DNA from: Candidatus Enterousia sp.
Lineage (GTDB): Bacteria; Pseudomonadota; Alphaproteobacteria; Rs-D84
DNA: 64,000 nucleotides
Assembly (NCBI GenBank): GCA_045587125.1
Contig: JAZNBN010000020.1
Span: 1,796 to 65,795 of the forward strand
Direction of reading: 5' to 3'
Part shown: positions 1 through 64,000 of the stretch, one piece after another
How the letters are laid out: each line of letters starts with the position of its first letter
How positions within the stretch are numbered: position 1 is the stretch's first letter
Translations under genes and position numbers: made by a program
Notes under the pieces: generated by a model
What the model was told of the DNA's origin: nothing
Seen by the model: the letters and a program-made list of their open reading frames with translations, nothing else
Databases searched by the model: none

Positions 1-1452
1 AATCCATTTAATGGCCGTGAAATTCCGGTCTTTATATCGGACTATGTATTGGCGGATTATGGGTTTGGTGCAATTATGGCTGTGCCGGCACATGACGGTC
101 GTGATTGGGATTTTGCAAAAAAATTCGGGTTGGATATTATTCCGGTCTTGGCCGGGGGTGAGCCTGATAAAGTATGGGAAGGCGACGGGTTGCATATAAA
201 TTCGTCTTTCTTGGACGGTATGAATAAAACAGACGCAATTGCCGCCGCAATTAAGTATGGTTCAGAACACGGTTTTGCGCGTGCAACAACAAAATATAAA
301 TTAAAAGATTGGGGTTTTTCACGCCAGATGTATTGGGGTGAACCAATCCCATTGGTGCATTGTGAAAAATGTGGTTGGGTGCCTGTGCCTGAATCTGAAT
401 TGCCATTGATGCAACCATATATGTCTGATTATCGCCCAACAGATGATGGCGAAGGTCCATTGGCCCGTGCCACAGATTGGGTAAATACAACATGTCCATG
501 TTGCGGGGCACCGGCAAAGCGTGAAACAGATACTATGCCACAATGGGCTGGGTCTTCGTGGTATTTCTTGCGTTATTTAGATGCACATAATAATGATGCG
601 TTTTGTAATCGTGACCAATTGGATAAATGGATGCCAATTGACCACTATAACGGCGGTATGGAACATACAACACGACATGTTTTGTATTCCAGATTCTGGT
701 ACAAGGTTTTACATGACCTGGGGTTTGTGTCGGGCGTGGAACCATATAAAAAACGTACCAGTAACGGTTTGATTATGGCGGCTGATGGCACAAAAATGTC
801 TAAATCACGTGGGAATACAGTGCCAAGTTCCGATGTCGTAGAACGCAGTGGTGCGGATGCATGCCGTATGGCTATATTATATCTGGGACCATGGGAACAA
901 AGTGCAAATTGGTCCGAAGATACTTTGCGTGGTATTGAACGCTTCTTGAAACGTGTGGAAAATTTGTCTGGTAATTTAACCGATGAACCAATGACACCAG
1001 CCCAGGAAAAATTACAACACCGTTTAATCGCAGATGTTACAGACAGATTGGAAAACATGAAGTTTAACACGGCAATTTCTGCAATGATGGAATATATAAA
1101 TGCGTTTGGTGGTTCTATGCCCCGCCCTGCGTATGAAACGTTGTTACAGATGCTGAATCCGTTTGCACCGCATTTGACCGAAGAAATGTGGGAAACATTA
1201 GGACATGCGGACATGATGGTGTTTGAACCATGGCCAACATTTGATTCTGATAAATTGGTGGACAGTGAAGTAACAATGGTTGTTTCAATTAATGGTAAAC
1301 GTACCGCAGAATTTGTTGCACCGGCAGATGCAGATGAAAATACTGTTGTTACCATGGCAAAACAAGCCGCAGGTGCAAAATTAAACGGTTCAGAAATTAT
1401 AAAAACAATCGTTGTGCCAAAGAAATTGGTGAATTTGGTTGTTAAAAAGTAA
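1..1452 (+). CDS. leuS: leucyl-tRNA synthetase, C-terminal part (5' end lies outside window)
   Basis: Frame of ORF 49..1452 is open back to nt 1. Translation has the class I KMSKS motif (GTKMSKSRGN) and LeuRS-like editing and anticodon-binding regions. Confidence 0.9.
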   Translation, partial: NPFNGREIPVFISDYVLADYGFGAIMAVPAHDGRDWDFAKKFGLDIIPVLAGGEPDKVWEGDGLHINSSFLDGMNKTDAIAAAIKYGSEHGFARATTKYKLKDWGFSRQMYWGEPIPLVHCEKCGWVPVPESELPLMQPYMSDYRPTDDGEGPLARATDWVNTTCPCCGAPAKRETDTMPQWAGSSWYFLRYLDAHNNDAFCNRDQLDKWMPIDHYNGGMEHTTRHVLYSRFWYKVLHDLGFVSGVEPYKKRTSNGLIMAADGTKMSKSRGNTVPSSDVVERSGADACRMAILYLGPWEQSANWSEDTLRGIERFLKRVENLSGNLTDEPMTPAQEKLQHRLIADVTDRLENMKFNTAISAMMEYINAFGGSMPRPAYETLLQMLNPFAPHLTEEMWETLGHADMMVFEPWPTFDSDKLVDSEVTMVVSINGKRTAEFVAPADADENTVVTMAKQAAGAKLNGSEIIKTIVVPKKLVNLVVKK

Positions 1453-1486
1453 TAAAAAATCCCGCATTTGCGGGATTTTTTATTTT
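1453..1486. terminator. bidirectional rho-independent terminator between leuS (+) and bamD (-)
   Basis: Hairpin ATCCCGCAtttGCGGGAT flanked by A-run and T-run. Confidence 0.6.
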
Positions 1487-1492
1487 GGATTT

Positions 1493-2212
1493 TTATTTTA
1501 ACTTTTTTGTCCATTCGTTATCTGGAAAATTTAATTTCAACATTTCTGAATATCCGTATGCCTGCTCTGGTAATCCAATTGCAGTATAACATTCTGTCAG
1601 ACGATATAATGCCTCGGGCGTCATGGCTGTTTCTTGGGCGTCTTGGATAATGGATTGCAATCTGTTTATTGCGCTGGTCCAATTTTCTTTGTGCATATCA
1701 TTACGTGCAGAATACATTACTTTGCCCGCAATATAATTTTTCAAGATAATAATTTTGTTTTCTGCATTTTTTGCATATTCACTGGTTGGGAAACGTTTGG
1801 TCAAACTTTCAAATTGTTGTAATGCGTATGCAGCCATTCCAGGTTCACGTCTGGCGTCACTGACCTGGCGATAATATGACATGCCGCGTAAATACATTAC
1901 ATATGGTGCATCTTTGTGCCCTGGGTGAAAACGCATAAATCTGTCGGTTACCAGTAATGTTCCGGCAAAATCCCCGTCCATGTAATATGAATATGCCGCC
2001 ATAACCAGTGCATCTGGGGCCCATGCACTGGCCGGGTATTGGGTTTCTGCCTTGGTAAATTCATTGGCGGCGGCTTCGTAATTTTCATCGTTAAATTCAG
2101 AATATGCGTTTGCGTATATTTCTGGTAATGGCATTTCAGTAACAATTTCTGTTTCCGATGCACAACCCATCAGTCCCCCTGTGCAAGCCAATATAATAAA
2201 AAGTTTTTTCAT
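1493..2212 (-). CDS. bamD: outer membrane protein assembly factor BamD-like lipoprotein
   Basis: Signal peptide with lipobox (LMGCAS), TPR-like helical repeats, size about 239 aa typical of BamD/YfiO/ComL. Confidence 0.75.
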   Translation of the reverse strand: MKKLFIILACTGGLMGCASETEIVTEMPLPEIYANAYSEFNDENYEAAANEFTKAETQYPASAWAPDALVMAAYSYYMDGDFAGTLLVTDRFMRFHPGHKDAPYVMYLRGMSYYRQVSDARREPGMAAYALQQFESLTKRFPTSEYAKNAENKIIILKNYIAGKVMYSARNDMHKENWTSAINRLQSIIQDAQETAMTPEALYRLTECYTAIGLPEQAYGYSEMLKLNFPDNEWTKKLK

Positions 2213-2263
2213 AATTATATTCCTGTCTTGTATTTCTTTACATAACGCAGTATAATCTAAACT

Positions 2264-3736
2264 ATGAAACTAGGCAAACATATTTTCGGTGTAGGTGCAA
2301 TGACTGGTATCAGTCGCATCTTTGGTTTTATTCGTGACATGTTAATTGCACGTGTTCTGGGGGCGGGACGTGTGTCTGATATATTCTTGGCGGCGTTCAA
2401 ATTGCCGAATCTGTTCCGTGATTTACTTGGCGAAGGTGCATTATCTGCGATATTTATTCCAATGTATACAGATTCCAAGAAAGATGAAAATTTTGCACGT
2501 AATGTTTTTTCTTGGTTGATGGTGGTATTGCTGGGAATAACAATATTATTTGAAATATTTATGCCGTTTATTGTGTGGGTGTTGGCACCTGGGTTTGATG
2601 CAACCCCTGGTAAAATTGAAATGACAACGGTTATATCACGTATTATGTTTGTGTATGTGATATTTATATGTGGGGCTGCATTTTTATCTGCCATATTAAA
2701 TGCGTTTTCAAAGTTTATTTTGGCGGCTTTTATGCCGGTTTTGCTAAATATAATGCTGATTTGTGCATTGTTATTTGCGATGATGTTTGGAACAACGCAT
2801 ATTTTATACCTGATGGCGGGAACGGTTGTTTTGTCTGGAATAATCCAATTCGGTGTTTTGTGGTCCCGTATTCGCAGTCGTCATTTTGGTTTGCGTTTGA
2901 TTGTGCCGCATTGGACCCCACGTATCAAAAGTATGTTTCAACGTCTGGGGGTCAGTATTATTGGTAATGGGTTTTATCAAATCACTATCATAGTTGGCAC
3001 TATGGTGGCCAGTTTCCAAAGTGGTGCTGTGTCTTGGTTATATTACTCAGACAGAATTGTTCAATTGCCATTTGCAATGATAGGTTTGGCGGTTGGAACG
3101 GTTTTAATGTCTTCTATATCAAATGCGATATCTAATAACAATATGCGCAGTGTTTATATTCAACAAAATTCATCTATGCGTCGTTCTATGATGCTGATAT
3201 TGCCGTGTGTTGTTGGGCTGTTTGTGTTGGCAGAACCAATTATAAAGTTTTTGTTTGAATATGGGGCATGGACATCTGCATCTACGATTGCGGTTGCACA
3301 TGCGATAATGATTCAAACGTTGGTATTGCCCGCAATGTTGGTCAGTCAGATTTACAATAAAACATTGTACGCAACCCAAGATGTCAAAACACCTGTTAAA
3401 ACCAGTATGATTTCTTTAAGTGTTGCGGCAATTTTATATGTTGTACTGTTCCCGATTGTTGGGTATTTGGCAATTCCAATCGGTATTGTAATCAGTGGGT
3501 ATTTAAAGAATTATCTGTTGGCACGTGCGTGTCGTAAACGTAATTTGATTCAGCATGATAAACGTACAACGTTGGCAATAATTATGTTTGGTGTGTGGGC
3601 GATAATATTAGGAATTGGTTTGGCAAAGGTAAATATAACAAACATTTTTGTATTGGGATTATCTATTGCCGTGTATGGTATTATATACCTGCCTGTTTCA
3701 TACATAATTGACCGTAGAATATTTTCACGAAAATAA
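2264..3736 (+). CDS. murJ: lipid II flippase MurJ (MviN family)
   Basis: 490 aa polytopic membrane protein; N-terminus (GISRIFGFIRDMLIARVLGAG) and overall pattern typical of MurJ/MviN. Confidence 0.85.
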   Translation: MKLGKHIFGVGAMTGISRIFGFIRDMLIARVLGAGRVSDIFLAAFKLPNLFRDLLGEGALSAIFIPMYTDSKKDENFARNVFSWLMVVLLGITILFEIFMPFIVWVLAPGFDATPGKIEMTTVISRIMFVYVIFICGAAFLSAILNAFSKFILAAFMPVLLNIMLICALLFAMMFGTTHILYLMAGTVVLSGIIQFGVLWSRIRSRHFGLRLIVPHWTPRIKSMFQRLGVSIIGNGFYQITIIVGTMVASFQSGAVSWLYYSDRIVQLPFAMIGLAVGTVLMSSISNAISNNNMRSVYIQQNSSMRRSMMLILPCVVGLFVLAEPIIKFLFEYGAWTSASTIAVAHAIMIQTLVLPAMLVSQIYNKTLYATQDVKTPVKTSMISLSVAAILYVVLFPIVGYLAIPIGIVISGYLKNYLLARACRKRNLIQHDKRTTLAIIMFGVWAIILGIGLAKVNITNIFVLGLSIAVYGIIYLPVSYIIDRRIFSRK

Positions 3737-3800
3737 ATTTGAAAAATGCCCTTTTTTATGATAAAATGTAATTATAAATAACTGGAAGGAGTCATTAACC

Positions 3801-4682
3801 ATGAACAAAATAATATCTTTTGCTGTGCTGACGGCTGTATTGGCTGGCTGTACAGATCTTAGTCAGGTTGGCACAGGTGCCGCTACATATGGTACACCGG
3901 TGATGACCGAAGAGCCATTGGTTGCAACACAACAGCCAACACTGAATGACGCATATTTATTGGCGGCTGCACCGAAATATTACATCGGTAACGCGTACAA
4001 GGTTGATGATGTTCAATATATCCCAGTTGAAGATTTAACATATAATCAAACTGGTGTTGCGGGTGTTATTCCAACAGAATTGAACGGTACAAAAACCAGC
4101 AATGGTGAAGTATTTGATGTTAACCAAATGGTCGCAACCAGTAAAACATTACCATTGCCAACAATTGCACGTGTAACAAATTTGGATAATGGTATGTCTG
4201 TGGTTGTTCGTGTAAATAATCGTGGACCATTTGTAAATACTCGTTTGATGGATTTGTCACCTGCGGCGGCACAACAAATTGGTTTTAATGGCCAGGGTAA
4301 AATTCAGATTCAGGTATTGGGTGATCAAACAATGGCTGTTAAAAATGCAACATTGGGCGTAGTTACACCTCAGCCTGTACAACCACAACCTGTTGTAACA
4401 ACAACTGTGACAGAGGCACCTGTGGCTGCGGCACCTGCAACCGGTGCATACAGTTTGCAATTGGCTGCATTTTATGCCCAAGACAGTGCTGATGCATTGG
4501 CGAATCGTATGAAACAATATGGTGATGCCGTTGTTGTTAACGAAGATGATATGTTCAAGGTTCGTATTATAAACATGGATGCATCTCAGGCACGCAGTGT
4601 AATTGATACATTACGTTCAACTGAAGGTATGGCCCCAGGATTGTTAAAAGACGGTCGTTGGGTCAATCCAGACAGTATTTAA
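3801..4682 (+). CDS. rlpA: septal ring lytic transglycosylase RlpA-family lipoprotein (DPBB plus C-terminal SPOR domain)
   Basis: Lipobox LAGCTD. DPBB block (ARVTNLDNGMSVVVRVNNRGPFVNTRLMDLSPAAAQQIGF). C-terminal SPOR-like segment (YSLQLAAFYAQDSADALANRM...FKVRIINMDASQARSV). Confidence 0.75.
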   Translation: MNKIISFAVLTAVLAGCTDLSQVGTGAATYGTPVMTEEPLVATQQPTLNDAYLLAAAPKYYIGNAYKVDDVQYIPVEDLTYNQTGVAGVIPTELNGTKTSNGEVFDVNQMVATSKTLPLPTIARVTNLDNGMSVVVRVNNRGPFVNTRLMDLSPAAAQQIGFNGQGKIQIQVLGDQTMAVKNATLGVVTPQPVQPQPVVTTTVTEAPVAAAPATGAYSLQLAAFYAQDSADALANRMKQYGDAVVVNEDDMFKVRIINMDASQARSVIDTLRSTEGMAPGLLKDGRWVNPDSI

Positions 4683-4710
4683 AAAAATGCCCGTTTGGGC
4701 ATTTTTTTTA
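4683..4710. terminator. bidirectional rho-independent terminator (rlpA / rpiB)
   Basis: Hairpin ATGCCCGtttGGGCAT flanked by A-run and T-run. Confidence 0.6.
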
Positions 4711-5154
4711 TGATATTTTTTGTACACGTCTGATACGTCGTTCACAGTCGTCAAATGGGCTTTCTAAAAATGTCTGGGCACATAAAAATGCAACTTCTAT
4801 ATCTATATCATCGGCCGCCAATGCCAAAACATTTATGTCGTCATGAAATCTGTCATCACGTGCCTGATTCGGTGTGTTGCAACGTGATGCACGAATATGG
4901 CGATATCTGTTGGCGGCAATCATTACCCCTGCCCCTGTGCCACAAATTATAATGCCACGTGATTGTGGGTCGTTCGCCATGGCATCTGCCAATGTGGCAG
5001 CAACGTCTGGATAATCAACCGAGGTGTTCGGGTCATCAACACCCAGATTAACAATTGTATATCCAGATGCAGCCAGCATTTCTATTAAATATAATTTTAA
5101 CCCAACACCACGATGATCAGATGCAATATAAACTTTGGTTACAGATTTATTCAT
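4708..5154 (-). CDS. rpiB: ribose-5-phosphate isomerase B
   Basis: RpiB/LacAB family motifs (IASDHRGVGLK, IIICGTGAGV). Start chosen at MNKSVTKVYIASDH inside ORF 4708..5187. Confidence 0.85.
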   Translation of the reverse strand: MNKSVTKVYIASDHRGVGLKLYLIEMLAASGYTIVNLGVDDPNTSVDYPDVAATLADAMANDPQSRGIIICGTGAGVMIAANRYRHIRASRCNTPNQARDDRFHDDINVLALAADDIDIEVAFLCAQTFLESPFDDCERRIRRVQKIS

Positions 5155-5501
5155 TTGGATTTGTCCTTTCTTTTGGTTAATTTGCATTCCAGGCCTGTGT
5201 TTCCTGTGATGTTTAATGTGCGGTATGACAAAGTGCCTGTCATTTTGGCGGCACTAAACATATTGGCGGTATTTACCTCGGCGGAACCATCCAGTGTCCC
5301 ATGCAAGAACAATGTTGGTGTTTTTATTTCACCGACAACCAATCCACCACGTCCAATAACAATCGTAGTTGCGATGATATTACCGACAACTTCACCGTGT
5401 ATTTGGACAGTATGATCTGTAACAATGTCCCCTGTAAATTTGCAACCTGCCCCAATAATGGTTGGAGATTGCTTTTCAGTTGAATTTGTAAATGCCAGCA
5501 T
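5151..5501 (-). CDS. bactofilin (polymer-forming cytoskeletal protein)
   Basis: 116 aa with a beta-helical repeat pattern of Gly/Val/Ile every few residues (IHGEVVGNIIATTIVIGRGGLVVGEI), typical of the bactofilin DUF583 fold. Confidence 0.75.
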   Translation of the reverse strand: MLAFTNSTEKQSPTIIGAGCKFTGDIVTDHTVQIHGEVVGNIIATTIVIGRGGLVVGEIKTPTLFLHGTLDGSAEVNTANMFSAAKMTGTLSYRTLNITGNTGLECKLTKRKDKSK

Positions 5502-5503
5502 GT

Positions 5504-6781
5504 CTATTCCTCTTTTATGAATTTTGTTGGGTCAAATGGTGCACCTTTGTATCTGATTTCATAATGCAGATGTGGGCCTGTGGAACGACCAGATGATCCC
5601 GCCAATCCGATAACAGTTCCCGGACGGACCCAGTCACCACGTGATACCAATATCTGTGACAGATGGGCGTACAATGTTGTAAATCCCAGCCCATGATCAA
5701 TTTCAACAGTTGTTCCATAACCAACACGTTCCCCCGCAGATACAACACGACCAGGTGCCACGGCCAATAATTCTGTGCCTATTTTGCCCGCAAAGTCAAT
5801 TCCGCGATGTTTTTTCGGTTTGCCTGTAAATGGATCGTTTCGTGTGCCGTATTCAGATGTAACCCTGGAATTTACAGGTTTACCCAGTGGTAATACATCG
5901 TTTAACTTTTTCAGACCGTTCCAACGTTCCAAACCGTCTGCCAATTTTTTATATTTATCATTTATGTTTTTATCCAATTCAATCGGTGTAAATACAGATC
6001 CAACAATTGGATTTGAATATTTGTTTACATCCCGTATTAATGTTTTTTCAGTTAAACCTAATGATATTAATGTGCTGTTTATCTTTTTGATATTTTGATG
6101 CAAAGAATCTGTGTTTTCTTTGATTAATGTAGAAACGCCGTCTACAATTTGATTATCTGCATCTGCAATTTCTATCATAGATTCCAGTAATAAATTATTA
6201 CGTTTTTTCAGTTCGTCATTTTCAGCACGTGTTAATTCATATTCTGCGGATAATTCGGATAATTTATAATATTCTGGCGAAAATTCTTCGTTTTTAAGCA
6301 TTTCTGATATACGGGTGTGCAAGAAGTCTAGTTCTCCCCATGTTTTTATGCGACTGTTCATCAATTTTTCTTTGGATTTATCGTCTAAATCTTTGTCATT
6401 TAACACTTTGTCATCTATTACATTTAAATCGCGTACTAATTCATTATATTTTGCAAGGTATGTTTGTAAATCACTCATGTGACGTGCGTGTGTGTCGCGA
6501 ACTTCTTCAAGTTGTTGTGTGCGTTTCTGCAACAAAGGACGATGATATACAAATACATATGTTGACCATGTCGCCCATATAATTAAGCCAACTTTGCCAC
6601 AAAAACGGGTGAAACGCCAAAAACTGCTTTGGTCATATGTGTAAACATTGCCACGTGGTGTGTCCATTACGGTAAATTGACGCGGTGGAAATATACGTAC
6701 GACAACACGCCAAACAGCACGAAATGGTGATGTTATAAATGCCCACAGCGATGTAAAATATCTTGTTATAAAGTTTATCAT
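5504..6781 (-). CDS. membrane-anchored M23 (LytM-type) peptidoglycan endopeptidase with coiled-coil linker
   Basis: N-terminal transmembrane segment, long coiled-coil, C-terminal M23 motifs (HRGIDFAG...TTVEIDHGLGFTTLYAHL...GSSGRSTGPHLHYE). Confidence 0.8.
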   Translation of the reverse strand: MINFITRYFTSLWAFITSPFRAVWRVVVRIFPPRQFTVMDTPRGNVYTYDQSSFWRFTRFCGKVGLIIWATWSTYVFVYHRPLLQKRTQQLEEVRDTHARHMSDLQTYLAKYNELVRDLNVIDDKVLNDKDLDDKSKEKLMNSRIKTWGELDFLHTRISEMLKNEEFSPEYYKLSELSAEYELTRAENDELKKRNNLLLESMIEIADADNQIVDGVSTLIKENTDSLHQNIKKINSTLISLGLTEKTLIRDVNKYSNPIVGSVFTPIELDKNINDKYKKLADGLERWNGLKKLNDVLPLGKPVNSRVTSEYGTRNDPFTGKPKKHRGIDFAGKIGTELLAVAPGRVVSAGERVGYGTTVEIDHGLGFTTLYAHLSQILVSRGDWVRPGTVIGLAGSSGRSTGPHLHYEIRYKGAPFDPTKFIKEE

Positions 6782-7461
6782 TTCTGGTCCAGTTTAGACA
6801 ATATGTCATAAATAGTCAAGCCATCACGTAAAACAGGTTCGTAATTCATTGTAAGTCCTTGGTATATTTTTGAAACACCTTTGGTTCCCAGACGGCCTGA
6901 TATTAAAACGCGTTCTGCGGTATTTTTTGCACCAAATAATGGTAATATTGTGATGTCGCCTAATTTCTTGGACATTTCAGAAATAACAGTTCCGATTGTT
7001 GCGGCATCTGTGATGATGCAAAATGTTCCCATTGGTCGTACGCGTGATATGCACTTTGAAACCCATAGATGTAAATTTGTATTGTGGTGTGCATTATGTT
7101 TTGCAGGTGTACCATAAAAATATGGTGGGTTTGTTACAACCAAATCAAATGTTTTATCTGTTCGCCATGTCGTAATGTCGGCATTTATTAAATCAATATC
7201 TATGTTGTTTAATTCGGCATTATCTTTGCATGCCTGTAACATAGTGTCAGACGTATCAATACCTGTGATTTTTGCGTTTGGATTGTTGGCAGATATACAT
7301 AATGATACACCGCCACTGCCGATGCCTACATCTAAAATATTACGGGCGTTCTGTGGTGTAAATGCGGCCAACCATACTGCGTCAGATGTTGGATTATATG
7401 TTCCCCGACGCATTTTAATACGGCCACCCATCAAAGTAAAAATGTCTTGTTTTGAATTCAT
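6778..7461 (-). CDS. class I SAM-dependent N6-adenine-type methyltransferase (NPPY motif; TrmN6/YfiC-like)
   Basis: SAM-binding motif DVGIGSGGVSL and catalytic VVTNPPYF. Overlaps downstream gene by 4 nt (operon). Confidence 0.6.
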   Translation of the reverse strand: MNSKQDIFTLMGGRIKMRRGTYNPTSDAVWLAAFTPQNARNILDVGIGSGGVSLCISANNPNAKITGIDTSDTMLQACKDNAELNNIDIDLINADITTWRTDKTFDLVVTNPPYFYGTPAKHNAHHNTNLHLWVSKCISRVRPMGTFCIITDAATIGTVISEMSKKLGDITILPLFGAKNTAERVLISGRLGTKGVSKIYQGLTMNYEPVLRDGLTIYDILSKLDQK

Positions 7462-7501
7462 ATATTCTTATAATAGAACATCTAAAACAAAAGGCAAGTT
7501 T

Positions 7502-8491
7502 ATGTTGAATGAAATGATTATAGTACAAACAGCGGTTAGTGCTTTTAATAATGCGGCATTGTGGACCCCCGCTTTTTTATGGTGGGCGATATTGTCTTTA
7601 CCTTTGTTTGTATCTGTGTATTTCATGGGAAATGTTTTCTTGCGTCGTTGCGGTTGGAATAAAAGTAATATATTACAAAATATAACAAATTGGAATGCAG
7701 GGTTGGTTTTATTATGGGTTGTTATGTTTGGTGGCAACTATGCTGTGTTGCGGGATGAAATGTCTTTGTTGCCCATGTTGACGGCACTTATAATATTTTT
7801 GACATCTTTGTTCGTTTCTTCTTATGTGCGTACATTACCGCATTGGGTACATGGGTGGAAAAAATGGTTGGCGATATGTTTGTTGTTGGGATTTGTTGCG
7901 CAATCTGGTGGAAGTGTTTGGTGGGTTGTTGTTTTGCAGTTATGTGCGTTGTTGTTTGGGTGTGTACTGGGACGTGTTGCCGATGGACAAATGCGTCCGA
8001 TTGGTGGCAGTGTGTTGATAATTTTAACGACTGTGTCGGCAATTTTAATGCAGCCTGAATATTTCAGATTTGGACAATTAGGCAGTTTGACATTTTTTCA
8101 CTTAATTGCGATTTTGGCGGTTGGAATATTTGCTGTTATGGCATTTGCGTTATTTAATTTCAAACCACATGGGTTTATCTATAACAGTGCATATGTGAAA
8201 TTGAAATGGTTGGGACGTGTTATTTGTGTGTTGGGGGGTGCACTGTTCTTGTTAACAGAAGCGGTGCCTGTGTTCTTGGGGACTTTGGTGGCTGTGTTGG
8301 CAATGGTTTGGTTGTCCATAGCACATGCACAAACATTTGAAGTGGAAACGTTGGGCCATAAAGTTTTTGCCATACTGTTGATGTTATTTGGTGTGATTTT
8401 GGTAATGCCTGTAATTACATGCCTTGGGATTTTGTATTGGGTACATACGCCACAGATTATGTTTTGGTCAGAATGTAAAAGGTTGTTATAA
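7502..8491 (+). CDS. polytopic inner-membrane protein, function unknown
   Basis: About 329 aa with 8 or more hydrophobic helices. Start moved to MLNEM (7502) because the longer ORF (from 7175) overlaps the convergent methyltransferase gene. Confidence 0.5.
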   Translation: MLNEMIIVQTAVSAFNNAALWTPAFLWWAILSLPLFVSVYFMGNVFLRRCGWNKSNILQNITNWNAGLVLLWVVMFGGNYAVLRDEMSLLPMLTALIIFLTSLFVSSYVRTLPHWVHGWKKWLAICLLLGFVAQSGGSVWWVVVLQLCALLFGCVLGRVADGQMRPIGGSVLIILTTVSAILMQPEYFRFGQLGSLTFFHLIAILAVGIFAVMAFALFNFKPHGFIYNSAYVKLKWLGRVICVLGGALFLLTEAVPVFLGTLVAVLAMVWLSIAHAQTFEVETLGHKVFAILLMLFGVILVMPVITCLGILYWVHTPQIMFWSECKRLL

Positions 8492-8576
8492 TTGGTTATA
8501 TTTATTTAATAACAATTATTGCCAGAATAAAGTAATATTCAGTATCGTTAAATTATAAAAAAAAGTGAGTTTTATT

Positions 8577-9374
8577 ATGGCAATACATCCAACAGCAATT
8601 ATTCATGAAGGTGCAAAATTAGGTGCAGATTGTAAAATTGGACCATATTGTATAGTCGGCCCAAATGTTGTATTGGGCGACCGTGTAGAATTGATTTCTA
8701 ATGTTGTTATAGAAGGAAAAACATCTATTGGTGATGATTCTATTGTGTACCCTTTTGCGGTTTTGGGCGTGATGAGTCAGGATCTTAAATGGCAAGATGA
8801 AAATACTATGACAGGTTTGCGTATCGGTAAACGTTGTAAAATTCGTGAATATGTTACCATTCATTCTGGAACACCTGCATCAGATGGTACGGTTATTGGT
8901 GATGATTGCCAGATTATGGTAAATGCACACGTTGGGCATGATTGCAAGGTTGGGAACAGCGTTGTTATGTCTAATTTAGTTCAGGTTGCCGGACATGTTG
9001 AAATAGAAGATTTTGTGATTCTGTCGGGTGGTGTGATGGTTTTACAATTTGCACGTATTGGACGTAATGCGTTCGTTGGCGGTATGTCTGGGGTTGGAAA
9101 TGATGTGTTGCCATATGCAATCTATGATGGGGCACGTGCTGTTTATCGTACAATAAATCGCGTAGGATTAATGCGTCATGGGTTCACAAATGAAGATATG
9201 CACGCAATACATTCTGTGTATTCTGCGGTGTTCCGTGATGGTGAAGGTACTGTGTCAGATCGTTTGGTCAAAGTACGCAAAGAAGTAAAGAATAATAAAT
9301 ATGCAATGGATGCCATAGATTTTATTGAAAATCGTTCAAAGCGTGGAATTGGTACTTCTAAGAATGCAGAATAA
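8577..9374 (+). CDS. lpxA: acyl-ACP--UDP-N-acetylglucosamine O-acyltransferase
   Basis: Left-handed beta-helix hexapeptide repeats. N-terminus MAIHPTAIIHEGAKLG typical of LpxA. An alternative start lies at 8565. Confidence 0.9.
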   Translation: MAIHPTAIIHEGAKLGADCKIGPYCIVGPNVVLGDRVELISNVVIEGKTSIGDDSIVYPFAVLGVMSQDLKWQDENTMTGLRIGKRCKIREYVTIHSGTPASDGTVIGDDCQIMVNAHVGHDCKVGNSVVMSNLVQVAGHVEIEDFVILSGGVMVLQFARIGRNAFVGGMSGVGNDVLPYAIYDGARAVYRTINRVGLMRHGFTNEDMHAIHSVYSAVFRDGEGTVSDRLVKVRKEVKNNKYAMDAIDFIENRSKRGIGTSKNAE

Positions 9375-9378
9375 AAAA

Positions 9379-10509
9379 ATGAAAATCTTTATCATTGCCG
9401 GCGAGGTTTCTGGTGATGTTTTAGGTGGACGTATTATGTCCGAAATGCCAGATGCTGAATTTGTTGGTATTGGCGGCGAAAATATGCAGTCCACAGGATT
9501 GAAAACCCTGTTCCCAATGTCTGATTTGTCTGTTATGGGTATATTAGAGGTTGTTGCACATGCAAAGACACTAACAAAACGTATTAAACAGACTGTGAAT
9601 GCGATTTTAGAAGAAAAGCCAGATATAATTTTAACGATTGATTCCCCTGGTTTCGCCAAAAGTGTTATAAAACAGATTAAAAAATCAGAATCGGGTAAAA
9701 AACTGATAAAACAAGGTTTGCGTTTTCATCATGTTGTTGCCCCCCAGGTTTGGGCATGGCGGTCAGGACGTGCAAAAAAATATGCACGTACGTTTGATAA
9801 ACTGTATGCGTTTTTTGATTTTGAAGTGCCCTATTTTACTAAATATGGATTGGATACGGTTGCGGTTGGTCATCCAATTGCAGATGGTATAATTGGCAGG
9901 TTCAAGGCGACCACAAATGAAGATGCGGAAAAAATAATAACATTGGTCCCAGGCAGCCGTATGTCAGAGGTAAAACGTTTGTTGCCGTTGATGCGTGATG
10001 TTATTGATATGATGTATCGTAATGGATATATGGGGTACAAATTTGTAATTCCTGTGGTGGAAACTACGGCGGAATATATTGCTGGGGAAATAAAAAATTG
10101 GCCTGTTAAGCCAATGTTGGTGCCCGCAAATCAGCGTTACGATGTTTATTCCAAAACCTATGTCGCAATTGTGGCCAGTGGAACTGTGTCCGCTGAGTTA
10201 GCAATGATGCATGTGCCAACGATTGTTGTTTACAAGATGAATCCGATAACAACATGGATTGGGCGTAGATTGATAAAAGTAAAATGGGTTTCTTTGGTAA
10301 ATATTTTATTAAATCGTGGTGTTTATCCTGAATTTTTGGGTGGTGATGCCGTGCCGGAAAAGGTTATGAACGAATTACAATTATTAACTATACCATCTAA
10401 GCGTCAGAAAATGATTGCAGATTTAGAATCTGCAGATATTCTTTGGCAAAAAGATAGTGGTGGTGCAGGCAAGAAAATCGCAATGGAAATACAAAAAATG
10501 CTTAGATAA
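9379..10509 (+). CDS. lpxB: lipid-A-disaccharide synthase
   Basis: N-terminus MKIFIIAGEVSGD and GT19-family pattern throughout. Start chosen at the internal ATG of ORF 9325..10509, which overlaps lpxA by a few nt. Confidence 0.85.
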   Translation: MKIFIIAGEVSGDVLGGRIMSEMPDAEFVGIGGENMQSTGLKTLFPMSDLSVMGILEVVAHAKTLTKRIKQTVNAILEEKPDIILTIDSPGFAKSVIKQIKKSESGKKLIKQGLRFHHVVAPQVWAWRSGRAKKYARTFDKLYAFFDFEVPYFTKYGLDTVAVGHPIADGIIGRFKATTNEDAEKIITLVPGSRMSEVKRLLPLMRDVIDMMYRNGYMGYKFVIPVVETTAEYIAGEIKNWPVKPMLVPANQRYDVYSKTYVAIVASGTVSAELAMMHVPTIVVYKMNPITTWIGRRLIKVKWVSLVNILLNRGVYPEFLGGDAVPEKVMNELQLLTIPSKRQKMIADLESADILWQKDSGGAGKKIAMEIQKMLR

Positions 10510-10528
10510 AAAATCTAAGCATTTTTAA

Positions 10529-12973
10529 TTATTCATCTGTTTTGGTATATATCCCTTGGGGCAATAATGGTGCGGATAATATGGCCTTTTCTGATGTTAA
10601 GCATTTGCCCTTTTTGGTATTGTCCATGAAAATACATACCTGGTTTTCATCAGAAAATCCAATCGCGTCTTTCCATTTTGTATCATAATATATGGTTTCG
10701 CATTTTGTAGATTTACCATTTTGACTGCGACGTGCACCATTTTCCCAACATGAACACATGCCCCATGATTCAATATCTACAGACAGTCCATAATCACGTG
10801 GACACATGTTTTCGTTTGTCTTATCATCTGACTGGAATATGCCATATGTACTGATGATTTCTTTATGTTCATTTTTGGTACTTACTGTATAGATACATTT
10901 ATTATCTGGGTTATAATTGCCAGATATAAATTGTGGTTCAATAAAACGACCCTGCAGGTTATTACATTGTGTTGATAATACAGACAGGATTTGATTATAT
11001 ATTTCTGTTGCAATACCTGTTGGACGTAGGTAACGTTGGTTGAATGATAATGATGTATCGTCATTTAAAATACCGTATTTAAGTTGACCTGTTGAGTTGT
11101 AACTTAAACTGTCACCGGTACCCGAGACAGGGACTTTGTCAAGACCACCAAACGTCTGTTCTATTATATCCTTGCATGCTTCTATATTGTCTAATTGTTT
11201 CGCACATGGAGAAGTAATATTTTTTATTTGTTGTCCGGATTCTTCTGTGTATGTGTACAATGTGAACCAATCTGGGGCATTGCCAGGCAGGAAAAGTCCA
11301 CTGTATGGGTAATAAAAATTCTCGTAATTGGTACCGCCGTATTTATCAAAGCATTGTTGTGCAACCGCACGGCATGCGGTTAAATTATCAGTTTCCGTTT
11401 GGGTGTTAATGTATTCTGCGATGATGTCGCCAGCAAACAGATTGTTGCAAGAATCTACATAATCTGTGCACATTTGTGTACTAAGTTTTATTTGTTCTGG
11501 TTTGATAACAATGTTATTATTACCCGTCAAAGTAGCCATTGCGTTTGTTATGGCTTTGTTACTGTTTATATAGCAATTGGATACAAAGTCAAAACATCCC
11601 TGTTTAATTTCGGCAACTTTATCTTTTTGTGCGTAATATATATCCAACATCGCTTTGTCCAGATATTCAGCCCATACATAATCTGCATTTTCTGTACACT
11701 TATCCAATGCGGGTTCTGCAAACTTTTTAACACGACTTTCAAAATTAGAAACGAATGTTCTGTTGCCACTGATTTTAGATAGTTGTTGATTTTGTAAATC
11801 TTTATCGGTACTGAATGTTAACAATTTTTCCAGATTGTAAAAATCTTTGACACCTGCGATTGGGGCACCGGTTGTTATATCTATGTATTCGCCATTGTCA
11901 AGACATCTGTGATAATTTGCACCACAGACTTCTTCACTAAGTATTGCCATTTCAACTTCGTTTATACACGTTGTTATATCAGAAGAGTTATGTTTTTTTC
12001 TGTTTTCTACACGTGCTAAATCCAACATGGCACTGCCCTCGCGGATGGCGGATTTTAATTGTTTTTGTGTCGTTTCAATTGCAGTTTGAACCGTGTTGCA
12101 ATCTTGTTCAACCGCCATCAGATATGCAGTAATGGCACGTTGTAATGATGCGTCGCTGCAGACATCTTTGACCGCCTGACGACATTGTGGGTATACCGCT
12201 TGATATAATGCCTGGCCATTATATGTTGCGATTACTTGACCGGAATCCGTCATCCCAAATGCATTCGCGGTATCAAAAGATATATTTATACTGTTTAAAT
12301 CAGAATATTTACCGCCAACATTTGTGTCTTCGCCACGTATGGAATTCATGATTGCCTGTAATAACGCCTTGGATGCGGATTTATCAGATGTTAACGCGGC
12401 TTCGCCTTCGGATTCTTGACGCATTGCAGATGCCTGGGCATATGTCATGCCGACAACTTCCAGATTTTCATTGAACGCTTGTAATTGGGTATTTGCATCC
12501 TGTAAAGTATCGCGCATTTTTATCATGTCAAATACGCGATCGTTACAAGAGCAACGACGATAATCGTCATTTTTTAACGTGCAAAATTGATCCATACATG
12601 TAAAATACGCGGTTTTGCATTGTTCATATGCGGCACCTGTTTTTGTTGTTGGTGTTGTATTGTCGGTTGTTGCACGTGCCTTGATTTTTTGTTGTGTTTG
12701 ATTTTGTTTTATTGCACTGCGTTCATTTATGTTTCGGTTGGGTTGTTTTTTATTGATTGCACGAACATTGGTTTCCGGCCCAATGGATGCACTGCGTGGT
12801 GTTAATATCGTTGCGTTTCTGGATGAAACAGATGTGCGTTTTTGCACAGAAGATACGCGGCTTTGTTGTTGTGGTTTTGCGGTTCTGGATAATGCGTTGC
12901 CATCACGGACCGCTGCATCGGCAATGCCGATACAGAACAAGAAATTCGCAATATAAACAAGAATTTTCTTCAT
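10529..12973 (-). CDS. secreted cysteine-rich protein, paralogue A of a lineage-specific ~810-aa family (CMDQFC...YRRC core)
   Basis: Signal peptide MKKILVYIANFLFCIGIADA, then a basic Ser/Thr/Asn-rich low-complexity segment, then a ~650-aa Cys-rich domain. Alignable by eye along its length with the 44653..47091 product. Confidence 0.7.
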   Translation of the reverse strand: MKKILVYIANFLFCIGIADAAVRDGNALSRTAKPQQQSRVSSVQKRTSVSSRNATILTPRSASIGPETNVRAINKKQPNRNINERSAIKQNQTQQKIKARATTDNTTPTTKTGAAYEQCKTAYFTCMDQFCTLKNDDYRRCSCNDRVFDMIKMRDTLQDANTQLQAFNENLEVVGMTYAQASAMRQESEGEAALTSDKSASKALLQAIMNSIRGEDTNVGGKYSDLNSINISFDTANAFGMTDSGQVIATYNGQALYQAVYPQCRQAVKDVCSDASLQRAITAYLMAVEQDCNTVQTAIETTQKQLKSAIREGSAMLDLARVENRKKHNSSDITTCINEVEMAILSEEVCGANYHRCLDNGEYIDITTGAPIAGVKDFYNLEKLLTFSTDKDLQNQQLSKISGNRTFVSNFESRVKKFAEPALDKCTENADYVWAEYLDKAMLDIYYAQKDKVAEIKQGCFDFVSNCYINSNKAITNAMATLTGNNNIVIKPEQIKLSTQMCTDYVDSCNNLFAGDIIAEYINTQTETDNLTACRAVAQQCFDKYGGTNYENFYYPYSGLFLPGNAPDWFTLYTYTEESGQQIKNITSPCAKQLDNIEACKDIIEQTFGGLDKVPVSGTGDSLSYNSTGQLKYGILNDDTSLSFNQRYLRPTGIATEIYNQILSVLSTQCNNLQGRFIEPQFISGNYNPDNKCIYTVSTKNEHKEIISTYGIFQSDDKTNENMCPRDYGLSVDIESWGMCSCWENGARRSQNGKSTKCETIYYDTKWKDAIGFSDENQVCIFMDNTKKGKCLTSEKAILSAPLLPQGIYTKTDE

Positions 12974-13108
12974 CTCTGGGTTAATCTTAGCAAAATTGTA
13001 AAATACGGTGCAAGTGAATAATAGGGTTAAAAAATAAAATTTATATGCATAAATAAATTTTTCTTGTTGCAATTATGTTGAAATTGGGTTATATTTCTTT
13101 GGCTTTAT

Positions 13109-13195
13109 GGGCATATGGCGGAATTGGTAGACGCGCTAGTTTCAGGTACTAGTGGTAGCGATACCTTGGAAGTTCGAGTCTTCTTATGCCCACCA
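13109..13195 (+). tRNA. tRNA-Leu (anticodon CAG)
   Basis: Cloverleaf with acceptor GGGCATA/TATGCCC, long variable arm, anticodon loop TTCAGGT, T-loop GTTCGAGTC, encoded CCA. Confidence 0.8.
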
Positions 13196-13205
13196 GAAGT
13201 TTTTT

Positions 13206-13281
13206 GGGGTTGTAGCTCAGCTGATAGAGCGCTACGTTCGCATCGTAGAGGTCGTGGGTTTGAGTCCCATCAGCTCCACCA
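13206..13281 (+). tRNA. tRNA-Ala (anticodon CGC)
   Basis: GGGGTTGTAGCTCAGC...; G3:U70 Ala identity pair; anticodon loop TTCGCAT; T-loop TTTGAGT; encoded CCA. Confidence 0.8.
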
Positions 13282-13301
13282 ATTTTGATAAAAAAGTCTT
13301 C

Positions 13302-13388
13302 GGGGATATGGCGGAATGGTAGACGCTGAGGACTTAAAATCCTTTGGTCATTGCGACCGTGTGGGTTCGAGTCCCACTATCCCCACCA
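13302..13388 (+). tRNA. tRNA-Leu (anticodon TAA)
   Basis: GGGGATATGGCGGAATGGTAGACGC..., long variable arm, anticodon loop CTTAAAA, T-loop GTTCGAGTC, encoded CCA. Confidence 0.8.
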
Positions 13389-13392
13389 GAAA

Positions 13393-13421
13393 TTAAAAAT
13401 GCCCGAATGGGCATTTTTTTA
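13393..13421. terminator. bidirectional rho-independent terminator after the tRNA cluster
   Basis: Hairpin ATGCCCGaatGGGCAT followed by T-run. Confidence 0.6.
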
Positions 13422-14546
13422 CTTGGTATGTTTCATATGTTGTTGCATAACCATTTTTTTGATTTTTGGATTCAGTTCATATACGCCACTTTTTTCCAAG
13501 AATTCAAACAGGTAATCGCGTCTTAGGTATAAGGTGATTTTTGGACCGCGTCTTTTATATTCAATCGCACCCGCAGGTAATTTAGATTGCATTTCTTTAA
13601 ACAATTGTGGCATTTGGCGAACATGGGTATGAAACATTTCTTCTATTTCACGTGCAGCAATCCAATTTTTATCGTCTTTGGTGTCGTATATATACAGACC
13701 TGTTATTGCACAAAAATCGTTCATGTATTCTTGATTCAGGCACAGGTGTGTTTTTGGACCGCTTTTTCTGAATTCAATTGCACCATTGGGCATTTGACTG
13801 CGCAGTTCGTGCAACATTGTTGGCAGATTGTTTAGTCTACGCTTTGTTTTTTGTCGGATTTCTTTGGCAGACAGCCAATTGTTATCTTTTTTTGGGATGG
13901 TTTGCAGTTTCGCAGCGGTTACAAAATCTTGAAGATAATCTTTGTGTAGGTATATTGTTGTAACTTTACCGCAAAGTCTTTTTTGTAATATAGATTTTGG
14001 TAATGTACCCTGGGTATACAAATCATTTAATATAGATGGTATTTTGTCATGTCTTATATGTAATTGTTGGGCGATTTCATGACTGTTTAGCCATTCTGGC
14101 GTTTTTAGAATTGATTTTTGTATTCCGGCGATTTCACAAAACATATCCAAGAAGTCTTTGTGTAAAACAAGTATATATTTGTTTGTATGTTTTTGTAATT
14201 GAATTGCACCTGGGGGCATTGTATGTTGGTATTGTGTTAATAATCCATATATTTGGCTGTGGTGTGAATGTAATATGTGGGCAATGTTCGTTGCGGTTAA
14301 GTAATTAGAATCAGCGGTAAAAGATTTTGATATTTGTGCCAGTTTGCAAAATTGTGGCAAATATTTGCGTTTCAGAATTAATATGCGGGGACCACAACGT
14401 CCAATCGGAGACAGTGTTGTTGCGTCCGGTGGTAACATGTCTTTGAAATGGCGTAATTTATCACGTACAGTGCGTGCACGGATGTTGAACATTTTTGATA
14501 TTGTATCAGGAAAAATGAAAGTATCATTGTTTTCCATGTTTTTCAT
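13419..14546 (-). CDS. protein built of five tandem ~65-aa excisionase/MerR-like (HTH_17-like) repeats; putative DNA-binding protein
   Basis: Five repeats with spacing W(L/I)xAxEI...LPxGAI(E/Q)xxKxGPKxxLxLxx(D/E)Y(L/M)xDF. The repeat tail resembles excisionase-type HTH (LPAxKIGxRWRIxxxDLxxFL). The ORF extends to 14567 with a TTG start; the ATG at 14546 is more plausible. Confidence 0.6.
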   Translation of the reverse strand: MKNMENNDTFIFPDTISKMFNIRARTVRDKLRHFKDMLPPDATTLSPIGRCGPRILILKRKYLPQFCKLAQISKSFTADSNYLTATNIAHILHSHHSQIYGLLTQYQHTMPPGAIQLQKHTNKYILVLHKDFLDMFCEIAGIQKSILKTPEWLNSHEIAQQLHIRHDKIPSILNDLYTQGTLPKSILQKRLCGKVTTIYLHKDYLQDFVTAAKLQTIPKKDNNWLSAKEIRQKTKRRLNNLPTMLHELRSQMPNGAIEFRKSGPKTHLCLNQEYMNDFCAITGLYIYDTKDDKNWIAAREIEEMFHTHVRQMPQLFKEMQSKLPAGAIEYKRRGPKITLYLRRDYLFEFLEKSGVYELNPKIKKMVMQQHMKHTK

Positions 14547-14560
14547 GTTTAGTCCTTTTG

Positions 14561-14595
14561 TTGACAAATTATAATGTAAAACTATCGTTTGTCAA
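14561..14595 (-). promoter_or_regulatory. consensus sigma70-type promoter (TTGACA-N16-TATAAT, minus strand) bracketed by an 8-bp inverted repeat TTGACAAA...TTTGTCAA
   Basis: Minus-strand read TTGACAAACGATAGTTTTACATTATAATTTGTCAA lies just upstream of the start of the HTH-repeat gene. The inverted repeat spans -35 through +1. Confidence 0.5.
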
Positions 14596-14675
14596 TATGT
14601 ATTGTTGATAAAAAATAATGCTAGATAGATATATCATTTTGTGGTATAATGTAGTGCGTAAAGGAATGTAGAAAA

Positions 14676-15029
14676 ATGAAAAATATCGTGAAATTTTTAT
14701 TCTTTTCGGTTATTTTTATAGGGGTATCAGGTCCCACAATGGCAGAGGATACAACTGTACCTGCGGTTGTTGAAACAGAAACGGAAACAGAAACAGTGGT
14801 TGGGGATGTTCTGACGGTTACCAGTCAGGATTACGTTGACACATTGTTTGAAGAAACACATAGTGCGGCAAATATTACCAGGGATACATTGGATACGGCA
14901 CGTTTGAATGTCGGACGTGAGGCAAATACTGTTGCCGCCGGTGATGATGGACGTTTTGATACAATGGTAATTGGTCAGCCTGATAAAGAGGCAGAAGAAG
15001 GTCGTGTGTTGGTATGGGTTGAACCATAA
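14676..15029 (+). CDS. small secreted acidic protein, unknown function
   Basis: Signal peptide (MKNIVKFLFFSVIFIGVSGPTMA), ETETETET repeat. Preceded by extended -10 TGGTATAAT and an AAGGA ribosome-binding site. Confidence 0.5.
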   Translation: MKNIVKFLFFSVIFIGVSGPTMAEDTTVPAVVETETETETVVGDVLTVTSQDYVDTLFEETHSAANITRDTLDTARLNVGREANTVAAGDDGRFDTMVIGQPDKEAEEGRVLVWVEP

Positions 15030-15044
15030 AGACAAAAGGGTTTA

Positions 15045-15078
15045 TAAAAAACGTCTGATTGTATCAGACGTTTTTTTG
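15045..15078. terminator. bidirectional rho-independent terminator
   Basis: Hairpin AACGTCTGATtgtATCAGACGTT followed by T-run. Confidence 0.6.
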
Positions 15079-15091
15079 TTATATTAATTTT

Positions 15092-15409
15092 TTATCGCAA
15101 TCCTTTTGATCGACAACATCCAGATGCGGCGGCACGCCAATCAGAATATTCTTTGTTTGGGTTACGCAGGTCACGCCATGGTTGCCAACCACTGCAACGT
15201 TTGTTTGAACCTGTGCCAGAACATTTTGCATAACGACGCAGTGAACATGTTTGATTTGAAACTTTGCCTGTATCGGTTGTGCATTTTACAACAACATTTT
15301 GATTTTTTGCATCATTTTTACCCAATTCTTTGGACGATAAAACCTGATACGCGTTTGCGGTGCAAATTGTGCTGGTAGCCATAATAATTGCAAGTAGTAT
15401 TTTTTTCAT
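15092..15409 (-). CDS. small secreted cysteine-rich protein (105 aa), unknown function
   Basis: Signal peptide MKKILLAIIMATSTICTANA and 8 Cys in about 85 mature residues. Confidence 0.5.
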   Translation of the reverse strand: MKKILLAIIMATSTICTANAYQVLSSKELGKNDAKNQNVVVKCTTDTGKVSNQTCSLRRYAKCSGTGSNKRCSGWQPWRDLRNPNKEYSDWRAAASGCCRSKGLR

Positions 15410-15475
15410 ATTGGTGCCCCCTGCTTTGATTTCATAACTATTATAAAAAAATATCAGATAAAAAACAATGGGATT

Positions 15476-17140
15476 TTATTGGGGGTTGGTTGACCATGGT
15501 ATATCGTTCATAATCAGATAATATAATTCCGCATTATCTTGGCCTGGGTTACGTAATACGGGGCGTACAACAAATATATCGACATTACATGGTGTGTTTG
15601 TATTATCTTGGACTTCGGTTAAATCCTCATAAAACTTAGCAGCAAAATCCATGACTTGCAGATATGCGGCGTCGTCGTCGGTTGCATTGGTTGAATTGCC
15701 CATCCACATTAGCCACATACCATAATTTATGGTATCTTCTTGGCCAGCAATATCGTCTGCGGACAGCAATAACAAAGGCTTAAAATCGACACCACTGGTA
15801 AATTCGTCGGTACTGGTTTCTGTAAAGTCCCAAAACAGACCGCCAATTGTGCCCAATGCACCAAATGCCAGACTGCCTATGGTTTCTAATTTTGCCAATG
15901 CACCTGCATTTCTTAGTGTAGAATGAAACAGGTAATCACGAATTTGACCGGACAGTTTACTGCTGCGTCCCAGTTTGGCCGCTTTGTTTATTAATTTATT
16001 TCCTGAAAATGCTGCTTTGACACCCTTGCCTACACGTACAGTGCGTGCAAATATGTTTCCACGTTGTGCGATTTTGTGTAACGAGTTTACGCCACGCAGT
16101 TCATGTCTATATTTGTTTAATTCAGAATATGTTTTACTGGCTTCTTTATATTTTTTTACATCATCACTGTTTTCCAGTGTTTTTAATGTATCGTTTATTT
16201 TATTCAGTTCACGTTGTTTGTCTGCGATTTTTGCTGCGTCTTTTACTTTATCTAATGTTTTTATTTCATCGGCTAATTTAGCAGCTTGTCCGGATATCTT
16301 TATGTGATCACGGACAGCGTCAACGTTACGAAGTTGTTTTAATGTGGTTCGTAGACCTTTTAATGCACGTGCGGCACGTGGCGCCTTGGTGGCCCCCAAT
16401 ACAACTGTGCCAGTCCCAGCTGTTAATACAGTGATGGCGACATCCAGTGCTATTTCTGCATATCCAACCCATTCCAGGTTTTTATTGCCTGCAACGTAGT
16501 AATCGTTGGAATCATCTTTGATACTGACTGTTTGTATCATTGCACGATTTATTGCGTCTCCGTCACCTGTCCAGGCAGTTTCACTGGTGCAACTTAGACC
16601 ACGCGGATAAAAACTGTCGAAATTATCATTTATATATTTCATTGAAATTGTGTTGTTTTTATCAGGACCAACAAATTCATCCAGTGTGCCTGATTCAACA
16701 ACCATAATACCGTACCATGCAGGATCTGTATTTGTCCAAACAGTATCGCCATCTTCACCAATTTTTGGGTTGGGGTCACTGGACGGCAGACTTCGTTTTT
16801 GTCCCAATGTCAGCCGTTGTTTTAGAATTTTTGGTTGTGTTTCGTAATTTACAATTATTTCACGACCACCTGGGAAAGTGTATTTTATTGGTGCGAATTT
16901 AATTGTTTCTGTTTCCGGAACAGATGATATTTCTGGACAATTTAAAACCGATGATAAAACTTTGTGATTGTAAAAAGTTTTATATATCCATTCTTTGATT
17001 ACGTCTGGTTCGTCTTGTTCGGTAACTGTGTCGGCTGTTTGTGCCAAAGCGTTCGCAAAAATCTGTGAGGCACAAGGTGTGGCATTTGCGTTTGTAAATA
17101 TCATCAGAAAAAAAACAAAAAATATTAAATTTTTTTTCAT
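15476..17140 (-). CDS. secreted protein with central coiled-coil and glycine-zipper-like hydrophobic segments, unknown function
   Basis: Signal peptide MKKNLIFFVFFLMIFTNANA. Segments AITVLTAGTGTVVLGATKA and SLAFGALGTIGGLFW. Lys-rich coiled-coil. Confidence 0.6.
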   Translation of the reverse strand: MKKNLIFFVFFLMIFTNANATPCASQIFANALAQTADTVTEQDEPDVIKEWIYKTFYNHKVLSSVLNCPEISSVPETETIKFAPIKYTFPGGREIIVNYETQPKILKQRLTLGQKRSLPSSDPNPKIGEDGDTVWTNTDPAWYGIMVVESGTLDEFVGPDKNNTISMKYINDNFDSFYPRGLSCTSETAWTGDGDAINRAMIQTVSIKDDSNDYYVAGNKNLEWVGYAEIALDVAITVLTAGTGTVVLGATKAPRAARALKGLRTTLKQLRNVDAVRDHIKISGQAAKLADEIKTLDKVKDAAKIADKQRELNKINDTLKTLENSDDVKKYKEASKTYSELNKYRHELRGVNSLHKIAQRGNIFARTVRVGKGVKAAFSGNKLINKAAKLGRSSKLSGQIRDYLFHSTLRNAGALAKLETIGSLAFGALGTIGGLFWDFTETSTDEFTSGVDFKPLLLLSADDIAGQEDTINYGMWLMWMGNSTNATDDDAAYLQVMDFAAKFYEDLTEVQDNTNTPCNVDIFVVRPVLRNPGQDNAELYYLIMNDIPWSTNPQ

Positions 17141-18480
17141 TGTATTAAACTGTCGCATTGTTGTTGCAAAATAGTTATTTCATTTTGAATGCGTTGTATT
17201 AATGCAGGGTATGGGTCGTTTGGAACAGAACTGTCCCCGTTTATTAGACGCCAATTATAGCAAAAATTTTGTGTGTCTGGGATATATTCCACATATGCAT
17301 TTGCAGGTGGTTCACCGTTACAATATCTGGTGACGCATTCTGGCGCCCATGCATCATCTTTCCATAATCCATCCCACCATGATGCAGGTTTGTCCGAACC
17401 ACCCTGTAAACATTGACGAACCCCCGGACGTTTTACAGTCATTTTGCCATCTGATGATTCAACACCACAAAACATATATTCACCTATTTGTGCCTGGCGT
17501 TGACCCTTGTTAAAGGCGGTATTACAACATGTAAATAGACCAGTTTCTGGATCGTGCAAACAATCTGTTTCCGAGAATAATTGTGAACCTGCGATTACTG
17601 TACCAAGGACTGTGCCAACAATTGCACCAACACCATTACCAATTACAGGTACAGCGGTACCAATTGCCATACCTGTTGTTAAACCGCCAACTGCACCTGC
17701 AAAAAGATTGCCTACGCTGTGTTTGTCTTTGCCTGTGACGGTAGAGGCAACAGTCAAAACGCCCCCAACCCCTGCAACAGCTGTACCAACTTTTGCGGCT
17801 GTACTCATACCTTTCCAACCCTGGGGTGTAGTGTTTGCAGGTGCCTGATTAGTTGATTGGTTTGTGCCAGCACCTGTTTGAGTTGCAGCTTGATTCGTAC
17901 CTGCGCCCGTTTGAGTCGCTGCTTGATTTGTACCTGCACCCGTTTGAGTCGCTGCTTGATTCGTACCAGCACCTGTTTGAGTCGCTGCTTGATTCGTACC
18001 TGCGCCAGTATTTGTCCCATTTGGTGGTGTTGCTGATGACGGTGTTGTTCCACTTGGAAATGCTGTGCCGGATGTCGTAACATTAGGAGTTGTTGGTGTT
18101 GGCGCAGATGTTGTGGCAAATTGATTCGTACCTGCGCCAGTATTTGTACCATTTGGTGGTGTTGCTGATGACGTTGTTGTCCAACTTGGAAATGCTGTGC
18201 CGGATGTCGTAACATTAGGAGTTGTTGATGTTGGCGCAGATGTTGTGGCAAATGGTGTAATTGGAATTGGTGTAGAAGTTGGTGGCATATTTCTGATGTG
18301 GTCTGGCATTCCTGTGGTGCTAACGAATTGACCATTTACTGCGTTACGAAATCTGTTGTCTGGTGTTCTTATCAGTTGTACATCTGGATCATTCCATGCG
18401 GCACATAATGCGCTGTTTGTTGTCATCGCAACAAAACAAGAAAGCGCAATATTAAAAAGAAGATATTTTTTGTGTATCAT
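17137..18480 (-). CDS. secreted Thr/Pro-rich repeat protein with Gly-rich hydrophobic region and Cys-rich C-terminal domain
   Basis: Signal peptide. Tandem peptide repeats (QAATQTGAGTN x5 and a ~43-aa unit x2). GxxxG-rich segment AVGGLTTGMAIGTAVPVIGNGVGAIVGTVLG. C-terminal domain with about 10 Cys. Overlaps flanking genes by 4 nt. Confidence 0.6.
   Translation of the reverse strand: MIHKKYLLFNIALSCFVAMTTNSALCAAWNDPDVQLIRTPDNRFRNAVNGQFVSTTGMPDHIRNMPPTSTPIPITPFATTSAPTSTTPNVTTSGTAFPSWTTTSSATPPNGTNTGAGTNQFATTSAPTPTTPNVTTSGTAFPSGTTPSSATPPNGTNTGAGTNQAATQTGAGTNQAATQTGAGTNQAATQTGAGTNQAATQTGAGTNQSTNQAPANTTPQGWKGMSTAAKVGTAVAGVGGVLTVASTVTGKDKHSVGNLFAGAVGGLTTGMAIGTAVPVIGNGVGAIVGTVLGTVIAGSQLFSETDCLHDPETGLFTCCNTAFNKGQRQAQIGEYMFCGVESSDGKMTVKRPGVRQCLQGGSDKPASWWDGLWKDDAWAPECVTRYCNGEPPANAYVEYIPDTQNFCYNWRLINGDSSVPNDPYPALIQRIQNEITILQQQCDSLIQ
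17861..18250. repeat. nested in-frame tandem DNA repeats (about 33 bp x5 followed by about 130 bp x2) inside the Thr/Pro-rich gene
   Basis: Direct repeats visible in the sequence (e.g. cctgtttgagtcgctgcttgattcgtacctgcgcc recurring). The second block is duplicated nearly identically at about 17998 and 18128. Confidence 0.75.
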
Positions 18481-19367
18481 AAATATGTTCCCTTTAATTT
18501 GCATTTTGATAATTCAATATTTTGTTGCTGACATTGTTGCAGTGTTTTCAAATCTTCAACCAATATTTGATATTTTGCATTGGAATTTGTGCAATAAGCA
18601 TTTTTTTGTTGTTCAACTCGCTTGCGACGTGTAAGAAATTCTTCCTCTGATTCTATTTCAATTTCTGTGTATGCACGACTGTCTTTATATGGTTCATAGC
18701 CCTTGGTTTCGTTTGCGATGCGTTCCGCAAATGACAAATCTGCGTATGTGGCTGGAAAACTGGCACGTTGCAGGCCAACGTTGTTTGCACCATTTTGGTT
18801 TTGTAATGATTCCAGTTCGTTTTTGCGTTCCTGCATTTCTTTGGCCCATTCAGGAACATTTGGGGCAAATGGATTTGGAATGTTTATTCCCGAATCGTAT
18901 GCGTTCGGATTTGGTGCGGTTGCATTTGGAAAAGCAACATGCCCAGACGGACCAGATGTTGTATAGTTTGCCTTGTATTGTTCAAATGCACTGTCCAAAT
19001 ATCCAGAACATGACGATATATAATTGCCATCAGATATTCGTGACAGTTGTAATAACACAGCAGGTCTAATGTCGTTTAATGTGGTGCTGGCACAATTGTT
19101 TAACAGTGCACACTGGGAAATAATTAAATTATAAACGATTGTTTGACAATCTTCTGAATCAATCTTGGGACCAGTGGCGTATACAGGTTGTGGCATACGC
19201 ATGTTGTATGGCCCATTTGGATCGTATCCAGGTTGGGTCGAATATTTTTGTACGTTTTGAATAACGCCGTATTGTGAAAATGGTGATGGAGATGAGGCAC
19301 GTGACGAATATGTGCAAAAAATGCAACCTGTCAATAATGCTAAAATACTGGGGTTATTCACTCTCAT
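18477..19367 (-). CDS. lipoprotein, unknown function
   Basis: Signal peptide with lipobox LLTGC. Ser/Pro-rich linker. Acidic coiled C-terminus. Confidence 0.55.
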   Translation of the reverse strand: MRVNNPSILALLTGCIFCTYSSRASSPSPFSQYGVIQNVQKYSTQPGYDPNGPYNMRMPQPVYATGPKIDSEDCQTIVYNLIISQCALLNNCASTTLNDIRPAVLLQLSRISDGNYISSCSGYLDSAFEQYKANYTTSGPSGHVAFPNATAPNPNAYDSGINIPNPFAPNVPEWAKEMQERKNELESLQNQNGANNVGLQRASFPATYADLSFAERIANETKGYEPYKDSRAYTEIEIESEEEFLTRRKRVEQQKNAYCTNSNAKYQILVEDLKTLQQCQQQNIELSKCKLKGTYL

Positions 19368-19398
19368 CTTTCCTTAATTGATTCCCTGTTTTGATTTA

Positions 19399-19869
19399 TT
19401 ATAACAAAAATATGTTTGTAATCAAAGATAAAAATCCCCCAAATAAAAAGAAAGGTGCAAATGGAATAAATTTTTGCCTTTTTATGTTTGCCCAAATTGC
19501 ACCTGTGATACATGCAATGATCAATGCGGTTGCCATGCCGGTTATCCCCAACCAAATGCCACCTACCCCCATTAATTTTATGTCACCCATGCCAATTGGA
19601 GATTCTGAATTTGGATTTTTTTTGCGTAAAATAATGTCAAATATAAAACCGATTAAAACGGACATTGTGTACCCAAATATTGCGCCAATAACCGCGTCTG
19701 TAATTGGAATTGGAAATGCGTAAAATGTAGTTAATGTCAGACCGCACAGCATCAGTGGAAATAAATATGCATCTGGAATAATTCTGCGGCGAAAATCAGC
19801 AATTGAAATCAAAACAGAACATAATATGGCCAATATTAATAAAAATATAAAAAATATGTATGAAATCAT
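19399..19869 (-). CDS. A24-family prepilin peptidase, short CpaA/TadV type (no methyltransferase domain)
   Basis: 156 aa polytopic protein with the two catalytic Asp contexts (ADFRRRIIPD and GMGDIKLMG). Confidence 0.7.
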   Translation of the reverse strand: MISYIFFIFLLILAILCSVLISIADFRRRIIPDAYLFPLMLCGLTLTTFYAFPIPITDAVIGAIFGYTMSVLIGFIFDIILRKKNPNSESPIGMGDIKLMGVGGIWLGITGMATALIIACITGAIWANIKRQKFIPFAPFFLFGGFLSLITNIFLL

Positions 19870-19942
19870 GTTTTTCTCCCTTGCGTTTCGAATCGGATTT
19901 ATGATAGAATCTTATTATAATGTATAACAAAGGTTTTGTAAA

Positions 19943-20590
19943 ATGAGTAAAGGTTGGGATAACGCAACGCTTAAAAAACTGAAAGCATTAACGTGCAAGG
20001 GGTTATCTACTTCTGAAATTGGTAAGCGTTTGGGGATGTCTAAAAACGCCATTGTTGGCAAACTGAATCGTCTGGGTTGGAATGCCAAGGCTGGTGGTGC
20101 CGCGGCGGCTGAGGTTAAAGATGTTGAAACAAAAAAGACAGCCACAGCAAAAAATACAAAGACAACCAAAGTGGTCAAGGTTGCAAAGTCTGTTAAGAAA
20201 ACAGCAACGTCAAAGGTTGCGGCAACTAAAAAAACTGTTAAGGCACCTAAGGTCGCTGCGACAAAGAAGGTAACAGAAAAGGCTGTTAAAACAACCAAGG
20301 GTGCAACAAAGACAAAAAGTGTAAAAGTGGCGACACCCAAGGGTGCGGATAAAAAGTCTGCTAAGGGAAAAGATGTAAAATCCAGTGCTAAAAATTTGGC
20401 GGTTCATCAACGTATTATTCAACATTCTTTGGAAATGGCGAATTTAAAACCGAATCAGTGCCGTTGGCCAATTGGGGATCCGGATTCTGAACATTTTCAT
20501 TTTTGTGGTGAAACGGTATTTGTTGGTAAACCTTATTGCTATGAACATTGTAAACAGGCGTATCAGTTTACCCCGCCAAAAAAGAAATAA
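19943..20590 (+). CDS. gcrA: cell-cycle transcriptional regulator GcrA with a long Lys/Ala/Thr-rich linker
   Basis: N-terminal DNA-binding domain (W..A.L..L...GLS.SEIGKRLGMSKNAIVGKLNRLG) and C-terminal GcrA signature (CRWPIGDP...FCGE...GKPYC.EHC..AY). Confidence 0.8.
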   Translation: MSKGWDNATLKKLKALTCKGLSTSEIGKRLGMSKNAIVGKLNRLGWNAKAGGAAAAEVKDVETKKTATAKNTKTTKVVKVAKSVKKTATSKVAATKKTVKAPKVAATKKVTEKAVKTTKGATKTKSVKVATPKGADKKSAKGKDVKSSAKNLAVHQRIIQHSLEMANLKPNQCRWPIGDPDSEHFHFCGETVFVGKPYCYEHCKQAYQFTPPKKK

Positions 20591-20609
20591 AAAAAGGGAC
20601 GCATAGCGT

Positions 20610-22859
20610 ATGCAAAACGAGAGAGAAAATATTTTTCAGCCACTGACCGCGATTGATTATGATATCGCAGGTAATTCTTTTCGGGCGTATTATGATTCGG
20701 ATAATAAACTGGTTTTTGTTATTGATTTCGTAACCAATGCCATTAAGCCTAATGTTTTGTTGGTTATAAATCCTGATGGTGACAGAAAGTGGGACGATAT
20801 TTTAATGAACGATTACGGGGTTGATTTAGAAACCGTTCGTCCAAAGCAAGACAATAAATATCAAAAGTTGGATATAGAGTATACCGGTTTGTCTGTTTAT
20901 GATAATTTAATTCAGGTCTATAATAATGGTGATGATATATCAGACGAAATTTCGTATTTAGATGCATTTCATCATGATGCGGCGTATCGTGCCGCCCAAG
21001 AACGCTTTGAAGCCGCAGAAATGACGGCGGACCGTACCCGTGAAACAATTGACAGAACGATGGGGGTTATTGCAGAGTTGCAGGCACGTTTAAAAGTTCT
21101 GCGTTCCAAATTGGCTTTGCAACGTAAATCTATTGGTAAAGAACCAACCAAGAAATCTGCGTCCAAGATTTTGCGTACTGAATCACAAATAGACGCAACA
21201 AATGAAAAACTGATGCGTGCAAAAAAACGTCTGACAAATGCAAAACGCAGGTTGGTCGTTGCCGAAGAGGATTCAGAGGTTGCACGTTCAATACTAAATA
21301 AATTAGGTGGTGTTTCAGAATTGCCTGCAAAACCGTTAAACACAGCGGTCGCGGTGAAACAAAACCCACCTGTCCCGGTAAAAAAACAAGATATCGAATA
21401 TACAGATACAACAATAGAGGCTGAAAAAATGGCTGATAATAACGAAGAAGTAAAACCTTTATTTGATACAGATCCTGAAATCATAGATGAAGATATTGCT
21501 TTTAAACCAATCGATTTTGGTTCAGGGTCAGATAGTAATGATGACGAATATCAAACAAATGTTCAAGTCGAAGAACAGCCCACGGTATCTTTTGAACCTA
21601 TCCCTGGGATTCCAGATGTGCCAAGTGCGGTTGAAACACCTGCGATTCAGCCTGTGGAATTTACACCACCGACCAGTTTTGAATCGTTTGAACCTTCTGA
21701 AAATACAGGAAATGAATATGGTATGCCTGGGGCATTTACCCCTGCCCCGATTGTGGAAGAAAATACTAATGAATATGAAACGTTGACTGGCTGGGGTGAT
21801 GACAATGCTGTCGTGCCAGATGTGAACACTTCATTTGGTAACACAGTAACATCGGAAACTTTGGCCGAAGAATTCCAAATGCCGATTACACCTGCACCGG
21901 TTGCCCCTGTGACACCTGTGGTTGATAATGAAAAAACTTTTTCAGAAATAGAACCTGCACCGGTGGATTCTGGTATGCGTCCCGTTTCCCCAATAACACC
22001 AGATGTTCCAGTTGCACCGTCTGATACAGATACGAATATAACAATTCAACGGTCCAGACCTTCGTTTGTTTACTATATTTTATTGATTTTATTGATTGGG
22101 TTGTCTGTATTTACTTTGTGGATGTATCAAAAATCTACAAATGGCAATTTGCCTGAATTGGGTGCGAAAACTCAGGTTGAAGAAACCATAACAGAACCTG
22201 TTGTGGCAGAACCAGAAGTACAGATTGTTGAACCTGTTGTGGCAGAACCTGTGGTTGTAGAACCGGAATACGTTGAACCAGAACCGGTTATAGAAGAACC
22301 AGTTGTGGAACCAGAACCCGTCATAGAAGAACCGGTCGTTGAACCAGAACCTGTTACAGAAGAACCAGTTGTGGAACCAGAACCAGAATTTGTGCCAGAT
22401 ACAACATCTGCATCTGTTATAAAGTCTTTGCGTTATACCGAAGAAGTGCCAGAACCTGTTGTTTTGGAAACGGAAGAAGAAATATTGGCTAAAAAGCCTG
22501 CGTATGGTGTTTCGCAAAACGAACAAATGTTTGTTTCAGAATATGAATCTGATGCAGATATGAATACAGAAATGGATTTTGTTGCATATGATACAGGTGT
22601 TATTACATATGATGAACCATCGGTTGTTACAACAACAACGTATGAATCAGAAGAAATTATTGCATACAATGAACCTGATGTTTATGCGGACGATGTTTTT
22701 GTAGAAGAAGTTGTAGAAGAAGATATTGAAATGTGTGCAGATGGCGGTTACCCAAGTCCAGAAGGTTGTTGTGCAGGGGAAGTTTATACGCATGTTGGAA
22801 ACGGCGAATATGTATGTTGTGTTCAATCAACAGGTGAATGTTTCCCGCCAATGCGTTAA
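20610..22859 (+). CDS. acidic coiled-coil/repeat protein with one transmembrane segment and a Cys-rich C-terminus, unknown function
   Basis: 749 aa. TM segment FVYYILLILLIGLSVFTLWMY. (EPVVEPEPV[IT]E)n repeats. C-terminal CADGGYPSPEGCCAGE...CCVQSTGEC. Confidence 0.55.
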   Translation: MQNERENIFQPLTAIDYDIAGNSFRAYYDSDNKLVFVIDFVTNAIKPNVLLVINPDGDRKWDDILMNDYGVDLETVRPKQDNKYQKLDIEYTGLSVYDNLIQVYNNGDDISDEISYLDAFHHDAAYRAAQERFEAAEMTADRTRETIDRTMGVIAELQARLKVLRSKLALQRKSIGKEPTKKSASKILRTESQIDATNEKLMRAKKRLTNAKRRLVVAEEDSEVARSILNKLGGVSELPAKPLNTAVAVKQNPPVPVKKQDIEYTDTTIEAEKMADNNEEVKPLFDTDPEIIDEDIAFKPIDFGSGSDSNDDEYQTNVQVEEQPTVSFEPIPGIPDVPSAVETPAIQPVEFTPPTSFESFEPSENTGNEYGMPGAFTPAPIVEENTNEYETLTGWGDDNAVVPDVNTSFGNTVTSETLAEEFQMPITPAPVAPVTPVVDNEKTFSEIEPAPVDSGMRPVSPITPDVPVAPSDTDTNITIQRSRPSFVYYILLILLIGLSVFTLWMYQKSTNGNLPELGAKTQVEETITEPVVAEPEVQIVEPVVAEPVVVEPEYVEPEPVIEEPVVEPEPVIEEPVVEPEPVTEEPVVEPEPEFVPDTTSASVIKSLRYTEEVPEPVVLETEEEILAKKPAYGVSQNEQMFVSEYESDADMNTEMDFVAYDTGVITYDEPSVVTTTTYESEEIIAYNEPDVYADDVFVEEVVEEDIEMCADGGYPSPEGCCAGEVYTHVGNGEYVCCVQSTGECFPPMR
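22193..22400. repeat. in-frame tandem repeats of about 30 bp encoding EPVVEPEPVIE units
   Basis: Repeated gaaccagttgtggaaccagaaccc... units visible in the sequence. Confidence 0.6.
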
Positions 22860-22878
22860 AATAAATATGGCTTAGTAT

Positions 22879-25227
22879 ATGAGAGTGATATTAAGTTTTT
22901 TTGCTGTGTTGTTGTTCATGTCTTTTGATATGGGGGCGTATGCTGCCCTTAATGCATCGGGAAATAGCAGTTCACCTGCATGTGCGGGTAAAGATAAAGC
23001 GGTTACATTAACGGATCGTTGCCCCAGTGTTCCACAGTTGAAATTGCTTGGGAATCAATCTTTAAAAGATAACGAATTTTTATACGCTAGTTACAGTACA
23101 TACGAATCTTTGCAAAAAGAATATAATAAAAGACCTGCGGCGTGCAGAACATATTTTAGTACCAATCAAGCCAATGGTGTTTATGAGTGTGATAAAGATT
23201 ATTGTGGCAGATATACTGTATTGATAATGGATAAAAATCACGGTTTTAATGGAAAGACAGTGGCTGATAAACGTGCATATATATGTGATACTAATGTTGA
23301 TGATAGATGGATTCCATATTCACATAACATATCTGAATGCACAAAAGGTCAGATGGATACAAAGTCTTATACAAAAATCAAGGGACTGGACGGTTTACAA
23401 TACAGATATAAAAAAGATGCTACAAGAATTACTTCTATATGTCAGGTTCCTCAGGATAAATCAAATGTTCAACAAACAGGCGATAATACGGTATCTAAAA
23501 CCGGTACTCAGGGGGCGACACGTTCGGAAACAAAACCAGATGGTGAAACAACAGAAGATAAAACGCCCAAAAAAAATACGGTAGAGAAACCACAACCAGA
23601 ACAATCAACAAATAAAACACAACATGAAAATGTGGGTGATGAAAAAATTGGTCAGCCTTGTACGACAGAAAATGCAAAAAAGGCTGTTTGGCAAAAAATT
23701 GATAAAGAAATCAAATGTGTTGCCAAAGAATGTAATCAGGACAGATATTTGGTTGTGAATAGTAAAGGTGAATCTCAAGGGTACTGTATTGCGAATACTT
23801 GCAAGGCACCAAAAACATTAAATATTATTGACGGAACAAAAACTGATAAAAGGTGCGTTGACCCCGCTGCATCGGAAATTGCAGAAGAAACAATCGAAGA
23901 AGATGTTGAAGAAGAATTACCAACTGTGCCATTCAGACCAGATTTACAAATTAACCAGCCATGTGCACAAGGTTTTTTGACGATATTAAACGCAAAGACC
24001 GGTAAATATGCTAAGCATGCAGGTTCTGATGATATTTATTGTGATATAACAGAATGTAATGAAAATTTTGTGAAAGTATCACGAAATCAAGGTGAAACGT
24101 ATGATGATTATAATGGAGTGAATTTGTACGAAATATGTGAATGTCCTAGTGAAACTCATACTATAAATAATGAAGGTAAATGTGTTGCAAATACGAATGG
24201 TGTGCCTGCAACGGATAGAACACCTGCTGAAGCTAATGTTAGTATAACAGTACAAGGCACGATTAACGATAGCGCAGGTAATTGTCTTGCGAATGCAGAG
24301 ATTGTATTTCCAGATGGTGCATATATAAATCAAGAGGGTTGTAACTTTACTGTTGGATTACAAGAATCTGGCGAAATTACTTTTTCATTTGATGGTTATG
24401 AATCTGTATCCAAGAGTTATAGTGAAAGTGTATATAATGAAATAATTGTTTTGACAAAGTCTGCAACAGATGTTGCGGTTGATGAAGGTAACGAAGCAGT
24501 TGTGCCAGATGAAGGTTTAGAAGAACAGGATAAAGAACCAATTGATAAAGAAGACGATAAAATCCAAGAATTACGTGATAAAGCTGATGCGGCACATGAA
24601 CGCGAAAATTCAATGGCGAATAAAATGTTGGGTGCGGCCGGTATCGGTGCGACCGGTATTGGTGGAATGATGCTGATGCAGGGATTGTCTGAACAAAAGG
24701 CGGATAACAATGCCCAGGAACAAATGCGCGCATATTTGTCCACATTTATGTGCAGATTTGGTGATGGCCGTGCCACGGGCGGTGAATCTGATATTGAATT
24801 GCCGGGTGCAAACGCATTATTACCACTTTATGCCGAATATGTAACATTGGCAAATGAAACCAAGGCTATGAAGACAGAACTGGATTTAAAACCAGGTATA
24901 GAATCTGAAAGTATCTTGGATAACGCAACATCTGGTTTGTATGATGATGAAAATACTGGCAAAACATCTGGTGCATTTGCTTCATTGGCACGTGCATTAC
25001 AAAACCCAGATGGCGAAGATGCGAAAAAATGGGCCGAACAAACTGAAAAAGCATCTAAGAACATAAAAACAGGTGCGATTACTGCGGGTGCCGGTGCGGT
25101 TGGCGGATTGGTTGGTCATATTACTGAAAGTGCGGTTTATAAAAAGAAGGCTGAAAAAGGTAATGAAGATTCAGACGATGAATCTGAAGATAAAAAATAT
25201 AAACCTAAAAAACGTGGAAGAAGTTAA
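22879..25227 (+). CDS. secreted cysteine-rich protein (782 aa) with C-terminal Gly-zipper hydrophobic segment and Lys/Glu-rich tail
   Basis: Signal peptide MRVILSFFAVLLFMSFDMGAYA. About 50 Cys. Segment MLGAAGIGATGIGGMMLMQGL. No recognisable enzymatic motif. Confidence 0.55.
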   Translation: MRVILSFFAVLLFMSFDMGAYAALNASGNSSSPACAGKDKAVTLTDRCPSVPQLKLLGNQSLKDNEFLYASYSTYESLQKEYNKRPAACRTYFSTNQANGVYECDKDYCGRYTVLIMDKNHGFNGKTVADKRAYICDTNVDDRWIPYSHNISECTKGQMDTKSYTKIKGLDGLQYRYKKDATRITSICQVPQDKSNVQQTGDNTVSKTGTQGATRSETKPDGETTEDKTPKKNTVEKPQPEQSTNKTQHENVGDEKIGQPCTTENAKKAVWQKIDKEIKCVAKECNQDRYLVVNSKGESQGYCIANTCKAPKTLNIIDGTKTDKRCVDPAASEIAEETIEEDVEEELPTVPFRPDLQINQPCAQGFLTILNAKTGKYAKHAGSDDIYCDITECNENFVKVSRNQGETYDDYNGVNLYEICECPSETHTINNEGKCVANTNGVPATDRTPAEANVSITVQGTINDSAGNCLANAEIVFPDGAYINQEGCNFTVGLQESGEITFSFDGYESVSKSYSESVYNEIIVLTKSATDVAVDEGNEAVVPDEGLEEQDKEPIDKEDDKIQELRDKADAAHERENSMANKMLGAAGIGATGIGGMMLMQGLSEQKADNNAQEQMRAYLSTFMCRFGDGRATGGESDIELPGANALLPLYAEYVTLANETKAMKTELDLKPGIESESILDNATSGLYDDENTGKTSGAFASLARALQNPDGEDAKKWAEQTEKASKNIKTGAITAGAGAVGGLVGHITESAVYKKKAEKGNEDSDDESEDKKYKPKKRGRS

Positions 25228-25235
25228 TACGTTTA

Positions 25236-25267
25236 TTAAATCCCCATATGTTGGGGATTATTTTTTA
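25236..25267. terminator. bidirectional rho-independent terminator
   Basis: Hairpin ATCCCCATAtgTTGGGGAT followed by T-run. Confidence 0.6.
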
Positions 25268-26260
25268 ACGCATACGGGTTATTTTTGCAATTTGTATTTG
25301 CGCTTGAATACGTTCAAAATCGTGGGCTTGTTTTGCCTTTTGTTGTAGTTGTTTTTGTGTTTCATGTATTGTTTTAAGTGTTCCAATATATTTATTTGTA
25401 TGTTTTACACGTTGATTAAAATGTTCCTGATTTAATCGCTGGAATTCGGCAAAGGTTTCAGCCGTTGATAATTCTTTGTTTTGTGTATTTAATAGTTGTT
25501 TATGTTGAATATTATATGTTTGTTCAAGTACATCGACTCTGTTATTTATTTGTGTAATTTCGTTTGATAAGTTTTCTTGGATTTTTTTGCGTTTTTCGCA
25601 TGCGGTGGCGACCATATTAAAATTGGTTGCCAATTTATATTCGTACAACATATCCAAAGAACCTGATGTATGTTCGGGTGATGTGTTGTTTTGCATGGTG
25701 CATATTGTACATATTGAAATCAGTTTTAATATTTCATTGTATATTGATTCCAGTGCGACAATTCTTTTGTTTGTTGATGTGTTCGTTTTATTAAACAAAG
25801 AATTATTTTGTTGGACTGATTGGATTGTTCGCGTAATAGTATCAATTTGATGGGCAAATTGTTGTGATTTTTTGCGTGCCGGTTTAATTATACGCATATA
25901 TGTATTTGGATGACGAAATTGTCTTGATTTTTTATCTATTACACCGTGCAAATATTTGGGGATTTTTTTATATTCTGAATCGTCTGGTGTAATTGTGTAC
26001 AGTGGTGCATATACTTCGTTTATATATGTTGTTTCATTATAAGATTGATGGCATGTGTCTGTGTAATATAACAAAAAAGTCAAAAACAGATTTAATATAT
26101 TGATAAATTGGTCGTATTCAGAAATTTTTTTTCTATTTTTTAAGTATGGTGAATTAGTCAGAACACGGAAATCCAATTGTGTATCTGCATCCATGTTGGC
26201 GGTCATGTTTGCCAACATGTTTTGTATATTAAAATAATCGTATATTTTATTGTGTTTCAT
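25265..26260 (-). CDS. hypothetical Asn/Gln-rich coiled-coil protein (331 aa), no signal peptide
   Basis: Long ORF in a very AT-rich stretch, flanked by terminators on both sides. No motif recognised. Confidence 0.45.
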   Translation of the reverse strand: MKHNKIYDYFNIQNMLANMTANMDADTQLDFRVLTNSPYLKNRKKISEYDQFINILNLFLTFLLYYTDTCHQSYNETTYINEVYAPLYTITPDDSEYKKIPKYLHGVIDKKSRQFRHPNTYMRIIKPARKKSQQFAHQIDTITRTIQSVQQNNSLFNKTNTSTNKRIVALESIYNEILKLISICTICTMQNNTSPEHTSGSLDMLYEYKLATNFNMVATACEKRKKIQENLSNEITQINNRVDVLEQTYNIQHKQLLNTQNKELSTAETFAEFQRLNQEHFNQRVKHTNKYIGTLKTIHETQKQLQQKAKQAHDFERIQAQIQIAKITRMR

Positions 26261-26305
26261 ATCGAGTTAATATATTAGTACAAAAACATACAAATGTCAA
26301 ACTGT

Positions 26306-26346
26306 GTAAAAAAAACGCCCAGAAATGGGCGTATTTATTTTTTTTG
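26306..26346. terminator. bidirectional rho-independent terminator downstream of tig
   Basis: Hairpin ACGCCCAgaaaTGGGCGT flanked by A-run and T-run. Confidence 0.6.
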
Positions 26347-26351
26347 TATAA

Positions 26352-27659
26352 TTATCTGACAGATGCCTGTTTAAACAAATCGTCTGCAGATACTTTCTTT
26401 TCTTTTGTTTTTACGTGGGTCAACATTGCATCCAAAGCCTTGCGTTCAAACAGCATTCCACGTAACATTGCCAACGCATTTTGATTCTTGTTATAGAATT
26501 CAAATACTTGTTTTGGATCTGGGTATCTTGACGCTTCGGCCCAGATGGCGTGTTGCATGTCATCACGTGTGATTTCTACTTTGTTTTGTGTGCCCCACTC
26601 TGCCAATATCAGACCTAATTTTACGCGACGTTCTGCTTCTTTGCGTTCTTGTTTTTCGTCCCATTTGTGTTCGCATTTTGCATCATGGCAATGTGCATGT
26701 GAACGGTCAAATTCTGCCTTGGCCATTTCCAGTTCCTGGGCAACCAATGATTCTGGCAAATCTAATTTGACTTTATCGGTCAATACATCCAACAATTCAT
26801 TACGCATATCACGTTGTGCTGCATCTGCGTATTGTTCATTCAAGATGTTGCGAATGTGTTGTTTTAATGCCTCGACTGATTCTTGACCAACTGTTTTTGC
26901 CAATTCATCGTTTAATTCTGGCAAAATATGTTTACGAATTTCGTGGATTTCAACAGCAAAACGTGCATCTTTGCCAGCCAAGTTTTCTGCATGATATTCA
27001 GATGGGAATTTTACGTTTACATCAAATTTATCACCAACCTTGTGTCCGATGATTTGGTCTTCAAAACCTGGGATAAATGCCCCAGAACCCAAAATCAGAT
27101 GATGTTTTTTTGCTTCGCCGCCTTCAAATGCTTCGTCACCAACAAAGCCTTTGAAGTCAATAACCGCTACGTCCCCATTGGCGGCCTTGTACTTTGCGTC
27201 CTGTTTTTCAGCAGTGCTGCGGCTTTTACGGATGTTTTCCAATGCAGTATCAACTTCTTTTTCGTCCAGTTCAGCAACTTTTTTAGTAACTGTGATTTTT
27301 TCTAAATCAATTGCAGGCAATGTTGGCAAAATATCAAATTCCAATGAATATTCCGCATCTTTGCCAATTTCCCAACCTGCCAAGTCAGCTTTTGGGGCGC
27401 CCGCCAGACGGATTTTTTTATCAGCAATATAGTTATTCAAATCTTGGTTCATTAATTTATCAATTGCTTCGCCATATGCAGATACATTGTATTTTTGACG
27501 CAAAATGGATAATGGAATTTTTCCAGTACGAAAACCAGGCATTTTTGCCTTTTTGCCGTATTCTAATAATATTTCATCGGCCGCTGCCTGTAAATCAGAT
27601 GCAGGGATTGTGCCGGTTACTGAATAATGTAAATCTTTGATTTTTTCTTTTGTGAACAT
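26352..27659 (-). CDS. tig: trigger factor
   Basis: 435 aa. N-terminal ribosome-binding region (GFRTGKIP), central PPIase domain, C-terminal arm. Confidence 0.9.
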   Translation of the reverse strand: MFTKEKIKDLHYSVTGTIPASDLQAAADEILLEYGKKAKMPGFRTGKIPLSILRQKYNVSAYGEAIDKLMNQDLNNYIADKKIRLAGAPKADLAGWEIGKDAEYSLEFDILPTLPAIDLEKITVTKKVAELDEKEVDTALENIRKSRSTAEKQDAKYKAANGDVAVIDFKGFVGDEAFEGGEAKKHHLILGSGAFIPGFEDQIIGHKVGDKFDVNVKFPSEYHAENLAGKDARFAVEIHEIRKHILPELNDELAKTVGQESVEALKQHIRNILNEQYADAAQRDMRNELLDVLTDKVKLDLPESLVAQELEMAKAEFDRSHAHCHDAKCEHKWDEKQERKEAERRVKLGLILAEWGTQNKVEITRDDMQHAIWAEASRYPDPKQVFEFYNKNQNALAMLRGMLFERKALDAMLTHVKTKEKKVSADDLFKQASVR

Positions 27660-27740
27660 AGTTTCTTTCCTATTGTGTTTTTTAGATTTGCCCGATGATT
27701 ATACAACGTTTTATAATGAAAGCAATAATAAAAAATCCCC

Positions 27741-27914
27741 ATCGTGGGGATTTTTTTTGTTTTCCAAACGATATTAACGTTTGGAAATTCCGTTTCCGTG
27801 CGTACCGCACGCCCGGAATGACAAATTGCACCGTTATTATGATAACGTTGCAATAAAAAATCGCCCCAAAAGGACGATTTTTTCGTTTCCCAAACGATAT
27901 TAACGTTTGGAAAA
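27741..27914. repeat. two direct copies of a composite element (terminator-like hairpin plus palindrome TTCCAAACG-N7-CGTTTGGAA), with a further hairpin between them
   Basis: Copy 1 is about 27741..27789 (aaaaaatccccatcgtggggattttttttgttttccaaacgatattaacgtttggaaa). Copy 2 is about 27855..27914 (aaaaaatcgccccaaaaggacgattttttcgtttcccaaacgatattaacgtttggaaa). Intervening palindrome ATTCCGtttcCGTGCGtacCGCACGccCGGAAT. Confidence 0.7.
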
Positions 27915-28385
27915 CTGTGTGGAACGACGAGCCTTGCGGTAACCATAGTGTTTACGTTCAACAACACGGCTATCGCGTGTCAAGAAGCCTGCGGACTTCA
28001 ATACAGCACGCAATTCTGGTTCAATTCTTTCCAATGCTTTGGAAATACCGTGTTTAACGGCACCCGCCTGACCTGACAAACCGCCGCCTTCTACCATGGC
28101 GATGATGTCGTATGCAGTTTCACGTTTTGTAACGGCAAATGGTTGTGCGATAATCATTTGTAATACAGCACGACGGAAGTATTCAGATGATGATTTGCCA
28201 TTTACAGTGATGTTGCCTTTGCCAGGAACCAAGTATACGCGTGCAACGGAATCTTTACGTTTACCAGTTGCGTATGTTGCGTTTGCCAATTTTGGTGTTG
28301 CAACAGTGGCTGCCTTGGCGGTTGTTTTTTTTGCAGGGGCAGCTTTTTTAACTGTCTTTGTTGTTGTTTTTTTTGCTTCTGCCAT
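27900..28385 (-). CDS. rpsI: 30S ribosomal protein S9 with N-terminal Lys/Ala/Thr-rich extension
   Basis: C-terminus ...[19 protein letters not shown] is an S9 signature. About 30 extra N-terminal residues ([25 protein letters not shown]). Confidence 0.9.
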
Positions 28386-28388
28386 GAT

Positions 28389-28859
28389 TTAGCCCCTTTT
28401 GTTCTTGCGGTTCAAGCCTGCGAAATCAATAACTTCTGGTTTCTGGGCTTCGTGTTTATGTTCGCTGCCTGCGTAAACGTGCAGTTTTGTCAGACGTTGG
28501 TTTGCCAATGCAACCGCTGTGCGACGACCCATCATACGTTTAACAGCATTAAATACCAATTTTTCTGGTTTTTCGTCACGCATTTGACCCAATGTGCGTG
28601 ATTTTAAAGAACCTGTCCACAAAGAATGCCAAAAGAAATGGTCTTTTTCTGCTTTGTGACCAGACAATGCAACCTTGTCAGCATTGATGATGATTACATG
28701 ATCACCGCAATCCATGTTTGGTGTCCATGTTGGTTTGTGTTTCCCACGCAAGATGTTTGCAGTATATGCCGCCAAACGTCCCAGCGTGCAATCAGTTGCG
28801 TCAATCAGATACCATTTGGCATCCAATTCGCATTTTTTTAACGATTTTGTCGCTGCCAT
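28389..28859 (-). CDS. rplM: 50S ribosomal protein L13
   Basis: L13 motifs (KWYLIDA..LGRLA...LRGKHKP.WTP..D.GD.VI..NA). Confidence 0.9.
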   Translation of the reverse strand: MAATKSLKKCELDAKWYLIDATDCTLGRLAAYTANILRGKHKPTWTPNMDCGDHVIIINADKVALSGHKAEKDHFFWHSLWTGSLKSRTLGQMRDEKPEKLVFNAVKRMMGRRTAVALANQRLTKLHVYAGSEHKHEAQKPEVIDFAGLNRKNKRG

Positions 28860-28955
28860 TTTATTTTACCCTTGGTTTTATAAATTAAAGCGACGTTATT
28901 ATTACGCAAACCCGCATAAAAGTCAAGAAAAAACAATACGGTATTATTGTACCAT

Positions 28956-28987
28956 AGATGATAGAATAAAAAATCCCCTTGGGTGGG
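28956..28987. terminator. bidirectional rho-independent terminator separating the kinase/regulator operon from rplM-rpsI
   Basis: Hairpin ATCCCCttgggtGGGGAT flanked by A-run and T-run. Confidence 0.6.
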
Positions 28988-28994
28988 GATTTTT

Positions 28995-30275
28995 TTATAT
29001 CGGCAAAACAACCCTGACCTTTAAACCGCCCATATCGCTGTCTTCCAAGAATATTTGACCACCGTGGTTTTCAATCAGCGTTTGTGCAATAGATAATCCA
29101 AGACCTGTACCGCCTGTATCCGTGCCACGTGCATCGTCCAAACGTACAAATGGTCGCATTGCGTCTTTTTTGCGTTCATCTGGAATACCAGGGCCATCAT
29201 CTTCTATGATGATTTCAATCTGTTCAGATGTGTCATTTTCGGTTATTTTGATTTTCTTTTTGGCGTATCTGGCGGCGTTTTCAATTATATTACTGAATGC
29301 ACGTGCCAATGCCATTGGACGGGCGTAAAACTGTTTTGGGGTGTCCGGAAAGTTTGTTTCTATTTTTTTATCAGGTGCTGCATCACGTGCAATCCGTATC
29401 AACATAGGGGGTAATTCTGTGGCCTGCTCTATTTCTGGGGCTTCGCCACGTGCAAATGCCAGATATCCATTAATCATTTCTGTCATTCTGTCGATATCAT
29501 GTATTAAATCTGTGTTATTTGCAGTATCTGTTTCAATGGCCAACCGCATGCGGGTCAGTGGTGCTTTCAGGTCATGACTGACCGCGTTCAGCATATCTGT
29601 ACGTGTGCGATTATATCTGTCCAGACGTTCCTTCATTGTTATCATAGAGTTTGCAGCCTCACGGATTTCTTTGGATCCAGTTGGAACAAAACCAGGGGCA
29701 TCTAATCCGCGACCAAAACGACTGGCTGCACGTGCAATGCGACGAATACTGCGGGTGTGCATTATAATAAAAGGACTGATTAATATGGACACAAGTAAAA
29801 ATGAACCAATCAGCCAGATTAAGAATACTTCTGTACTGGTTGAATAAATTCTGTATAAAGATGTGCCAAATGTCGCGATTTTGTTATCTTTTGTTGGAAC
29901 ATCAATAAATACCAAACGTTTACCACGGTCCATGTAAATTTTTGCCGGTCTTTGCAGGCGTTTTGACAATTCATGTGCCAATTTCCCGGTTTCACGTGCA
30001 TGGTTGTCGTTATGTTTAGGTCTGTTTAATTCATTATTTATGCTGAAATTTACCTTGATTCCATCTGCGATTTGTTTCGCAGCATCTGTTTTGCCGGAAT
30101 CTATGAAATTGGTCATAGTTGTTATTTCGCCCGCCAATGTACGTGCCAAAGTATCATGTACGCGCGACCAGTGATTTCCAAAAAAAGCATTTGCAACAAT
30201 CACCTGGGTAATAACCAGTGGAATTAAAATCATTAAAATTGTTCGCCATAAAAAACTGCGTGGTATCAATCTCAT
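28995..30275 (-). CDS. sensor histidine kinase (EnvZ-like: 2 TM, HAMP, HisKA, HATPase_c)
   Basis: H-box (LNAVSHDLKAPLTRM), N-box (NIIENAARYA), G-boxes (DDGPGIP, GTGLGLSI). Overlaps the regulator gene by 4 nt. Confidence 0.8.
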   Translation of the reverse strand: MRLIPRSFLWRTILMILIPLVITQVIVANAFFGNHWSRVHDTLARTLAGEITTMTNFIDSGKTDAAKQIADGIKVNFSINNELNRPKHNDNHARETGKLAHELSKRLQRPAKIYMDRGKRLVFIDVPTKDNKIATFGTSLYRIYSTSTEVFLIWLIGSFLLVSILISPFIIMHTRSIRRIARAASRFGRGLDAPGFVPTGSKEIREAANSMITMKERLDRYNRTRTDMLNAVSHDLKAPLTRMRLAIETDTANNTDLIHDIDRMTEMINGYLAFARGEAPEIEQATELPPMLIRIARDAAPDKKIETNFPDTPKQFYARPMALARAFSNIIENAARYAKKKIKITENDTSEQIEIIIEDDGPGIPDERKKDAMRPFVRLDDARGTDTGGTGLGLSIAQTLIENHGGQIFLEDSDMGGLKVRVVLPI

Positions 30276-30931
30276 GCAATATCACCATTTTTGTTGTCGG
30301 GTGTGGAATTTAAATCAATCAATTTATATCCGTGGCCCCGTATTGTTACTATATCTATATTGGATAATACTATATTTAATTTCTGACGCAAGCGTTTTGC
30401 GACCATTGGTGCCGCAGATACAATATTGCCCACAGGATGTGTCAAAGATTGCAGTAATCTTTTTTCTTCGCCGGACAGTGTTAATAACCGTGATTCATCA
30501 GAATTTTTAACAAAGAATTCATTATCTATAAGTGCCAAACCATGCGGCATTTTGTTGTCAGACAGTGGACTGGATTTTATTATATTGTTTAATCGTAAAA
30601 TTAATTCACGTATTTGAAATGGTTTTGCCAGATAATCGTTCGCACCATTTGCCAACCCGTCAATAGTATTTTCTGCCCCTGTCATTGCGGTCAGCATTAA
30701 TACAGGTGTTTGATTCCCACTTGCACGGATTGTTTTTAAAAACGTTAATCCATCCATGCCAACCATCATTCTGTCCAGAATAATTGCATCAACCGATATG
30801 CGGTCCAGAACTTTAAATGCGTCTTCGGCAGATTTTGATGTAATGATATTAAAATTATCTGTGCGTAACCCTTTGGCCAAGGCGTTGCGTAAGATATCAT
30901 CATCGTCAATAATTAAAACAGTTCTTTTCAT
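30272..30931 (-). CDS. OmpR-family response regulator (receiver plus winged-helix)
   Basis: Receiver motifs (LIIDDD...ILDRMMVGMDG...LMLTA). C-terminal trans_reg_C-like segment (RGHGYKL). Start chosen at MKRTVLIIDDD inside ORF 30272..30961. Confidence 0.8.
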   Translation of the reverse strand: MKRTVLIIDDDDILRNALAKGLRTDNFNIITSKSAEDAFKVLDRISVDAIILDRMMVGMDGLTFLKTIRASGNQTPVLMLTAMTGAENTIDGLANGANDYLAKPFQIRELILRLNNIIKSSPLSDNKMPHGLALIDNEFFVKNSDESRLLTLSGEEKRLLQSLTHPVGNIVSAAPMVAKRLRQKLNIVLSNIDIVTIRGHGYKLIDLNSTPDNKNGDIA

Positions 30932-30991
30932 TGGCGTTATAGGTTGTTTGTCAGCAATCATTTGTTACGGACAATGAAATACTGACGGTGT

Positions 30992-31909
30992 TTATCTTCT
31001 TAATGGCTCAACAGCGTATTCGCCAGGTTGAATTGCTAGTGCGTTACCTTCTATGTCACCGTTGGCGACAGCACGGAATTGCATGCTGCCCGGTGCAAAT
31101 TCTGTTTTGAACAGTGCATAACCTGTGGCACCACCTGTTGTTGGTCCCTGCATCCCCAGCGAGTAATAACCACCCAGGATGCCGTAATCCAAGTCAATAT
31201 AATCAATGCTTAGTATCAGGGATATACTGCTGATACCATCACTGGTCATATTGCATGCAAATTCACGATTGGATAATAACGCTTCGGAATTTACAGGAAC
31301 AACAATATCCATAATTGTTGGTTCGCATTTGCGTTCAATACCGTTTACCAAGAAATCATATGTCATACCAACAGTCGCCTTGGATAATCCAGTAGTTAGA
31401 CTGACCTGAGAAATTGTGGCCTTGGGTATTTTGACCATTGCATTTGCGATGCCACTGCGTACCGGGAAAGAAAGCCCAGATTGCAGGCAATCACGTGAAA
31501 ATGGGTCTGCTTCACAGATAAATACACGAGAATGTGCATTCATCATGAACATATTAGACAGGCTGTTAAACAAGAATGTACGTGTTATTCTGTCATTCAG
31601 ACGTGTGCAACCAAAGTTACGGCATATAACCATTGGACGATTTGCAAACATGACCCCAGGATGCATGTCTGATTCCATCGTACGCATGTATTCTATGTTT
31701 TCATCATAGTTAAAACTGTCATCACGTTGCATAAATTCGTTTTCAGGAATAAAATTCGGATCATCCGGGTATGCATAATAAGATTGCACAGGTGTTTCTG
31801 TGTAAATTGTTTCATGTGTTGTGTACATCATCATGTCTTGGGCATATTGTCCGTACGCCGCAAAAGTGCACAAAACTGCGAAAATTGGTAAAAAAATCTT
31901 TTTATACAT
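30992..31909 (-). CDS. secreted protein of unknown function (about 305 aa)
   Basis: Signal peptide MYKKIFLPIFAVLCTFAAYGQ. Lies upstream of the two-component operon on the same strand. Confidence 0.5.
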   Translation of the reverse strand: MYKKIFLPIFAVLCTFAAYGQYAQDMMMYTTHETIYTETPVQSYYAYPDDPNFIPENEFMQRDDSFNYDENIEYMRTMESDMHPGVMFANRPMVICRNFGCTRLNDRITRTFLFNSLSNMFMMNAHSRVFICEADPFSRDCLQSGLSFPVRSGIANAMVKIPKATISQVSLTTGLSKATVGMTYDFLVNGIERKCEPTIMDIVVPVNSEALLSNREFACNMTSDGISSISLILSIDYIDLDYGILGGYYSLGMQGPTTGGATGYALFKTEFAPGSMQFRAVANGDIEGNALAIQPGEYAVEPLRR

Positions 31910-32044
31910 GGTATGACCTTTGGTTCTCTCGTACAAATCTTAGAACATTTTAGATAATTGTGTCAAAACAAAAATATTTTTATTGAAATTTATGTCTGGT
32001 TTGTTCTAACGTATGGGCATAAATAAGAAAAGAAAGGTGTTGTA

Positions 32045-32704
32045 ATGGTTGATATTGTAATATCTGGTGATGCTGGTAAATTACATGCGGTTTATCATAA
32101 ATCTGCCCAAGAGGCGGCTCCGTTGGCGGTTATATTGTCCGGCAACCCAAGACAAAAGTATCATATGAATGATCGTGTGTCGTATGCAATGTTTCGTGCA
32201 TTTATGGATATTGGTTTTTCTGTTGTTCGTTTTAACTATCGTGGTGTCGGGGATTCCGAAGGTACGATTGGGACAACTGCGGATAACATGTTAGATATCG
32301 CAACGGTTATTGATTGGATTCAAAATCATAATGAAGACAGTGATAAAATATGGTTGGCCGGGCATCAGTTGGGTTGTTGGTATGTATTACAGGCAATGAT
32401 GCGTAGACCAGAAGTGTCTGGATTTGCGTTGGTGTCACCTGATGCGTCTGTGTCTGATTATGCGTTTTTATCACCACGTCCAAATCGTGGGTTGTTGTTA
32501 CAGGGTGCAAATGAAACAGATGATGCACGTGCGTTCGCAACGCACTTAACCCAGATTTTGAAAAAACAGGCACAAATTGATTTGGAAACTATTCGTGTCA
32601 AAGGTGCAGATGCTTCGTACGGTCAACCCGCAGATTTGCGTCAAATGTATAATGATTTAAAGGCCTATGTTGGTCGTGAAAATGCAGAAGACAAGTTGTT
32701 ATAA
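32045..32704 (+). CDS. alpha/beta-hydrolase-fold protein with atypical nucleophile elbow (GHQLG instead of GxSxG)
   Basis: 219 aa. Motif RFNYRGVGDSEG typical of the small alpha/beta-hydrolase family. The position expected for the Ser nucleophile reads AGHQLGCW. Confidence 0.6.
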   Translation: MVDIVISGDAGKLHAVYHKSAQEAAPLAVILSGNPRQKYHMNDRVSYAMFRAFMDIGFSVVRFNYRGVGDSEGTIGTTADNMLDIATVIDWIQNHNEDSDKIWLAGHQLGCWYVLQAMMRRPEVSGFALVSPDASVSDYAFLSPRPNRGLLLQGANETDDARAFATHLTQILKKQAQIDLETIRVKGADASYGQPADLRQMYNDLKAYVGRENAEDKLL

Positions 32705-32707
32705 GTA

Positions 32708-33697
32708 ATGATGAACAAAGAACGTTTTTTAGATGCAAATATACCAGATGATATGGCGGCAACAATTCGTCCACGCAGTTTGTCTGATTTTATTGGACAT
32801 GACAGTTTGAAACAGAATTTGTCTGTGTTTATATCTGGTGCACGCAATCGTGGCGAATCGATGGACCATGTGTTGTTGTATGGTCCCCCAGGGTTGGGAA
32901 AAACAACGTTGGCACATATTGTTGCAAATGAATTGGGCACTAATTTCCGTGCAACGGCTGCACCAATGTTGACCAAGCAAGGTGATTTGGCAGCAATATT
33001 AACTGCGCTGGAACCAATGGATGTATTGTTCATAGATGAAATTCATCGTTTGCCGACTGCAATAGAAGAAGTATTGTATTCTGCAATGGAAGATTTTAAA
33101 TTGGATATCATGTTGGGCGAAGGGCCCAGTGCAAAAAGTGTGCGTATCGACCTGCCCCCGTTTACATTGGTGGGTGCAACAACGCGTACAGGGTTGCTAT
33201 CAAATCCATTGCGTGACAGGTTTGGTATTGATTTACGTTTAACATTCTATTCCCCCGAAGATTTGGCAAAAATTATTATGCGAAGTGCTAATATTTTGGG
33301 AACGCCGATTGATAATGATGGGGCACTGATGCTGGCAAAATCTGCACGTGGAACACCGCGTATTGCAAACAGATTATTAAAGCGTGCACGTGATTTTGCA
33401 GGGGCGTTGGGAAAAAATCAGATAACAGCCGATACAATTAAAACAACATTGGTACAATTGCATATTGATGAATGTGGATTGGACGAAATTGACCGTGAAT
33501 ATATGAATATGATTGTAAAGTTTTATGCAGGTGGTCCAGTTGGAATTGAAAATTTGGCGGCTGCACTGTCTGAGCCCAGTGATACAATTGAAGATGTTAT
33601 TGAACCTTATTTGATGCAGTTGGGCTTTGTTCAACGTACCCCACGTGGACGTGTTATTACCGATGCAGGTTATAAGCATTTAGGGCTGGAAAAATAA
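32708..33697 (+). CDS. ruvB: Holliday junction branch-migration ATPase RuvB
   Basis: Walker [12 protein letters not shown], Walker [11 protein letters not shown], sensor motifs, C-terminal winged helix. Confidence 0.9.
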
Positions 33698-33702
33698 TTA
33701 GC

Positions 33703-34311
33703 ATGGAAAATATTGTTGATTTCTTTGAAATTGCAGAAAAATTGGAATGCGAATATCGTCTGACACGAATGAGTGATGGTACGCCTCAATCGGTTGCGTC
33801 ACATTCGTGGAATATGGCGATGATGGCGATGGTCTTAAAACCATATCTGAAAAATCCAGTAAATATGGAACGTGTGTACGAATTGTGTTTGTTGCATGAT
33901 TTGCCTGAGGCAATTGCACACGACGTGCCACTGCATAAACAAACAGATGTTGTACGTGCACAAAAACATGTGAATGAATGTGCAGCAATTGGTCAGATTG
34001 TAGATTTGTTAAAAAGTGATGAAATTCGTACGCGATTCAATGAATATGATATACGCGAAAGCTATGAATCAAAACTGGTCAAGGCGTTGGATGTTCTGGA
34101 TACGGCGGTTCAACATATGTGTGCCAAAGATTTGTCGTATATTGGTGAATATGCAGATAATTTTTATTGGAAAATGTTTTTTAGCAATGATTTTGCCAAA
34201 ATGTTTGATTTTGAACCTGCTGTACGGGGTGTCTTTGATGTTATTAAACAGCGTGTCGCAGAAAGGTTGAAATGTGAGTTAGATATAGATGTGGGGGATT
34301 TTGTAAAATGA
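33703..34311 (+). CDS. HD-domain phosphohydrolase (YfbR-like 5'-deoxynucleotidase family)
   Basis: HD motif (HSWNMAMMAM...LLHDLPEAIAHDVP). Confidence 0.7.
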   Translation: MENIVDFFEIAEKLECEYRLTRMSDGTPQSVASHSWNMAMMAMVLKPYLKNPVNMERVYELCLLHDLPEAIAHDVPLHKQTDVVRAQKHVNECAAIGQIVDLLKSDEIRTRFNEYDIRESYESKLVKALDVLDTAVQHMCAKDLSYIGEYADNFYWKMFFSNDFAKMFDFEPAVRGVFDVIKQRVAERLKCELDIDVGDFVK

Positions 34312-34682
34312 AAGTACATAAATTTCCATTTACAATTGCATATGCCGATACAGATGCCGAAGGCATAGTTTATCATGCACGATATCTGGAAATTGCAGAG
34401 CGTGCCCGTATGAATTGGTTGCGGGGACATATGTTTAATGGTGATGATATTGGTTTTGTTGTACGTGAATTAAATATAAAATATTTACAACCACTTAGGG
34501 CGGCTGATGAGTGTGTGGTTGAAACGGTTTTAACGGATGTTGGAATGGCGTCTGTTCGTGTCGAACAAAAAGTTATGAAAGATAATCAAATTTGTGCTAT
34601 AATAAATCTTAAGGTTGCGTATTTGGGTGCAGATATGCGTCCAAAGCAGATACCACAGGATTTTATACAGCAGTTGGTGTAA
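34308..34682 (+). CDS. ybgC: Tol-Pal-associated acyl-CoA thioesterase (4HBT hot-dog fold)
   Basis: 124 aa with motif DTDAEGIVYHARYLE; position directly upstream of tolQ. Confidence 0.75.
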   Translation: MKVHKFPFTIAYADTDAEGIVYHARYLEIAERARMNWLRGHMFNGDDIGFVVRELNIKYLQPLRAADECVVETVLTDVGMASVRVEQKVMKDNQICAIINLKVAYLGADMRPKQIPQDFIQQLV

Positions 34683-34711
34683 AAAAAACAAAGCAAAAGG
34701 AAGGAAAAATC

Positions 34712-35200
34712 ATGGAAAATAATTTTTCATTATTAAATTTATTTATGAGTGATCTGATGACATTTATTGTGTCGGTTGTATTGGTGGTGTTTAGTGTGTT
34801 GTCGTGGACGATAATTGTTGAAAAAATTCGTTTGTGGCATATGGTAAAAAGAAATCCAATTATGGTTGCGGATACTGATAATCTGGATACAGTTGCAGAT
34901 GTAAAAGTGCGTCCTTTTGATAAAAATTTGTGGTTTTTGTCTATGGTGGCATATATTTCGCCTTTTATTGGTCTGTTTGGTACTGTGTGGGGCGTTATGG
35001 ATTCTTTTGCGTCAATTGGCGTAAATCAATCGGTCAGTATCGGTGTTATTGCACCAGGTTTGGCGGTGGCACTGGGTACAACTGCGTTGGGGTTAATTGC
35101 GGCAATACCTGCGGCAATCGCCCAGCAGATTTTTGCCAAAAAAGCAGATGATTTGTACGATAGATTGGTGGCCGAAGTTCGTAATAAAAAACGTTTCTAA
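34712..35200 (+). CDS. tolQ: TolQ (MotA/TolQ/ExbB proton-channel family), short form
   Basis: Three TM helices and conserved C-terminal helix pair (GLFGTVWGVM....APGLAVALGTTALGLIAAIPA). Preceded by AAGGAAGG ribosome-binding site. Confidence 0.75.
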   Translation: MENNFSLLNLFMSDLMTFIVSVVLVVFSVLSWTIIVEKIRLWHMVKRNPIMVADTDNLDTVADVKVRPFDKNLWFLSMVAYISPFIGLFGTVWGVMDSFASIGVNQSVSIGVIAPGLAVALGTTALGLIAAIPAAIAQQIFAKKADDLYDRLVAEVRNKKRF

Positions 35201-35220
35201 GATTAAAAGAGGTTCTAAGA

Positions 35221-35619
35221 ATGTCCAGATTCAGACGCAGACAATCAGATGGTGGGATTCAATTAACACCAATGATTGACGTTATGACAGTGTTGTTGGC
35301 TGTGTTTATGGTTACAACACCTATGATGACCACGGGTATTGATTTAGAGTTGCCGCGTGCGGGTGTGTCTGCGATGACGGGTGCAGATCATGCAATTCAG
35401 ATAAGTGTGGATTCCAAAGGGAATTATTATCTGGCGGATACGCAATTATCACGTGACGAAATTGTAAAACGTGCAATTGCAATGCGTGGCGAAAATCCGG
35501 CATTGACCATAATGATAAGTGGTGATGCACATGCTGATTATGGTGCGGTTATGTCTATGATGGGTAAATTAAAAGATTCAGGTTTTCAAAAGGTTGGATT
35601 GCGGACCCGGCCGGAGTAA
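35221..35619 (+). CDS. tolR: TolR (ExbD/TolR family)
   Basis: LTPMIDVMTVLLAVFMV TM helix; 132 aa. Confidence 0.8.
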   Translation: MSRFRRRQSDGGIQLTPMIDVMTVLLAVFMVTTPMMTTGIDLELPRAGVSAMTGADHAIQISVDSKGNYYLADTQLSRDEIVKRAIAMRGENPALTIMISGDAHADYGAVMSMMGKLKDSGFQKVGLRTRPE

Positions 35620-35622
35620 TAG

Positions 35623-36384
35623 ATGCAAAAAAAATGGTGGAAACAATTTTCGGCGGAAAATTTATTGATGTCTGTTTGTGGGCATTTGTTTTTGGTGGCG
35701 ATAATTGTTACTTCGGTGGCTTTTTTTGTGGAACGTACAAAATTGGTTGCACCAGACAGAATCCAAATTGTTGAAATTGATTTAGATGATGTTACTGTTT
35801 CCGGCAAAGAAACAAAACTGTATAATATTTCTGAGACCAAGGCGGAAAAACCAAAACCAGAACCAAAAAAAGAAGAAGTAAAACCAAAACCAGAACCAAA
35901 GGCAGAAGAACCTAAGAAAGAAATAGATGCAACATCTTTGGTAGAAGAAGAAAAGAAAGAAGAAAAAAAAGAAGAAGTGATTGAAAAAAAGCCTGAACAG
36001 AAACCAGAACCAACACCAAAGAAAAAGCGGGTTGTTCGGGTAAATCGTGAAGTTTTATCAATTGATAGAAAATTGACTGTATCTGTGGTTGATGCGTTAC
36101 GTGTTGCAATGACGCGTTGTTGGAATATTGATACAACGCGTCCTGATATCGCGGATATTCGGGCGGTTGCACATTTAACAATGTCAAGAAATGGAACCGT
36201 TCAAAGATTATGGTTTGAATCCGAGGCGTTGGCTGAAACAGATTCTGCATTTGCATATGTCTTAGACACCATACGTGAGGCGATTTCTGTATGTCAACCG
36301 TTTAAAATGTTGCCTGTTGATGAATATGAAGATTGGCGACAGATTCAATTGAATTTCTATCCGACCCAAGGCAAAGTTATGTAA
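35623..36384 (+). CDS. tolA: TolA-like protein (TM anchor, Lys/Glu/Pro-rich spacer, C-terminal TolA domain)
   Basis: Domain architecture and position after tolR. Confidence 0.65.
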   Translation: MQKKWWKQFSAENLLMSVCGHLFLVAIIVTSVAFFVERTKLVAPDRIQIVEIDLDDVTVSGKETKLYNISETKAEKPKPEPKKEEVKPKPEPKAEEPKKEIDATSLVEEEKKEEKKEEVIEKKPEQKPEPTPKKKRVVRVNREVLSIDRKLTVSVVDALRVAMTRCWNIDTTRPDIADIRAVAHLTMSRNGTVQRLWFESEALAETDSAFAYVLDTIREAISVCQPFKMLPVDEYEDWRQIQLNFYPTQGKVM

Positions 36385-36416
36385 AAAAATATGCACAATA
36401 TGTGCATATTTTTGTT
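36384..36416. terminator. bidirectional rho-independent terminator shared by tolA (+) and rnpB (-)
   Basis: Hairpin ATATGCACAatATGTGCATAT flanked by A-run and T-run. Confidence 0.65.
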
Positions 36417-36745
36417 TCAGATTCACATGTAAGCCGGGTTCTGTTCTGCCGTTCCCAGTATAATGATTTATACCAAATAACGGTAGTGGACATGATTAAT
36501 CTGCATATTGCATTACTGCATATGTCAAGCCTTCTACCCGCCCCCGATGCGGGACACATATATGGGGGCCTATTTGAAGTTGCTGCACGTAGAGATTGCC
36601 CGTTTCACCCGAATTTAATCGTATCGTCACTGTTGCTCTAATCGTCAGGTCACCCTGCCCGGTATATTAGCCGGTACGCTGTCCCGTGCAGCCCGGACTT
36701 TCCTCTGATTGCTCAGCCATGTCCCGTGCTTCTGATGTATGGTAT
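36408..36745 (-). ncRNA. rnpB: RNase P RNA (bacterial type A), boundaries approximate
   Basis: Reverse complement contains universally conserved P4 strands GAGGAAAGTCCGGGCTGCACGGGACAGCG (5' half) and ACAGAACCCGGCTTA (3' half) in the correct order. GC-rich compared with surroundings. Candidate promoter TTGAAA-N17-TATTAT on the minus strand near 36750..36781. Confidence 0.8.
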
Positions 36746-36786
36746 AATATCACGAATTTGTGTGATTTCAATATGTTTGTGTGGTA

Positions 36787-37002
36787 TTAGTGTTTTTCGC
36801 CCATATGTTTTGCTGAGGTTAATGCGTGCCGCAGTGCTTGTTCCGCAATTTTACGAATTTTTGGGGCAAATGTTCGCATGTTCATTGTATCAGCAACGGC
36901 TTTTCCAAAAATATGGGATATATATTCTATTTGTGTCGGTGCAATAACAAAAACTTCGCTGGTTATATCGTCTGTATTTAGTGTTTGTACTGGTTCGCGC
37001 AT
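36787..37002 (-). CDS. possible small protein (71 aa), unknown function
   Basis: ORF just upstream of the rnpB promoter on the same strand. No motif recognised; could be spurious. Confidence 0.3.
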   Translation of the reverse strand: MREPVQTLNTDDITSEVFVIAPTQIEYISHIFGKAVADTMNMRTFAPKIRKIAEQALRHALTSAKHMGEKH

Positions 37003-37091
37003 GATAATTATCTCCCGTTTTTATGCATATATGAATATTTTTGTGTTTTTTAGCACTTGTTTAATGTTACATTCATCATTATATCATAAAG

Positions 37092-37126
37092 TAACTTGAC
37101 CGCAAGTTACAAAATTGCTATAAATC
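37092..37126 (+). promoter_or_regulatory. candidate secA promoter (TTGACC-N18-TATAAA) overlapped by perfect 8-bp-arm palindrome GTAACTTG-accgc-AAGTTAC
   Basis: Sequence agtaacttgaccgcaagttacaaaattgctataaat lies about 30 nt upstream of the AAGGAAG ribosome-binding site and the secA start. Confidence 0.45.
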
Positions 37127-37145
37127 TTTTGATAAAAGTAAGGAA

Positions 37146-39764
37146 GTGTACGAAATGAAAAATATTATTGGTAAATTATTAGGGTCTGCAAATGACAGAT
37201 TGGTAAAAAGTTATAATAAAACGGTTTCTTTGATAAATGATTTAGAACCAAAATATCACGCAATGTCTGATGAAGAATTACGCAGTCAAACAGATGTTTT
37301 GCGTGCAAAATTGGCGGCGGGTGCGTCTGAAAAAGATATTTTGCCAGATGCATTTGCTGTGGTACGTGAAGCATCCATTCGTACAATTGGTTTGCGACAC
37401 TTTGACGTTCAAATGATTGGGGGAATGGTTCTGAATAATGGTCAGATTTCAGAAATGAAAACCGGTGAAGGTAAAACATTGGTCGCAACATTGGCAATGT
37501 ATTTAAAGGCGTTGCATGGCAAGGGTGCACATTTGATTACTGTGAATGATTATTTGGCATCTCGTGATGCGATGTGGATGGGGGCAATTTATAAATTTTT
37601 AGGTATGTCGGTTGGTATTATTCAACATGATATGACGGACGAAGAAAGACGTGAAATGTATGCATGTGATATAACATATGTGACTAATTCAGAATTGGGT
37701 TTTGATTATCTGCGTGATAATATGAAGTTTTCAAAACAACAACAGGTTTTGCGTCCTTTCTTTTATGCGATTGTTGACGAAGTGGACAGTATTTTAATTG
37801 ACGAGGCACGTACACCTTTGATTATTTCAGGACCTGCAGAAGATACCAGTGAACTGTATAACAAAGTAGATAGTGTTGTTGCACAATTTAAAGATTCTGA
37901 TTTCAAAAAAGATGAAAAAGACAGACATGTAACACTAACAGAAAGTGGCGTTGATACGGCAACAAATTTATTAAAAGAAGCCGGTTTGTTGATTGGTGAT
38001 AATTTATATGCGTCTGAAAATGCAGCATTGGTTATGCATATTCAGCAATCTTTGTTGGCACACCACTTGTACCAGAAAAATGTAAATTATGTGGTACGTA
38101 ATGGCGAAATATTGATTGTTGATGAATTTACAGGACGTGTTATGTCGGGCCGCAGATTCGGCAAAGGATTGCATCAGGCAATCGAGGCCAAAGAACATGT
38201 AACAGTTCAGCCTGAAAATCAGACAGTGTCCAGTATTTCTTATCAGAATTTGTTCCGTTTGTACCCTACTTTGTCTGGTATGACTGGGACTGCTATGACC
38301 GAGGCGGCGGAATTTGAAGAAATATATAAATTGCGTGTCGTGTCAATCCCAACAAATCGTCCGGTTGCACGTGTTGATCATCATGATGAAATATATCGCA
38401 ACAAAGAAGAAAAATATAATGCGATATTAAAACAGATTGCGGATTGTGTTGAACGTAAACAGCCTGTGTTGGTTGGAACGGTTTCTATTGAAAAATCAGA
38501 AGAATTGGCGGCGGTTGTTCGTAAAACATTGGGTATTGATCCGGCGGTTTTGAATGCAAAACACCATGAATCCGAAGCAAAAATTGTTGCGCAGGCAGGT
38601 GCACCGGGGGCGGTGACAATTGCGACAAATATGGCCGGTCGTGGTACTGATATTAAACTGGGTGGAAATGCCGAAGAATTGATTGCAGAATTAGATGCAA
38701 ATGCCCCAGATTATGAAGACAAAAAGAAAGAAATCTATTCCAGAATAGAAGCCCAAAAGAGACAAGTTTTGGATGCGGGTGGATTGTATGTTATCGGTAC
38801 GGAACGTCATGAATCGCGTCGTATTGATAATCAGTTGCGTGGACGTTCCGGTCGTCAAGGTGACCCAGGTGATTCAAAGTTCTTTTTGGCATTGGATGAT
38901 GATTTAATGCGTATTTTTGGTGCGTCTAGATTGCAGGGAATGTTGACGACATTGGGATTGAAACCAGGTGAAGCAATCACTCACCCATGGATTACCAAGG
39001 CTTTGGAAAAGGCACAAAAACGTGTAGAGGCACGATATTTTGAGGCACGTAAAGAATTGCTGAAATATGATGACGTTATGAATGAACAACGTGGCGTTAT
39101 TTATAAACAGCGTGATGATTTAATGGTGTCCAAAGATTTAACTCAATTGGCACATGAAATGATTGGGGATGTTGTTGAAATTATTTGTGAAAACAGTATC
39201 CCAGAAAAAGCATTGCCTGCGGATTGGAATTTGGATGCAATTCATAATGCGATGATGCGTGTGTTTGCGTTGGATATCACAGATATTGAAAAATGGAAAT
39301 CAGATGAAAAAATTACAGAACGCAAAGCATACGATACATTGTTAAGTTTGGCAATGCGTAGATATTCAACCCAGGCGACAAAGTATGGCCCAGAATTGAT
39401 GCAAATGGCATCAAGACAGATGATGTTGGGTGCTTTGGATGCAGTATGGAAAAAGCATTTGCAACAGATGGATTATCTGCAAAGTGCAATTGGATTGCGT
39501 GGTTATGCCCAGAAAAATCCACTTTATGAATATAAACGTGAAGCATTGGAATTGTTTAAAAATACGGTAAATAATTTCAAAATAATGTCGATTTCTTATA
39601 TTTGTCGTATGGAATTGACACGTGAAGATGTTGCTGCAACAGAAGCAGAACGTACAAAACACGATGAAAGATTAAATCAAGCCACAGGTAATGAACGTCG
39701 TAATTCGCCATGTCCATGTGGTTCTGGGTTAAAGTTTAAGCATTGTTGTGGCAAATTAAACTGA
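37146..39764 (+). CDS. secA: preprotein translocase ATPase SecA
   Basis: 872 aa. N-terminus ...LLGSANDRLVKSY. DEAD motor motifs. C-terminal zinc-binding CPCGSGLKFKHCCG. First codon in the track appears to be GTG; the ATG (MKNIIGK) lies 9 nt further in. Confidence 0.9.
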   Translation: MYEMKNIIGKLLGSANDRLVKSYNKTVSLINDLEPKYHAMSDEELRSQTDVLRAKLAAGASEKDILPDAFAVVREASIRTIGLRHFDVQMIGGMVLNNGQISEMKTGEGKTLVATLAMYLKALHGKGAHLITVNDYLASRDAMWMGAIYKFLGMSVGIIQHDMTDEERREMYACDITYVTNSELGFDYLRDNMKFSKQQQVLRPFFYAIVDEVDSILIDEARTPLIISGPAEDTSELYNKVDSVVAQFKDSDFKKDEKDRHVTLTESGVDTATNLLKEAGLLIGDNLYASENAALVMHIQQSLLAHHLYQKNVNYVVRNGEILIVDEFTGRVMSGRRFGKGLHQAIEAKEHVTVQPENQTVSSISYQNLFRLYPTLSGMTGTAMTEAAEFEEIYKLRVVSIPTNRPVARVDHHDEIYRNKEEKYNAILKQIADCVERKQPVLVGTVSIEKSEELAAVVRKTLGIDPAVLNAKHHESEAKIVAQAGAPGAVTIATNMAGRGTDIKLGGNAEELIAELDANAPDYEDKKKEIYSRIEAQKRQVLDAGGLYVIGTERHESRRIDNQLRGRSGRQGDPGDSKFFLALDDDLMRIFGASRLQGMLTTLGLKPGEAITHPWITKALEKAQKRVEARYFEARKELLKYDDVMNEQRGVIYKQRDDLMVSKDLTQLAHEMIGDVVEIICENSIPEKALPADWNLDAIHNAMMRVFALDITDIEKWKSDEKITERKAYDTLLSLAMRRYSTQATKYGPELMQMASRQMMLGALDAVWKKHLQQMDYLQSAIGLRGYAQKNPLYEYKREALELFKNTVNNFKIMSISYICRMELTREDVAATEAERTKHDERLNQATGNERRNSPCPCGSGLKFKHCCGKLN

Positions 39765-39845
39765 TACGTATTGTGTGCGTATGTTTGTGGGTTATGATGT
39801 CCGCCAAAATGGCGGACCAATGAAAGGTAAAGGATTTAAGGGGTC

Positions 39846-42800
39846 ATGCAACAGTTTATTCATCTTCGTACTCATTCACGATTTTCGGTTGGTGCCAGTA
39901 CATTGACTATTAAAAAAATTCCGGAATTATGTTTGGCTGCGAATATGCCTGCGTGTGCGTTGACGGATACTAATTTGATGTCGGGGTGTGCGGAATTTTC
40001 AGATGTGATGCCTAAAAATAAACTGCAACCCATAATTGGTATAGAAATATCTTTGAATCATCATAATGCAGATCCAAAGATTTTACGTTCAGAATCATTG
40101 TCTAAGATTGTGTTGTTGGCACAAAATCATTCAGGATATCTGCATTTATGTGATTTAAACCGTATAATGTATATGCGTACGGAAAATCATCATTTGGGAC
40201 CTTATATTTCGTTCAGTGAATTGGAACAACATTCAGACGGTTTAATTTGTTTGTCTGGGGCACATACAGGACCAATAGGTATGGCATTGTTAAACAATCA
40301 AGAAGAACAGGCGAATATATATGCTAAAAAATTCTTGGATATATTCGGGGACAGGTTTTATATAGAAATTCAGCGTCATGGTTTGGAAGAAGAGATAAAA
40401 ACAGAACCTGGTTTTTTAAAGATAGCACGTGATTTAAATATTCCAATTGTTGCAACAAATGATGCGTGTTTCGCAACAGATACAGATTACGAGGCCGCAG
40501 ATGCTTTGGGTTGTGTGTTGGGACAGACCAAAGTTATTGATCCTGAAAGAGCACGCAAATCATCAGAACAATATTTTAAATCTTATGAACAAATGTCGGA
40601 AATATTTTCTGACCTGCCCGAGGCGATAGAAAATACAGTTGTTATATCACAGCGTTGTGGATTTATGGTGAATGTACATGAAAAACCACTTTTGCCACGA
40701 TTTGGTGATGATTTAGAGACAGAATGTCAGATGTTGCGTGATAATACCATGAATGGGTTAAAACGCAGATTGGAACAACATGGTATCACAGACACAAAAC
40801 CGTATTATGAACAGGCGGAATTTGAACTGGGGGTCATTATTGGTATGGGATTCCCTGGGTATTTTCTGATTGTTGCAGATTATATTGATTGGTGTCGTAA
40901 AAATGATGTTTTAACAGGCCCAGGTCGTGGTTCGGGGGCGGGTTCAATCGTTGCGTGGGCATTGGGTATTACAAATGTAGATCCGTTAAAGTATGGGTTG
41001 TTGTTTGAACGTTTCTTGAACCCAGATCGTATTTCTATGCCGGATTTTGACGTGGATTTTGAACCAACCGGGATTGAAAGAGTATTGGCGTATATTTGTG
41101 ATAAATATGGTCATGATTCTGTGTGCAGAATTATTACATTTGGCAGTTTGCAGGCCCGTGGTGCAATTCGTGATATTGGACGTGTGTATGGGTTGCCCTA
41201 TTCTAAATCTGATAGATTATCTAAATTGATACCCCAAGATGCCAAAACATTGAAAGACGCAGTTGGTATGTCAACGGAAATTCAGGATATATTAAATAAC
41301 GACCAAGACTTAAACAAAGTTGTAACTGTTGCCGAAGAATTAGAAGGTTCTTTACGAAATCTGGGACAGCATGCGTGTGGTGTTGTTATTGGGGACAGAC
41401 CCACAACCAAGATTGCACCTGTGTATCGTGATCCGGCCAACCAATTGCCATCTTGTCAATATGATGGTCATTATTTGGAAAGTGCAGGATTGATTAAGTT
41501 TGACTTTCTGGGATTGGAAACGTTGGTTGTATTAAAGTACGCAACCAGATTGATACAACAAACACGCGGAATAAATATAGATTTGGATAAAATCCCAACC
41601 GATGATGAAAAGACAATGAAATTATGGCAGGCTGGATTGACCGAAGGTATATTCCAGTTTGATGCCCCGTTTGTTCAACAGACTTTGCGCAAGATGCACC
41701 CAACCAGTTTTTTGGAAATTTCTGCATTAAATGCTTTGAATCGACCTGGGCCTATTGCGTTTATCCCACAATTTATTGCACGTATGCATGGTGAAGAAGA
41801 AATTGAATATGTGCACCCCAAGGCAGAACCAATCCTAAAAGAAACATATGGTATTATTGTGTATCAGGAACAGGTTATGCAACTTACGCGTGCGTTGGCT
41901 GGGTTTACACGTGGGCAATCTGATAACGTGCGTAAAGCGATGGGTAAAAAAATCATCAAGATGTTGGATGAATTAGAAGGTAAATTTTACGAAGGTTGTG
42001 AACAAGAACAGACTTTGGATCGTGCGACTGCCAAAGATTTGTGGGAAAAATTTAAAGAATTTGCAAAATATGCGTTTAATAAATCACATGCGATTGCGTA
42101 TTCTATTGTTGCAAATCAATGTGCGTATTTAAAAGCCAACTATACTCCGGAATTTTTGGCTGCATCCATGTCCAGTAATTTGAATGATACAGACCAATTG
42201 GCGATATTCGTTGATGATGCCAAGACGAATTTTGGTATTCAGATTGTGGCGCCTGATATTAATCAAAGTGAATCTTTGTTCACTGTGCGTGATGGAAAAA
42301 TTGTTTACGGATTGGCGGCGTTAAAAGGTGTTGGTGCGGTTGCAACCGATGCGATTGTGGCAGAGCGTAATGCAAATGGTAAATTTAAAAATTTAACAGA
42401 TTTTGCAAAACGTTGTGCATCAATTATGAATAAAAGAATTTTAGAAGCGTTCGCAAAAACAGGCGTGTTGGATTCTTTGGAACCAAATCGTGCAAAAATT
42501 TATTTAAATGCAGATGCGATTTTGGCTTATGCGGCTAAGTCTCGTGACGGGGCCGGTATGTTGTCTTTGTTTGCAAATACAGTTGAAGATGATGTGGATG
42601 AAGACAGACTTCAAAAGAATTTACCAGATACAACGCCATGGACTTTTTCACAAAAATTAGAAAACGAATTGTCTGCTTTGGGGCTTTATATTTCGGCCCA
42701 TCCATTGGATCAGTATAAACATTTGATAAAAAAGCACAAATTAATAACAAGTGCTACGTTAGCAAGTGTGGGTGACCGTAAACCGGTACAGGTTGCCGTG

Positions 42801-43253
42801 AATGTGAACTCTTTTGGACGCCGTAGAACCAAGACGGGCAAGGAAATGTTGACTGTAAATGCATCAGATAGTTATGGAAATATTGATGCGGTCGCCTTTG
42901 GTGATGCTGCGATTGAATTTTCGCAGATTTTGGCAAATGAAACAGTGGTTTTAATATCGGGTAAGTCGTCAAATCGTGATGACAGGGTGTCGATTTTTAT
43001 TGATTCTATTACACCGTTGACCCAATGGGTGGCAAAAATTGCCAAGAAATTAACATTGGATATCCGGGATAAGTCTGTTTTGCAGGATGTAAAAAAGGCT
43101 TTGGTGTCATTGCCACCTGGATATACAACTGTTGAATTGGTGTTACATGGTGCTGAAAAGGTCGCAACGATTGCATTACCTGGGGGTGTTGAATTGGGGG
43201 CGACAACTGTGGCTGATTTGACGGCTTTGGGACTGCGTGCAGAGGTGGAATAA
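39846..43253 (+). CDS. dnaE: DNA polymerase III alpha subunit
   Basis: 1135 aa with PHP domain N-terminus, polymerase core motifs (GLLKFDFLGL), OB-fold C-terminus. Confidence 0.9.
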   Translation: MQQFIHLRTHSRFSVGASTLTIKKIPELCLAANMPACALTDTNLMSGCAEFSDVMPKNKLQPIIGIEISLNHHNADPKILRSESLSKIVLLAQNHSGYLHLCDLNRIMYMRTENHHLGPYISFSELEQHSDGLICLSGAHTGPIGMALLNNQEEQANIYAKKFLDIFGDRFYIEIQRHGLEEEIKTEPGFLKIARDLNIPIVATNDACFATDTDYEAADALGCVLGQTKVIDPERARKSSEQYFKSYEQMSEIFSDLPEAIENTVVISQRCGFMVNVHEKPLLPRFGDDLETECQMLRDNTMNGLKRRLEQHGITDTKPYYEQAEFELGVIIGMGFPGYFLIVADYIDWCRKNDVLTGPGRGSGAGSIVAWALGITNVDPLKYGLLFERFLNPDRISMPDFDVDFEPTGIERVLAYICDKYGHDSVCRIITFGSLQARGAIRDIGRVYGLPYSKSDRLSKLIPQDAKTLKDAVGMSTEIQDILNNDQDLNKVVTVAEELEGSLRNLGQHACGVVIGDRPTTKIAPVYRDPANQLPSCQYDGHYLESAGLIKFDFLGLETLVVLKYATRLIQQTRGINIDLDKIPTDDEKTMKLWQAGLTEGIFQFDAPFVQQTLRKMHPTSFLEISALNALNRPGPIAFIPQFIARMHGEEEIEYVHPKAEPILKETYGIIVYQEQVMQLTRALAGFTRGQSDNVRKAMGKKIIKMLDELEGKFYEGCEQEQTLDRATAKDLWEKFKEFAKYAFNKSHAIAYSIVANQCAYLKANYTPEFLAASMSSNLNDTDQLAIFVDDAKTNFGIQIVAPDINQSESLFTVRDGKIVYGLAALKGVGAVATDAIVAERNANGKFKNLTDFAKRCASIMNKRILEAFAKTGVLDSLEPNRAKIYLNADAILAYAAKSRDGAGMLSLFANTVEDDVDEDRLQKNLPDTTPWTFSQKLENELSALGLYISAHPLDQYKHLIKKHKLITSATLASVGDRKPVQVAVNVNSFGRRRTKTGKEMLTVNASDSYGNIDAVAFGDAAIEFSQILANETVVLISGKSSNRDDRVSIFIDSITPLTQWVAKIAKKLTLDIRDKSVLQDVKKALVSLPPGYTTVELVLHGAEKVATIALPGGVELGATTVADLTALGLRAEVE

Positions 43254-43254
43254 C

Positions 43255-44100
43255 ATGAAACATATACCTGTATTATTAGACAGTGTTTTGAATGCCTTAG
43301 ATGACATTTGTAATAAAACGGTTATAGATTGTACATTTGGTGCAGGTGGGTATTCGCGTGCCTTTTTAGAACGTGGTGCGAATGTTATTGCCTTTGACAG
43401 GGATCCCAGTGTCGCAGATGATGCGAACAAGTTAAAACAACAATATGGTGAAAAATTTAAGTTTATTCAAAGTGCTTTTTCAGAAATATCACAAATTGAT
43501 ACAACTGTTGATGCGGTTGTTTTTGATCTTGGGATTTCTTCTATGCAGATTGATATCCCAGAACGTGGTTTTTCATTCCGTTTTGATGCACCACTGGATA
43601 TGCGTATGGCCAGCGATGGTATGACGGCGGCGGAATATATTGCCCAGGTGGATGCGGGTGAATTAACCCGTGTGTTACGTGAATATGGTGATATGAAAAA
43701 TGCGGGTGGAATTGTACGTGCGATAAAGGCCGCCCTGCCCAAGACTACGTTTCAATTACGTGATTTGATACATAATCCGCATGATTACGCACCTGTATTT
43801 CAGGCGTTACGTATTGCGGTTAATGATGAAATGGGACAATTGGAACGTGCTTTGGCGGCGGTGCCTGGGTTGTTAAAGGTTGGTGGAATGTGTTTGTGTG
43901 TAACGTTTCATTCTTTGGAAGACCGGATTGTTAAGAATACTTTTCGTGATTGGACAACTGTGCCAGGGGATCCGCGTATACCAATTGTTGCAGATGCCCC
44001 GTTCAAGTTGGTGCGTGTCGCACAACCGTCTGCGGAAGAAATTGCTGAAAATCCCCGTGCTCGGTCGGCACATATGCGTGGTGTTATAAAATCATATTGA
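43255..44100 (+). CDS. rsmH: 16S rRNA (cytosine1402-N4)-methyltransferase RsmH (MraW)
   Basis: Motifs HIPVLL, DCTFGAGGYS, FDRD, GISSMQID, RGFSFRFDAPLDMRM, FHSLEDRIVK, NPRARSA. The longer ORF from 43237 overlaps the dnaE end by 17 nt. Confidence 0.85.
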   Translation: MKHIPVLLDSVLNALDDICNKTVIDCTFGAGGYSRAFLERGANVIAFDRDPSVADDANKLKQQYGEKFKFIQSAFSEISQIDTTVDAVVFDLGISSMQIDIPERGFSFRFDAPLDMRMASDGMTAAEYIAQVDAGELTRVLREYGDMKNAGGIVRAIKAALPKTTFQLRDLIHNPHDYAPVFQALRIAVNDEMGQLERALAAVPGLLKVGGMCLCVTFHSLEDRIVKNTFRDWTTVPGDPRIPIVADAPFKLVRVAQPSAEEIAENPRARSAHMRGVIKSY

Positions 44101-44144
44101 CCGAATGTATGCGATTTTTGTAGTGTTTAACCAAAGGAAAGGCT

Positions 44145-44585
44145 GTGTTTATGTTTTTTAAAAGAAAAAATAAGTTAAAACATGCGGTTATAGATGCAGA
44201 TAATGCGAAAAAAGTCAATCCATTGGATTTGTCGGCAGACCAAGATTTGACAATTGCTATTATGAATTTAATTAAATTAGAAAAATTATTAGATGGTGTT
44301 GATACGTCTGGCGGGTACGATATGTGTGGTGCAATTCGTGATATGCGGCATCGTTTGATGGGGCGTGTTGTATCCGATACAGACGGTGATTTATGGAATA
44401 TGTCGTTGTATTTACTGGGGTTGGCAACTGATTTTATGGAACGCGGATTTATGACAACTGGTGCGTCGGCGTACGAAATGTTTGATAAATCGTACGAGGT
44501 TTATTCTTTGTTTTGGGGACTGAATATGGGGCTGATAACGGTTTCAGATGTGGCCCAGGATATTGAAAAACAAAAAAACATATAA
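44145..44585 (+). CDS. hypothetical protein (146 aa)
   Basis: ORF with plausible spacing to neighbours; no motif recognised. Confidence 0.4.
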   Translation: MFMFFKRKNKLKHAVIDADNAKKVNPLDLSADQDLTIAIMNLIKLEKLLDGVDTSGGYDMCGAIRDMRHRLMGRVVSDTDGDLWNMSLYLLGLATDFMERGFMTTGASAYEMFDKSYEVYSLFWGLNMGLITVSDVAQDIEKQKNI

Positions 44586-44652
44586 CGTGTAAAATTTGCT
44601 ATTGCGTTGCATGGGTAAAAAATGATAAAATGCAAAAAAGAGAGAAAGAAAA

Positions 44653-47091
44653 GTGAAAGGTCTTTTTAAACATTTTGGCAAGGTTTCTGCGATACTGACA
44701 ATGTGTGTTGGTGTTGGCAATTTGTATGCGGCCCAGGCACCAAATCCGCGTGGTGCATCGCATTCTGATGTTCGTTCCGATGTACGCAGTGGTGTACGTG
44801 GTGATGGTAGTTCTGCAAATGTTGTTTCCCGTGGTGCAACGAATCGTAGTGTGGTAAGTAATGGGCGTGGTACGGCGGCACGTACGGCGGTGGCCCCTGC
44901 CCGTGCTACGACGGCGCGCACTGCCACAAATACCAAGGTTGTTGCAATTCCGAAACGCACAAATGCGACCAATGTTCGCAGTGCTGTTCCTGCGACGACT
45001 GCACGCAGTGCGGTTGCGGGGGTAAAAACTGGACGTAATTCTGGAAATATCAAAATAACCAAGGCTGGGTTGGGACGTGCGGCACGTGCAACGGCTGTGT
45101 TTTCTGATATTTCAAAAATTGGTGGTGGTTATGGTCAATGTCGTGATTCGTATGCTACATGTATGGACCAGTTTTGTGCAAACGCAAATGATACATACCG
45201 TCGTTGTTTTTGTAGTGGGCGTTTTACAGAATTTCGTGACACAGAATTGGCGTTGGGCGAAGCCAAGGTTTTATTACAGAAATTTGAAGATAATAATTTA
45301 AATGCAGTTGATAAAACTGCGGCTGAGGTTAATGCAATGTACACCGCCACGATTGGCGAGGCTGCAATTAAAAATGACGTCAGTGGTGCCCAGTCTATAT
45401 TAAATGAAATTGGTGATTTGTTGTCTGGTAAAAAGAAGGCGGGGCAGCAACAGGAAAGCCAAACAATGGATTTAGGGTCTTTGGATTTTACTGTTAATAT
45501 TGATGATATTTGGGGGAGTTCTAATTCCATGTTTGATTCTGGTGGGCGTAGCGGTCCAAATATGGCAGAATTAGAAGGTAAATCATTATATAACGAAGCC
45601 AGCAAGCAATGCTTGGAATTGACATCGGATGCATGTACCAGTAGTGCTGTGTTAAACATGGCGACCAGTGCATATGACATTATGATTACCCAGGATTGTA
45701 ATTTGTACGAAAAAAAGATTGATTCCCAACGTGAAGCGGTTATGAAAACAGTGCGCGAGGCTGAAAAGATTCTGCGTGAAGCACGTCTGGAAGAATATCG
45801 TTCCCATAATTCTGCGGACGTAAACGAATGTATTACAAAGGTAAAAGCTGCTATATTACAGGATACAGCCTGTGGTGAAGATTATAAACGTTGTTTAGAT
45901 TATTCTGGTGTATATGTTAATCAGACAACGGGCGAACCAATTTATTCACCACGTTTGTTTGAAATGAATAAATTAATAGAACTGGAAGGTGCAACAGGTA
46001 ACCTGGATGTTTTGGGACAAAACAAAGCGTTTAATGATTTCTTGGATTCTAAGCGTGTGTTTGCAGAGACAGCATTAGATTCATGCCGTGGTATTGCGGA
46101 TACAGCATGGACAGAATTTAAGCGTACTGCCCTGATTGAAATTGCCCAGGCCCAAGATGAAAAAATAGAAGAAGTCAAAAATTCATGCGTTGAAACAATG
46201 GCAGAATGTTATGATGCACAGTCTGGTGCATTGAAATCATTTGATAATACTAAATCACAATACACGGGTGCGTTATCCGTTGCAGCGGCTAAGAATATGT
46301 GCCAGGACAAAGTGACGGCATGTGCGGCATTGTATGGAAATAATACAGCTTGTAAGATTGATGGTAATGGCAAGATTACAAATCCAAAGGAATGTGGGGT
46401 TGGAGAATTGTTGACCTTTGTGGATACTGTTGATACGATTAAAATGAATGAAGGCTGTGCTGAGGCATTAACAAACTATGTAACCAAAGATTTGTGTGTC
46501 CCATTGGCTAGCGAGGCAAATCGTGCATATCCGTGGGGATGTCGCAATTTAAGTCAGGAAGATTTGCGGTCGTCTATTATGGCACGTGCCAAAGAATATT
46601 GTGTGAATGTGCCAGATACTGGTTGTGAAGAGGAGATTAATTCCACAACATTTGATTCAAGTTCTTCGGATTGCGTAACAGTTAATAATTTGATTGAAAA
46701 TGTTAAATCTGAAATGTCATATATGTTTAGTGATGAATGTACAAATTTGGGCGGTATTTGGATTGATAATGAAGATGGCGCTTTCGGCGCAGCTGGAAAT
46801 TATGTGTCGACGGTTAATATTGGCGGTACGGGGCTGACAGAGTTTTATCTGGCGATGAATGCGGGTACGATGCAAGAAAGTGAGAAGTCGATTGGTATAT
46901 ACGGAAATTGTTATCAAAATTCAGTGAAAACACAGTGTGAATTATATGGAACAGATTCGGGTGCAACATATAATGAAACAACCGGACAATGTGATTTTGA
47001 TGATACGTGGTATGAAGCGCAATGTGCATTATTGGGTGGGTATTTTGAAGGGAATACATGTTATTATGATAAGGAATCACAACAAAAATAG
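44653..47091 (+). CDS. secreted cysteine-rich protein, paralogue B of the ~810-aa family (CMDQFC...YRRC core)
   Basis: Signal peptide MKGLFKHFGKVSAILTMCVGVGNLYAAQA, then a basic Arg/Ser/Thr-rich low-complexity region, then a Cys-rich domain co-linear with the 10529..12973 product. Confidence 0.7.
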   Translation: MKGLFKHFGKVSAILTMCVGVGNLYAAQAPNPRGASHSDVRSDVRSGVRGDGSSANVVSRGATNRSVVSNGRGTAARTAVAPARATTARTATNTKVVAIPKRTNATNVRSAVPATTARSAVAGVKTGRNSGNIKITKAGLGRAARATAVFSDISKIGGGYGQCRDSYATCMDQFCANANDTYRRCFCSGRFTEFRDTELALGEAKVLLQKFEDNNLNAVDKTAAEVNAMYTATIGEAAIKNDVSGAQSILNEIGDLLSGKKKAGQQQESQTMDLGSLDFTVNIDDIWGSSNSMFDSGGRSGPNMAELEGKSLYNEASKQCLELTSDACTSSAVLNMATSAYDIMITQDCNLYEKKIDSQREAVMKTVREAEKILREARLEEYRSHNSADVNECITKVKAAILQDTACGEDYKRCLDYSGVYVNQTTGEPIYSPRLFEMNKLIELEGATGNLDVLGQNKAFNDFLDSKRVFAETALDSCRGIADTAWTEFKRTALIEIAQAQDEKIEEVKNSCVETMAECYDAQSGALKSFDNTKSQYTGALSVAAAKNMCQDKVTACAALYGNNTACKIDGNGKITNPKECGVGELLTFVDTVDTIKMNEGCAEALTNYVTKDLCVPLASEANRAYPWGCRNLSQEDLRSSIMARAKEYCVNVPDTGCEEEINSTTFDSSSSDCVTVNNLIENVKSEMSYMFSDECTNLGGIWIDNEDGAFGAAGNYVSTVNIGGTGLTEFYLAMNAGTMQESEKSIGIYGNCYQNSVKTQCELYGTDSGATYNETTGQCDFDDTWYEAQCALLGGYFEGNTCYYDKESQQK

Positions 47092-47118
47092 AGAAAGCTC
47101 TTCTGAAAGGTGGACAGA

Positions 47119-48541
47119 TATGAAAAGAATGATGTTGTTTTTGATGATGTTTGTGTATATAACGCCATTGTTTGCACAAAGTAAGGGTGATGGTGCGTTG
47201 TATTACAATGATTGGGTTGTTAGTGACTCTATTCCTGATGATGCGTGTGATGTAAAGTCAAAAGATATGGGGTTGACAAAGCTCGCCGTTGAATGTAATG
47301 CAACTAGAATGACGGTGGCTACTGTTGTAAATGATAATTATATAGGTTATAAGGGGCAAGAGTATGTTGCACGTGAAATTAATCGATATGGTGCCAAGTT
47401 TTGCAAAACGGTTATAGGTGGTTATCGTAAAAATTGTCATTTTATGTCATATACCAGATATTTTGAGCCAGAGGTTCAGGATTGTTTTTGGTTGTGTAAG
47501 GAAGGGTATTATGGTGAATCATGCATGTCAACCGCATTGACCAGTGTGACCCCCCAGATACCGATGGAGCAATTTTTAATTAAAAAGCCGAAAGACGGTG
47601 TTGGTGCGTTGGCACCTTTTGGTACATCTGGGGATAATATAGAGGAACAAATCCCTATGTTTAGAGCGAATGAAGGGATAGATTGTTGGGATTGGAAAAA
47701 TCGTGCAGGTAGTTCATGTGACTATACAGATCATTTTGAAGATCTATATTCCGATGATCCAGAAGAACACGATATGATTTTGGCTGTGCAAAGTATAGGA
47801 AGTACGGATTCAAAATTCCAAATAAAGGTTCAACCATTGCTTTTACGTGCAGGCGCATCACAATATTGCTCTGGCAATGAAGCGGCATGGAATGCATGGC
47901 CGATGATGAAATTTGTAGGAAAACCAATATCTGTTTGCCCGTCTGATTATAAACAGGAAAAAAACAGTGATGGTACCATTAATTGTATAGATCCAGAAGC
48001 GCTGTCAAGACAAGAAAAGGCAAGTGTAGAAGCCTTAAAGGCTGATAAGCTGTCGCATTTATGTTCGTCTGATGGTTATCAATCTTCGTTATTCAAGGAT
48101 GAAATACATAATTTGGTGGTTGTTGATAAAGATACCAAGCAAATCAAGAAAGAGGGAGAGCAGCCAACGTTAGATGACGTTTATGATTGGTATGATAAGA
48201 ATGCGTGTGCTATATACAAGTGTAAATCGGAAGGTTTGGCATTTAAATCGGATTGGAAAACATCTGGCGATATGGGGTGTTATGATTGTACGGGGGGTAC
48301 TGGACGTTTTGGTATAGATAAACTGGGGGTGTGTATAAAATGTGATGATGGTCAGATTTTCATTGATGGCGAGTGTAAAGTAGCCAGCACGTTGTCAAAA
48401 ACTGATATGTTATATGGGATGGGTAAAACTTCTTCGACTAGCTTAGCTGATATGTGTTGGACCGAGACTAACCCTACATTATATAAATGTTGTGTTTCGA
48501 ATAACCAGATACCTGGTGCTGCTGCGTGTAACAACAAATAA
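47119..48541 (+). CDS. secreted cysteine-rich protein (about 474 aa), unknown function
   Basis: Signal peptide MKRMMLFLMMFVYITPLFAQS and about 36 Cys. Start 28 nt after the paralogue B stop. The longer ORF from 46937 overlaps the upstream gene. Confidence 0.55.
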
Positions 48542-48543
48542 AT

Positions 48544-48572
48544 AAAAAAATCCCCGAAATGGGGATTTTTTA
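48544..48572. terminator. bidirectional rho-independent terminator
   Basis: Hairpin ATCCCCgaaatGGGGAT flanked by A-run and T-run. Confidence 0.6.
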
Positions 48573-48603
48573 TAGCAAAACAAAAAAGTTTATTGATAAT
48601 TTA

Positions 48604-49023
48604 TTAGTCTTGACCGTTTAATGCCTTTAACATTTTCATAACCGCTTCGCGTTGGCTGTCAGTGGCCAATTTCCAATACAGGTTCACCAATTGTAATGAT
48701 TCGTTCTTGGATAACGGATCGTCTGGTTTTTGGTCACCAACGTTAACCTTGGGTAGACGGCCATTACGCGGTTCGCGTTCAATATGCCCGGGCAATCCAG
48801 AAAAGAAAAATGATACAGGGGTTTGTAAGGCCGCACTTAATTCAAATAAACGTGATGCAGATATGCGGTTGCCTGCACATTCGTATTTTTGAATCTGTTG
48901 AAATGTTACACCGCATATTTGTGCCAAATCTTTCTGAGACATGCCCAACATTACACGGCGCAGTTGCATGCGACGACCAATGTGTTCATCAATGTGTGAT
49001 GGTGTGTATGGTTTTCCACTCAT
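48604..49023 (-). CDS. XRE-family helix-turn-helix transcriptional regulator
   Basis: HTH_3-like segment (LGMSQKDLAQICGVTFQQIQKYECAGNRISASRLFELSAAL). Confidence 0.7.
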   Translation of the reverse strand: MSGKPYTPSHIDEHIGRRMQLRRVMLGMSQKDLAQICGVTFQQIQKYECAGNRISASRLFELSAALQTPVSFFFSGLPGHIEREPRNGRLPKVNVGDQKPDDPLSKNESLQLVNLYWKLATDSQREAVMKMLKALNGQD

Positions 49024-49157
49024 TTTGTCAGCCCCCCTTGGGTTTAAAATAAGATATTGTTCATATTTTTATGTATAATTTATACAATTTTTCTTTTGTT
49101 TTTGCAATCAAAAAACACTTGTGATACTATGTGTCCGTAAAGTAAAGGATTGTTGTT

Positions 49158-50630
49158 ATGATTAAACCAATTGTGTTGTGTATTATGGACGGAGTCGGTA
49201 TCCGCAAAAATCAACAAAATAATGCTGTGGCAATGGCAAATATGCCCTTTTTTGATGAATTATTGAAAACGTGCCCGCATTCGGAACTGGACGCCAGCGG
49301 TGTGGCGGTTGGGTTACCAGATGGTACAATGGGAAATTCCGAGGTTGGACATATTACAATCGGTGCAGGACGCGTCGTAAATCAATTTTTGCGTAGATTT
49401 CAAATCGAAGATTGGACACAAAATAAAAAATTAAATGATTTTATCGCAGGTGTGAAAAAATCAGGCGGAATTGTACATGTTGCAGGTCTGATGTCTGATG
49501 GACGTGTGCATTCTGATGTTAATGACATATTGGTTATAGCAAAATATGTGATGAATGCAGGATTGCGTGTTTGTATTCACTTTATCGCAGATGGCCGTGA
49601 TACACCACCAAAATCAGCCGGACAATATATTGAATTAATTCAAGAAAAATTGTCTGAATATTTCGCAGATGGACGTGCGTTTTGGGGAACTTTGTCGGGG
49701 CGGTACTATGCAATGGACCGTAACCAAAATATGGACCGTACACAATTGGCAATTGATGCAATCGCAAATGCAAAATCACAATATCATGCCGCGTCTGTCA
49801 CAGATGCACTGAATATGGCATACGAACGTGGCGAAACCGATGAATTTATTATGCCAACTGTTATTGACGGCGATGTGCCAATCACAGATAAAGATGGATT
49901 CTTGTTCGGAAATTACCGCAGTGACCGTGCCAGACAAATTATGCGTGAAATACTGAAAACACACGCACGTGTGCTGTGTTTTTCACAATATGGCGAGGGT
50001 TTGAATGAATTGTGCCCTGCACTGTTGGATGACGAAGTTATTGAAAATACGTTGGGTGATGTTTTGGCAGAAAAAGGCATATCACAGTTGCGTATCGCAG
50101 AAACAGAAAAATATAATCATGTAACGTATTTCTTTGATGCAGAAAGAAATATAGACTTTAAGGCGGAAAAAAAGATTTTGGTGCCGTCACCAGATGTGCC
50201 GACATTTGATATGAAACCAGAAATGTCCGCAATAGAAGTAACAGATGAATTGTTAAAGGTTTTGCCTGAATATGACGTTGTAATACTGAATTGGGCAAAT
50301 GGTGATATGGTCGGACATACCGGAAATATGAATGCAGCGGTCCAGGCTATGCAGGTATTAGACGAACAATTAAAACGGGTTGTTACGGCTGTGCGTGCAT
50401 TGGGTGGCGTGGTTTTAATCACCGCAGATCATGGAAATGCAGAACAAATGTGGGACGAAAAAAATAATGCACCATGGACTGCACATACGACAAATCCTGT
50501 GAATTTGATTGTTGTGGGCGGTGATGTTACGCATGTGGCAAATGGTGGGCTGTCTGATATTGCACCGACAATGTTGAAATTGTTGGGAATTACGCAGCCA
50601 AAAGAAATGACAGGACACAGTTTGATATAA
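49158..50630 (+). CDS. gpmI: 2,3-bisphosphoglycerate-independent phosphoglycerate mutase
   Basis: 490 aa. iPGM motifs (LCIMDGVG, GNSEVGH, HFIADGRDTPP, GDMVGHTG, ITADHGN). Confidence 0.9.
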   Translation: MIKPIVLCIMDGVGIRKNQQNNAVAMANMPFFDELLKTCPHSELDASGVAVGLPDGTMGNSEVGHITIGAGRVVNQFLRRFQIEDWTQNKKLNDFIAGVKKSGGIVHVAGLMSDGRVHSDVNDILVIAKYVMNAGLRVCIHFIADGRDTPPKSAGQYIELIQEKLSEYFADGRAFWGTLSGRYYAMDRNQNMDRTQLAIDAIANAKSQYHAASVTDALNMAYERGETDEFIMPTVIDGDVPITDKDGFLFGNYRSDRARQIMREILKTHARVLCFSQYGEGLNELCPALLDDEVIENTLGDVLAEKGISQLRIAETEKYNHVTYFFDAERNIDFKAEKKILVPSPDVPTFDMKPEMSAIEVTDELLKVLPEYDVVILNWANGDMVGHTGNMNAAVQAMQVLDEQLKRVVTAVRALGGVVLITADHGNAEQMWDEKNNAPWTAHTTNPVNLIVVGGDVTHVANGGLSDIAPTMLKLLGITQPKEMTGHSLI

Positions 50631-50660
50631 AAAAATCGGCGTTTTGCCGATTTTTATTTC
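50629..50660. terminator. bidirectional rho-independent terminator (gpmI / tadA)
   Basis: Hairpin ATCGGCgttttGCCGAT flanked by A-run and T-run. Confidence 0.6.
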
Positions 50661-51100
50661 TTTCTGCGGATTTTGAAAAAATCACGTAATAATTGTGCGG
50701 ATTCGTCCGCAAATTCTGGTAATTGATGGACGGTTGGTTTCCATAAATGTGAATCATTATCATAAATTTTCGCATTTGATGTAATGCCCCCGCCCTTTTC
50801 ATCCGAGGCCGCAAAATATATGTTTTTTATGCGGGCAAAAGATATGGCTGTTGCACACATTGCACATGGTTCCAGTGTTACGTATATATCACAGTTGTCC
50901 AAGAATTTTTGCCCCAGTTTTTTACATGCACGGTTTATTGCCACGATTTCTGCGTGTAATGTTGGGTTTTTCTTTAATTGAACCTGATTTTCACCACGGG
51001 CAATGATTTTTCCATCATGAACAATAACTGCACCGATTGGTACATCGTCATGTGCAAATGCACGGCGGGCAGAAACAAAGGCTTGCGTCATAAATTTCAT
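50654..51100 (-). CDS. tadA: tRNA-specific adenosine-34 deaminase
   Basis: CDA zinc motifs (HAE...PCAMC). Confidence 0.85.
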   Translation of the reverse strand: MKFMTQAFVSARRAFAHDDVPIGAVIVHDGKIIARGENQVQLKKNPTLHAEIVAINRACKKLGQKFLDNCDIYVTLEPCAMCATAISFARIKNIYFAASDEKGGGITSNAKIYDNDSHLWKPTVHQLPEFADESAQLLRDFFKIRRKK

Positions 51101-51117
51101 GGTGTATAGTGTAATAC

Positions 51118-51684
51118 ATGGATTCTAAATTGCAAATTATTTCTGGAATGTATCGTGGGCGAAAATTAGATTTGCCACGTGGGGCACGACCTACGCAAAA
51201 TCGGGCCAGAATTGCGTTGTTCAATATGCTGGAATCTGGAATTATTCAACCAAATGAAAAAATAAAAGTTTGGGATACGTTTGCAGGCAGTGGTGCGTTC
51301 GGAATTGAATGCCTGTCAAGATATCCAAATGCTGTCGCAACGTTTACAGATATTGCAAATGATTCTATTAAAACTGTGCGTAATAATTTGGCGAAAATTG
51401 ATACAGGACCACGTGCCAGTGTTGTTCAACATGATGCGATAAACGCTGTGCAAAAATTCGGTGCAGATGTTGATTTAGTGTTTTTAGATCCACCATATGC
51501 GACACCTGAACTGGGGGCCAGTTTTGTGCAAAAGTTTGGACGAATTGCAAAAACTGGCGCAATATTGATATGGGAACAAGATTCTGCTCAGGCGATGGAC
51601 GCCAATCCAAATGTTTGGGAAATTCTGCGTGATAAGCAATATGGACGGGCCCGTTTTTTAATTTTACGCAAAATTGGTGAATAA
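51118..51684 (+). CDS. rsmD: 16S rRNA (guanine966-N2)-methyltransferase RsmD
   Basis: Motifs GMYRGRKL, RPTQNRARIALFN, DTFAGSGAFGIE, FLDPPY. Confidence 0.8.
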   Translation: MDSKLQIISGMYRGRKLDLPRGARPTQNRARIALFNMLESGIIQPNEKIKVWDTFAGSGAFGIECLSRYPNAVATFTDIANDSIKTVRNNLAKIDTGPRASVVQHDAINAVQKFGADVDLVFLDPPYATPELGASFVQKFGRIAKTGAILIWEQDSAQAMDANPNVWEILRDKQYGRARFLILRKIGE

Positions 51685-51782
51685 AACCCTTGATTTTTCA
51701 AAGCTTTTAAGTAATAATAGGCCGGCGCAGCACCCTTGGAGGCTGCCAAAAACTTAAAATAACGCTATAAAAGGATTATAAA

Positions 51783-52391
51783 ATGGCAATAAACTTAAAC
51801 GCAGAAATTCGCAATGTTGCTGGCAAGGGGGCCGCACGTAGCATCCGCAATAACAAAAATGTCCCTGCTGTTATCTATGGGGAAAAGAAAGCCCCTGTTG
51901 CAATTGAATTAAATGGTCGTGAATTCGATATGCTGTTGCAAACACCAGGTTTGCGGACTAAATTGTTCCAAATTAAAACAGCCGAAGGTACAGAAGACGC
52001 AATGTTGATGGACGTACAATATCACCCAGTAAGTGATGCTGTTATCCACGCAGACTTTAAACGTATTGATGTTAAAAAGCCTGTTAACGTTGTTGTGCCG
52101 GTTGAAGTTATCAATGCAGATATATCACGTGGTTTGAAATTGGGTGGTACATTGAACTTTGCGGTACGTAAAGTTGCATTGCGTGGCTTGGTTGATGTTA
52201 TCCCAGAAAAAATTGTTATTGATTTGGCATCTTTGACAATTGGTGACGTGGTTCACGGTACTGATTTGGTATTGCCAGCAGGTGTTGAATTGGGCTTGCA
52301 TCAGGCTGAATTGGCATTCGCAATCATCGGTGGTAAAATGCCTGCCGAAGATGGTGCAGAAGCTGCAAAAGCGGCTGCCGCGAAAAAATAA
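51783..52391 (+). CDS. rplY: 50S ribosomal protein L25 (general stress protein Ctc form)
   Basis: N-terminus MAINLNAEIRNVAGKGAARSIRNNKNVPAVIYG; 202 aa with a C-terminal extension typical of the Ctc form. Confidence 0.85.
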   Translation: MAINLNAEIRNVAGKGAARSIRNNKNVPAVIYGEKKAPVAIELNGREFDMLLQTPGLRTKLFQIKTAEGTEDAMLMDVQYHPVSDAVIHADFKRIDVKKPVNVVVPVEVINADISRGLKLGGTLNFAVRKVALRGLVDVIPEKIVIDLASLTIGDVVHGTDLVLPAGVELGLHQAELAFAIIGGKMPAEDGAEAAKAAAAKK

Positions 52392-52397
52392 TTTTTT

Positions 52398-52451
52398 TCT
52401 GTTTAGAAAAAAACAGGAGAAAAATTACACCCCATTTGGGGTGTTTTTTTG
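52398..52451 (+). terminator. rho-independent terminator(s) after rplY
   Basis: Hairpins TCTGTTTagaaaaaaACAGGA and ACACCCCatttGGGGTGT followed by T-run. Confidence 0.6.
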
Positions 52452-52512
52452 TTGTGTAAAGGTGATGTAATTTGGTAAAATAATCCTATGTGATTAAAAC
52501 AATGGGGTTGTT

Positions 52513-53445
52513 ATGGCTGTTGGTAAATTTAGAAAGAAATTTGCACATTTAATAACGTCTTTGATTCCTTTTAGACGTCCCAGAACATTTGTTTATCATT
52601 TGATATGTAATCCAGATTTGTCCGGACGTTGGCACAGGTTTGTTCAGGGACGTAAAATGTGGGCCGATGAAAAACAGCGTAGAAAAAGCGGTGTTAAATA
52701 TCCGTATAAATTGTCTGTTGTTGCAATTATGAAAAACGAAGGTCCGTATTTGCGGGAATGGATTGAGTATCATAAATTAGTTGGTGTGGAAAAATTTTAT
52801 CTGTATAACAATGACAGTACCGATGATACAGTTAAAATACTGGCACCGTATGTTAAAAGTGGTTTGGTTGAATTAATTGATTTCCCAGGCGAAAAGAAAC
52901 AAATTCCTGCGTATAACGATTGTGTGGCACGTCATAAAATGGATACAAAATGGTTGGCTTTGATTGATTTAGATGAATTTATCGTGCCTGATTCTGGTGG
53001 GGATAAAGTAACAGATATCTTGGATAAGTTGTCAAAACATATATCTCAGATTTGGATAAGGTGGGTCTTTTATGGTTCAAATGGCCATATAACAAAACCT
53101 GATGGATTGGTAACGGAAAGTTATACAAAACGTGCCAAGAAACAAACGTGGCATTATAAATCTATTGTAAATCCCAGGTTGGTATTTTCAACAGGCTGTC
53201 ATGAACAGGTTGTTGCAAAGCGTACAAAACAAATGCCAACCAAGGTTATTCGTATAAATCACTATTTTTGTAAGTCTTGGGAAGAGTTTTCTAAACGTGC
53301 GGGTCGTGGTGATGCGTTTAATGGGACTCAGTTTGGAATTAAAAGATATACCAGACAATTCTTTGATTCACGTGATAAAAATGATGTTGAAGACAGAATT
53401 ATGGATAAATACCTGGCTCAATTACGTAAAAATTTAAGAAAATAA
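52513..53445 (+). CDS. GT-A-fold glycosyltransferase (family 92-like; DxD = DLDEF)
   Basis: Motifs LSVVAIMKNEGPYLREWIEYH, YLYNNDSTDDT, WLALIDLDEFIVP. The true start may be the internal ATG near 52657. Confidence 0.55.
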   Translation: MAVGKFRKKFAHLITSLIPFRRPRTFVYHLICNPDLSGRWHRFVQGRKMWADEKQRRKSGVKYPYKLSVVAIMKNEGPYLREWIEYHKLVGVEKFYLYNNDSTDDTVKILAPYVKSGLVELIDFPGEKKQIPAYNDCVARHKMDTKWLALIDLDEFIVPDSGGDKVTDILDKLSKHISQIWIRWVFYGSNGHITKPDGLVTESYTKRAKKQTWHYKSIVNPRLVFSTGCHEQVVAKRTKQMPTKVIRINHYFCKSWEEFSKRAGRGDAFNGTQFGIKRYTRQFFDSRDKNDVEDRIMDKYLAQLRKNLRK

Positions 53446-53455
53446 GTTTATTGCC

Positions 53456-53486
53456 CCTTGAAAAGATTTTTTGCATAACTATATGG
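53456..53486 (+). promoter_or_regulatory. candidate RpoH (sigma32)-type heat-shock promoter upstream of dnaK
   Basis: cccCTTGAAAagattttttgcataACTATATgg resembles the sigma32 consensus CTTGAAA-N13-14-CCCCATnT. Confidence 0.35.
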
Positions 53487-53519
53487 TGGGTAAGCAAAAA
53501 AATTTAAGGAGTGAATATT

Positions 53520-55415
53520 ATGGGAAAAGTATTAGGTATTGATTTGGGTACAACTAATTCAGCCATGGCTTTTATGGATGGAAATGAACCAAAAATCATT
53601 GAAAATGCCGAAGGACAACGTACAACACCATCTGTGGTGGCGTTGACATCGGGTGGTGAACAATTGGTTGGTATTACAGCCAAGAATCAGGCCGTAACAA
53701 ATCCAGAAAATACAATTTATGAAATCAAACGTTTGATGGGATTGCGCTTTGATAGCCCTGCGGTCAAAGAAATCGCTGCACGTGTGCCATATAAAATTGT
53801 TTCGGGTGATAATGGTGACGCATGGGTGGAAATGGACGGCAAAAAATATGCCCCATCTCAGATTTCTGCTATGATTTTGGCAAAATTGAAAAAAGATGCA
53901 GAAAGTTATTTGGGTGAAACGGTAACTGATGCTGTTATTACGGTGCCTGCATACTTTAATGACTCACAACGTCAGGCAACCAAAGATGCCGGTCGTATTG
54001 CAGGTCTGAATGTTTTGCGTATTGTTAATGAACCAACCGCCGCAGCGTTGGCATATGGTTTAGACAAAGGTAAAGATGGCGTTATCGCTGTGTATGACTT
54101 GGGTGGTGGTACATTTGACGTTTCTATTTTGGAAATCGTAGATGGTGTATTTGAAGTTAAATCAACAAATGGTGATACGGCATTGGGCGGTTCTGACTTT
54201 GACGCACGTATTTTGGAACATTTGATTGCAGAATTTAAATCACAGACAGGTATTGATTTGTCTGGTGATAAATTGGCTTTGCAACGTTTGAAAGAAGCAG
54301 CTGAAAAAGCAAAAATTGAATTGTCGTCTAAGACATCAACAGATATCAATTTGCCTTTCTTGACGGCAGATGCATCTGGTCCAAAGCATTTCAATACAAC
54401 ACTGACACGTGCAAAATTGGAATCTTTGGTTGCGGATTTGATTGAACGAACAATTGAACCTTGCAAAAAGGCTTTGAAAGACGCAGGTTTGGAAAAATCT
54501 CAGATTAACGAAGTTATCTTGGTTGGTGGTCAAACACGTATGCCAAAGGTTGCAGAAACAGTAAAAGAATTCTTTGGTCGTGAACCACACAAAGGTGTTA
54601 ACCCAGACGAAGTTGTTGGTATGGGGGCTGCAATTCAAGGCGGTGTATTAAAAGGCGATGTAAAAGACGTTCTGTTGTTGGACGTTACGCCATTGTCTTT
54701 GGGTATTGAAACATTGGGTGGTGTATTTACACGTTTGATTGACAGAAATACAACAATCCCAACCAAAAAATCTCAGGTTTTCAGTACAGCAGAAGATAAT
54801 CAATCTGCGGTAACTATTCGCGTATTCCAAGGTGAACGTGATATGGCGGCTGATAACAAATTGTTGGGTCAATTTAATCTGGAAGGTATTGCAGCTGCTC
54901 CACGTGGTATGCCACAAATTGAAGTTTCTTTTGATATTGACGCAAACGGTATCGTTCACGTATCTGCAAAAGATAAAGGCACCGGTAAAGAACAGGCAAT
55001 TTCAATTAAATCTGATGGTGGATTGTCCGAAGATGAAATCAAACGCATGGTTGATGAAGCCGCTGCAAATGCCGAAGCCGATAAAAAGAAACGTGAATTG
55101 GTCGAAGCGAAAAATACGGCTGAAACAGCAATCTTTACAATTGAAAAGTCTTTGAAAGAACATGGCGATAAAATCAGTGAAGATGAAAAGAAAGCAATTG
55201 AAGAAGCAAAACAGGCATTAAGTGATGAACTGGCCAAAGCAGATGCAACTGTTGAATCTTTGAAAGAAAAAACTGATGCGTTATCAGAAAAAGCAATGAA
55301 ATTGGGCGAAGCCGTTTATAAAGCAGCCCAAGCAGAACAAGCCACATCAGATGGTGAACAGCCAAAGAAAAATGATGATGGCACAGTTGATGCAGACTTT
55401 TCTGAAAAGAAATAA
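53520..55415 (+). CDS. dnaK: molecular chaperone DnaK (Hsp70)
   Basis: N-terminus [22 protein letters not shown], full substrate-binding domain and acidic C-terminal tail. The longer ORF starts 9 nt upstream (track 53511). Confidence 0.95.
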
Positions 55416-55446
55416 AAAAATCCCCCCGTTTGGGGGATTTTTTTTA
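55414..55446 (+). terminator. rho-independent terminator after dnaK
   Basis: Hairpin ATCCCCCCgtttGGGGGAT followed by T-run. Confidence 0.65.
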
Positions 55447-55526
55447 TGATTAAACCCCAAAGAATATTATTGACAATTGTTTGTTTGGTATAGTATTATT
55501 ATAATGACTAATATAGGGGTTATACA

Positions 55527-55940
55527 ATGAATATCAAAAAAACAGTTAAAGATATCTTGGCACGTGAATATAACTTAAAGTCTGTTGAAGAATATATGGT
55601 ATTTTCGACTGACTTAAAGTTTCGTAATTTGGATATGGTTGTATTTATGATGTTGTTGGAACAGGAGTTGGGGTATGGTTTGCCTCGTGAAATATCCACT
55701 GGGTTCAGTTTGGGATCCAAAATGACAGTTGGTGATTTGATTAAAAAGGTAGAGTCCTATCCTGTTGCTGGATTATATAGGGTGGTTGATGGTAATGCTA
55801 TATGTTGTCTGAGTGATAAAAAATGTTCAAAAATATCAAAAAAAGAAGTTGCTCAGAATAAGGATTTTGATAATTTATGCGCACAACGTAAATGTGTGTT
55901 GGAATGTAATTTTCAAAGATTAAAACAAATAATAAAATAA
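55527..55940 (+). CDS. acyl-carrier-protein-like domain (attachment Ser replaced by Asn) fused to Cys-rich C-terminal extension
   Basis: Residues about 10-80 align with the ACP helix II region: STDLKFRNLDMVVFMMLLEQELGYGLPRE versus [30 protein letters not shown]. Consensus promoter TTGACA-N18-TATTAT upstream. Confidence 0.5.
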   Translation: MNIKKTVKDILAREYNLKSVEEYMVFSTDLKFRNLDMVVFMMLLEQELGYGLPREISTGFSLGSKMTVGDLIKKVESYPVAGLYRVVDGNAICCLSDKKCSKISKKEVAQNKDFDNLCAQRKCVLECNFQRLKQIIK

Positions 55941-55949
55941 GGATAAAAA

Positions 55950-56660
55950 ATGACTATTGCAGATAAAGTTAAATCTTTTTTGAAAAATGATTTGGCTTGC
56001 CAAAATGTAACAGATGCTATGTTGTTAAAGGCAAATCTGAAACTGGACGAATTAGATGTTTATGAATTGATACATGCGATTGAATGTCAATTTAAAATTT
56101 CTTTGCCAGATTCAATTGGAAAAGATTATGCCAAAGGTGTTGATTGCACAGTTGCTGAGTTAATACGGAAAATAGAAAATGGTGCGAATAAAAATATGAC
56201 GCAGACTGTGGTCGGTCAACCATCAAAAATAAAATCTGTTGTTTTAAATAAAACAGAAATAACAGACAGACATTATATTGTAGAATTTTATAACCCTTGG
56301 TGGGGACGTTTTGCGATTGATTTTAAATATGATAATGCGTCACATGCAGAACATAATATGTTGAATATAATGCGTGTTGGGGATTATTTTATGGTCAAAG
56401 GTAAACCCAGTAATGCAGAGGTAAATGACGTTTGTGAATTTAGTGTCGTTAGATATATGCGTCAGGAAACAGAAGCAGCACGCAAATCAGGACGTGAATT
56501 GAATATTCCAAATATGTCTGTTCGTGAAATGGATAATTTGGCAGATAATATATTGGATATGTTGAATCAATATAAAAAGCAAGAATTTGCCGATATTCAA
56601 AATGAAAAACAGAATTTTTTAAGTAAAATAAAACAAAAAATTTTAGGTTTAGGCAAATAA
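55950..56660 (+). CDS. second ACP-like domain protein (attachment Ser replaced by Glu) with ~155-aa C-terminal domain of unknown function
   Basis: ANLKLDELDVYELIHAIECQFKISLPD aligns with the ACP DSLD-helix II region. Starts 10 nt after the previous gene. Confidence 0.5.
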   Translation: MTIADKVKSFLKNDLACQNVTDAMLLKANLKLDELDVYELIHAIECQFKISLPDSIGKDYAKGVDCTVAELIRKIENGANKNMTQTVVGQPSKIKSVVLNKTEITDRHYIVEFYNPWWGRFAIDFKYDNASHAEHNMLNIMRVGDYFMVKGKPSNAEVNDVCEFSVVRYMRQETEAARKSGRELNIPNMSVREMDNLADNILDMLNQYKKQEFADIQNEKQNFLSKIKQKILGLGK

Positions 56661-56690
56661 AAAATCCCCATATTGGGGATTTTTTATTTC
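56659..56690. terminator. bidirectional rho-independent terminator
   Basis: Hairpin ATCCCCAtattGGGGAT flanked by A-run and T-run. Confidence 0.6.
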
Positions 56691-57763
56691 TGTTCGCCGA
56701 TGTAAATTCCCATGTCATACGCAACGTCCAGCAAAGGATTGTCTGGTGATACGTATGCGTTTGATGTCATTAAATTCGGAATTTTTGGATCACGGACGAC
56801 TTCGCCAGATTCAATCATTTCAGATAATGCAACTGTTTTGCATTCATCGCCAATCAATGCAGTCATAACGTTTGTTTCGTTGTTTTCAATTGCATGTAAT
56901 GCACAGTCTGCGAAACGTGTCGCCAATATACGATCTGCGGCGGTTGTGTCCCCTGCCCGTTGGGTGTGTTCTGGAAATGCGGTTCTGTTTACAATTCCGG
57001 CGGCGGTTAATTTACGCGATATCATGTCGGCAGGTTTGCCGGAATGTCCACGTAATGTTATGCCTTCGGATACCATGATAATTCCATAATCTGGCTTAGA
57101 TTTTTTTATATGTTTTACCAATGCGTCTATATCAAATTTAATTTCGGGTATCAATATCGCAGATGCACCAGTCGCAACCCCGGCGTACAATGCCAGATTT
57201 CCACAATCGCGTCCCATGGCTTGGACTACAAACCATCTGTGATGACTGCGTGCGGTCAGTATTAATTGGTCGCAATATGATGTCAATTGTTGAACAGCGG
57301 TATCAAATCCAATTGTACGGTCAGTCAGTGGAATGTCCATATCAATTGTTTTTGGAATACATATTAATTGCAAGTCTTTATATATTTGTTTGTTGTCCCA
57401 TGCCAAAGAAATACTGCCGTTGCCACCGATTAAAATTAACGCATCCAGTTTCAATTCAGACAAAGATTGGTGTAATTTTTTGTTAAATGCGGCAATGCGT
57501 CCACGTTCCAATGCGGTTTCAAAGTTTAATGCGTTTGCGTATCCGTTGTGCAGAAAACTGCCCGCCAGACGTGCGTTTTCAATAGGTATCATTAAATCAT
57601 TTAATAAAACCGCCGCAGGTGGCGTTGTACACAGTCCGTCTGTGCCGTCTAAGATACCCCAAACCTGCCATTTACGTAGTGTGGCACCACGGACAATACG
57701 TTGAATTGCGGTGTTTAATCCACTGCAATCACCCCCCGTTGTCATAATTCCAATCTTTTTCAT
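56684..57763 (-). CDS. pfkA: 6-phosphofructokinase (PfkA family)
   Basis: Motifs GIMTTGGDCSGLN (cf. GGDAPGMNA), LILIGGNGS (cf. GGDGS), PKTIDMD, AMGRDCG. Confidence 0.8.
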   Translation of the reverse strand: MKKIGIMTTGGDCSGLNTAIQRIVRGATLRKWQVWGILDGTDGLCTTPPAAVLLNDLMIPIENARLAGSFLHNGYANALNFETALERGRIAAFNKKLHQSLSELKLDALILIGGNGSISLAWDNKQIYKDLQLICIPKTIDMDIPLTDRTIGFDTAVQQLTSYCDQLILTARSHHRWFVVQAMGRDCGNLALYAGVATGASAILIPEIKFDIDALVKHIKKSKPDYGIIMVSEGITLRGHSGKPADMISRKLTAAGIVNRTAFPEHTQRAGDTTAADRILATRFADCALHAIENNETNVMTALIGDECKTVALSEMIESGEVVRDPKIPNLMTSNAYVSPDNPLLDVAYDMGIYIGEQK

Positions 57764-57865
57764 ATTCTCCCCTATTTTTCTGTTACATTATATCACAAAT
57801 AAATTGACAAAGAAATATTATTTGCAATAATTTGTCCAAGATATAAAAATAAATACCAAAAGGCA

Positions 57866-59026
57866 TTGGAAATGGCAAAAAATGATAAGCAAAATATGGG
57901 TAAAACTAAACGTTCCACAGATGATTTAATCAATGATGCAATTAATAAACAAAACGATTGGTTGGAAAATCGTCGTGAATATACTCGTGGATTTTTAAAG
58001 TCTTTGAATATGTTTGCGAAAAAGTCTGACAAGAAATCTGAAAAAGTATTGTCTGCAAAGACAGAAGAACAACCTGTTGCGGAAAAGAAATCACGCGGTG
58101 TATTGTCTTTTTGGTTCCCAATGTTGTGTGTGGTTGTTTGTGTGATAATTGCTGCTTGGACTGTGTTTGTACGCCCTATTCCACAGCCACGTATTGCAAT
58201 TGTTCCTGATGTACCGGCGCCAGTTGTAAAAAAAGTTGTACATAATATTAAAATGCCTGAATTTGATATTGTGCGTATTGATAAAACAGGTCATGTGATT
58301 ATCGCAGGTCGTTGGTCTCCGAATAAAAATATTTCTGTGGTTGTAAATGGTAAAATCATTGCAACAGAATTAACAAATGAATATGGCGAATTTGCATATT
58401 CTTCTGTACGTCCATGGGATGCAGGTAATTATACAATCGCACTGTTGGGCGCAGATCCAGAAATTAAATCAAACGATAAAGTATTCGTATATGTTTCTGG
58501 ACGTGGCGCACATAATTCTGTGTCTTTGTTGATGACCAAAGATGGCAGTACTGTATTACAGGCCCCATCTGTGTTGTATGATGGTGATTTAGTGGTCAGC
58601 AAAATAGACTATTTATCAGGTGGCCGTGTTGTTGTAACAGGTAATGCGTTGCCCAGATTGCGTGTGTCTTTGACATTAAATGGTAAATATATGGGTTTTG
58701 CACGTGTATCAGATCATAAACATTTTGGTTTGGGTGCAGATATTGGCGAATTAGAACCAGGTAAAGAATACGAATTAGCTATTCGTTTACATGACGGTGA
58801 TGGACGTACAATATCACATGTTGCACGTAAATTCGTTATGCCAGAAATGACAGGCGATGAAGATACTTATTACACAGTACGTCGTGGCGATTGTTTGTGG
58901 ATTATTGCACGTAACTTTATGCGCCGTGGTATTTTGTTCAGCATTATTGCAGAACGTAATAATATCAAAAATCCTGATTTGATTTTCCCAAAGCAAAGAT
59001 TACAAATCCCAGTCGGCGCAAAATAA
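57866..59026 (+). CDS. membrane-anchored periplasmic protein with C-terminal LysM domain
   Basis: Cytoplasmic Lys-rich N-terminus, TM (FWFPMLCVVVCVIIAAWTVFV), beta-rich repeats, C-terminal LysM (YYTVRRGDCLWIIARNF...NPDLIFPKQRLQIP). Confidence 0.65.
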   Translation: MEMAKNDKQNMGKTKRSTDDLINDAINKQNDWLENRREYTRGFLKSLNMFAKKSDKKSEKVLSAKTEEQPVAEKKSRGVLSFWFPMLCVVVCVIIAAWTVFVRPIPQPRIAIVPDVPAPVVKKVVHNIKMPEFDIVRIDKTGHVIIAGRWSPNKNISVVVNGKIIATELTNEYGEFAYSSVRPWDAGNYTIALLGADPEIKSNDKVFVYVSGRGAHNSVSLLMTKDGSTVLQAPSVLYDGDLVVSKIDYLSGGRVVVTGNALPRLRVSLTLNGKYMGFARVSDHKHFGLGADIGELEPGKEYELAIRLHDGDGRTISHVARKFVMPEMTGDEDTYYTVRRGDCLWIIARNFMRRGILFSIIAERNNIKNPDLIFPKQRLQIPVGAK

Positions 59027-59044
59027 ACGCAAGAGGAAATACTT

Positions 59045-60772
59045 ATGGCAGAAAAATTTACACTGGCATTGTCAGAACAAGAATTATTAGAACGTACAAA
59101 TCCAGCTGCCTTTACACCATATAAAATGTTGGGGGCGGATGCACCGGAATACATGGCACTGTCTGAAAATGATAAAAAGGCACTGAAACATTTGGTTCGT
59201 GCGTCCGATATCATAGATCGTGTGGCGTTGCGAATGGATCATCATTATAACATTCGATTTGAAAACTTTTTAACCCAAAAAATCAAGTTGGGGGACGAAC
59301 GTGCAAAGATGACTATGGATTTATTTCGTGGACAACGTGGTATATTTGGTCATGAAAGAAATGGTAATACTGTTGCATTGGCGTCTGGTGTACGGGCCTG
59401 TCCAGGGCGCGGGTTTTATCCATATGATTTATCTGTGCCTGAATTTCATGATATTTTAATTGATATGTTGAACAATGGCCAAGATGCCCAGGTCAAAGAT
59501 ATATTAAATCAAAGAACGGTTGTTAAACGTCATGGTGCACAGTTAGTGGCACAAGATTATACAGTCGCATTTCAAGACTATTTTCGTACGGCGGCGGTAT
59601 GTTTAGAGGTTGCTGCACATCATGCAACAGATTTGAACTTTAAAGAGTATTTAAAAATGCAATCTGCGGCATTAACAAATAATGCACCTTTGTTAGATTG
59701 TCGGGCTGATAAAAAATGGGCAACGTTGCAAAGCGGGCCATTGGAATTTACGCTGGGGCGTGAAAGTTATGATGATGCGATGACACCAACTGTGTTAAAT
59801 AATCCAAAATTAAAAGCAATGTTGGACGAACGTGGAATTGTGCCCTATGCAAAAGACAGTTTGGGTGCAACAGTTGGTATTATTGATAAATCCGGAACTG
59901 ATTATCTGTTGGAAATAAAAGATTATTTACCAATACTGGCGGCGCAAATGCCACGTAAATCTGAATATGAACAGAATATAACCCAAGATACCAAACAAAC
60001 AATGGTTGATGTTGATTTGGTCGCGGTCAGTGGACATTATGCCGCATATCGTGGCGGAATATCGTTGGCATTTAATTTGCCGAATGCAGATAAATTAGCG
60101 GTACAAACTGGTGGTGGACACAGAACTGTTTATTTAAAGCAAATGCGTCAGTCTAAATATGCGACGGCCCTGCCTGAAAAATTAAACGCATTGTTGGCAC
60201 CAGCGTTCCATAAATATTTTTCTGTGTCTGCATTGCATGATTTTACGATACTGCATGAAAATATGCATTCGTTGGGGCCGAAAAAAGGTTTGGAATCGTT
60301 GGGCGAATATAAAAATATTATAGAAGAACACAAGGCCGATGCAGGATCGGTTGCGATGCTGGATATATTGGTGCATTGCGGATTCTTTACGCCACAGCAA
60401 AGGGAAGAAATAATAACGTCATGGTTGGTTGCGTATTTGTATCCGGCGGCAAATTTCAAAACCGCACATTCAAAGCGTAATATTATGCAACATAACATGT
60501 TATTTGAAAACGATGCAATTAAATTAGATAACGCGGGTCGTATGGTGATTGATTTTAATCGTGTAACGGAACGTGGTTATAAAATGTTGTCAGATGCGAT
60601 TGATATTCAATTGTCTGGCAATCCAGATATGGCACGCAAGTATATTGAAAAATATGCGGTTTGGTCGCCCCAATTACAGGTGTTGGGCAAAAAATTGTCT
60701 GCGGTTGATAAACAACGTAATTCATATATTGTTGAACCGTTGGCGGATATGTTACGAAATAAAACCAGATAA
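59045..60772 (+). CDS. DPP III-like (M49-type) zinc metallopeptidase family protein
   Basis: HExxH-type motif HENMHSLGP, followed about 25 residues later by EEHKADAGSV (cf. M49 EExR/KAE/D second zinc-ligand motif); 575 aa. Confidence 0.6.
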   Translation: MAEKFTLALSEQELLERTNPAAFTPYKMLGADAPEYMALSENDKKALKHLVRASDIIDRVALRMDHHYNIRFENFLTQKIKLGDERAKMTMDLFRGQRGIFGHERNGNTVALASGVRACPGRGFYPYDLSVPEFHDILIDMLNNGQDAQVKDILNQRTVVKRHGAQLVAQDYTVAFQDYFRTAAVCLEVAAHHATDLNFKEYLKMQSAALTNNAPLLDCRADKKWATLQSGPLEFTLGRESYDDAMTPTVLNNPKLKAMLDERGIVPYAKDSLGATVGIIDKSGTDYLLEIKDYLPILAAQMPRKSEYEQNITQDTKQTMVDVDLVAVSGHYAAYRGGISLAFNLPNADKLAVQTGGGHRTVYLKQMRQSKYATALPEKLNALLAPAFHKYFSVSALHDFTILHENMHSLGPKKGLESLGEYKNIIEEHKADAGSVAMLDILVHCGFFTPQQREEIITSWLVAYLYPAANFKTAHSKRNIMQHNMLFENDAIKLDNAGRMVIDFNRVTERGYKMLSDAIDIQLSGNPDMARKYIEKYAVWSPQLQVLGKKLSAVDKQRNSYIVEPLADMLRNKTR

Positions 60773-60800
60773 AAAATGTCCCAAATGGGACATTTTTTTA
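60771..60800. terminator. bidirectional rho-independent terminator
   Basis: Hairpin ATGTCCCaaaTGGGACAT flanked by A-run and T-run. Confidence 0.6.
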
Positions 60801-62165
60801 TTCAACCAATTTCCAACCCGTAAATGTATAACCTGGTTTAACTGGGTCAGCTGGGATTGCAATACCTTGATCATAAAAACACATGCCTTGGAGACCCATT
60901 TCACCGTTGTCAGGATTCCAATTAATATTTATCTTGTTGTTTTTACAATAGGTTATTTCGCCGTATGCTTCTGCGATTGAACTACTTGATGTCCAGAACG
61001 GAGTAAAACCAACGTCGTCAACAAAATCGAATTCTTCGGCAGACATTGGAGATTTGATCCATATATTATTAAATGGTATAGACTTATAACTGGCTATAAG
61101 CAGTAAAGTCCAATTATTTAACAATTCTGGATTATTCATAATTTTTGCGCTAGATTCTGTACTTACCATATTCAACACAAATTCAATTTGTTCTTGTTCT
61201 GTCAAATCATTTGGTATATTTATACTACCATTAGATATACCGTTTAGTATTTCTGTGTCGGCACTTGGTATCATTAAAGCAACCTGTCTTATCCACAGAT
61301 TATTTCCAGATTCTTCGTGCACAAAATTTTGGTTATAAGATATGCATTGTTTATGTTTGTCACAGTTTGTCATCGGCAAATCTGTACCATCCTGTTCGTT
61401 TTTAATAAGTTCATATAAAAACGCTTTCATGTCCGTTCTAAAAAACAAAACTTGTCCTGGTTTTAAAACTTGGCAAATGGATGAGTGTTCAGTCCATGGA
61501 TAGGAATTTCCTTGTATTCCGCGACCGTCCCAAGAACATGCAAACATTCCGACCAAATCTTCCTCTAAAACATCTGGTGTTTCGGGGTCATCTGGTTTAA
61601 ATATGTCTCTATTGGCGATTTCTTCGGCGGATATAGTTATTTTGGTATAACCGGCTTCGCATTCAAAATCTATGCTACAAAACTGTGGTATAGTATCACA
61701 TGTATTTTGACCATAAAACTGTTTACCATTACTGGTTGTTGTGCCATACGTACAATTTTGCGAATTTTCTGGGCATGCGTTTTGTATGCATGCTAATTCA
61801 CAGCCCATGTAACATTCGGATTCGGCGGTGGCGGCGGTGTCTGATGTATAATCGGCGGGGCATGCGTTTTTACTGTTATTTGCCTCGACTGTGAACACGC
61901 CGCCGGGACAATACGACCCGGTGGGGCATTCGGTGCAGTTCAGTGTCGTTTCATCCAGGTATTGCCCCGCCACGCATTCGTAACTGTTCAGCGACCATGT
62001 CGCAATTGTATTTGCCGTCGCATTATTGTCCGACACGCCCAGGACGTCAACCGTACATGTACCCGCCCCGCCCGTAATTTTTTTGTCTGTGGTGGCCGTA
62101 TCGTCCGCGAATGCGCTGTACACGGTCATAATAAATGCACTGGATAAAAACAAAAACTTTTTCAT
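60798..62165 (-). CDS. secreted cysteine-rich protein with ephrin-receptor-like (GCC2/GCC3-type) Cys repeats and a C-terminal Listeria-Bacteroides-type repeat
   Basis: Signal peptide MKKFLFLSSAFIMTVYSAFA. Repeats YECVAGQYLDETTLNCTECPTGSYCPGG...NACPADYTSD. C-terminal motif PGYTFTGWKL. Confidence 0.6.
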   Translation of the reverse strand: MKKFLFLSSAFIMTVYSAFADDTATTDKKITGGAGTCTVDVLGVSDNNATANTIATWSLNSYECVAGQYLDETTLNCTECPTGSYCPGGVFTVEANNSKNACPADYTSDTAATAESECYMGCELACIQNACPENSQNCTYGTTTSNGKQFYGQNTCDTIPQFCSIDFECEAGYTKITISAEEIANRDIFKPDDPETPDVLEEDLVGMFACSWDGRGIQGNSYPWTEHSSICQVLKPGQVLFFRTDMKAFLYELIKNEQDGTDLPMTNCDKHKQCISYNQNFVHEESGNNLWIRQVALMIPSADTEILNGISNGSINIPNDLTEQEQIEFVLNMVSTESSAKIMNNPELLNNWTLLLIASYKSIPFNNIWIKSPMSAEEFDFVDDVGFTPFWTSSSSIAEAYGEITYCKNNKININWNPDNGEMGLQGMCFYDQGIAIPADPVKPGYTFTGWKLVE

Positions 62166-62486
62166 GTGTGTTCTCCCCTTTCTTTGTAGTAAATATAAAA
62201 ACCGTCACTAAGTTTGACGGTCGGGGAGTTCACAAATCATTTCAACATTGATTCTGATGCTTTCGGGTTGTCCCTGTTGTATAACAATCAGCCCCCCGAC
62301 TGCGTATCAGTCAGGGATAATTAACGATGCAAAAAACATGGGTAAATATTGGACTTACGATGTTTGTATTTTGCACCGGTTGAAATAGGCTTGTGACAGC
62401 CCCGAACCGACATCCCTGTCAGTTCAATGTTTATTCTACTAAAATTTGGGATTTATTACAAGGGGATTTTTATTACTGTATTTTGT

Positions 62487-62516
62487 TGACAAATAAACGT
62501 CTTGTGTAATAATATA
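62487..62516 (+). promoter_or_regulatory. consensus sigma70-type promoter (TTGACA-N17/18-TAATAT) for the radical SAM gene
   Basis: ttgacaaataaacgtcttgtgtaataatat lies about 20 nt upstream of the AAGG ribosome-binding site and the ATG at 62538. Confidence 0.5.
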
Positions 62517-62537
62517 CTATATAAGGTATTAATTATT

Positions 62538-63383
62538 ATGAATCACGGTTGTAATAAAATTAGTTTTGCAATTAAAAACACAAATTGGTGCAATTTGCGT
62601 TGTGCACACTGTTGTGAAAACAGCAGTCCCAATGTTGTGCCAAATATTATGCCACTGAAATACGTTGAAAAATATATTGCTGAATTTAACGCAATGCCAT
62701 TGCCAAAGTGGGAACATATGGTTTTTACCGGTGGTGAAGCGATGGCACCCTATTTCCACAAAAGAATGGAATATATACCACAATGTCTGGATATTGCGTC
62801 ATCGTATGGCATGGTGCCATTTGTAAAAACAAATGGTGTTTGGGGTATGAATGATGAATTGCGTCACCGTATTTTGCGTGACTTTGCCAATGTTGCATAC
62901 AAAAACGACAAGATGATGTCTATGGATATTTCTGTGGATGCGTTTCATAATAATAACAATGCAGTTGTTCGTATTTTAAATGACGTTGTTCGCAGTGATT
63001 ATTTAGCACCGGCTGTACGTATTTCTTTGGTTGGTTTAAATGATACGAAATCTCGTGTGGTGTTTACGCATTTGTTGAACGAATTGCGTGCCAGTGGTTT
63101 GGATGTTGATATTGGTGATGACGGTAATTTAGTGCTGTGGGTGCCGTATGTGCGTGGTGTATCTGTGTGTTATGATTTAGGGGCAAATATCAACAAAATC
63201 GGACGTGCCGCAGAAAATAATTTAGGGCAAATTGTGCCAGATGGTCGTCCCCATATATCAGATGGTCATTGTTTGGAAATAGATAATAATGACGTTGCAA
63301 AATTAAACTATAAATATGCGACACCTGTTGCCGGCCGTCCTATGTTTGATGTTGTAAAAGAATTAATGTCAAAGGTAAGATAA
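62538..63383 (+). CDS. small radical SAM enzyme (about 281 aa), subfamily unassigned
   Basis: CX3CX2C cluster near the N-terminus (NWCNLRCAHCCEN). GGE-type SAM motif (FTGGEAMAPY). Start chosen at MNHGCNK inside ORF 62502..63383, because the upstream ATG lies inside the promoter. Confidence 0.7.
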   Translation: MNHGCNKISFAIKNTNWCNLRCAHCCENSSPNVVPNIMPLKYVEKYIAEFNAMPLPKWEHMVFTGGEAMAPYFHKRMEYIPQCLDIASSYGMVPFVKTNGVWGMNDELRHRILRDFANVAYKNDKMMSMDISVDAFHNNNNAVVRILNDVVRSDYLAPAVRISLVGLNDTKSRVVFTHLLNELRASGLDVDIGDDGNLVLWVPYVRGVSVCYDLGANINKIGRAAENNLGQIVPDGRPHISDGHCLEIDNNDVAKLNYKYATPVAGRPMFDVVKELMSKVR

Positions 63384-63415
63384 TAAAATGCCCCGTTCGG
63401 GGGCATTTTTTATTT
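63384..63415 (+). terminator. rho-independent terminator after the radical SAM gene
   Basis: Hairpin ATGCCCCgttcGGGGGCAT followed by T-run. Confidence 0.65.
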
Positions 63416-63426
63416 AGCCGATATAG

Positions 63427-63700
63427 TCTTGGTCGGGTTTTCTTCCAACGCCACAATCCAAAAATAAAACCGACCACAAGGGTCGGCTATATTTTTGGTG
63501 CGGGCGAAGGGAATGTCTGATTCCCATGTTCGTTTTCACTCCATGGGCCCCTTTCGCTACGTAAGACTCGAACTTCGTATTCACTTGTTCTCGTCAACTG
63601 ACGCCCCGAACCCTCTTGGTCGGGTTCTCTTCCAACGCCACAATCCAAAAATAAAACCGACCACAAGGGTCGGCTATATTTTTGGTGCGGGCGAAGGGAA
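63427..63700. repeat. direct duplication (about 88 bp x2, 190 bp apart) of the tRNA-Gly 3' end (19 nt) together with its terminator hairpin and flank
   Basis: Copy A about 63427..63514 and copy B about 63614..63700 share tcttggtcgggtt[t/c]tcttccaacgccacaatccaaaaataaaaccgaccacaagggtcggctatatttttggtgcgggcgaagggaat. Copy B continues into the intact tRNA-Gly; copy A is followed by unrelated sequence. Confidence 0.8.
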
Positions 63701-63756
63701 TCGAACCCTCGTCTTCAGCTTGGGAAGCTGACGTGCTGCCATTATACCACGCCCGC
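63683..63756 (-). tRNA. tRNA-Gly (anticodon CCC)
   Basis: Reverse complement GCGGGCGTGGTATAATGGCAGCACGTCAGCTTCCCAAGCTGAAGACGAGGGTTCGATTCCCTTCGCCCGCACCA. Anticodon loop TTCCCAA, T-loop TTCGATT, encoded CCA, followed by terminator hairpin CCGACCcttgtgGGTCGG and T-run. Confidence 0.8.
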
Positions 63757-63810
63757 AGATGCGAAAAATATTATATCAAATATCGTGTCATGTCCAGAAA
63801 ATAAAATGGT

Positions 63811-64000
63811 AATTATTCGCACAGTTCAACTGCGTAATATTTGCCAGATATTTTGTTGCCACAGAATAAACGGTAATTACATTTGTTGTTTTCAAAACCT
63901 AATTTCTTTTTTGTGGCGTATGGTATTATATTTACCAGACATTTATCGGATGTGATATACTGTTCAGGTTTTTCAATGGATAAAAAACGGGCTGTTTTGG
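63811..64000 (-). CDS. possible 3' end of a gene running off the window (C-terminal ~60 codons, Cys-containing)
   Basis: Minus-strand frame open from the window edge to TAA near 63811 (...CLVNIIPYATKKKLGFENNKCNYRLFCGNKISGKYYAVELCE*). No start within window. Confidence 0.25.

Follow-up and report, generated by a model that had tools for sequence, protein, structure and literature searches.

Closest described systems

Chlamydial OmcB (Pfam Chlam_OMP6 / DUF11 repeats) consists of a signal peptide, a basic N-terminal segment, which is a heparin-binding adhesin motif, and a large domain with many cysteines, and it occurs in a host-dependent Gram-negative with a reduced genome. The CHCH or twin-Cx9C proteins of the mitochondrial intermembrane space carry Cys pairs of fixed spacing on one helix face, by which neighbouring helices are presumably stapled. 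Also among the closest known systems are the helical disulfide-rich adhesins of parasites (Plasmodium DBL/EBL domains and reticulocyte-binding proteins) and cassette loci such as CdiA-CT/CdiI, Rhs and the phage receptor-binding proteins, in which the proximal part is conserved, the distal part recombines and the gene that follows co-varies.

The genes described here, copies A and B, lie on a 64,000-nucleotide stretch of Candidatus Enterousia DNA (the window; Table 1). Their products resemble OmcB in signal peptide, basic segment and Cys-rich domain, and the likeness extends to the setting. However, there is no profile match (Pfam/NCBIfam, E <= 1), OmcB is made of beta-sandwich repeats whereas AlphaFold predicts mainly long helices and a new alpha/beta head for A and B, and the porin that neighbours a third, C-group paralogue is Cys-poor. 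OmcB is thus an analogue of A and B and not a homologue. The likeness to the CHCH proteins lies in the C-x6-C pairs, which in the models sit in helices and presumably staple neighbouring ones, but the spacing is x6 and not x9 or x3, and A and B are large, multi-helix, bacterial and unrelated in sequence. No Duffy-binding-like match was found by sequence or by structure. The conserved-N/variable-C layout of CdiA and Rhs is seen in B only (stalk 96-100% and head 35-45% identical among conspecific strains) and not in A. Unlike the cassette loci, B has no toxin, immunity or tail-fibre domain and no viral-contig match, the junction motifs of CdiA and Rhs (VENN, PxxxxDPxGL) are both absent, and the gene downstream of B, here called dnCys, is variable like their small immunity genes but large, and its product has a signal peptide and is rich in Cys. 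A type V autotransporter is not indicated either, as there is no Pfam autotransporter match and the C-terminal domain is modelled as compact alpha/beta and not as an outer-membrane beta-barrel. Neither protein had a significant structural match to the elongated helical bundles with a head domain of ClyA, Hbl, Nhe and MakA, and the membrane-insertion hairpin or beta-tongue of those toxins is lacking (19-residue hydropathy maximum after residue 40 of only 0.75 in A and 0.97 in B). The family is new in sequence and fold, while its design of anchor, stalk and variable head is like that of known modular surface proteins.

Table 1. Coordinates of the features of the A and B loci within the window.
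Feature	Position	Strand	Description
Terminator-like hairpin, bidirectional	10494..10526	.	Common to the convergent lpxB and A; 14-bp stem, T runs on both strands
Copy A, complete gene	10529..12973	-	ORF, ATG at 12973, 814 aa + stop, 29 Cys
A C-terminal alpha/beta Cys-rich domain (head)	10532..11389	-	Residues 529-814
A helical Cys domain (stalk)	11390..12634	-	Residues 114-528; homologous to B; 16 invariant Cys
A polycationic disordered tract	12635..12913	-	Residues 21-113; pI 12.0, net charge +14, no Cys
A signal peptide (predicted)	12914..12973	-	Residues 1-20, MKKILVYIANFLFCIGIADA, AxA cleavage motif; read from sequence; kept in orthologues
Short region upstream of A, putative promoter	12974..13108	-	Read from sequence; bounded by the tRNA cluster
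tRNA-Leu, tRNA-Ala, tRNA-Leu	13109..13388	+	Cluster upstream of A
Copy B, complete gene	44653..47091	+	ORF, GTG start, 812 aa + stop, 31 Cys
B signal peptide (predicted)	44653..44730	+	Residues 1-26; from sequence and hydropathy; kept in orthologues; sole hydrophobic segment
B polycationic disordered tract	44731..45123	+	Residues 27-157; pI 12.0, net charge +18; repeated xxR(S/G)A(T/V) motifs
B helical Cys domain (stalk)	45124..46377	+	Residues 158-575; homologous to A
Hyperdivergent block	45850..48550	+	B from around codon 400 and all of dnCys; sliding-window nucleotide identity vs L086
B C-terminal head, hypervariable	46378..47088	+	Residues 576-812
dnCys, secreted Cys-rich gene 3' of B	47120..48541	+	473 aa, signal peptide, 24 Cys

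A and B are diverged paralogues

A preliminary description, made from the sequence alone, held that A and B are two Cys-rich proteins of around 810 amino acids with a shared architecture. Both ORFs are real and have the stated size and layout. A has an ortholog that is 96% identical and found in the same synteny (P0001), and B is 100% identical to P0121 from Met17 onward, the GTG start being backed by the MKGLF... N-termini that are kept in orthologs. An exact look-up in the contig collection returned no record for A, B or P0121. The two proteins are true, diverged paralogs: BLASTP aligned them collinearly with 30% identity over 492 columns (A 39-514, B 95-562; E 2e-63), and in a MAFFT alignment with 240 homologs 23 Cys columns are common to A and B, and the two groups share 16 invariant Cys (A 119-509). 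The sequence blocks quoted earlier are all present, except that 'ECI' is wrong for A, which reads TCINEV. Likewise, the alignment along most of the length holds up to around A 560 / B 615, where the similarity ends, and fails for the last 250-300 amino acids, for which BLAST gave no match between A and B; a C-terminal homology was rejected, as hhalign returned a match of 29 columns only, with a probability of 22%. The window contained no further ORF related to A or B, and the Cys-rich ORFs at 22879..25227, 47120..48541 and 60798..62165, tested as remote members, proved unrelated.

Extent of the family

The family comprises 902 clusters at 50% identity, and GTDB species genomes contain at least 592 loci. 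Wherever a source is named, it is a gut Alphaproteobacteria MAG or Ca. Enterousia, with a genome below 1 Mb, and as far as the searches show the family is confined to reduced-genome gut Alphaproteobacteria of the order Rs-D84. The lineage specificity claimed before is right for the order and not for a single genome, and the two paralogs, although real, belong to a family of at least three old paralog groups (A, B and C), each of them kept across the lineage in hundreds of species. Divergent members retain the tract and the stalk and have longer, repeat-rich, Cys-bearing C-termini. That A and B fit no characterized family was borne out, as Pfam and NCBIfam (E <= 1), PHROGs, PADLOC and PDB (by sequence and by profile) all lacked a significant match. 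Relatives were absent from viral contigs, and the Enterousia literature does not mention the family.

Modular organization

The module order is signal peptide, polycationic disordered tract, acidic helical stalk with C-x6-C pairs, and a head that is specific to the group. The signal peptide of A is the sole hydrophobic segment of that protein (Kyte-Doolittle 19-residue mean 2.14), and putative Sec/SPase I cleavage would take place between MKKILVYIANFLFCIGIADA and AV in A and between ...VGVGNLYA and AQA in B. The idea that the Cys of the A signal peptide marks a lipoprotein was rejected because the context of this Cys (FLFC or LLVC, then IGIADA with the cleavage before A) does not match the canonical L-[ASTVI]-[GAS]-C lipobox; the genuine lipoproteins of the window read LMGC (BamD) and LAGC (RlpA).

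The basic low-complexity stretch noted in the preliminary description agrees with the computed charges (Table 1), and Asp and Glu together make up only 3-4% of it in both proteins. In A, the spacing of the Arg residues is non-random, the motif (V/T)x(S/A/P)R(T/S)(A/G)T is repeated, and the composition is conserved though the sequence varies. In all three groups Arg-Arg spacings of 1-3 residues are depleted and those of 4-9 residues form a peak. Charge is split between a disordered tract with a pI of 12 and folded parts with a pI of 4.1-4.8.

The A stalk holds four of the five C-x6-C pairs of A and its sole C-x7-C, the fifth C-x6-C (534/541) being located in the head segment. AlphaFold models the stalk mostly as long helices, with a pLDDT of 50-90 that amounts to moderate confidence, and the conserved stretch A 185-242 is absent from the model; the C-terminal domain is modelled with short strands. 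Conservation decreases from stalk via head to tract. Identity within the A stalk is 78-98% among orthologs, with a dN/dS of 0.02, and conspecific strains share 96-100% identity over B residues 158-400.

Cysteine parity and disulfide formation

The number of mature cysteines ranges from 26 to 46 across the family and is even in 351 of the 358 proteins (119/120 in group A, 119/120 in B and 113/118 in C). Such nearly constant parity over so wide a range implies that the cysteines form disulfides and are gained and lost pairwise. An even-cysteine bias has reportedly been used by Dutton et al. in 2008 as a criterion for exported disulfide-bonded proteins, and the bias is found in the A, B and C groups. 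The parity indicates disulfide bonding in an oxidising compartment. The extracytoplasmic location proposed earlier is supported indirectly, by the signal-peptide-like N-termini, the lack of any other hydrophobic segment and the nearly always even mature counts.

C-x6-C occurs five times in A, with four of the five within model helices, and four times in B, and neither protein has a CxxC motif. The organism is reported to lack a respiratory chain (PMC12306168), so that the usual DsbB-quinone route of disulfide oxidation is not obvious. Within the window, no Dsb, thioredoxin-like or secretion-system genes were recognised.

A hypervariable B head and a conserved A head

B and dnCys are separated by 28 bp, with no terminator-like hairpin noted in the gap and one after dnCys, and are probably co-transcribed; the pairing is kept in loci L013, L019, L033 and L086. 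The distal half of B and dnCys form a hypervariable, recombining block. It shows 24-79% nucleotide identity to the close relative, is sharply bounded by flanks of 93-99%, and has a dS around ten times that of the flanking genes. Against this relative, dN was 0.50 and dS 1.66 for the B head, and dnCys is only 34-39% identical to its counterpart there. Heads of 35-45% identity occur among strains with stalks that are 96-100% identical, whereas the B head is 66% identical to heads of a distant lineage, and the head alleles are incongruent with the stalk phylogeny. Silent cassettes for the B head were absent from the window. Within B, the divergence climbs gradually from around codon 400 without an abrupt junction.

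Strong purifying selection acts on A (dN/dS 0.06 versus the P0001 ortholog), and its head shows no hypervariability. The genes lpxB-lpxA adjoin A in 59 of the 83 loci. In two distant genomes, a Pom porin / OmpA gene cluster neighbours the C-group paralog in divergent orientation. The earlier argument that retained paralogs point to an important function is supported for A by its dN/dS, and by the conservation of each group over hundreds of species.

Possible functions

The most likely reading, with a probability of around 45%, is that A and B are exported, disulfide-bonded, three-module binding proteins that are displayed at the cell surface. Each protein would be exported via Sec and lose its signal peptide, after which all 28-30 mature cysteines would be oxidised to disulfides. 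The mature protein would then consist of a disordered polycationic tract of 90-130 amino acids with evenly spaced Arg, an acidic alpha-helical stalk that is conserved between the paralogs and stapled by heptad-spaced C-x6-C disulfides, and a paralog-specific alpha/beta Cys-rich head of no known fold. The protein would most likely be located outside the cell envelope, which is anionic and to which tract and stalk would tether it; the head would point away from the cell and serve to bind a partner cell or a host surface. The B head and the co-transcribed dnCys, exchanged between strains by recombination, would be an exposed specificity or antigenic determinant, and the conserved A head suggests an invariant ligand or core role. 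The swapping of the B tip between closely related strains suggests a role in binding at the cell surface. The 'probably host-facing' of the preliminary description is an inference only: that the distal half of B is hypervariable and recombines suggests that it is exposed to a variable counterpart, which could be another microbe, a phage or host immunity rather than the animal host.

The surface location is countered by the fact that the default destination of a Sec substrate in a diderm is the periplasm, and by the lack of any structure that could carry the proteins across the outer membrane or fix them in it: A and B have no beta-barrel, canonical lipobox or transmembrane segment, and no recognisable secretion system adjoins them. 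Further points against the reading are that the A head is not hypervariable, that the stalk model is of moderate confidence only and that no oxidation route for the disulfides is obvious. The Sec-type signal as the only export feature would suit proteins that stay in the periplasm as a scaffold, with the tract bound to peptidoglycan, phospholipid or inner-core LPS and the stapled helices stiffening the envelope of a small-genome cell, by analogy with the cysteine-rich envelope proteins of Chlamydia. The high conservation of A (dN/dS 0.06), its neighbours lpxB-lpxA and the porin / OmpA cluster beside the C-group paralog would also fit. We nevertheless consider this rather unlikely, as the recombining B head and its partner gene are hard to reconcile with a purely internal role, and long, repeat-rich Cys C-termini like those of the divergent members are typical of exposed proteins. 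Moreover, with only 2-3 Cys the Pom-type porin gives no indication of a disulfide network like that of Chlamydia, and this idea was dropped as unsupported.

The B layout itself, with a conserved N-part, a variable C-part and an equally variable next gene in one sharply bounded replacement block, would be expected if the C-terminus were a polymorphic effector and dnCys its cognate neutraliser or partner, as in CdiA-CT/CdiI or Rhs. This is improbable: no Pfam toxin domain, PADLOC match, VENN or DPxGL demarcation motif or delivery-system domain was found, divergence sets in gradually and not at a junction, the secreted 473-aa dnCys with its 24 Cys is unlike small immunity proteins, and in A the head is conserved and a partner of this kind is lacking. 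The long helices of the N-terminal domain, together with the appearance of NheA and MakA in the Foldseek list, might point to a secreted alpha-helical pore-forming toxin of the ClyA / Nhe / MakA type. We regard that as highly improbable, since those matches have E values of 4.9-6.6 and probabilities of at most 0.06, no hydrophobic hairpin is present (19-residue hydropathy past the signal peptide below 1.0), and dense disulfide stapling would oppose the large refolding that such toxins need. Least probable of all is a metal-binding or redox protein in which the many cysteines at invariant positions would be ligands or active sites and not structural disulfides, as CxxC is absent, nearly all counts are even and differ by multiples of two over 26-46, the Cys pairs on the helices are heptad-spaced, and no metal-cluster family was matched.

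Implications for Candidatus Enterousia

Rs-D84 / Candidatus Enterousia bacteria occur widely in the guts of humans, rodents, poultry and ruminants. They have genomes below 1 Mb that lack most biosynthesis, and in the published genome analysis the organism is characterized as depending on other cells for its metabolism (PMC12306168). A, B and C are three conserved genes of 2.4-3.5 kb each that belong to one family and take up around 1% of the genome, which makes them prime candidates for the partner interface. A far-reaching and doubtful extension of the surface-display reading is that they would be the means by which an ultra-small Alphaproteobacterium with an obligate dependence on a partner attaches, and would form a new class of adhesins in which a helical stalk stapled by disulfides carries a head of new fold. 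The B head together with its Cys-rich partner would then be a recombining specificity cassette that sets which partner cell or host surface a strain binds, and all 28-44 disulfides per protein would be formed via an oxidative-folding route not yet recognised, in an anaerobe that reportedly lacks a respiratory chain. Full disulfide bonding of exported proteins, in an anaerobe for which no quinone-linked oxidant is known, poses a testable oxidative-folding question, and the confident model, which has no neighbour in the PDB, is a candidate for a new fold. Finally, the A head, which is conserved, and the B head, which is swapped as a cassette, are concrete baits for finding the partner.

Paralogue groups, distribution and known families

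Both open reading frames that a preliminary description had put forward as secreted, Cys-rich paralogues, here called A and B, are present in the window, and their collinear similarity was borne out by pairwise comparison (BLASTP, A 39-514 versus B 95-562, 30% identity over 492 columns, E 2e-63), as were all of the sequence blocks quoted. The similarity had been thought to extend along most of the length, which holds up to around A 560; the last 250-300 amino acids of the two proteins gave no BLAST alignment and an hhalign match of just 29 columns (22% probability). In the MAFFT alignment 23 Cys columns are common to A and B, and with 240 database homologues 16 Cys are invariant across the two groups (A numbering: 119, 126, 131, 141, 143, 264, 272, 292, 336, 350, 357, 426, 460, 467, 502 and 509). 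No further relatives were found among the window ORFs of at least 120 aa, and the profile comparison of three other Cys-rich secreted window ORFs with A and B was negative. The count of two paralogues had to be raised to at least three groups, as the representatives sort into groups A, B (with a divergent fringe) and C (930-1180 aa, 38-44 Cys). A and B occur together in one MAG (locus tags K2L95_01825 and K2L95_02440) and on single contigs (loci L013, L019, L027, L033, also L001/L086), B and C in another MAG (J6K82_03795 and J6K82_03945).

The word-indexed database search yielded 924 protein clusters for A and 1222 for B; all named clusters were 'hypothetical protein' of Alphaproteobacteria MAGs and none had a Pfam domain. 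An exhaustive HMMER profile search over 1.84 billion 50%-identity representatives recovered 902 proteins at E <= 1e-3, of which 428 reached E <= 1e-30, and at least 592 family loci were confirmed in GTDB species genomes. The best 80 of these belong to Candidatus Enterousia or to unnamed Alphaproteobacteria MAGs obtained from the guts of animals and humans; complete chromosomes with lengths of 716,531 and 958,618 bp are among them. Relatives were not found in viral contigs. That the family is real, old and restricted to the lineage is firmly supported. Enterousia (order Rs-D84) has genomes below 1 Mb, is reported to miss a respiratory chain and biosynthesis, and is proposed to depend obligately on a partner; the published genome analysis does not mention the family (PMC12306168).

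The proteins had been described as unassignable to a characterised family, and the profile and structure searches agree: no significant match to A or B was found in Pfam, NCBIfam, PHROGs or PADLOC, nor among PDB sequences (phmmer and profile), and the best Foldseek hit of the full A model was not significant (E 0.89). In sequence and, within the scope of the PDB, in fold, the family is new, and no relative was detected.

Domain organization

The modular build is firmly supported and comprises a cationic disordered tract, a conserved, stapled helical Cys domain with C-x6-C pairs (the stalk) and a group-specific C-terminal domain (the head). The N-termini resemble Sec/SPase I signals (MKKILVYIANFLFCIGIADA/AV in A, ...VGVGNLYA/AQA in B) and are the sole hydrophobic segments (19-residue hydropathy at most 1.0 past residue 40), which supports the prediction that the proteins are exported. 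A lipoprotein reading of the signal-peptide Cys was rejected, as its surroundings differ from a canonical lipobox (LMGC in BamD and LAGC in RlpA of the same window). The tract, with a pI of 12 and zero Cys, measures 93 aa in A and 131 aa in B (net charge +14 and +18). Across 358 homologues it contains 12-13% Arg, around 47% Thr/Ser/Ala and 3-4% Asp plus Glu; Arg-Arg spacings of 1-3 residues are strongly depleted, with a peak at 4-9, and the consensus at each Arg is (V/T)-x-(S/A/P)-R-(T/S)-(A/G)-T. Composition and spacing are kept in all groups while the sequence drifts.

The folded part is acidic (pI 4.1-4.8). In the AlphaFold2 model of A 100-814 (127 input sequences, mean pLDDT 78.8), the N-terminal two thirds consist of long helices, two of them with 54 residues. 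Four of the five C-x6-C pairs of A (119/126, 460/467, 502/509 and 534/541) are helical in the model, which would put both Cys of a pair on the same face of the helix; the remaining C-x6-C pair (350/357) is helical only in part, as is the C-x7-C pair 264/272. Residues 185-242 (window 11900..12420) have a pLDDT below 50 although they are 84-87% conserved across A orthologues, and may serve as a surface for interactions or become folded upon binding. For the last 286 aa the model shows an alpha/beta domain (pLDDT 94.3 and pTM 0.90 when modelled alone). Divergent members retain signal, tract and stalk, and their Cys C-termini are longer and repeat-rich. In one of them (P0323) the long C-terminus carries a DUF7631-like Cys repeat similar to the 60798..62165 protein, which itself has weak sub-threshold matches to DUF7631, Ephrin_rec_like and the Listeria-Bacteroides repeat.

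Past the tract, an even number of Cys is found in 119 of 120 A, 119 of 120 B and 113 of 118 C proteins. Given that the counts range widely (26-46 within A, 38-44 within C), Cys are evidently gained and lost pairwise. A CxxC motif is absent. Dutton and colleagues (2008) reportedly used this signature for recognising disulfide-bonded exported proteins. Complete disulfide bonding, as predicted from this parity, is firmly supported, and the pattern would imply folding in an oxidising compartment; no Dsb-like genes occur within the window.

Gene context

Table. Features of the window and group C genes outside it
Feature	Coordinates	Strand	Remarks
Copy A	10529..12973	-	ATG at 12973, 814 aa
tRNA-Leu(CAG), tRNA-Ala(CGC), tRNA-Leu(TAA)	13109..13388	+	between A and upstream gene; 100% identical in close relative
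Gene upstream of A	13419..14567	-	382 aa; repeats of a helix-turn-helix-like module; DUF5997 and DnaD_N match weakly
Second hypervariable block	17000..18700		30-50% nucleotide identity to close relative, gap-rich
ORF in second block	17137..18504	-	455-aa secreted orphan; 132-bp tandem repeats at 17846..18253
Short prepilin-peptidase-like gene	19399..19869		Peptidase_A24
Orphan gene	20610..22859	+	749 aa, 6 Cys; after gcrA
Orphan gene	22879..25227	+	782 aa, signal peptide, 23 Cys; adjoins preceding orphan
rsmH region	43237..44653		
Copy B	44653..47091	+	GTG start, 812 aa
dnCys	47120..48541	+	secreted, 473 aa, 24 Cys; EGF-like CKEGYYGESC stretch
Secreted protein	60798..62165	-	455 aa, 20 Cys
Hairpin copies	1445..1485, 27727..27787, 27852..27913, 48540..48573, 56655..56694		terminator-like, bidirectional
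Group C genes	L084 8001..11531; L087 8001..10883		outside the window

Copy A appears to be monocistronic. It shares one bidirectional terminator with the convergent lpxB, and the three tRNA genes lie around 135 bp upstream on the opposite strand. The lpxB-lpxA pair adjoins the A-type copy in 59/83 loci; in seven loci iPGM does so instead, three of which also have an adjoining dnCys, the secreted Cys-rich gene that follows B in the window. Beyond the tRNA cluster lies a fast-evolving gene (70% identity and dN/dS 0.37 versus the close relative, the comparison strain on ENA scaffold_8).

The order rsmH, a 146-aa orphan gene, B and, after 28 bp, dnCys is kept in distant genomes. The rsmH gene is the usual start of the dcw cell-division cluster; ftsL and ftsI are absent after it here, and the orphan-then-B order recurs in other Enterousia loci. 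Pfam gave zero matches for dnCys. In two distant genomes the group C gene is divergent to a Pom-type porin/DUF3078/OmpA cluster, with a 383-aa, 31-Cys secreted protein directly after it (L087) or a 407-aa, 27-Cys one in the neighbouring cluster (L084); the porin has 2-3 Cys only. BamD, MurJ, RlpA, LpxA and LpxB are encoded in the window, which indicates that the cell is a typical diderm, its envelope containing both peptidoglycan and LPS.

Conservation of A and diversification of B

Selection was assessed against the close relative (L001, L086), from which housekeeping and flanking genes differ by a dS of 0.05-0.17 (LpxA lowest; 0.12-0.17 for the genes flanking B) at 95-99% amino acid identity. 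Copy A is 96% identical (dN/dS 0.06 overall, 0.02 in the stalk), its DNA uniformly so at 90-98% throughout, and in more distant orthologues the N-terminal stalk (78-98%), head (48-95%) and tract (30-91%) diverge in a graded and congruent way. Strong constraint on A is firmly supported.

Copy B is a mosaic, its tract being 94%, its stalk 86% and its head 47% identical (dN 0.50 and dS 1.66 for the head), and dnCys is 34-39% identical to its counterpart (dS 1.44) within flanking DNA of 93-99% identity. In a sliding window, nucleotide identity drops from 90-99% to 24-79% at around 45850-48550 and jumps back to 97-99% at the terminator behind dnCys. Ten B proteins with stalk residues 158-400 at 96-100% identity carry at least three head classes, mutually 33-50% identical, and the nearest heads to that of the window B (66%) belong to a lineage with a stalk just 70-73% identical. 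That the distal half of B and dnCys diversify jointly, in the manner of a cassette, is firmly supported, and sequence comparison indicates that the two are swapped by recombination; silent copies of the distal module were not found within the window.

The terminator-like hairpin AAAAAATCCCC-N4-GGGGATTTTTT recurs at gene ends, and one copy coincides with the sharp 3' edge of the B and dnCys block. The second hypervariable block is embedded in a series of secreted orphan genes that lies downstream of the prepilin-peptidase-like gene. The 749-aa and 782-aa orphans, without Pfam matches or BLAST similarity to A/B, are both kept in the close relative; the latter was considered as a family member and is unrelated by the A/B profile.

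Possible function

We tentatively favor surface display (probability around 45%), in which tract and stalk would sit proximal to the cell and the head would serve as a putative binding module. This reading draws on the gradient in conservation, on a head that is hypervariable and recombines, on the Cys C-termini rich in repeats that divergent members carry, and on the organism's inferred dependence on other cells. A conserved stalk with a variable head is likewise found in known modular surface proteins, and the architecture is similar to that of chlamydial OmcB. The reading is weakened in that neither a path through the outer membrane nor a means of anchoring there was identified. A scaffold in the periplasm or envelope is a less likely but serious candidate. 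The cassette formed by B and dnCys could also be a polymorphic toxin-like module, which we consider improbable; a helical pore-former is very unlikely, and a metal or redox role, the metal-ligand part of which the Cys pattern would argue against, seems more doubtful still.

The family brings a candidate new fold and a question of oxidative folding, notable in an anaerobe reported to be without a respiratory chain. It holds no surprise of principle, and offers a concrete and testable way into how a widespread gut lineage lives.

Follow-up and report, generated by a model that had tools for sequence, protein, structure and literature searches.

It is established that single Xis/MerR-like domains can multimerize head to tail on DNA, as BldC (PMC5859096), RdfS (PMC11963761) and Apl (PMC7498355) do: the proteins are monomeric, MerR/Xis-like and winged-helix in fold, and they bend DNA as they line up along it (PMC5859096, PMC7498355, PMC11963761). 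The phage and ICE excisionases of the HTH_17 family (PF12728) are also single small proteins. Tandem winged helices within one chain are found in ScpB (two copies), the C-terminus of SelB (four), RPC82/RPC3 (four), UFL1 (five to six) and the N-terminus of Mga/AtxA (two), a group made up largely of protein or RNA scaffolds and PRD-type regulators. Here, we analyzed a 64-kb stretch of DNA (the window) from a Candidatus Enterousia-like gut alphaproteobacterium of the order Rs-D84, and describe a conserved, vertically inherited chromosomal gene whose product consists of five copies of one module. We consider it slightly favored, with a probability of roughly 55%, that this product is a covalent head-to-tail chain of five MerR/excisionase-type winged helix-turn-helix modules that lies along double-stranded DNA and acts as a regulator or architectural protein.

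The repeat-protein gene is located on the minus strand at positions 13419–14546 and encodes 375 residues from the ATG at 14546, which was taken in place of the TTG at 14567 used by the ORF lister, a codon that lies within the promoter. The protein is basic (pI 9.7), is devoid of a signal peptide, and is composed of five homologous tandem repeats of ~70 residues followed by a short basic helical tail. Repeat 1 (residues 6–74; 14325–14531) is the most divergent and is followed by repeat 2 (residues 77–145; 14112–14318), repeat 3 (residues 146–216; 13899–14111), repeat 4 (residues 217–288; 13683–13898), and repeat 5 (residues 289–358; 13473–13682), all on the minus strand. Pairwise identity among the five is 16–34%, and each is recovered by a profile of the other four repeat positions, with P values from 1.6e-9 for repeat 1 to 7e-26 for repeat 5, which bears out the proposal in an earlier note on this DNA that the protein is made of five tandem copies of a single module.

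AlphaFold2 models (pLDDT of 83 for the whole protein and 90 for one repeat) analyzed with DSSP give the same order of elements in all five repeats: strand, helix, turn, helix, β-hairpin wing, and helix. The module is without an N-terminal third helix, and repeat 1 in the model begins with no preceding helix. The linkers between modules are a few residues long, and the models place the repeats relative to one another with low confidence (pTM of 0.41 for the whole protein). Each repeat is a bare winged helix-turn-helix with one short helix, and neither a coiled coil nor a ligand domain is predicted. The models support a winged helix-turn-helix fold for the module, in agreement with the HTH-like fold that the earlier note had ascribed to the repeats.

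Several described systems resemble this predicted architecture in part. Like the BldC-like regulators, the modules are MerR-like winged helix-turn-helix units that lack coiled-coil dimerization and effector domains, and the modeled protein looks like a filament of Streptomyces BldC, or of Xis, Apl, or RdfS, contained in one polypeptide, with the difference that the units would be joined covalently, in a fixed number of five. The HTH_17 excisionases resemble the module in element order and in size, and may do so in sequence profile over the whole domain, but are single proteins, whereas the family described here carries 2–9 covalently linked copies and the module has no linked integrase, att sites, or mobile element. 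ScpB, SelB, RPC82, UFL1, and Mga share the arrangement of tandem winged helices in one chain but use the canonical three-helix form, whose N-terminal helix is missing from the first copy here. TAL effectors and the NUMOD/HTH arrays of GIY-YIG homing endonucleases are likewise tandem-repeat DNA-binding proteins, and copy number in the present family is variable; the repeats are unrelated in fold and size, however, the TAL units being 34-residue helical hairpins rather than 70-residue winged helices, and no one-repeat-one-site code is known for this family.

Sequence searches place the module at the edge of recognizable homology. No family in Pfam, NCBIfam, PHROGs, or PADLOC is matched above threshold, and the sub-threshold matches are to HTH or winged-helix families only, the best being the helix-turn-helix regions of AtxA and Mga; a set of weak bromodomain matches in the PDB (E ≥ 0.017) was set aside as chance, the bromodomain having an unrelated all-helical fold. 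The best Pfam match of the whole protein is DUF5997, which spans repeat 3 and runs into the beginning of repeat 4 (E 1.1e-5) but scores 25.9 bits against a cut-off of 27 and matches just one of 32 single Enterousia repeats; as a family of unknown function, it carries no functional information. MerR (PF00376) also matches one of the 32 repeats (E 0.065). HTH_17 has no Pfam match in the whole protein at E ≤ 10 and none among the matches listed for the 32 single repeats, is found in one of 88 diverse family repeats (E 0.0037), and reaches 20–23 bits, against a cut-off of 27, in two distant family members. By way of comparison, alignment of the family profile with nine PF12728 proteins using hhalign gives a probability of 76% (P 2.3e-5) and a score of 26.5 over 51 columns that run from strand 1 through the C-terminal helix and cover all elements, against 8.3 ± 1.8 (maximum 15.4) for 200 column shuffles, which were the sole control. 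The likeness to excisionase/MerR HTH_17 domains claimed in the earlier note agrees with the order of fold elements and is favored by the profile alignment, but the module reaches no Pfam cut-off, that of HTH_17 included. A PDB search returned no sequence-level match to BldC or Xis. A Cys/His pattern of the wider family (LCLH...FC) was considered as a metal site and rejected by inspection, as its positions are not retained in the repeats of the window; these are probably core residues.

Structural searches with Foldseek return weak matches to winged-helix nucleic-acid binders throughout: TcpK-oriT, ScpB, SmtB/ArsR, AspA, MarR, CodY-C, the putative excisionase 2kvv, and phage Cox, Excise, and MerR-like proteins. 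The scores for 2kvv, Cox, and Excise are non-significant and equal to those for ArsR and MarR. All structural matches are non-significant (E ≥ 0.04 at a TM score of ~0.4), with the full-length match to UFL1 reaching E 1e-4 at a TM score of only ~0.1. The best full-length matches, to UFL1, RPC3, and ScpB, are to multi-winged-helix scaffolds, which raises the prospect that the repeats form a protein–protein scaffold in the manner of ScpB, ESCRT-II, UFL1, and RPC82, perhaps in a complex with products of the neighboring operon and with no nucleic-acid binding. The putative recognition helices, which are not strikingly basic, and the conserved linkage to that operon (see below) are consistent with such a role. 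We nevertheless consider it improbable: the scaffold matches have TM scores of ~0.1 at 8–19% identity, the operon products are predicted to be exported while the repeat protein lacks a signal peptide, the proteins it resembles in profile are the DNA-binding HTH_17 proteins, and fusions of the array to a DNA helicase favor nucleic-acid binding.

These fusions emerged from a survey of the wider family, which amounts to 79 clusters among 1.84 billion proteins, with members so far encountered in uncultured, low-GC metagenomic contigs. The module occurs nearly always in arrays of 2–9 copies; copy number varies across the family, and some arrays, such as that of P0009, show recent amplification. No Pfam, NCBIfam, PHROG, or PADLOC model exists for these proteins, which are annotated at most as ‘hypothetical protein’, and the module defines a rare family without prior annotation. 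In five scanned representatives and at two further loci, an XPB/Rad25-like SF2 DNA translocase carries the array at its C-terminus as a fusion, which argues for DNA binding by the array.

The genomic contexts of the family suggest a further possibility. In three of ~13 independent contexts, namely the Candidatus Enterousia clade and the loci L010 and L021, a convergent tRNA gene lies within 200 bp downstream of the family gene. Tandem winged helices can bind RNA, as in the C-terminal domains of SelB, and can also bind proteins, and the repeat protein is basic, so that the array might bind RNA or tRNA-gene DNA, or influence how tRNAs are expressed or processed, which would account for the recurrent tail-to-tail placement with tRNA genes. 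The statistic for this adjacency is weak, however, and was formed post hoc, with a rough estimate of P about 0.01–0.02; the adjacent tRNAs differ in identity (Leu or Val, Ser, Gly), the majority of the family lies away from tRNAs, no RNA-binding family was matched, and the helicase fused to the array is XPB-like, a translocase on double-stranded DNA. We therefore give this explanation little credence.

In the window itself, ARAGORN and Rfam place three tRNA genes on the plus strand at 13109–13388, in the Leu-Ala-Leu order given in the earlier note: tRNA-Leu with anticodon CAG (13109–13195; 52.7 bits in Rfam), tRNA-Ala with anticodon CGC (13206–13281), and tRNA-Leu with anticodon TAA (13302–13388), which is the last of the cluster in this genome. 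The Rfam scan of the region for non-coding RNAs found nothing beyond these. A gap of 30 bp separates the cluster from the repeat gene and contains a palindromic hairpin between flanking A- and T-runs (13395–13418, from a terminator scan) that is likely a two-way terminator common to both. The same note had described a 376-residue protein immediately after tRNA-Leu(TAA); the adjacency holds, but the gene is on the minus strand and consequently converges on the tRNA cluster rather than lying downstream of it.

On its other side, the repeat gene is flanked by a divergent plus-strand gene (14676–15029) whose 117-residue product carries a signal peptide and matches no family, and which is preceded by its own promoter (TAGATA-N17-TATAAT with a TG extension, 14622–14650, plus strand) that contains conserved blocks. 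This gene is present in most orthologous loci, although it is absent from L015, and the repeat protein might act on it. Beyond it lies a conserved minus-strand operon (15092–19869) encoding a prepilin-type A24 peptidase of 156 residues, then proteins of 296, 455, 560, and 105 residues that have predicted signal peptides and no family matches, some of them cysteine-rich. In relatives, the operon and the repeat gene invariably stay linked, and the two may be functionally connected; the linkage, seen only within one genus, may be simple inheritance. The order gcrA, peptidase operon, repeat gene, and tRNA cluster is kept in all relatives found, down to 50% protein identity, with gcrA adjoining the operon in L001 and L004 and a tRNA present in every relative's contig that reaches beyond the 3′ end of the repeat gene. 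In L016 and L017, an extra tRNA-Val(CAC) stands between tRNA-Leu(TAA) and the repeat gene, so the 3′ end of tRNA-Leu(TAA) does not form a conserved junction. Orthologues conserve each of the repeat positions, although one of them (P0008, in L015) has four repeats and lacks repeat 1. The gene is under purifying selection, with dN/dS values of 0.15–0.36.

This context bears on the proposal in the earlier note of an excisionase-like recombination directionality factor that marks the edge of an old island (13.4–19.9 kb) integrated at the 3′ end of tRNA-Leu(TAA), with the secreted-protein operon as its cargo. The resemblance of the module to HTH_17 excisionase-family domains, including the sub-threshold HTH_17 matches of distant members, would fit such a role, as would the 3′ end of the gene facing that of the tRNA and the absence of known families for the operon genes. 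The unrelated contexts L010 and L021 present the same arrangement, with a 17–19-nt direct copy of the tRNA 3′ end between the tRNA and the family gene; the copy, however, leaves the family gene outside the segment that the repeats bound. No gene between 10.5 and 20.6 kb has a recombinase domain, and no integrase or recombinase is found among the called genes of L001, L003, L004, and L015 or in six longer family contexts. The terminal 26-mer of tRNA-Leu(TAA) has no second copy in the window at up to three mismatches, a short-word BLAST search of the window with the entire tRNA cluster gives no match near 19.9 kb, and the weak candidate repeat proposed near 19.88 kb is not above chance; nor are att-like tRNA 3′-end repeats found in L001, L003, L015, and L016, or copies of tRNA-Val in L003, L015, and L016. 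The deviant base composition and codon usage that an island might display are not seen either: GC content of the block is 0.39 in a window ranging from 0.35 to 0.43, GC3 of its genes is 0.26–0.31 against 0.313 ± 0.038, and sliding windows have a tetranucleotide distance of 0.125 ± 0.013, compared with 0.134 for the block, with 22% of them at least as deviant. All relatives keep the gene order, and no empty site occurs in the one genus-level clade sampled, the linkage of operon and repeat gene being retained in every locus recovered. Finally, the intervening tRNA-Val in L016 and L017, the purifying selection, and the absence of homologues from phage and plasmid collections all speak against a mobile origin, and the directionality factors known so far have one domain and some 55–120 residues, in contrast to the 375 residues and five linked domains here. 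Because sampling covers one genus-level clade, an ancient acquisition could have preceded it, but the island and excisionase interpretation is largely refuted and we regard it as highly improbable.

The promoter of the repeat gene provides information on its expression. A σ70 promoter with TTGACA at 14595–14590, a 16-nt spacer, and TATAAT at 14573–14568 (14568–14595, minus strand) agrees with the consensus at 12 of 12 positions, where near-perfection had been claimed; it is the single such site in the window, against 0.09 expected, and is conserved in orthologues. The predicted transcription start is near 14561, and a ribosome-binding site, AAAAGGA, is located at 14559–14553. The 8-bp inverted repeat said in the earlier note to bracket this promoter was also confirmed, as TTGACAAA (14561–14568) and TTTGTCAA (14588–14595) in the orientation of the window; it extends to 13-nt arms of 85% complementarity and is conserved in seven of seven orthologous loci. 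On the strand of the gene, the upstream arm TTGACAAA (14588–14595) includes the −35 box, and the downstream arm TTTGTCAA (14561–14568) abuts the −10 box and spans the predicted start. At the downstream arm, TTTGTCAAC is invariant across the seven loci. This arm is a candidate operator or start-site element, although it could simply be a start-site and leader element. Orthologues differ in the spacing of the arms, which ranges from 19 to 22 nt, a poor fit with a rigid operator. Neither TTGACAAA nor TTTGTCAAC is enriched in the window, and a third nearby copy of the motif (14604–14612) was discarded, being conserved in neither L001 nor L004.

The repeat gene should be highly expressed, to judge from its perfect consensus promoter and strong ribosome-binding site, and the family gene in L021 likewise has a perfect consensus promoter. 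Together with the basic character of the protein, the reduced genomes of the host clade (PMC12306168), and the recognition of DNA without a consensus motif by RdfS-type filaments (PMC11963761), these features could describe an abundant nucleoid-associated protein with a general role and low sequence specificity, rather than a dedicated regulator. This alternative is unlikely in our estimation, given that the five repeats have diverged strongly from one another while each is conserved across orthologues, a pattern suggesting position-specific contacts. The family is also rare and patchy in its 79 clusters, and an HU gene is present in one related family context.

The structural and genomic data also suggest a model for how a chain of five MerR/excisionase-type modules might engage its target. 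Expressed from the consensus σ70 promoter, the protein would follow the double-stranded DNA, its modules each in contact with about one turn of the helix, such that the five-module chain would cover and bend some 50–70 bp as a single-polypeptide version of the cooperative head-to-tail filaments of Xis, Apl, RdfS, and BldC, and could serve as a transcription regulator or an architectural protein. We infer DNA binding, its mode, and its targets; the likeliest targets would be the protein's own promoter, the divergent 117-residue gene, and the neighboring secreted-protein operon. Autorepression, or control by another factor, may act through the conserved TTGACAAA/TTTGTCAA repeat, which overlaps both the −35 box and the transcription start. 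An array of direct DNA repeats was considered as a target, and none is present between 12.9 and 20 kb save for coding repeats in the 455-residue gene; with units that have diverged to 16–34% identity, identical direct repeats are not expected.

A broader and quite doubtful extension is that the family constitutes a hitherto unrecognized class of modular DNA readers, in which covalent Xis/BldC-like arrays of 2–9 units devote about one helical turn to each unit and the length of the array and the order of its units set a composite target. Some members would steer an XPB-like translocase to particular loci, and others, among them the protein described here, placed tail-to-tail with tRNA genes, might mark or insulate loci in extremely reduced genomes.

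Rs-D84 genomes of this clade are about 0.9 Mb in size, and the retention in such a genome of a conserved 375-residue putative DNA-binding protein indicates that it is likely functionally important. The evidence against an island remnant spares this tRNA-adjacent gene a wrong annotation as a mobile element. If the preferred reading of a covalent winged-helix chain is correct, the five fused units are a version of the Xis/BldC-type filament with fixed stoichiometry, of which relatives carry up to nine units, and the helicase fusions offer a second architecture open to testing. Such repeat arrays could reveal what each unit contributes to the recognition and bending of long DNA targets.

The realistic start codon of the repeat gene (13419–14546, minus strand) is the ATG at 14546, which has AAAAGGA just 5′ to it and an ATG at the equivalent position in all orthologues, and yields a protein of 375 aa; a TTG at 14567 falls within the promoter. 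The product is basic (pI 9.7) and comprises five units of ~70 aa each (residues 6–74, 77–145, 146–216, 217–288, and 289–358), with a 17-aa basic tail C-terminal to repeat 5. Their consensus is W-L-s-a-x-E-I, a hydrophobic helix, (M/L)-P-x-G-A-I-x-x-x-K-x-G, and finally L-x-L-x-x-D-Y-L-x-x-F. Pairwise identity between units is only 16–34%, and each repeat is recognized by a profile of the other four repeat positions in nine orthologues (leave-one-position-out, P = 1.6e-9 to 7e-26). The common ancestry of the units, which the earlier note had described as five copies of one module, is thus secure. The orthologues themselves are mosaic: between the window gene and its counterpart in L001, a relative's contig (10001–11119), repeat 5 and the tail are 94–99% identical and repeats 1–4 are 68–75% identical, with the reverse pattern between the homologues P0001 and P0002, which suggests inter-lineage recombination inside the gene. 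A further orthologue, P0008 (locus L015, 5143–6054), has only four repeats, the first being absent; the divergent 117-aa gene is also missing from its locus, but the promoter and inverted repeat are retained.

In an AlphaFold2 model of the full protein (nine-sequence alignment, mean pLDDT 83), all five units contain a short strand, two helices, a beta hairpin, and a further helix in that order, while a pTM of 0.41 leaves the inter-unit arrangement undefined. One unit with its preceding helix, modeled from a 32-sequence repeat alignment, reached a pLDDT of 90 and a pTM of 0.74. Foldseek searches with a single repeat returned nothing at E ≤ 0.001 (best E 0.11 in the PDB and 0.04 in BFVD, TM ~0.4); the non-significant neighbors are consistently winged-helix nucleic-acid binders (TcpK with oriT DNA, ScpB, SmtB/ArsR, AspA, MarR, CodY-C, and the putative excisionase 2kvv), and the viral ones include ‘winged helix-turn-helix’, Cox, Excise, and MerR-like proteins. 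The full-length model gave weak matches to the multi-winged-helix proteins UFL1, RPC3, and ScpB.

The module had been likened to the excisionase/MerR-type domain HTH_17 (PF12728). Pfam, NCBIfam, PHROG, and PADLOC models gave no match above threshold; the top Pfam match was DUF5997 (25.9 bits, below the cut-off of 27), sub-threshold matches were spread over HTH and winged-helix families (HTH_Mga, TrmB, ScpB, Rrf2, DnaD_N, and TFIIE), and only 1 of 88 diverse repeats matched HTH_17 itself. Profile–profile comparison by hhalign with an alignment of nine bona fide PF12728 proteins gave a probability of 76% and P = 2.3e-5 over 51 aligned columns, which span the first strand, both helices, the conserved (M/L)P, the wing, and the D-L-x-x-F helix. 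The score of 26.5 lies far above controls consisting of 200 column shuffles (8.3 ± 1.8, maximum 15.4) and the reversed alignment (12.7), so the resemblance appears real at the level of sequence profiles, but the signal is too weak for formal membership; the domain-level part of the earlier interpretation thus has partial support.

An exhaustive search of 1.84 billion representative proteins with the repeat profile recovered only 79 clusters, nearly all with 2–9 tandem copies and none with an informative name. Five of the representatives scanned (P0009, P0012, P0021, P0034, and P0038) carry an SF2 helicase (ResIII plus Helicase_C, roughly 470 aa) N-terminal to 4–6 repeats, a layout also found in P0071 and in genes of the family loci L010 and L011; the closest solved relatives of this helicase are XPB/Rad25 DNA translocases. 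Residues 470–900 of P0009 (locus L006, 833–3649) contain six repeats, some near-identical to one another, which indicates recent internal amplification, whereas the units of the Enterousia protein are old and individually conserved. On some metagenomic contigs paralogous arrays occur in tandem, as directly adjacent genes in L013 (3–764 and 768–1832) and L014 (2–652 and 598–1821). Other members, in their longer contexts, sit among ordinary chromosomal genes (ribosomal proteins, DnaK, HU, LpxI, glycosyltransferases), with no integrase in any of them.

The earlier note had suggested that the repeat gene, coding for an excisionase-like protein next to a tRNA cluster, might mark the left edge of an old island (the block from 13.4 to about 19.9 kb). 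ARAGORN and Rfam both find the cluster on the plus strand, as tRNA-Leu(CAG) (13109–13195), tRNA-Ala(CGC) (13206–13281), and tRNA-Leu(TAA) (13302–13388). The repeat gene does adjoin the third tRNA, but from the opposite strand, converging on the cluster across a 30-bp gap occupied by a palindromic hairpin terminator (13395–13418). A 92%-identical 26-nt copy of this hairpin (13395–13420) lies ~8.7 kb away at 4681–4708 and may be a reused terminator element. The lineage of the homologue P0006 carries a four-gene cluster, Leu(CAG)-Ala(CGC)-Leu(TAA)-Val(CAC) (L016 and L017, both 1825–2287), in which tRNA-Val adjoins the repeat gene; the window (13109–13388) and L001 have the first three only, tRNA-Val having apparently been lost or moved in the window's lineage. 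Since tRNA-Val intervenes in the P0006 lineage, the junction at the Leu(TAA) 3′ end is not conserved.

Block composition is ordinary in GC (0.39), GC3, and tetranucleotide usage (22% of equal-sized windows are as deviant or more). The tRNA-Leu(TAA) 3′ end occurs just once in the window, the candidate att repeat at 19.88 kb does not exceed chance, and no block gene encodes a recombinase domain; the only recognizable domains are peptidase A24 within the block and GcrA outside it. A set of 5.8 billion proteins contains only eight full-length homologues, of ~373 aa save one four-repeat form of 303 aa, on contigs of Candidatus Enterousia-type MAGs; these bacteria belong to the order Rs-D84 and have genomes of ~0.75–1.0 Mb in animal guts (PMC12306168). 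Across these contigs the gene order is conserved: gcrA, peptidase A24, four secreted proteins, (the 117-aa gene), the repeat gene, and the tRNA cluster. The dN/dS of the repeat gene among orthologues is 0.15–0.36, and tblastn of 50,697 phage and 72,556 plasmid records found no homologue. The island and excisionase reading is not supported.

Around the repeat gene, 10529–13072 (minus strand) and 15092–19367 encode a run of large proteins with predicted signal peptides (847, 560, 455, 296, and 105 aa), several of them cysteine-rich and none with a Pfam match. The run sits behind a short TadV/CpaA-type prepilin peptidase (A24, 156 aa), near which no pilin or secretion genes are recognizable. Tandem DNA repeats at 17870–18253 (33 bp, 4.1 copies; 132 bp, 2 copies) fall in the gene for the 455-aa protein (17137–18504, minus strand) and encode Thr/Pro/Asn/Gln-rich peptide repeats, followed by a glycine-rich hydrophobic segment and a cysteine-rich C-terminus.

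A convergent tRNA gene lies <200 bp downstream in 3 of about 13 independent family contexts, namely the window clade (Leu or Val), L010 (Ser-TGA), and L021 (Gly-CCC); this adjacency (P about 0.01–0.02 by a rough post hoc estimate) is odd and unexplained. Perfect direct copies of the tRNA 3′ end are present in L010 (19 nt, 10789–10807 and 10954–10972) and L021 (17 nt, 10359–10375 and 10522–10538), in the interval separating the intact tRNA from the family gene, ~145 nt away from the tRNA and just past the gene's terminator. Each has the look of an integration scar or of a tRNA duplicate that has decayed, and because the family gene lies outside the repeat-bounded segment, this geometry does not make it island cargo.

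The claim of a near-perfect consensus promoter within an inverted repeat was borne out. TTGACA (14595–14590), 16 nt, and TATAAT (14573–14568) match the consensus at 12 of 12 positions; no other perfect match occurs in the 64 kb, against an expectation of 0.09. The inverted repeat TTGACAAA/TTTGTCAA (14561–14568 and 14588–14595) is real. All seven orthologous loci have TTGACAAA, a spacer, the −10 box, TTTGTCAAC-AAAGGA, and ATG in that order, with a spacer of variable sequence and an inter-arm distance of 19–22 nt. The downstream arm covers the last −10 base and the predicted transcription start near 14561, and could be an operator or merely a conserved start-site/leader element. Elsewhere in the window the motif shows no enrichment. 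A 284-bp stretch (14560–14843) contains four sites that differ from TTTGTCAAC by at most one base (at 14560, 14588, 14604, and 14835) vs ~0.15 expected at the window-wide density, and only the first two are kept in relatives. Strong start-codon-proximal promoters also occur in other family members, with perfect consensus in two (L015 and L021); the inverted repeat is absent from the promoters of other members examined.

Head-to-tail alignment along DNA is the mode of action of the monomeric Xis/MerR-like winged-helix proteins BldC (PMC5859096), RdfS (PMC11963761), and Apl (PMC7498355). The best reading of the window protein is a filament of this kind joined covalently into a single chain; its five units, short linkers, basic charge, and the joining of the array to a DNA translocase in relatives are consistent with this reading. 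It would bind an extended DNA segment and act as a regulator or architectural protein, with its own promoter, the divergent 117-aa gene, and the conserved operon as likely targets. The earlier note had expected an array of direct repeats as target; near the repeat gene there is none, nor was a binding site identified, and identical DNA repeats are not required because the repeat units have diverged. What is new is the architecture, in which a known DNA-binding fold is arrayed covalently in tandem, and with it a rare, unannotated family defined by the window protein. Its interest is moderate, and would rise should either the idea of modular DNA reading or the link to tRNAs turn out to be correct.

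Follow-up and report, generated by a model that had tools for sequence, protein, structure and literature searches.

A conserved operon headed by an intact prepilin-type peptidase encodes lineage-specific, predicted Sec-exported proteins in Candidatus Enterousia

What is the role of a conserved and intact prepilin peptidase in organisms for which no pilus genes have been reported? This question for A24 peptidase biology is raised by a locus in a 64-kb stretch of DNA (the whole of which is referred to as the window) from Candidatus Enterousia, order Rs-D84. Rs-D84 is known from gut MAGs with genomes smaller than 1 Mb, which are predicted to belong to obligate symbionts; Rs-D84/Enterousia bacteria have a wide distribution among the gut communities of ruminants, horses, birds and humans (PMC12306168). 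These organisms lack biosynthesis pathways and standard transporters and have been proposed to take metabolites from partner cells; type IV pili were reported for another lineage, and none for Rs-D84 (PMC12306168). The operon described here is among the few conserved and clearly envelope-directed gene sets in Rs-D84/Enterousia genomes, and is therefore a concrete candidate for the interface with whatever Rs-D84 live on.

The locus comprises five co-oriented genes on the minus strand, running from 19869 to 15092, as outlined in the initial annotation, which had also described 4-nt overlaps or small gaps at the junctions. Measured from gene 1 to gene 5, these are 31 nt, an ATGA overlap, a second ATGA overlap and 66 nt. 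Shine-Dalgarno sequences are present in the operon and, on this layout, the five genes are co-transcribable. Upstream, the gene for the peptidase is separated from gcrA by only 73 nt, so that there is no room for a further gene between the two. This intergenic region contains a sigma-70-like promoter (19914..19942, minus strand; TTTACA-17-TATAAT, 11/12) and is nearly invariant, both hexamers included, in 16 of 17 related loci. A GANTC site, the CcrM-type methylation motif, precedes the A24 start codon by about 20 nt (19890..19894) and occupies the same position in 16 of 17 loci, with a window background of 2.5 such sites per kb. The conserved site may have a regulatory role.

The placement of the operon between gcrA and lpxB is the same in 19 species-level genomes and on further metagenome contigs. 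Its neighbours in the window are gcrA, lpxA/lpxB and trigger factor, that is, cell-cycle and envelope housekeeping genes. For genes 1, 2, 4 and 5, tblastn found counterparts in as many as 19 other genomes (E between 1e-33 and 0), and on this ground the ORFs can be regarded as real genes. Gene 5 encodes the most conserved product of the operon, with a median identity to the related loci of 75%, on par with LpxB (74%); gene 1 (61%), gene 4 (58%) and gene 2 (45%) follow. Gene order is retained across the clade down to 46% peptidase identity; in so small a clade, with its reduced genomes, this could be inertia and not functional coupling.

Gene 1 (19399..19869, minus strand) encodes a short aspartyl (prepilin-type) peptidase of the A24 family with 156 aa. 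It matched Pfam PF01478 (Peptidase_A24) well above the cut-off (E=1.3e-16; 61.4 bits versus 26.5) over profile positions 2-103 of 104, in agreement with its earlier description as a CpaA-like A24 peptidase, and its architecture is TadV/CpaA-like, without an N-terminal methyltransferase domain. Both Asp motifs, ADFRRRIIPD and GMGDIKL, are present, and we take their aspartates to be catalytic from established knowledge of the A24 family. The Asp and the GxGD motif are retained in all 18 aligned Rs-D84 homologues. A solved homologue that could be aligned to gene 1 was not found, and identity to annotated A24 peptidases on plasmids amounts to 33-39%. Judged by these motifs, gene 1 is an intact TadV/CpaA-type A24 peptidase. 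Like the TadV/CpaA/FppA peptidases it consists only of the A24 membrane domain with both Asp residues and GxGD. Unlike them, it has no flp, tadE/F, CpaF/TadA, TadB/C or secretin gene adjacent to it or within 64 kb, and instead heads an operon of Sec-exported orphans.

The search for a substrate was negative throughout the region covered. Scans for class III signal peptides (short basic leader, Gly at −1, hydrophobic helix with Glu at +5) detected no substrate ORF in the operon, in the 64-kb window or in 22 related loci, and no ORF of the window begins with an Flp or type IV prepilin N-terminus. No Flp pilin or TadE/F is encoded beside the peptidase, and motif scans were negative there as well. 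The four downstream proteins all begin with Sec-type signal peptides, consistent with the earlier remark that none carries a class III leader. A Pfam scan of window ORFs of at least 150 aa detected no tad/pil/gsp domain, the ORFs outside that scan being mainly antisense or alternative-frame overlaps of annotated genes. Genes for a pilin, ATPase, platform protein or secretin were absent from the operon, the window and the flanks (about 10 kb) of the 22 related loci; specifically, neither the scanned ORFs of the window nor the called genes in the flanks of the relatives included a CpaF/TadA ATPase, TadB/C, an RcpA/CpaC secretin or CpaB/RcpC. The earlier statement that no tad/cpa ATPase or secretin is nearby holds for the ORFs scanned across the whole 64-kb window.

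Gene 2 (18477..19367, minus strand) encodes an exported 296-aa protein with 133 homologues. Its Sec signal peptide precedes a three-helix bundle with Cys (residues ~71-135), which a linker connects to further helices; four Cys (74, 86, 92 and 120) are invariant. The AF2 model has a mean pLDDT of 77, and neither a sequence match nor a fold match was found in the PDB. The protein had been called a lipoprotein, a view that its homologues do not support. A lipobox would read [LVI][ASTG][GA]C where the signal peptide ends; the window copy has LTGC there, but this is not kept among the homologues, and AxA-type SPase I sites such as AHA|S are found in its place. Cys15 is not conserved in 68 homologues, and both Cys15 and Cys18 lie outside the invariant or nearly invariant columns, which, Met1 aside, start at Ser31. 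Furthermore, gene 2 contains a motif, FPxTYADLSFxERxxNxxxGYEPYKD (residues ~199-266), that it has in common with accessory peptidoglycan hydrolases. These are GH108 muramidases in two loci (L001 and L009) and an M23 peptidase in a third (L013), encoded within or beside the operon, and in them the gene 2 motif follows the signal peptide directly (41% identity across 70 aa, E=2e-9). Five loci carry genes 2 and 3 as a single fused gene, and ten long variants of gene 2 gave no toxin domain in a Pfam scan.

Gene 4 (15476..17140, minus strand) encodes an exported protein of 554 aa, the ATG at 17140 corresponding to NCBI product P0001; the longest ORF spans 15476-17158 (560 aa). The family contains 135 clusters at 50% identity among 1.84 billion proteins. 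Behind its signal peptide, the protein has an alpha/beta N-domain (residues ~20-200) and a helix (~233-255) that is hydrophobic throughout the family. A helical stalk, the length of which varies, and a Gly-rich amphipathic segment lead to a C-terminal domain that is conserved. The PDB and BFVD contained neither sequence nor fold matches, the best Foldseek hits being generic helical proteins (E=0.027). The protein had been described as rich in GxxxG motifs and as having a Cys-rich C-terminal domain. We counted none and one GxxxG in its two hydrophobic stretches, and four Cys in total, all invariant, only one of which lies in the C-terminal part. The second of these stretches is not hydrophobic in the homologues (median Kyte-Doolittle value 0.88). 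The predicted topology is ambiguous, as one of the two segments is a good hydrophobic helix and the other is not hydrophobic, although the invariant Cys are split three to one across them.

Gene 3 (17137..18480, minus strand; ATG at 18480; longest ORF 17137-18504, 455 aa) encodes an exported 447-aa protein and represents the variable position of the operon. After a Thr/Pro/Gly-rich repeat region comes a hydrophobic hairpin of the glycine-zipper type (residues ~234-312 in the numbering of the 455-aa ORF), and the C-terminal domain contains nine Cys. The repeat region reflects tandem DNA repeats (17870..18253, minus strand; 33 nt x 4.1 and 132 nt x 2.0), which encode GAGTNQAATQT and Thr/Pro-rich protein repeats. 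Six GxxxG and nine triple small-xxx-small motifs were counted in residues 226-316, so that the description as GxxxG-rich with a Cys-rich C-terminus is accurate for this protein. Homologues of the window type occur in only 3 of 19 related loci (4 of 20 genomes including the window), and across loci the slot is filled by at least four mutually unrelated families. Most family pairs scored below 5% probability in hhalign; a single match of 67% covered the Gly/Ala-rich segment only. Three of the unrelated gene 3 families share such a Gly/Ala-rich hydrophobic segment, and gene 3 of L012, a protein with sub-threshold similarity to Bacteriocin_IIc (E=2.7e-4), shows it as well. In L005, L017 and L019, the slot is occupied by a paralogue of gene 4 (hhalign probability 100%).

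Neither gene 3 (455-aa ORF) nor gene 4 (560-aa ORF) matched a Pfam family at E ≤0.1, Gly-zipper and VacA families included. An identity as Gly-zipper_Omp/YMGG/OmpA, Rick_17kDa_Anti or VacA-like protein was considered and rejected for want of a Pfam profile match. The earlier assignment to pore-forming glycine-zipper proteins is not upheld by these results, nor by the fold search with the 554-aa protein. The gene 3 hairpin presumably resembles that of SlyB: as in the glycine-zipper 2TM lipoproteins of the outer membrane, SlyB/PCP and the Rickettsia 17-kDa antigen, a Gly/Ala-rich hydrophobic hairpin of two segments with repeated GxxxG is present in the window protein. However, gene 3 has no Pfam match and no lipobox, and its hairpin is flanked by a repeat region of 200 aa on one side and a Cys-rich domain of 140 aa on the other.

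Gene 5 (15092..15409, minus strand) encodes a small basic exported protein, a 105-aa precursor with a signal peptide and six conserved Cys, in line with its earlier description as small, Cys-rich and secreted. Among its 496 homologue clusters, all those with a named source derive from Alphaproteobacteria MAGs; the PDB contained no match. Profile relatives for genes 2-5 were not detected in Pfam, NCBIfam, PHROGs, PADLOC or PDB sequences, gene 3 yielding low-complexity or chance matches only, and PADLOC models for anti-phage defence gave merely coiled-coil or Gly-rich chance matches (E above 6e-5). By these searches, genes 2-5 encode Sec-exported, lineage-specific proteins without detectable relatives outside the clade. 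The invariant Cys sets of the exported products suggest disulfides and an oxidising compartment.

We tentatively interpret the operon as encoding a Sec-exported module of the envelope, or for contact, that is particular to this lineage and combines a conserved scaffold with outward parts that can be exchanged, an interpretation to which we assign somewhat less than an even chance. Points that weigh against it are the locus's lack of outer-membrane secretion machinery and of an immunity-like gene beside gene 3, the ambiguous topology of gene 4, the possible inertia of the gene order, and the arrangements in L022 and L023 described below. Genes 2, 4 and 5 would provide the conserved, envelope-anchored scaffold. 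Gene 3, the family of which changes from species to species, would be the exchangeable part, either facing outwards or acting on a target, and the optional GH108/M23 hydrolases with the putative docking motif of gene 2 would have the same role. The combination of a conserved scaffold with an exchangeable part and hydrolases would make contact with a partner cell or host surface the most likely function, by adhesion and possibly also by local attack on membrane or cell wall. The peptidase would most likely mature pilin-like proteins encoded elsewhere, and it would be co-expressed with the operon because these proteins act in the same process. As libraries and fold searches returned no matches, we infer the roles of scaffold, cargo and contact for the products. 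The hypervariability of gene 3 and the added peptidoglycan hydrolases fit a surface or effector module. Of the initial annotation's view that this is such a module and not a pilus locus, the second half is supported for the region covered, and the first accords with these two features.

In its logic only, this arrangement is reminiscent of polymorphic effector and toxin loci, in which a toxic part that can be exchanged is combined with a conserved part for delivery (for instance T6SS, CDI and the glycine-zipper bacteriocins of Caulobacter Cdz). Variable modules unrelated to one another come after the conserved N-terminal gene 2 module or are fused to it, the same short motif is found on the peptidoglycan hydrolases of the operon, and the Gly-rich segments look membrane-active. 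In contrast to those loci, the operon has no T1SS, T5SS, T6SS or T7SS genes, no adjacent immunity gene and no recognisable toxin domain beyond the GH108/M23 hydrolases.

It is possible, though in our view unlikely, that the linkage is coincidental. The A24 peptidase would then have a housekeeping function, maturing Flp, pseudopilin or competence pilins whose genes lie elsewhere. Genes 2-5 would encode unrelated envelope proteins, specific to the lineage, for remodelling of the cell's own wall or for division, and the layout would persist solely through frozen synteny in such small genomes. The operon's lack of a class III substrate, the housekeeping neighbours and the conserved GANTC in a promoter region adjoining gcrA all speak for this, and the GH108 and M23 enzymes could target the cell's own wall. 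Moreover, the operon is split in L022, and in L023 a homologue of gene 2 with a variable partner is located away from any A24 gene. The 31-nt spacing behind the peptidase gene, the single upstream promoter and the gene order kept down to 46% peptidase identity argue against coincidence, however, and replacement by an unrelated family between sister species, as for gene 3, is rare for housekeeping wall proteins. In addition, no pili are reported for Rs-D84 (PMC12306168). Should a tad locus be present elsewhere and genes 2-5 serve maintenance of the cell's own wall, the finding would reduce to four new lineage-specific protein families.

We consider it improbable that the operon encodes a secreted set of membrane-damaging toxins, as first proposed, with genes 3 and 4 as alpha-helical pore formers, akin to two-component alpha-pore-forming toxins or glycine-zipper bacteriocins, that would be released to kill partner cells or make them permeable, and with the hydrolases as co-effectors. 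The glycine-zipper hairpin of gene 3 with its six GxxxG, the long helical stalk and hydrophobic helix of gene 4, the two-paralogue arrangement in L005, L017 and L019, the weak Bacteriocin_IIc similarity in L012 and the accessory muramidase and endopeptidase would suit such a set. The bi- or tripartite alpha-pore-forming toxins YaxAB/XaxAB and Hbl/Nhe/AhlABC are likewise helical proteins encoded in operons and equipped with a hydrophobic element, and some Enterousia genomes have two paralogues side by side, but sequence or Foldseek similarity to these toxins was not detected, and gene 4 additionally has conserved alpha/beta N-terminal and C-terminal domains with four invariant Cys. Further points against toxins are the missing Pfam matches to Gly-zipper, VacA, ClyA/Hbl or colicin families, the Foldseek search without a pore-forming toxin (best E=0.027) and the second gene 4 segment, which is not hydrophobic across the family. 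For export, only Sec is available; the locus has no secretion machinery for crossing the outer membrane, and no immunity-like gene was found beside the variable slot. Strong purifying selection acts on genes 4 and 5, an unusual regime for arms-race toxins.

A contact role could also be imagined without any pilin. Pili would have been lost and the GxGD protease kept as dedicated maturase of a Sec-exported, hairpin-anchored complex (genes 2, 4 and 5 as scaffold, gene 3 and hydrolases as cargo) for attaching to and tapping partner cells. We regard this as a long shot; if true, it would mean a contact apparatus not described before and a new class of A24 peptidase substrate.

Very unlikely, in our estimate, is a non-canonical protease-substrate operon, in which the GxGD peptidase would cut the cytoplasmic loop of a Gly-rich hairpin, for instance in gene 3 at ...KHSVG|NLFAG..., and thereby release a pilin-like product with a hydrophobic helix at its N-terminus and a globular, disulfide-bonded domain behind it, without class III leader or pilus ATPase. 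The peptidase is intact and encoded by the first gene of the operon, and a canonical substrate is absent nearby. The second hydrophobic helix of the window's gene 3 would span the membrane in the in-to-out direction. Ahead of this helix is a charged loop with Gly as its last residue, and behind it comes the nine-Cys domain, which would necessarily be periplasmic; the loop motif (E/K)H(S/T)xG(N/D)(V/L) is present in all four window-type gene 3 proteins. In the homologues, however, the loop is acidic or neutral instead of basic and lacks Glu at +5, and other gene 3 families have no comparable loop. The candidate Gly of gene 4 is not conserved, the segment after it is not a transmembrane helix, and an assembler for such a product is not known.

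That the operon is a Tad/Flp pilus locus that has degenerated or diverged strongly, or what is left of a lysis or tail module of a prophage, is largely refuted: the CpaA-like gene 1, gene sizes loosely like those of cpaB/cpaC, GH108 as an often phage-borne enzyme and a weak match of gene 3 to the PHROG 'tail associated lysin' (E=1.3e-6) would point to it, but RcpC/SAF, secretin, TadZ, ATPase and TadB/C domains were not found, the PHROG match is limited to the low-complexity and Gly-rich residues 148-307, genes 4 and 5 have no relatives in 2.9 million viral contigs (IMG/VR) and no BFVD fold match, and the chromosomal site adjoining housekeeping genes is stable in all genomes.

As to the borders of the operon, a second GANTC at 19907-19911 is non-conserved. 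At the opposite end, a bidirectional terminator-like hairpin (15046..15076) with a 14-bp stem and A and T runs on either side is located between gene 5 and a convergent ORF of 117 aa.

The five genes at 19869 to 15092 on the minus strand form a conserved operon with an intact A24 peptidase and four clade-specific exported proteins. An ORF check of the window recovered all five reading frames listed in the initial annotation: the peptidase gene (gene 1, 19399-19869, 156 aa), gene 2 (18477-19367, 296 aa), gene 3 (17137-18504, 455 aa, or 447 aa counted from the ATG at 18480), gene 4 (15476-17158, 560 aa, or 554 aa when the ATG at 17140 is taken as the start, which is the NCBI product P0001) and gene 5 (15092-15409, 105 aa). 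ATGA start/stop overlaps occur at both the gene 2/gene 3 and the gene 3/gene 4 junction, and gaps of 31 and 66 nt separate genes 1 and 2 and genes 4 and 5, respectively. Genes 1 and 2 are each preceded by a good Shine-Dalgarno sequence, a promoter-like TTTACA-17-TATAAT motif is located on the same strand at 19942-19914, and a motif for a bidirectional terminator hairpin with a 14-bp stem lies at 15046-15076. At the DNA level, this layout supports a single putative transcription unit. Genes 2-5 belong to no Pfam or NCBIfam family.

A scan with one genome per species recovered 19 loci, most of them labelled as Candidatus Enterousia or Alphaproteobacteria MAGs of animal-gut origin; one stems from a complete 716-kb chromosome. 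The more than 880 homologues of the 554-aa protein all derive from gut or rumen metagenomes or from MAGs named 'Alphaproteobacteria bacterium'. Enterousia is placed in the order Rs-D84, with genomes below 1 Mb; the order is described as having neither biosynthetic pathways nor respiration nor standard transporters, and an obligately symbiotic or parasitic lifestyle has been proposed for it (PMC12306168). Rs-D84 has no flagella, and the only lineage reported to have type IV pili is a different one (PMC12306168). Regarding surface structures of Enterousia, the literature consulted solely states that there are many hypothetical membrane proteins.

In the related loci covering the region, the common arrangement consists of gcrA followed by orf749, diverging from the A24 gene, gene 2, gene 3, gene 4, a facultative hydrolase, gene 5 and a facultative gene for a Cys-rich 850-aa protein, with lpxB in convergent orientation behind them. 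Compared with the window proteins, the related loci showed median amino-acid identities of 89% for trigger factor, 75% for gene 5, 74% for LpxB, 65% for GcrA, 61% for the A24 peptidase, 58% for gene 4 and 45% for gene 2.

Built in the short TadV/CpaA-type form, the peptidase scores against Pfam Peptidase_A24 with E=1.3e-16 and carries both Asp motifs, ADFRRRIIPD and GMGDIKL. Since 18/18 aligned sequences also retain the Asp as well as the GxGD motif, gene 1 is, judged by its sequence, an intact enzyme under selection. It adds a new member to a known family, and annotated plasmid-borne A24 peptidases share just 33-39% identity with it. As noted before for the operon products, class III leaders are absent: none was found on any ORF of the window or of the related loci.

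The position between genes 2 and 4 is occupied by different proteins. In the window, gene 3 encodes a signal peptide, about 200 Thr/Pro/Gly-rich repeat residues encoded by tandem DNA repeats of 33 and 132 nt, a glycine-zipper hairpin and a 9-Cys domain; the glycine zipper and Cys-rich domain noticed earlier in the 447-aa protein thus hold up, the former as a true hairpin with six GxxxG motifs. Just three other loci contain this family. The slot of the remaining loci is filled by three or more other families. One of them is a gene 4 paralogue; this paralogy holds only for the variant of L005, L017 and L019 (hhalign probability 100%), and gene 3 of the window is unrelated to gene 4 (0.6%). Most pairs of gene 3 families gave hhalign probabilities below 5%, and the lone match of 67% was confined to a Gly/Ala-rich segment. 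A signal peptide and this segment are all that three of the four families, together with gene 3 of the related locus L012, have in common. Since differing and mostly undetectably related families share one position, the gene 3 slot is, by sequence comparison, hypervariable.

Gene 2 starts with a Sec signal peptide. Its previous designation as a lipoprotein had to be dropped because the LTGC of the window copy is not conserved among homologues. In the AF2 model (pLDDT 77), a confidently predicted three-helix bundle holding four invariant Cys precedes further helices, and neither a profile search nor Foldseek (E <= 0.001) gave a PDB sequence or fold match. Residues ~199-266 contain the motif FPxTYADLSFxERxxNxxxGYEPYKD..., which three other proteins carry directly behind their signal peptide. 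Two are GH108 muramidases encoded between genes 4 and 5 in the related loci L001 and L009, and the third is an M23 endopeptidase adjoining the operon in L013. These facultative peptidoglycan hydrolases thus share a motif with gene 2, which might represent a docking or targeting element. Five loci contain gene 2-gene 3 fusions. When ten gene 2 variants that are long or fused were searched with Pfam for known cargo domains, a single Flg_new repeat was the only result.

Gene 4 is conserved yet clade-restricted, with 135 clusters (50% identity) among 1.84 billion proteins. In its AF2 model (pLDDT 63), an N-terminal alpha/beta domain and a C-terminal alpha/beta part are joined by a helical stalk of some 200 residues, the length of which differs among homologues; PDB sequence, PDB fold and BFVD searches gave no match (Foldseek E <= 0.001). 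Gene 5 combines a signal peptide with a basic mature part of 85 residues in which six Cys and the C-terminal KGLR are invariant. It forms 496 homologue clusters, in which every source name given is an Alphaproteobacteria MAG, and a PDB search was negative. Family profiles of genes 2, 4 and 5 retrieved no PDB sequence below E=0.08.

No described system corresponds to genes 2-5 or to their arrangement. In each comparison made, with Tad loci, phage modules and defence systems for the operon and with glycine-zipper families and lipoproteins for its proteins, defining features are missing. Whether genes 1-5 act as one functional 'system' is a matter of interpretation. We tentatively propose that genes 2, 4 and 5 would form an envelope scaffold, that gene 3 and the hydrolases would be exchangeable parts acting on the surface of a partner or host, and that the peptidase would be co-expressed because its substrates serve the same process. 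As a whole, this reading is plausible, and we advance it with reservation. As a candidate for the interface through which an unexplored group of gut bacteria with reduced genomes meets other cells, the operon is concrete and testable. For the biology of A24 peptidases it presents a puzzle rather than a demonstrated new mechanism.

Alternatively, the linkage with the peptidase could be coincidental and genes 2-5 could serve the cell's own wall or division, which we consider rather unlikely, if a serious contender. Two observations bear on this. In the related locus L023 (9722-11537), a gene 2 homologue of 46% identity adjoins an OmpA-family gene; it has a 56-aa ORF upstream and a variable partner of its own downstream, and A24, gene 4 and gene 5 are absent nearby. 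Gene 2 and its variable partner therefore appear to be a separable, duplicable module. The gcrA/A24 intergenic region (19870-19942, 73 nt) is near-identical in 16/17 related species, including the promoter hexamers and one GANTC (CcrM-type) site ~20 nt 5' of the A24 start, and it may be subject to cell-cycle (GcrA/CcrM) control. The A24 promoter has its -35 hexamer directly against the gcrA start codon, so that the two divergent transcription units must overlap.

A secreted set of pore-forming toxins is unlikely. One gene 3 protein gave a sub-threshold match to Bacteriocin_IIc. The 554-aa protein, initially described as Cys-rich and rich in glycine zippers, is neither: helix 1 is hydrophobic across the family (median Kyte-Doolittle 1.6), segment 2 is not (median 0.88, with K, R, D and E in homologues), and its only four Cys, all invariant, are split 3+1 across the two segments, which leaves the topology ambiguous.

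Quite improbable is a dedicated, non-canonical protease-substrate pair. An internal prepilin-like site in gene 4 (RNAG|ALAKLE, before stretch 2) was rejected, since its Gly and Glu vary among homologues, in which the following stretch has charged residues and the low median hydropathy. A degenerate Tad locus or phage remnant is very improbable: the reported lack of tad secretion genes nearby was borne out in that no tad/pil/gsp domain turned up on any substantial ORF scanned across the 64 kb, diverged cpaB/cpaC/cpaD genes could be dismissed for want of any Pfam or NCBIfam signal, and searches of PHROGs, PADLOC, IMG/VR and BFVD, aimed at an origin from phages, defence systems or plasmids, were negative or gave low-complexity matches only. 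The search covered the window and related loci, and a tad or competence locus elsewhere in the Enterousia genome is possible.

The 749-aa protein (20610-22859, plus strand), invariably encoded downstream of gcrA, has a coiled-coil N-part on the cytoplasmic side; behind its one transmembrane helix (~486-506) come an acidic region rich in Pro, Glu and Val and a C-terminus that is small and Cys-rich. In the related locus L022 its gene immediately precedes gene 4, which makes it a possible partner of the operon-encoded proteins. With its 23 Cys and, towards the C-terminus, two hydrophobic stretches rich in Gly (LGAAGIGATGIGGMMLM, GAITAGAGAVGGLVG), the secreted 782-aa orphan at 22879-25227 (plus strand) shares the 'Cys-rich domain plus glycine-zipper' design of gene 3; the related loci searched contain no homologue. 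Two secreted paralogues without Pfam family, of 847 aa (10529-13072, minus strand, 30 Cys) and 812 aa (44653-47091, plus strand), share 32% identity over 413 aa, and a gene of the 847-aa type comes after the operon in eight related genomes. Many Cys-rich exported orphans seem to be typical of the Rs-D84/Enterousia clade.

Between the 847-aa gene and a 382-aa repeat gene lies a plus-strand tRNA cluster (Leu-CAG, Ala-CGC, Leu-TAA; 13109-13388) that is kept in about ten related loci. The 382-aa protein (13419-14567, minus strand) has several internal repeats, weak DUF5997/HTH-like similarity and no signal peptide; as it was not found in related loci, its gene was probably inserted recently at this place, with the tRNA cluster on one side and the operon on the other. 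In L001/L002 (GCA_017463185.1), a relative with a genome below 1 Mb, a Cas9 gene (20670-21671; HNH, RuvC and Cas9_RuvC domains) is located ~9 kb downstream of the operon, which indicates that a type II CRISPR system was kept despite extreme genome reduction. The window further contains a class A RNase P RNA (36413-36735, minus strand, 174 bits), and the rest is ordinary housekeeping (secA, dnaE, rsmH, dnaK, ruvB, lpxA/B, bamD, murJ, tig).
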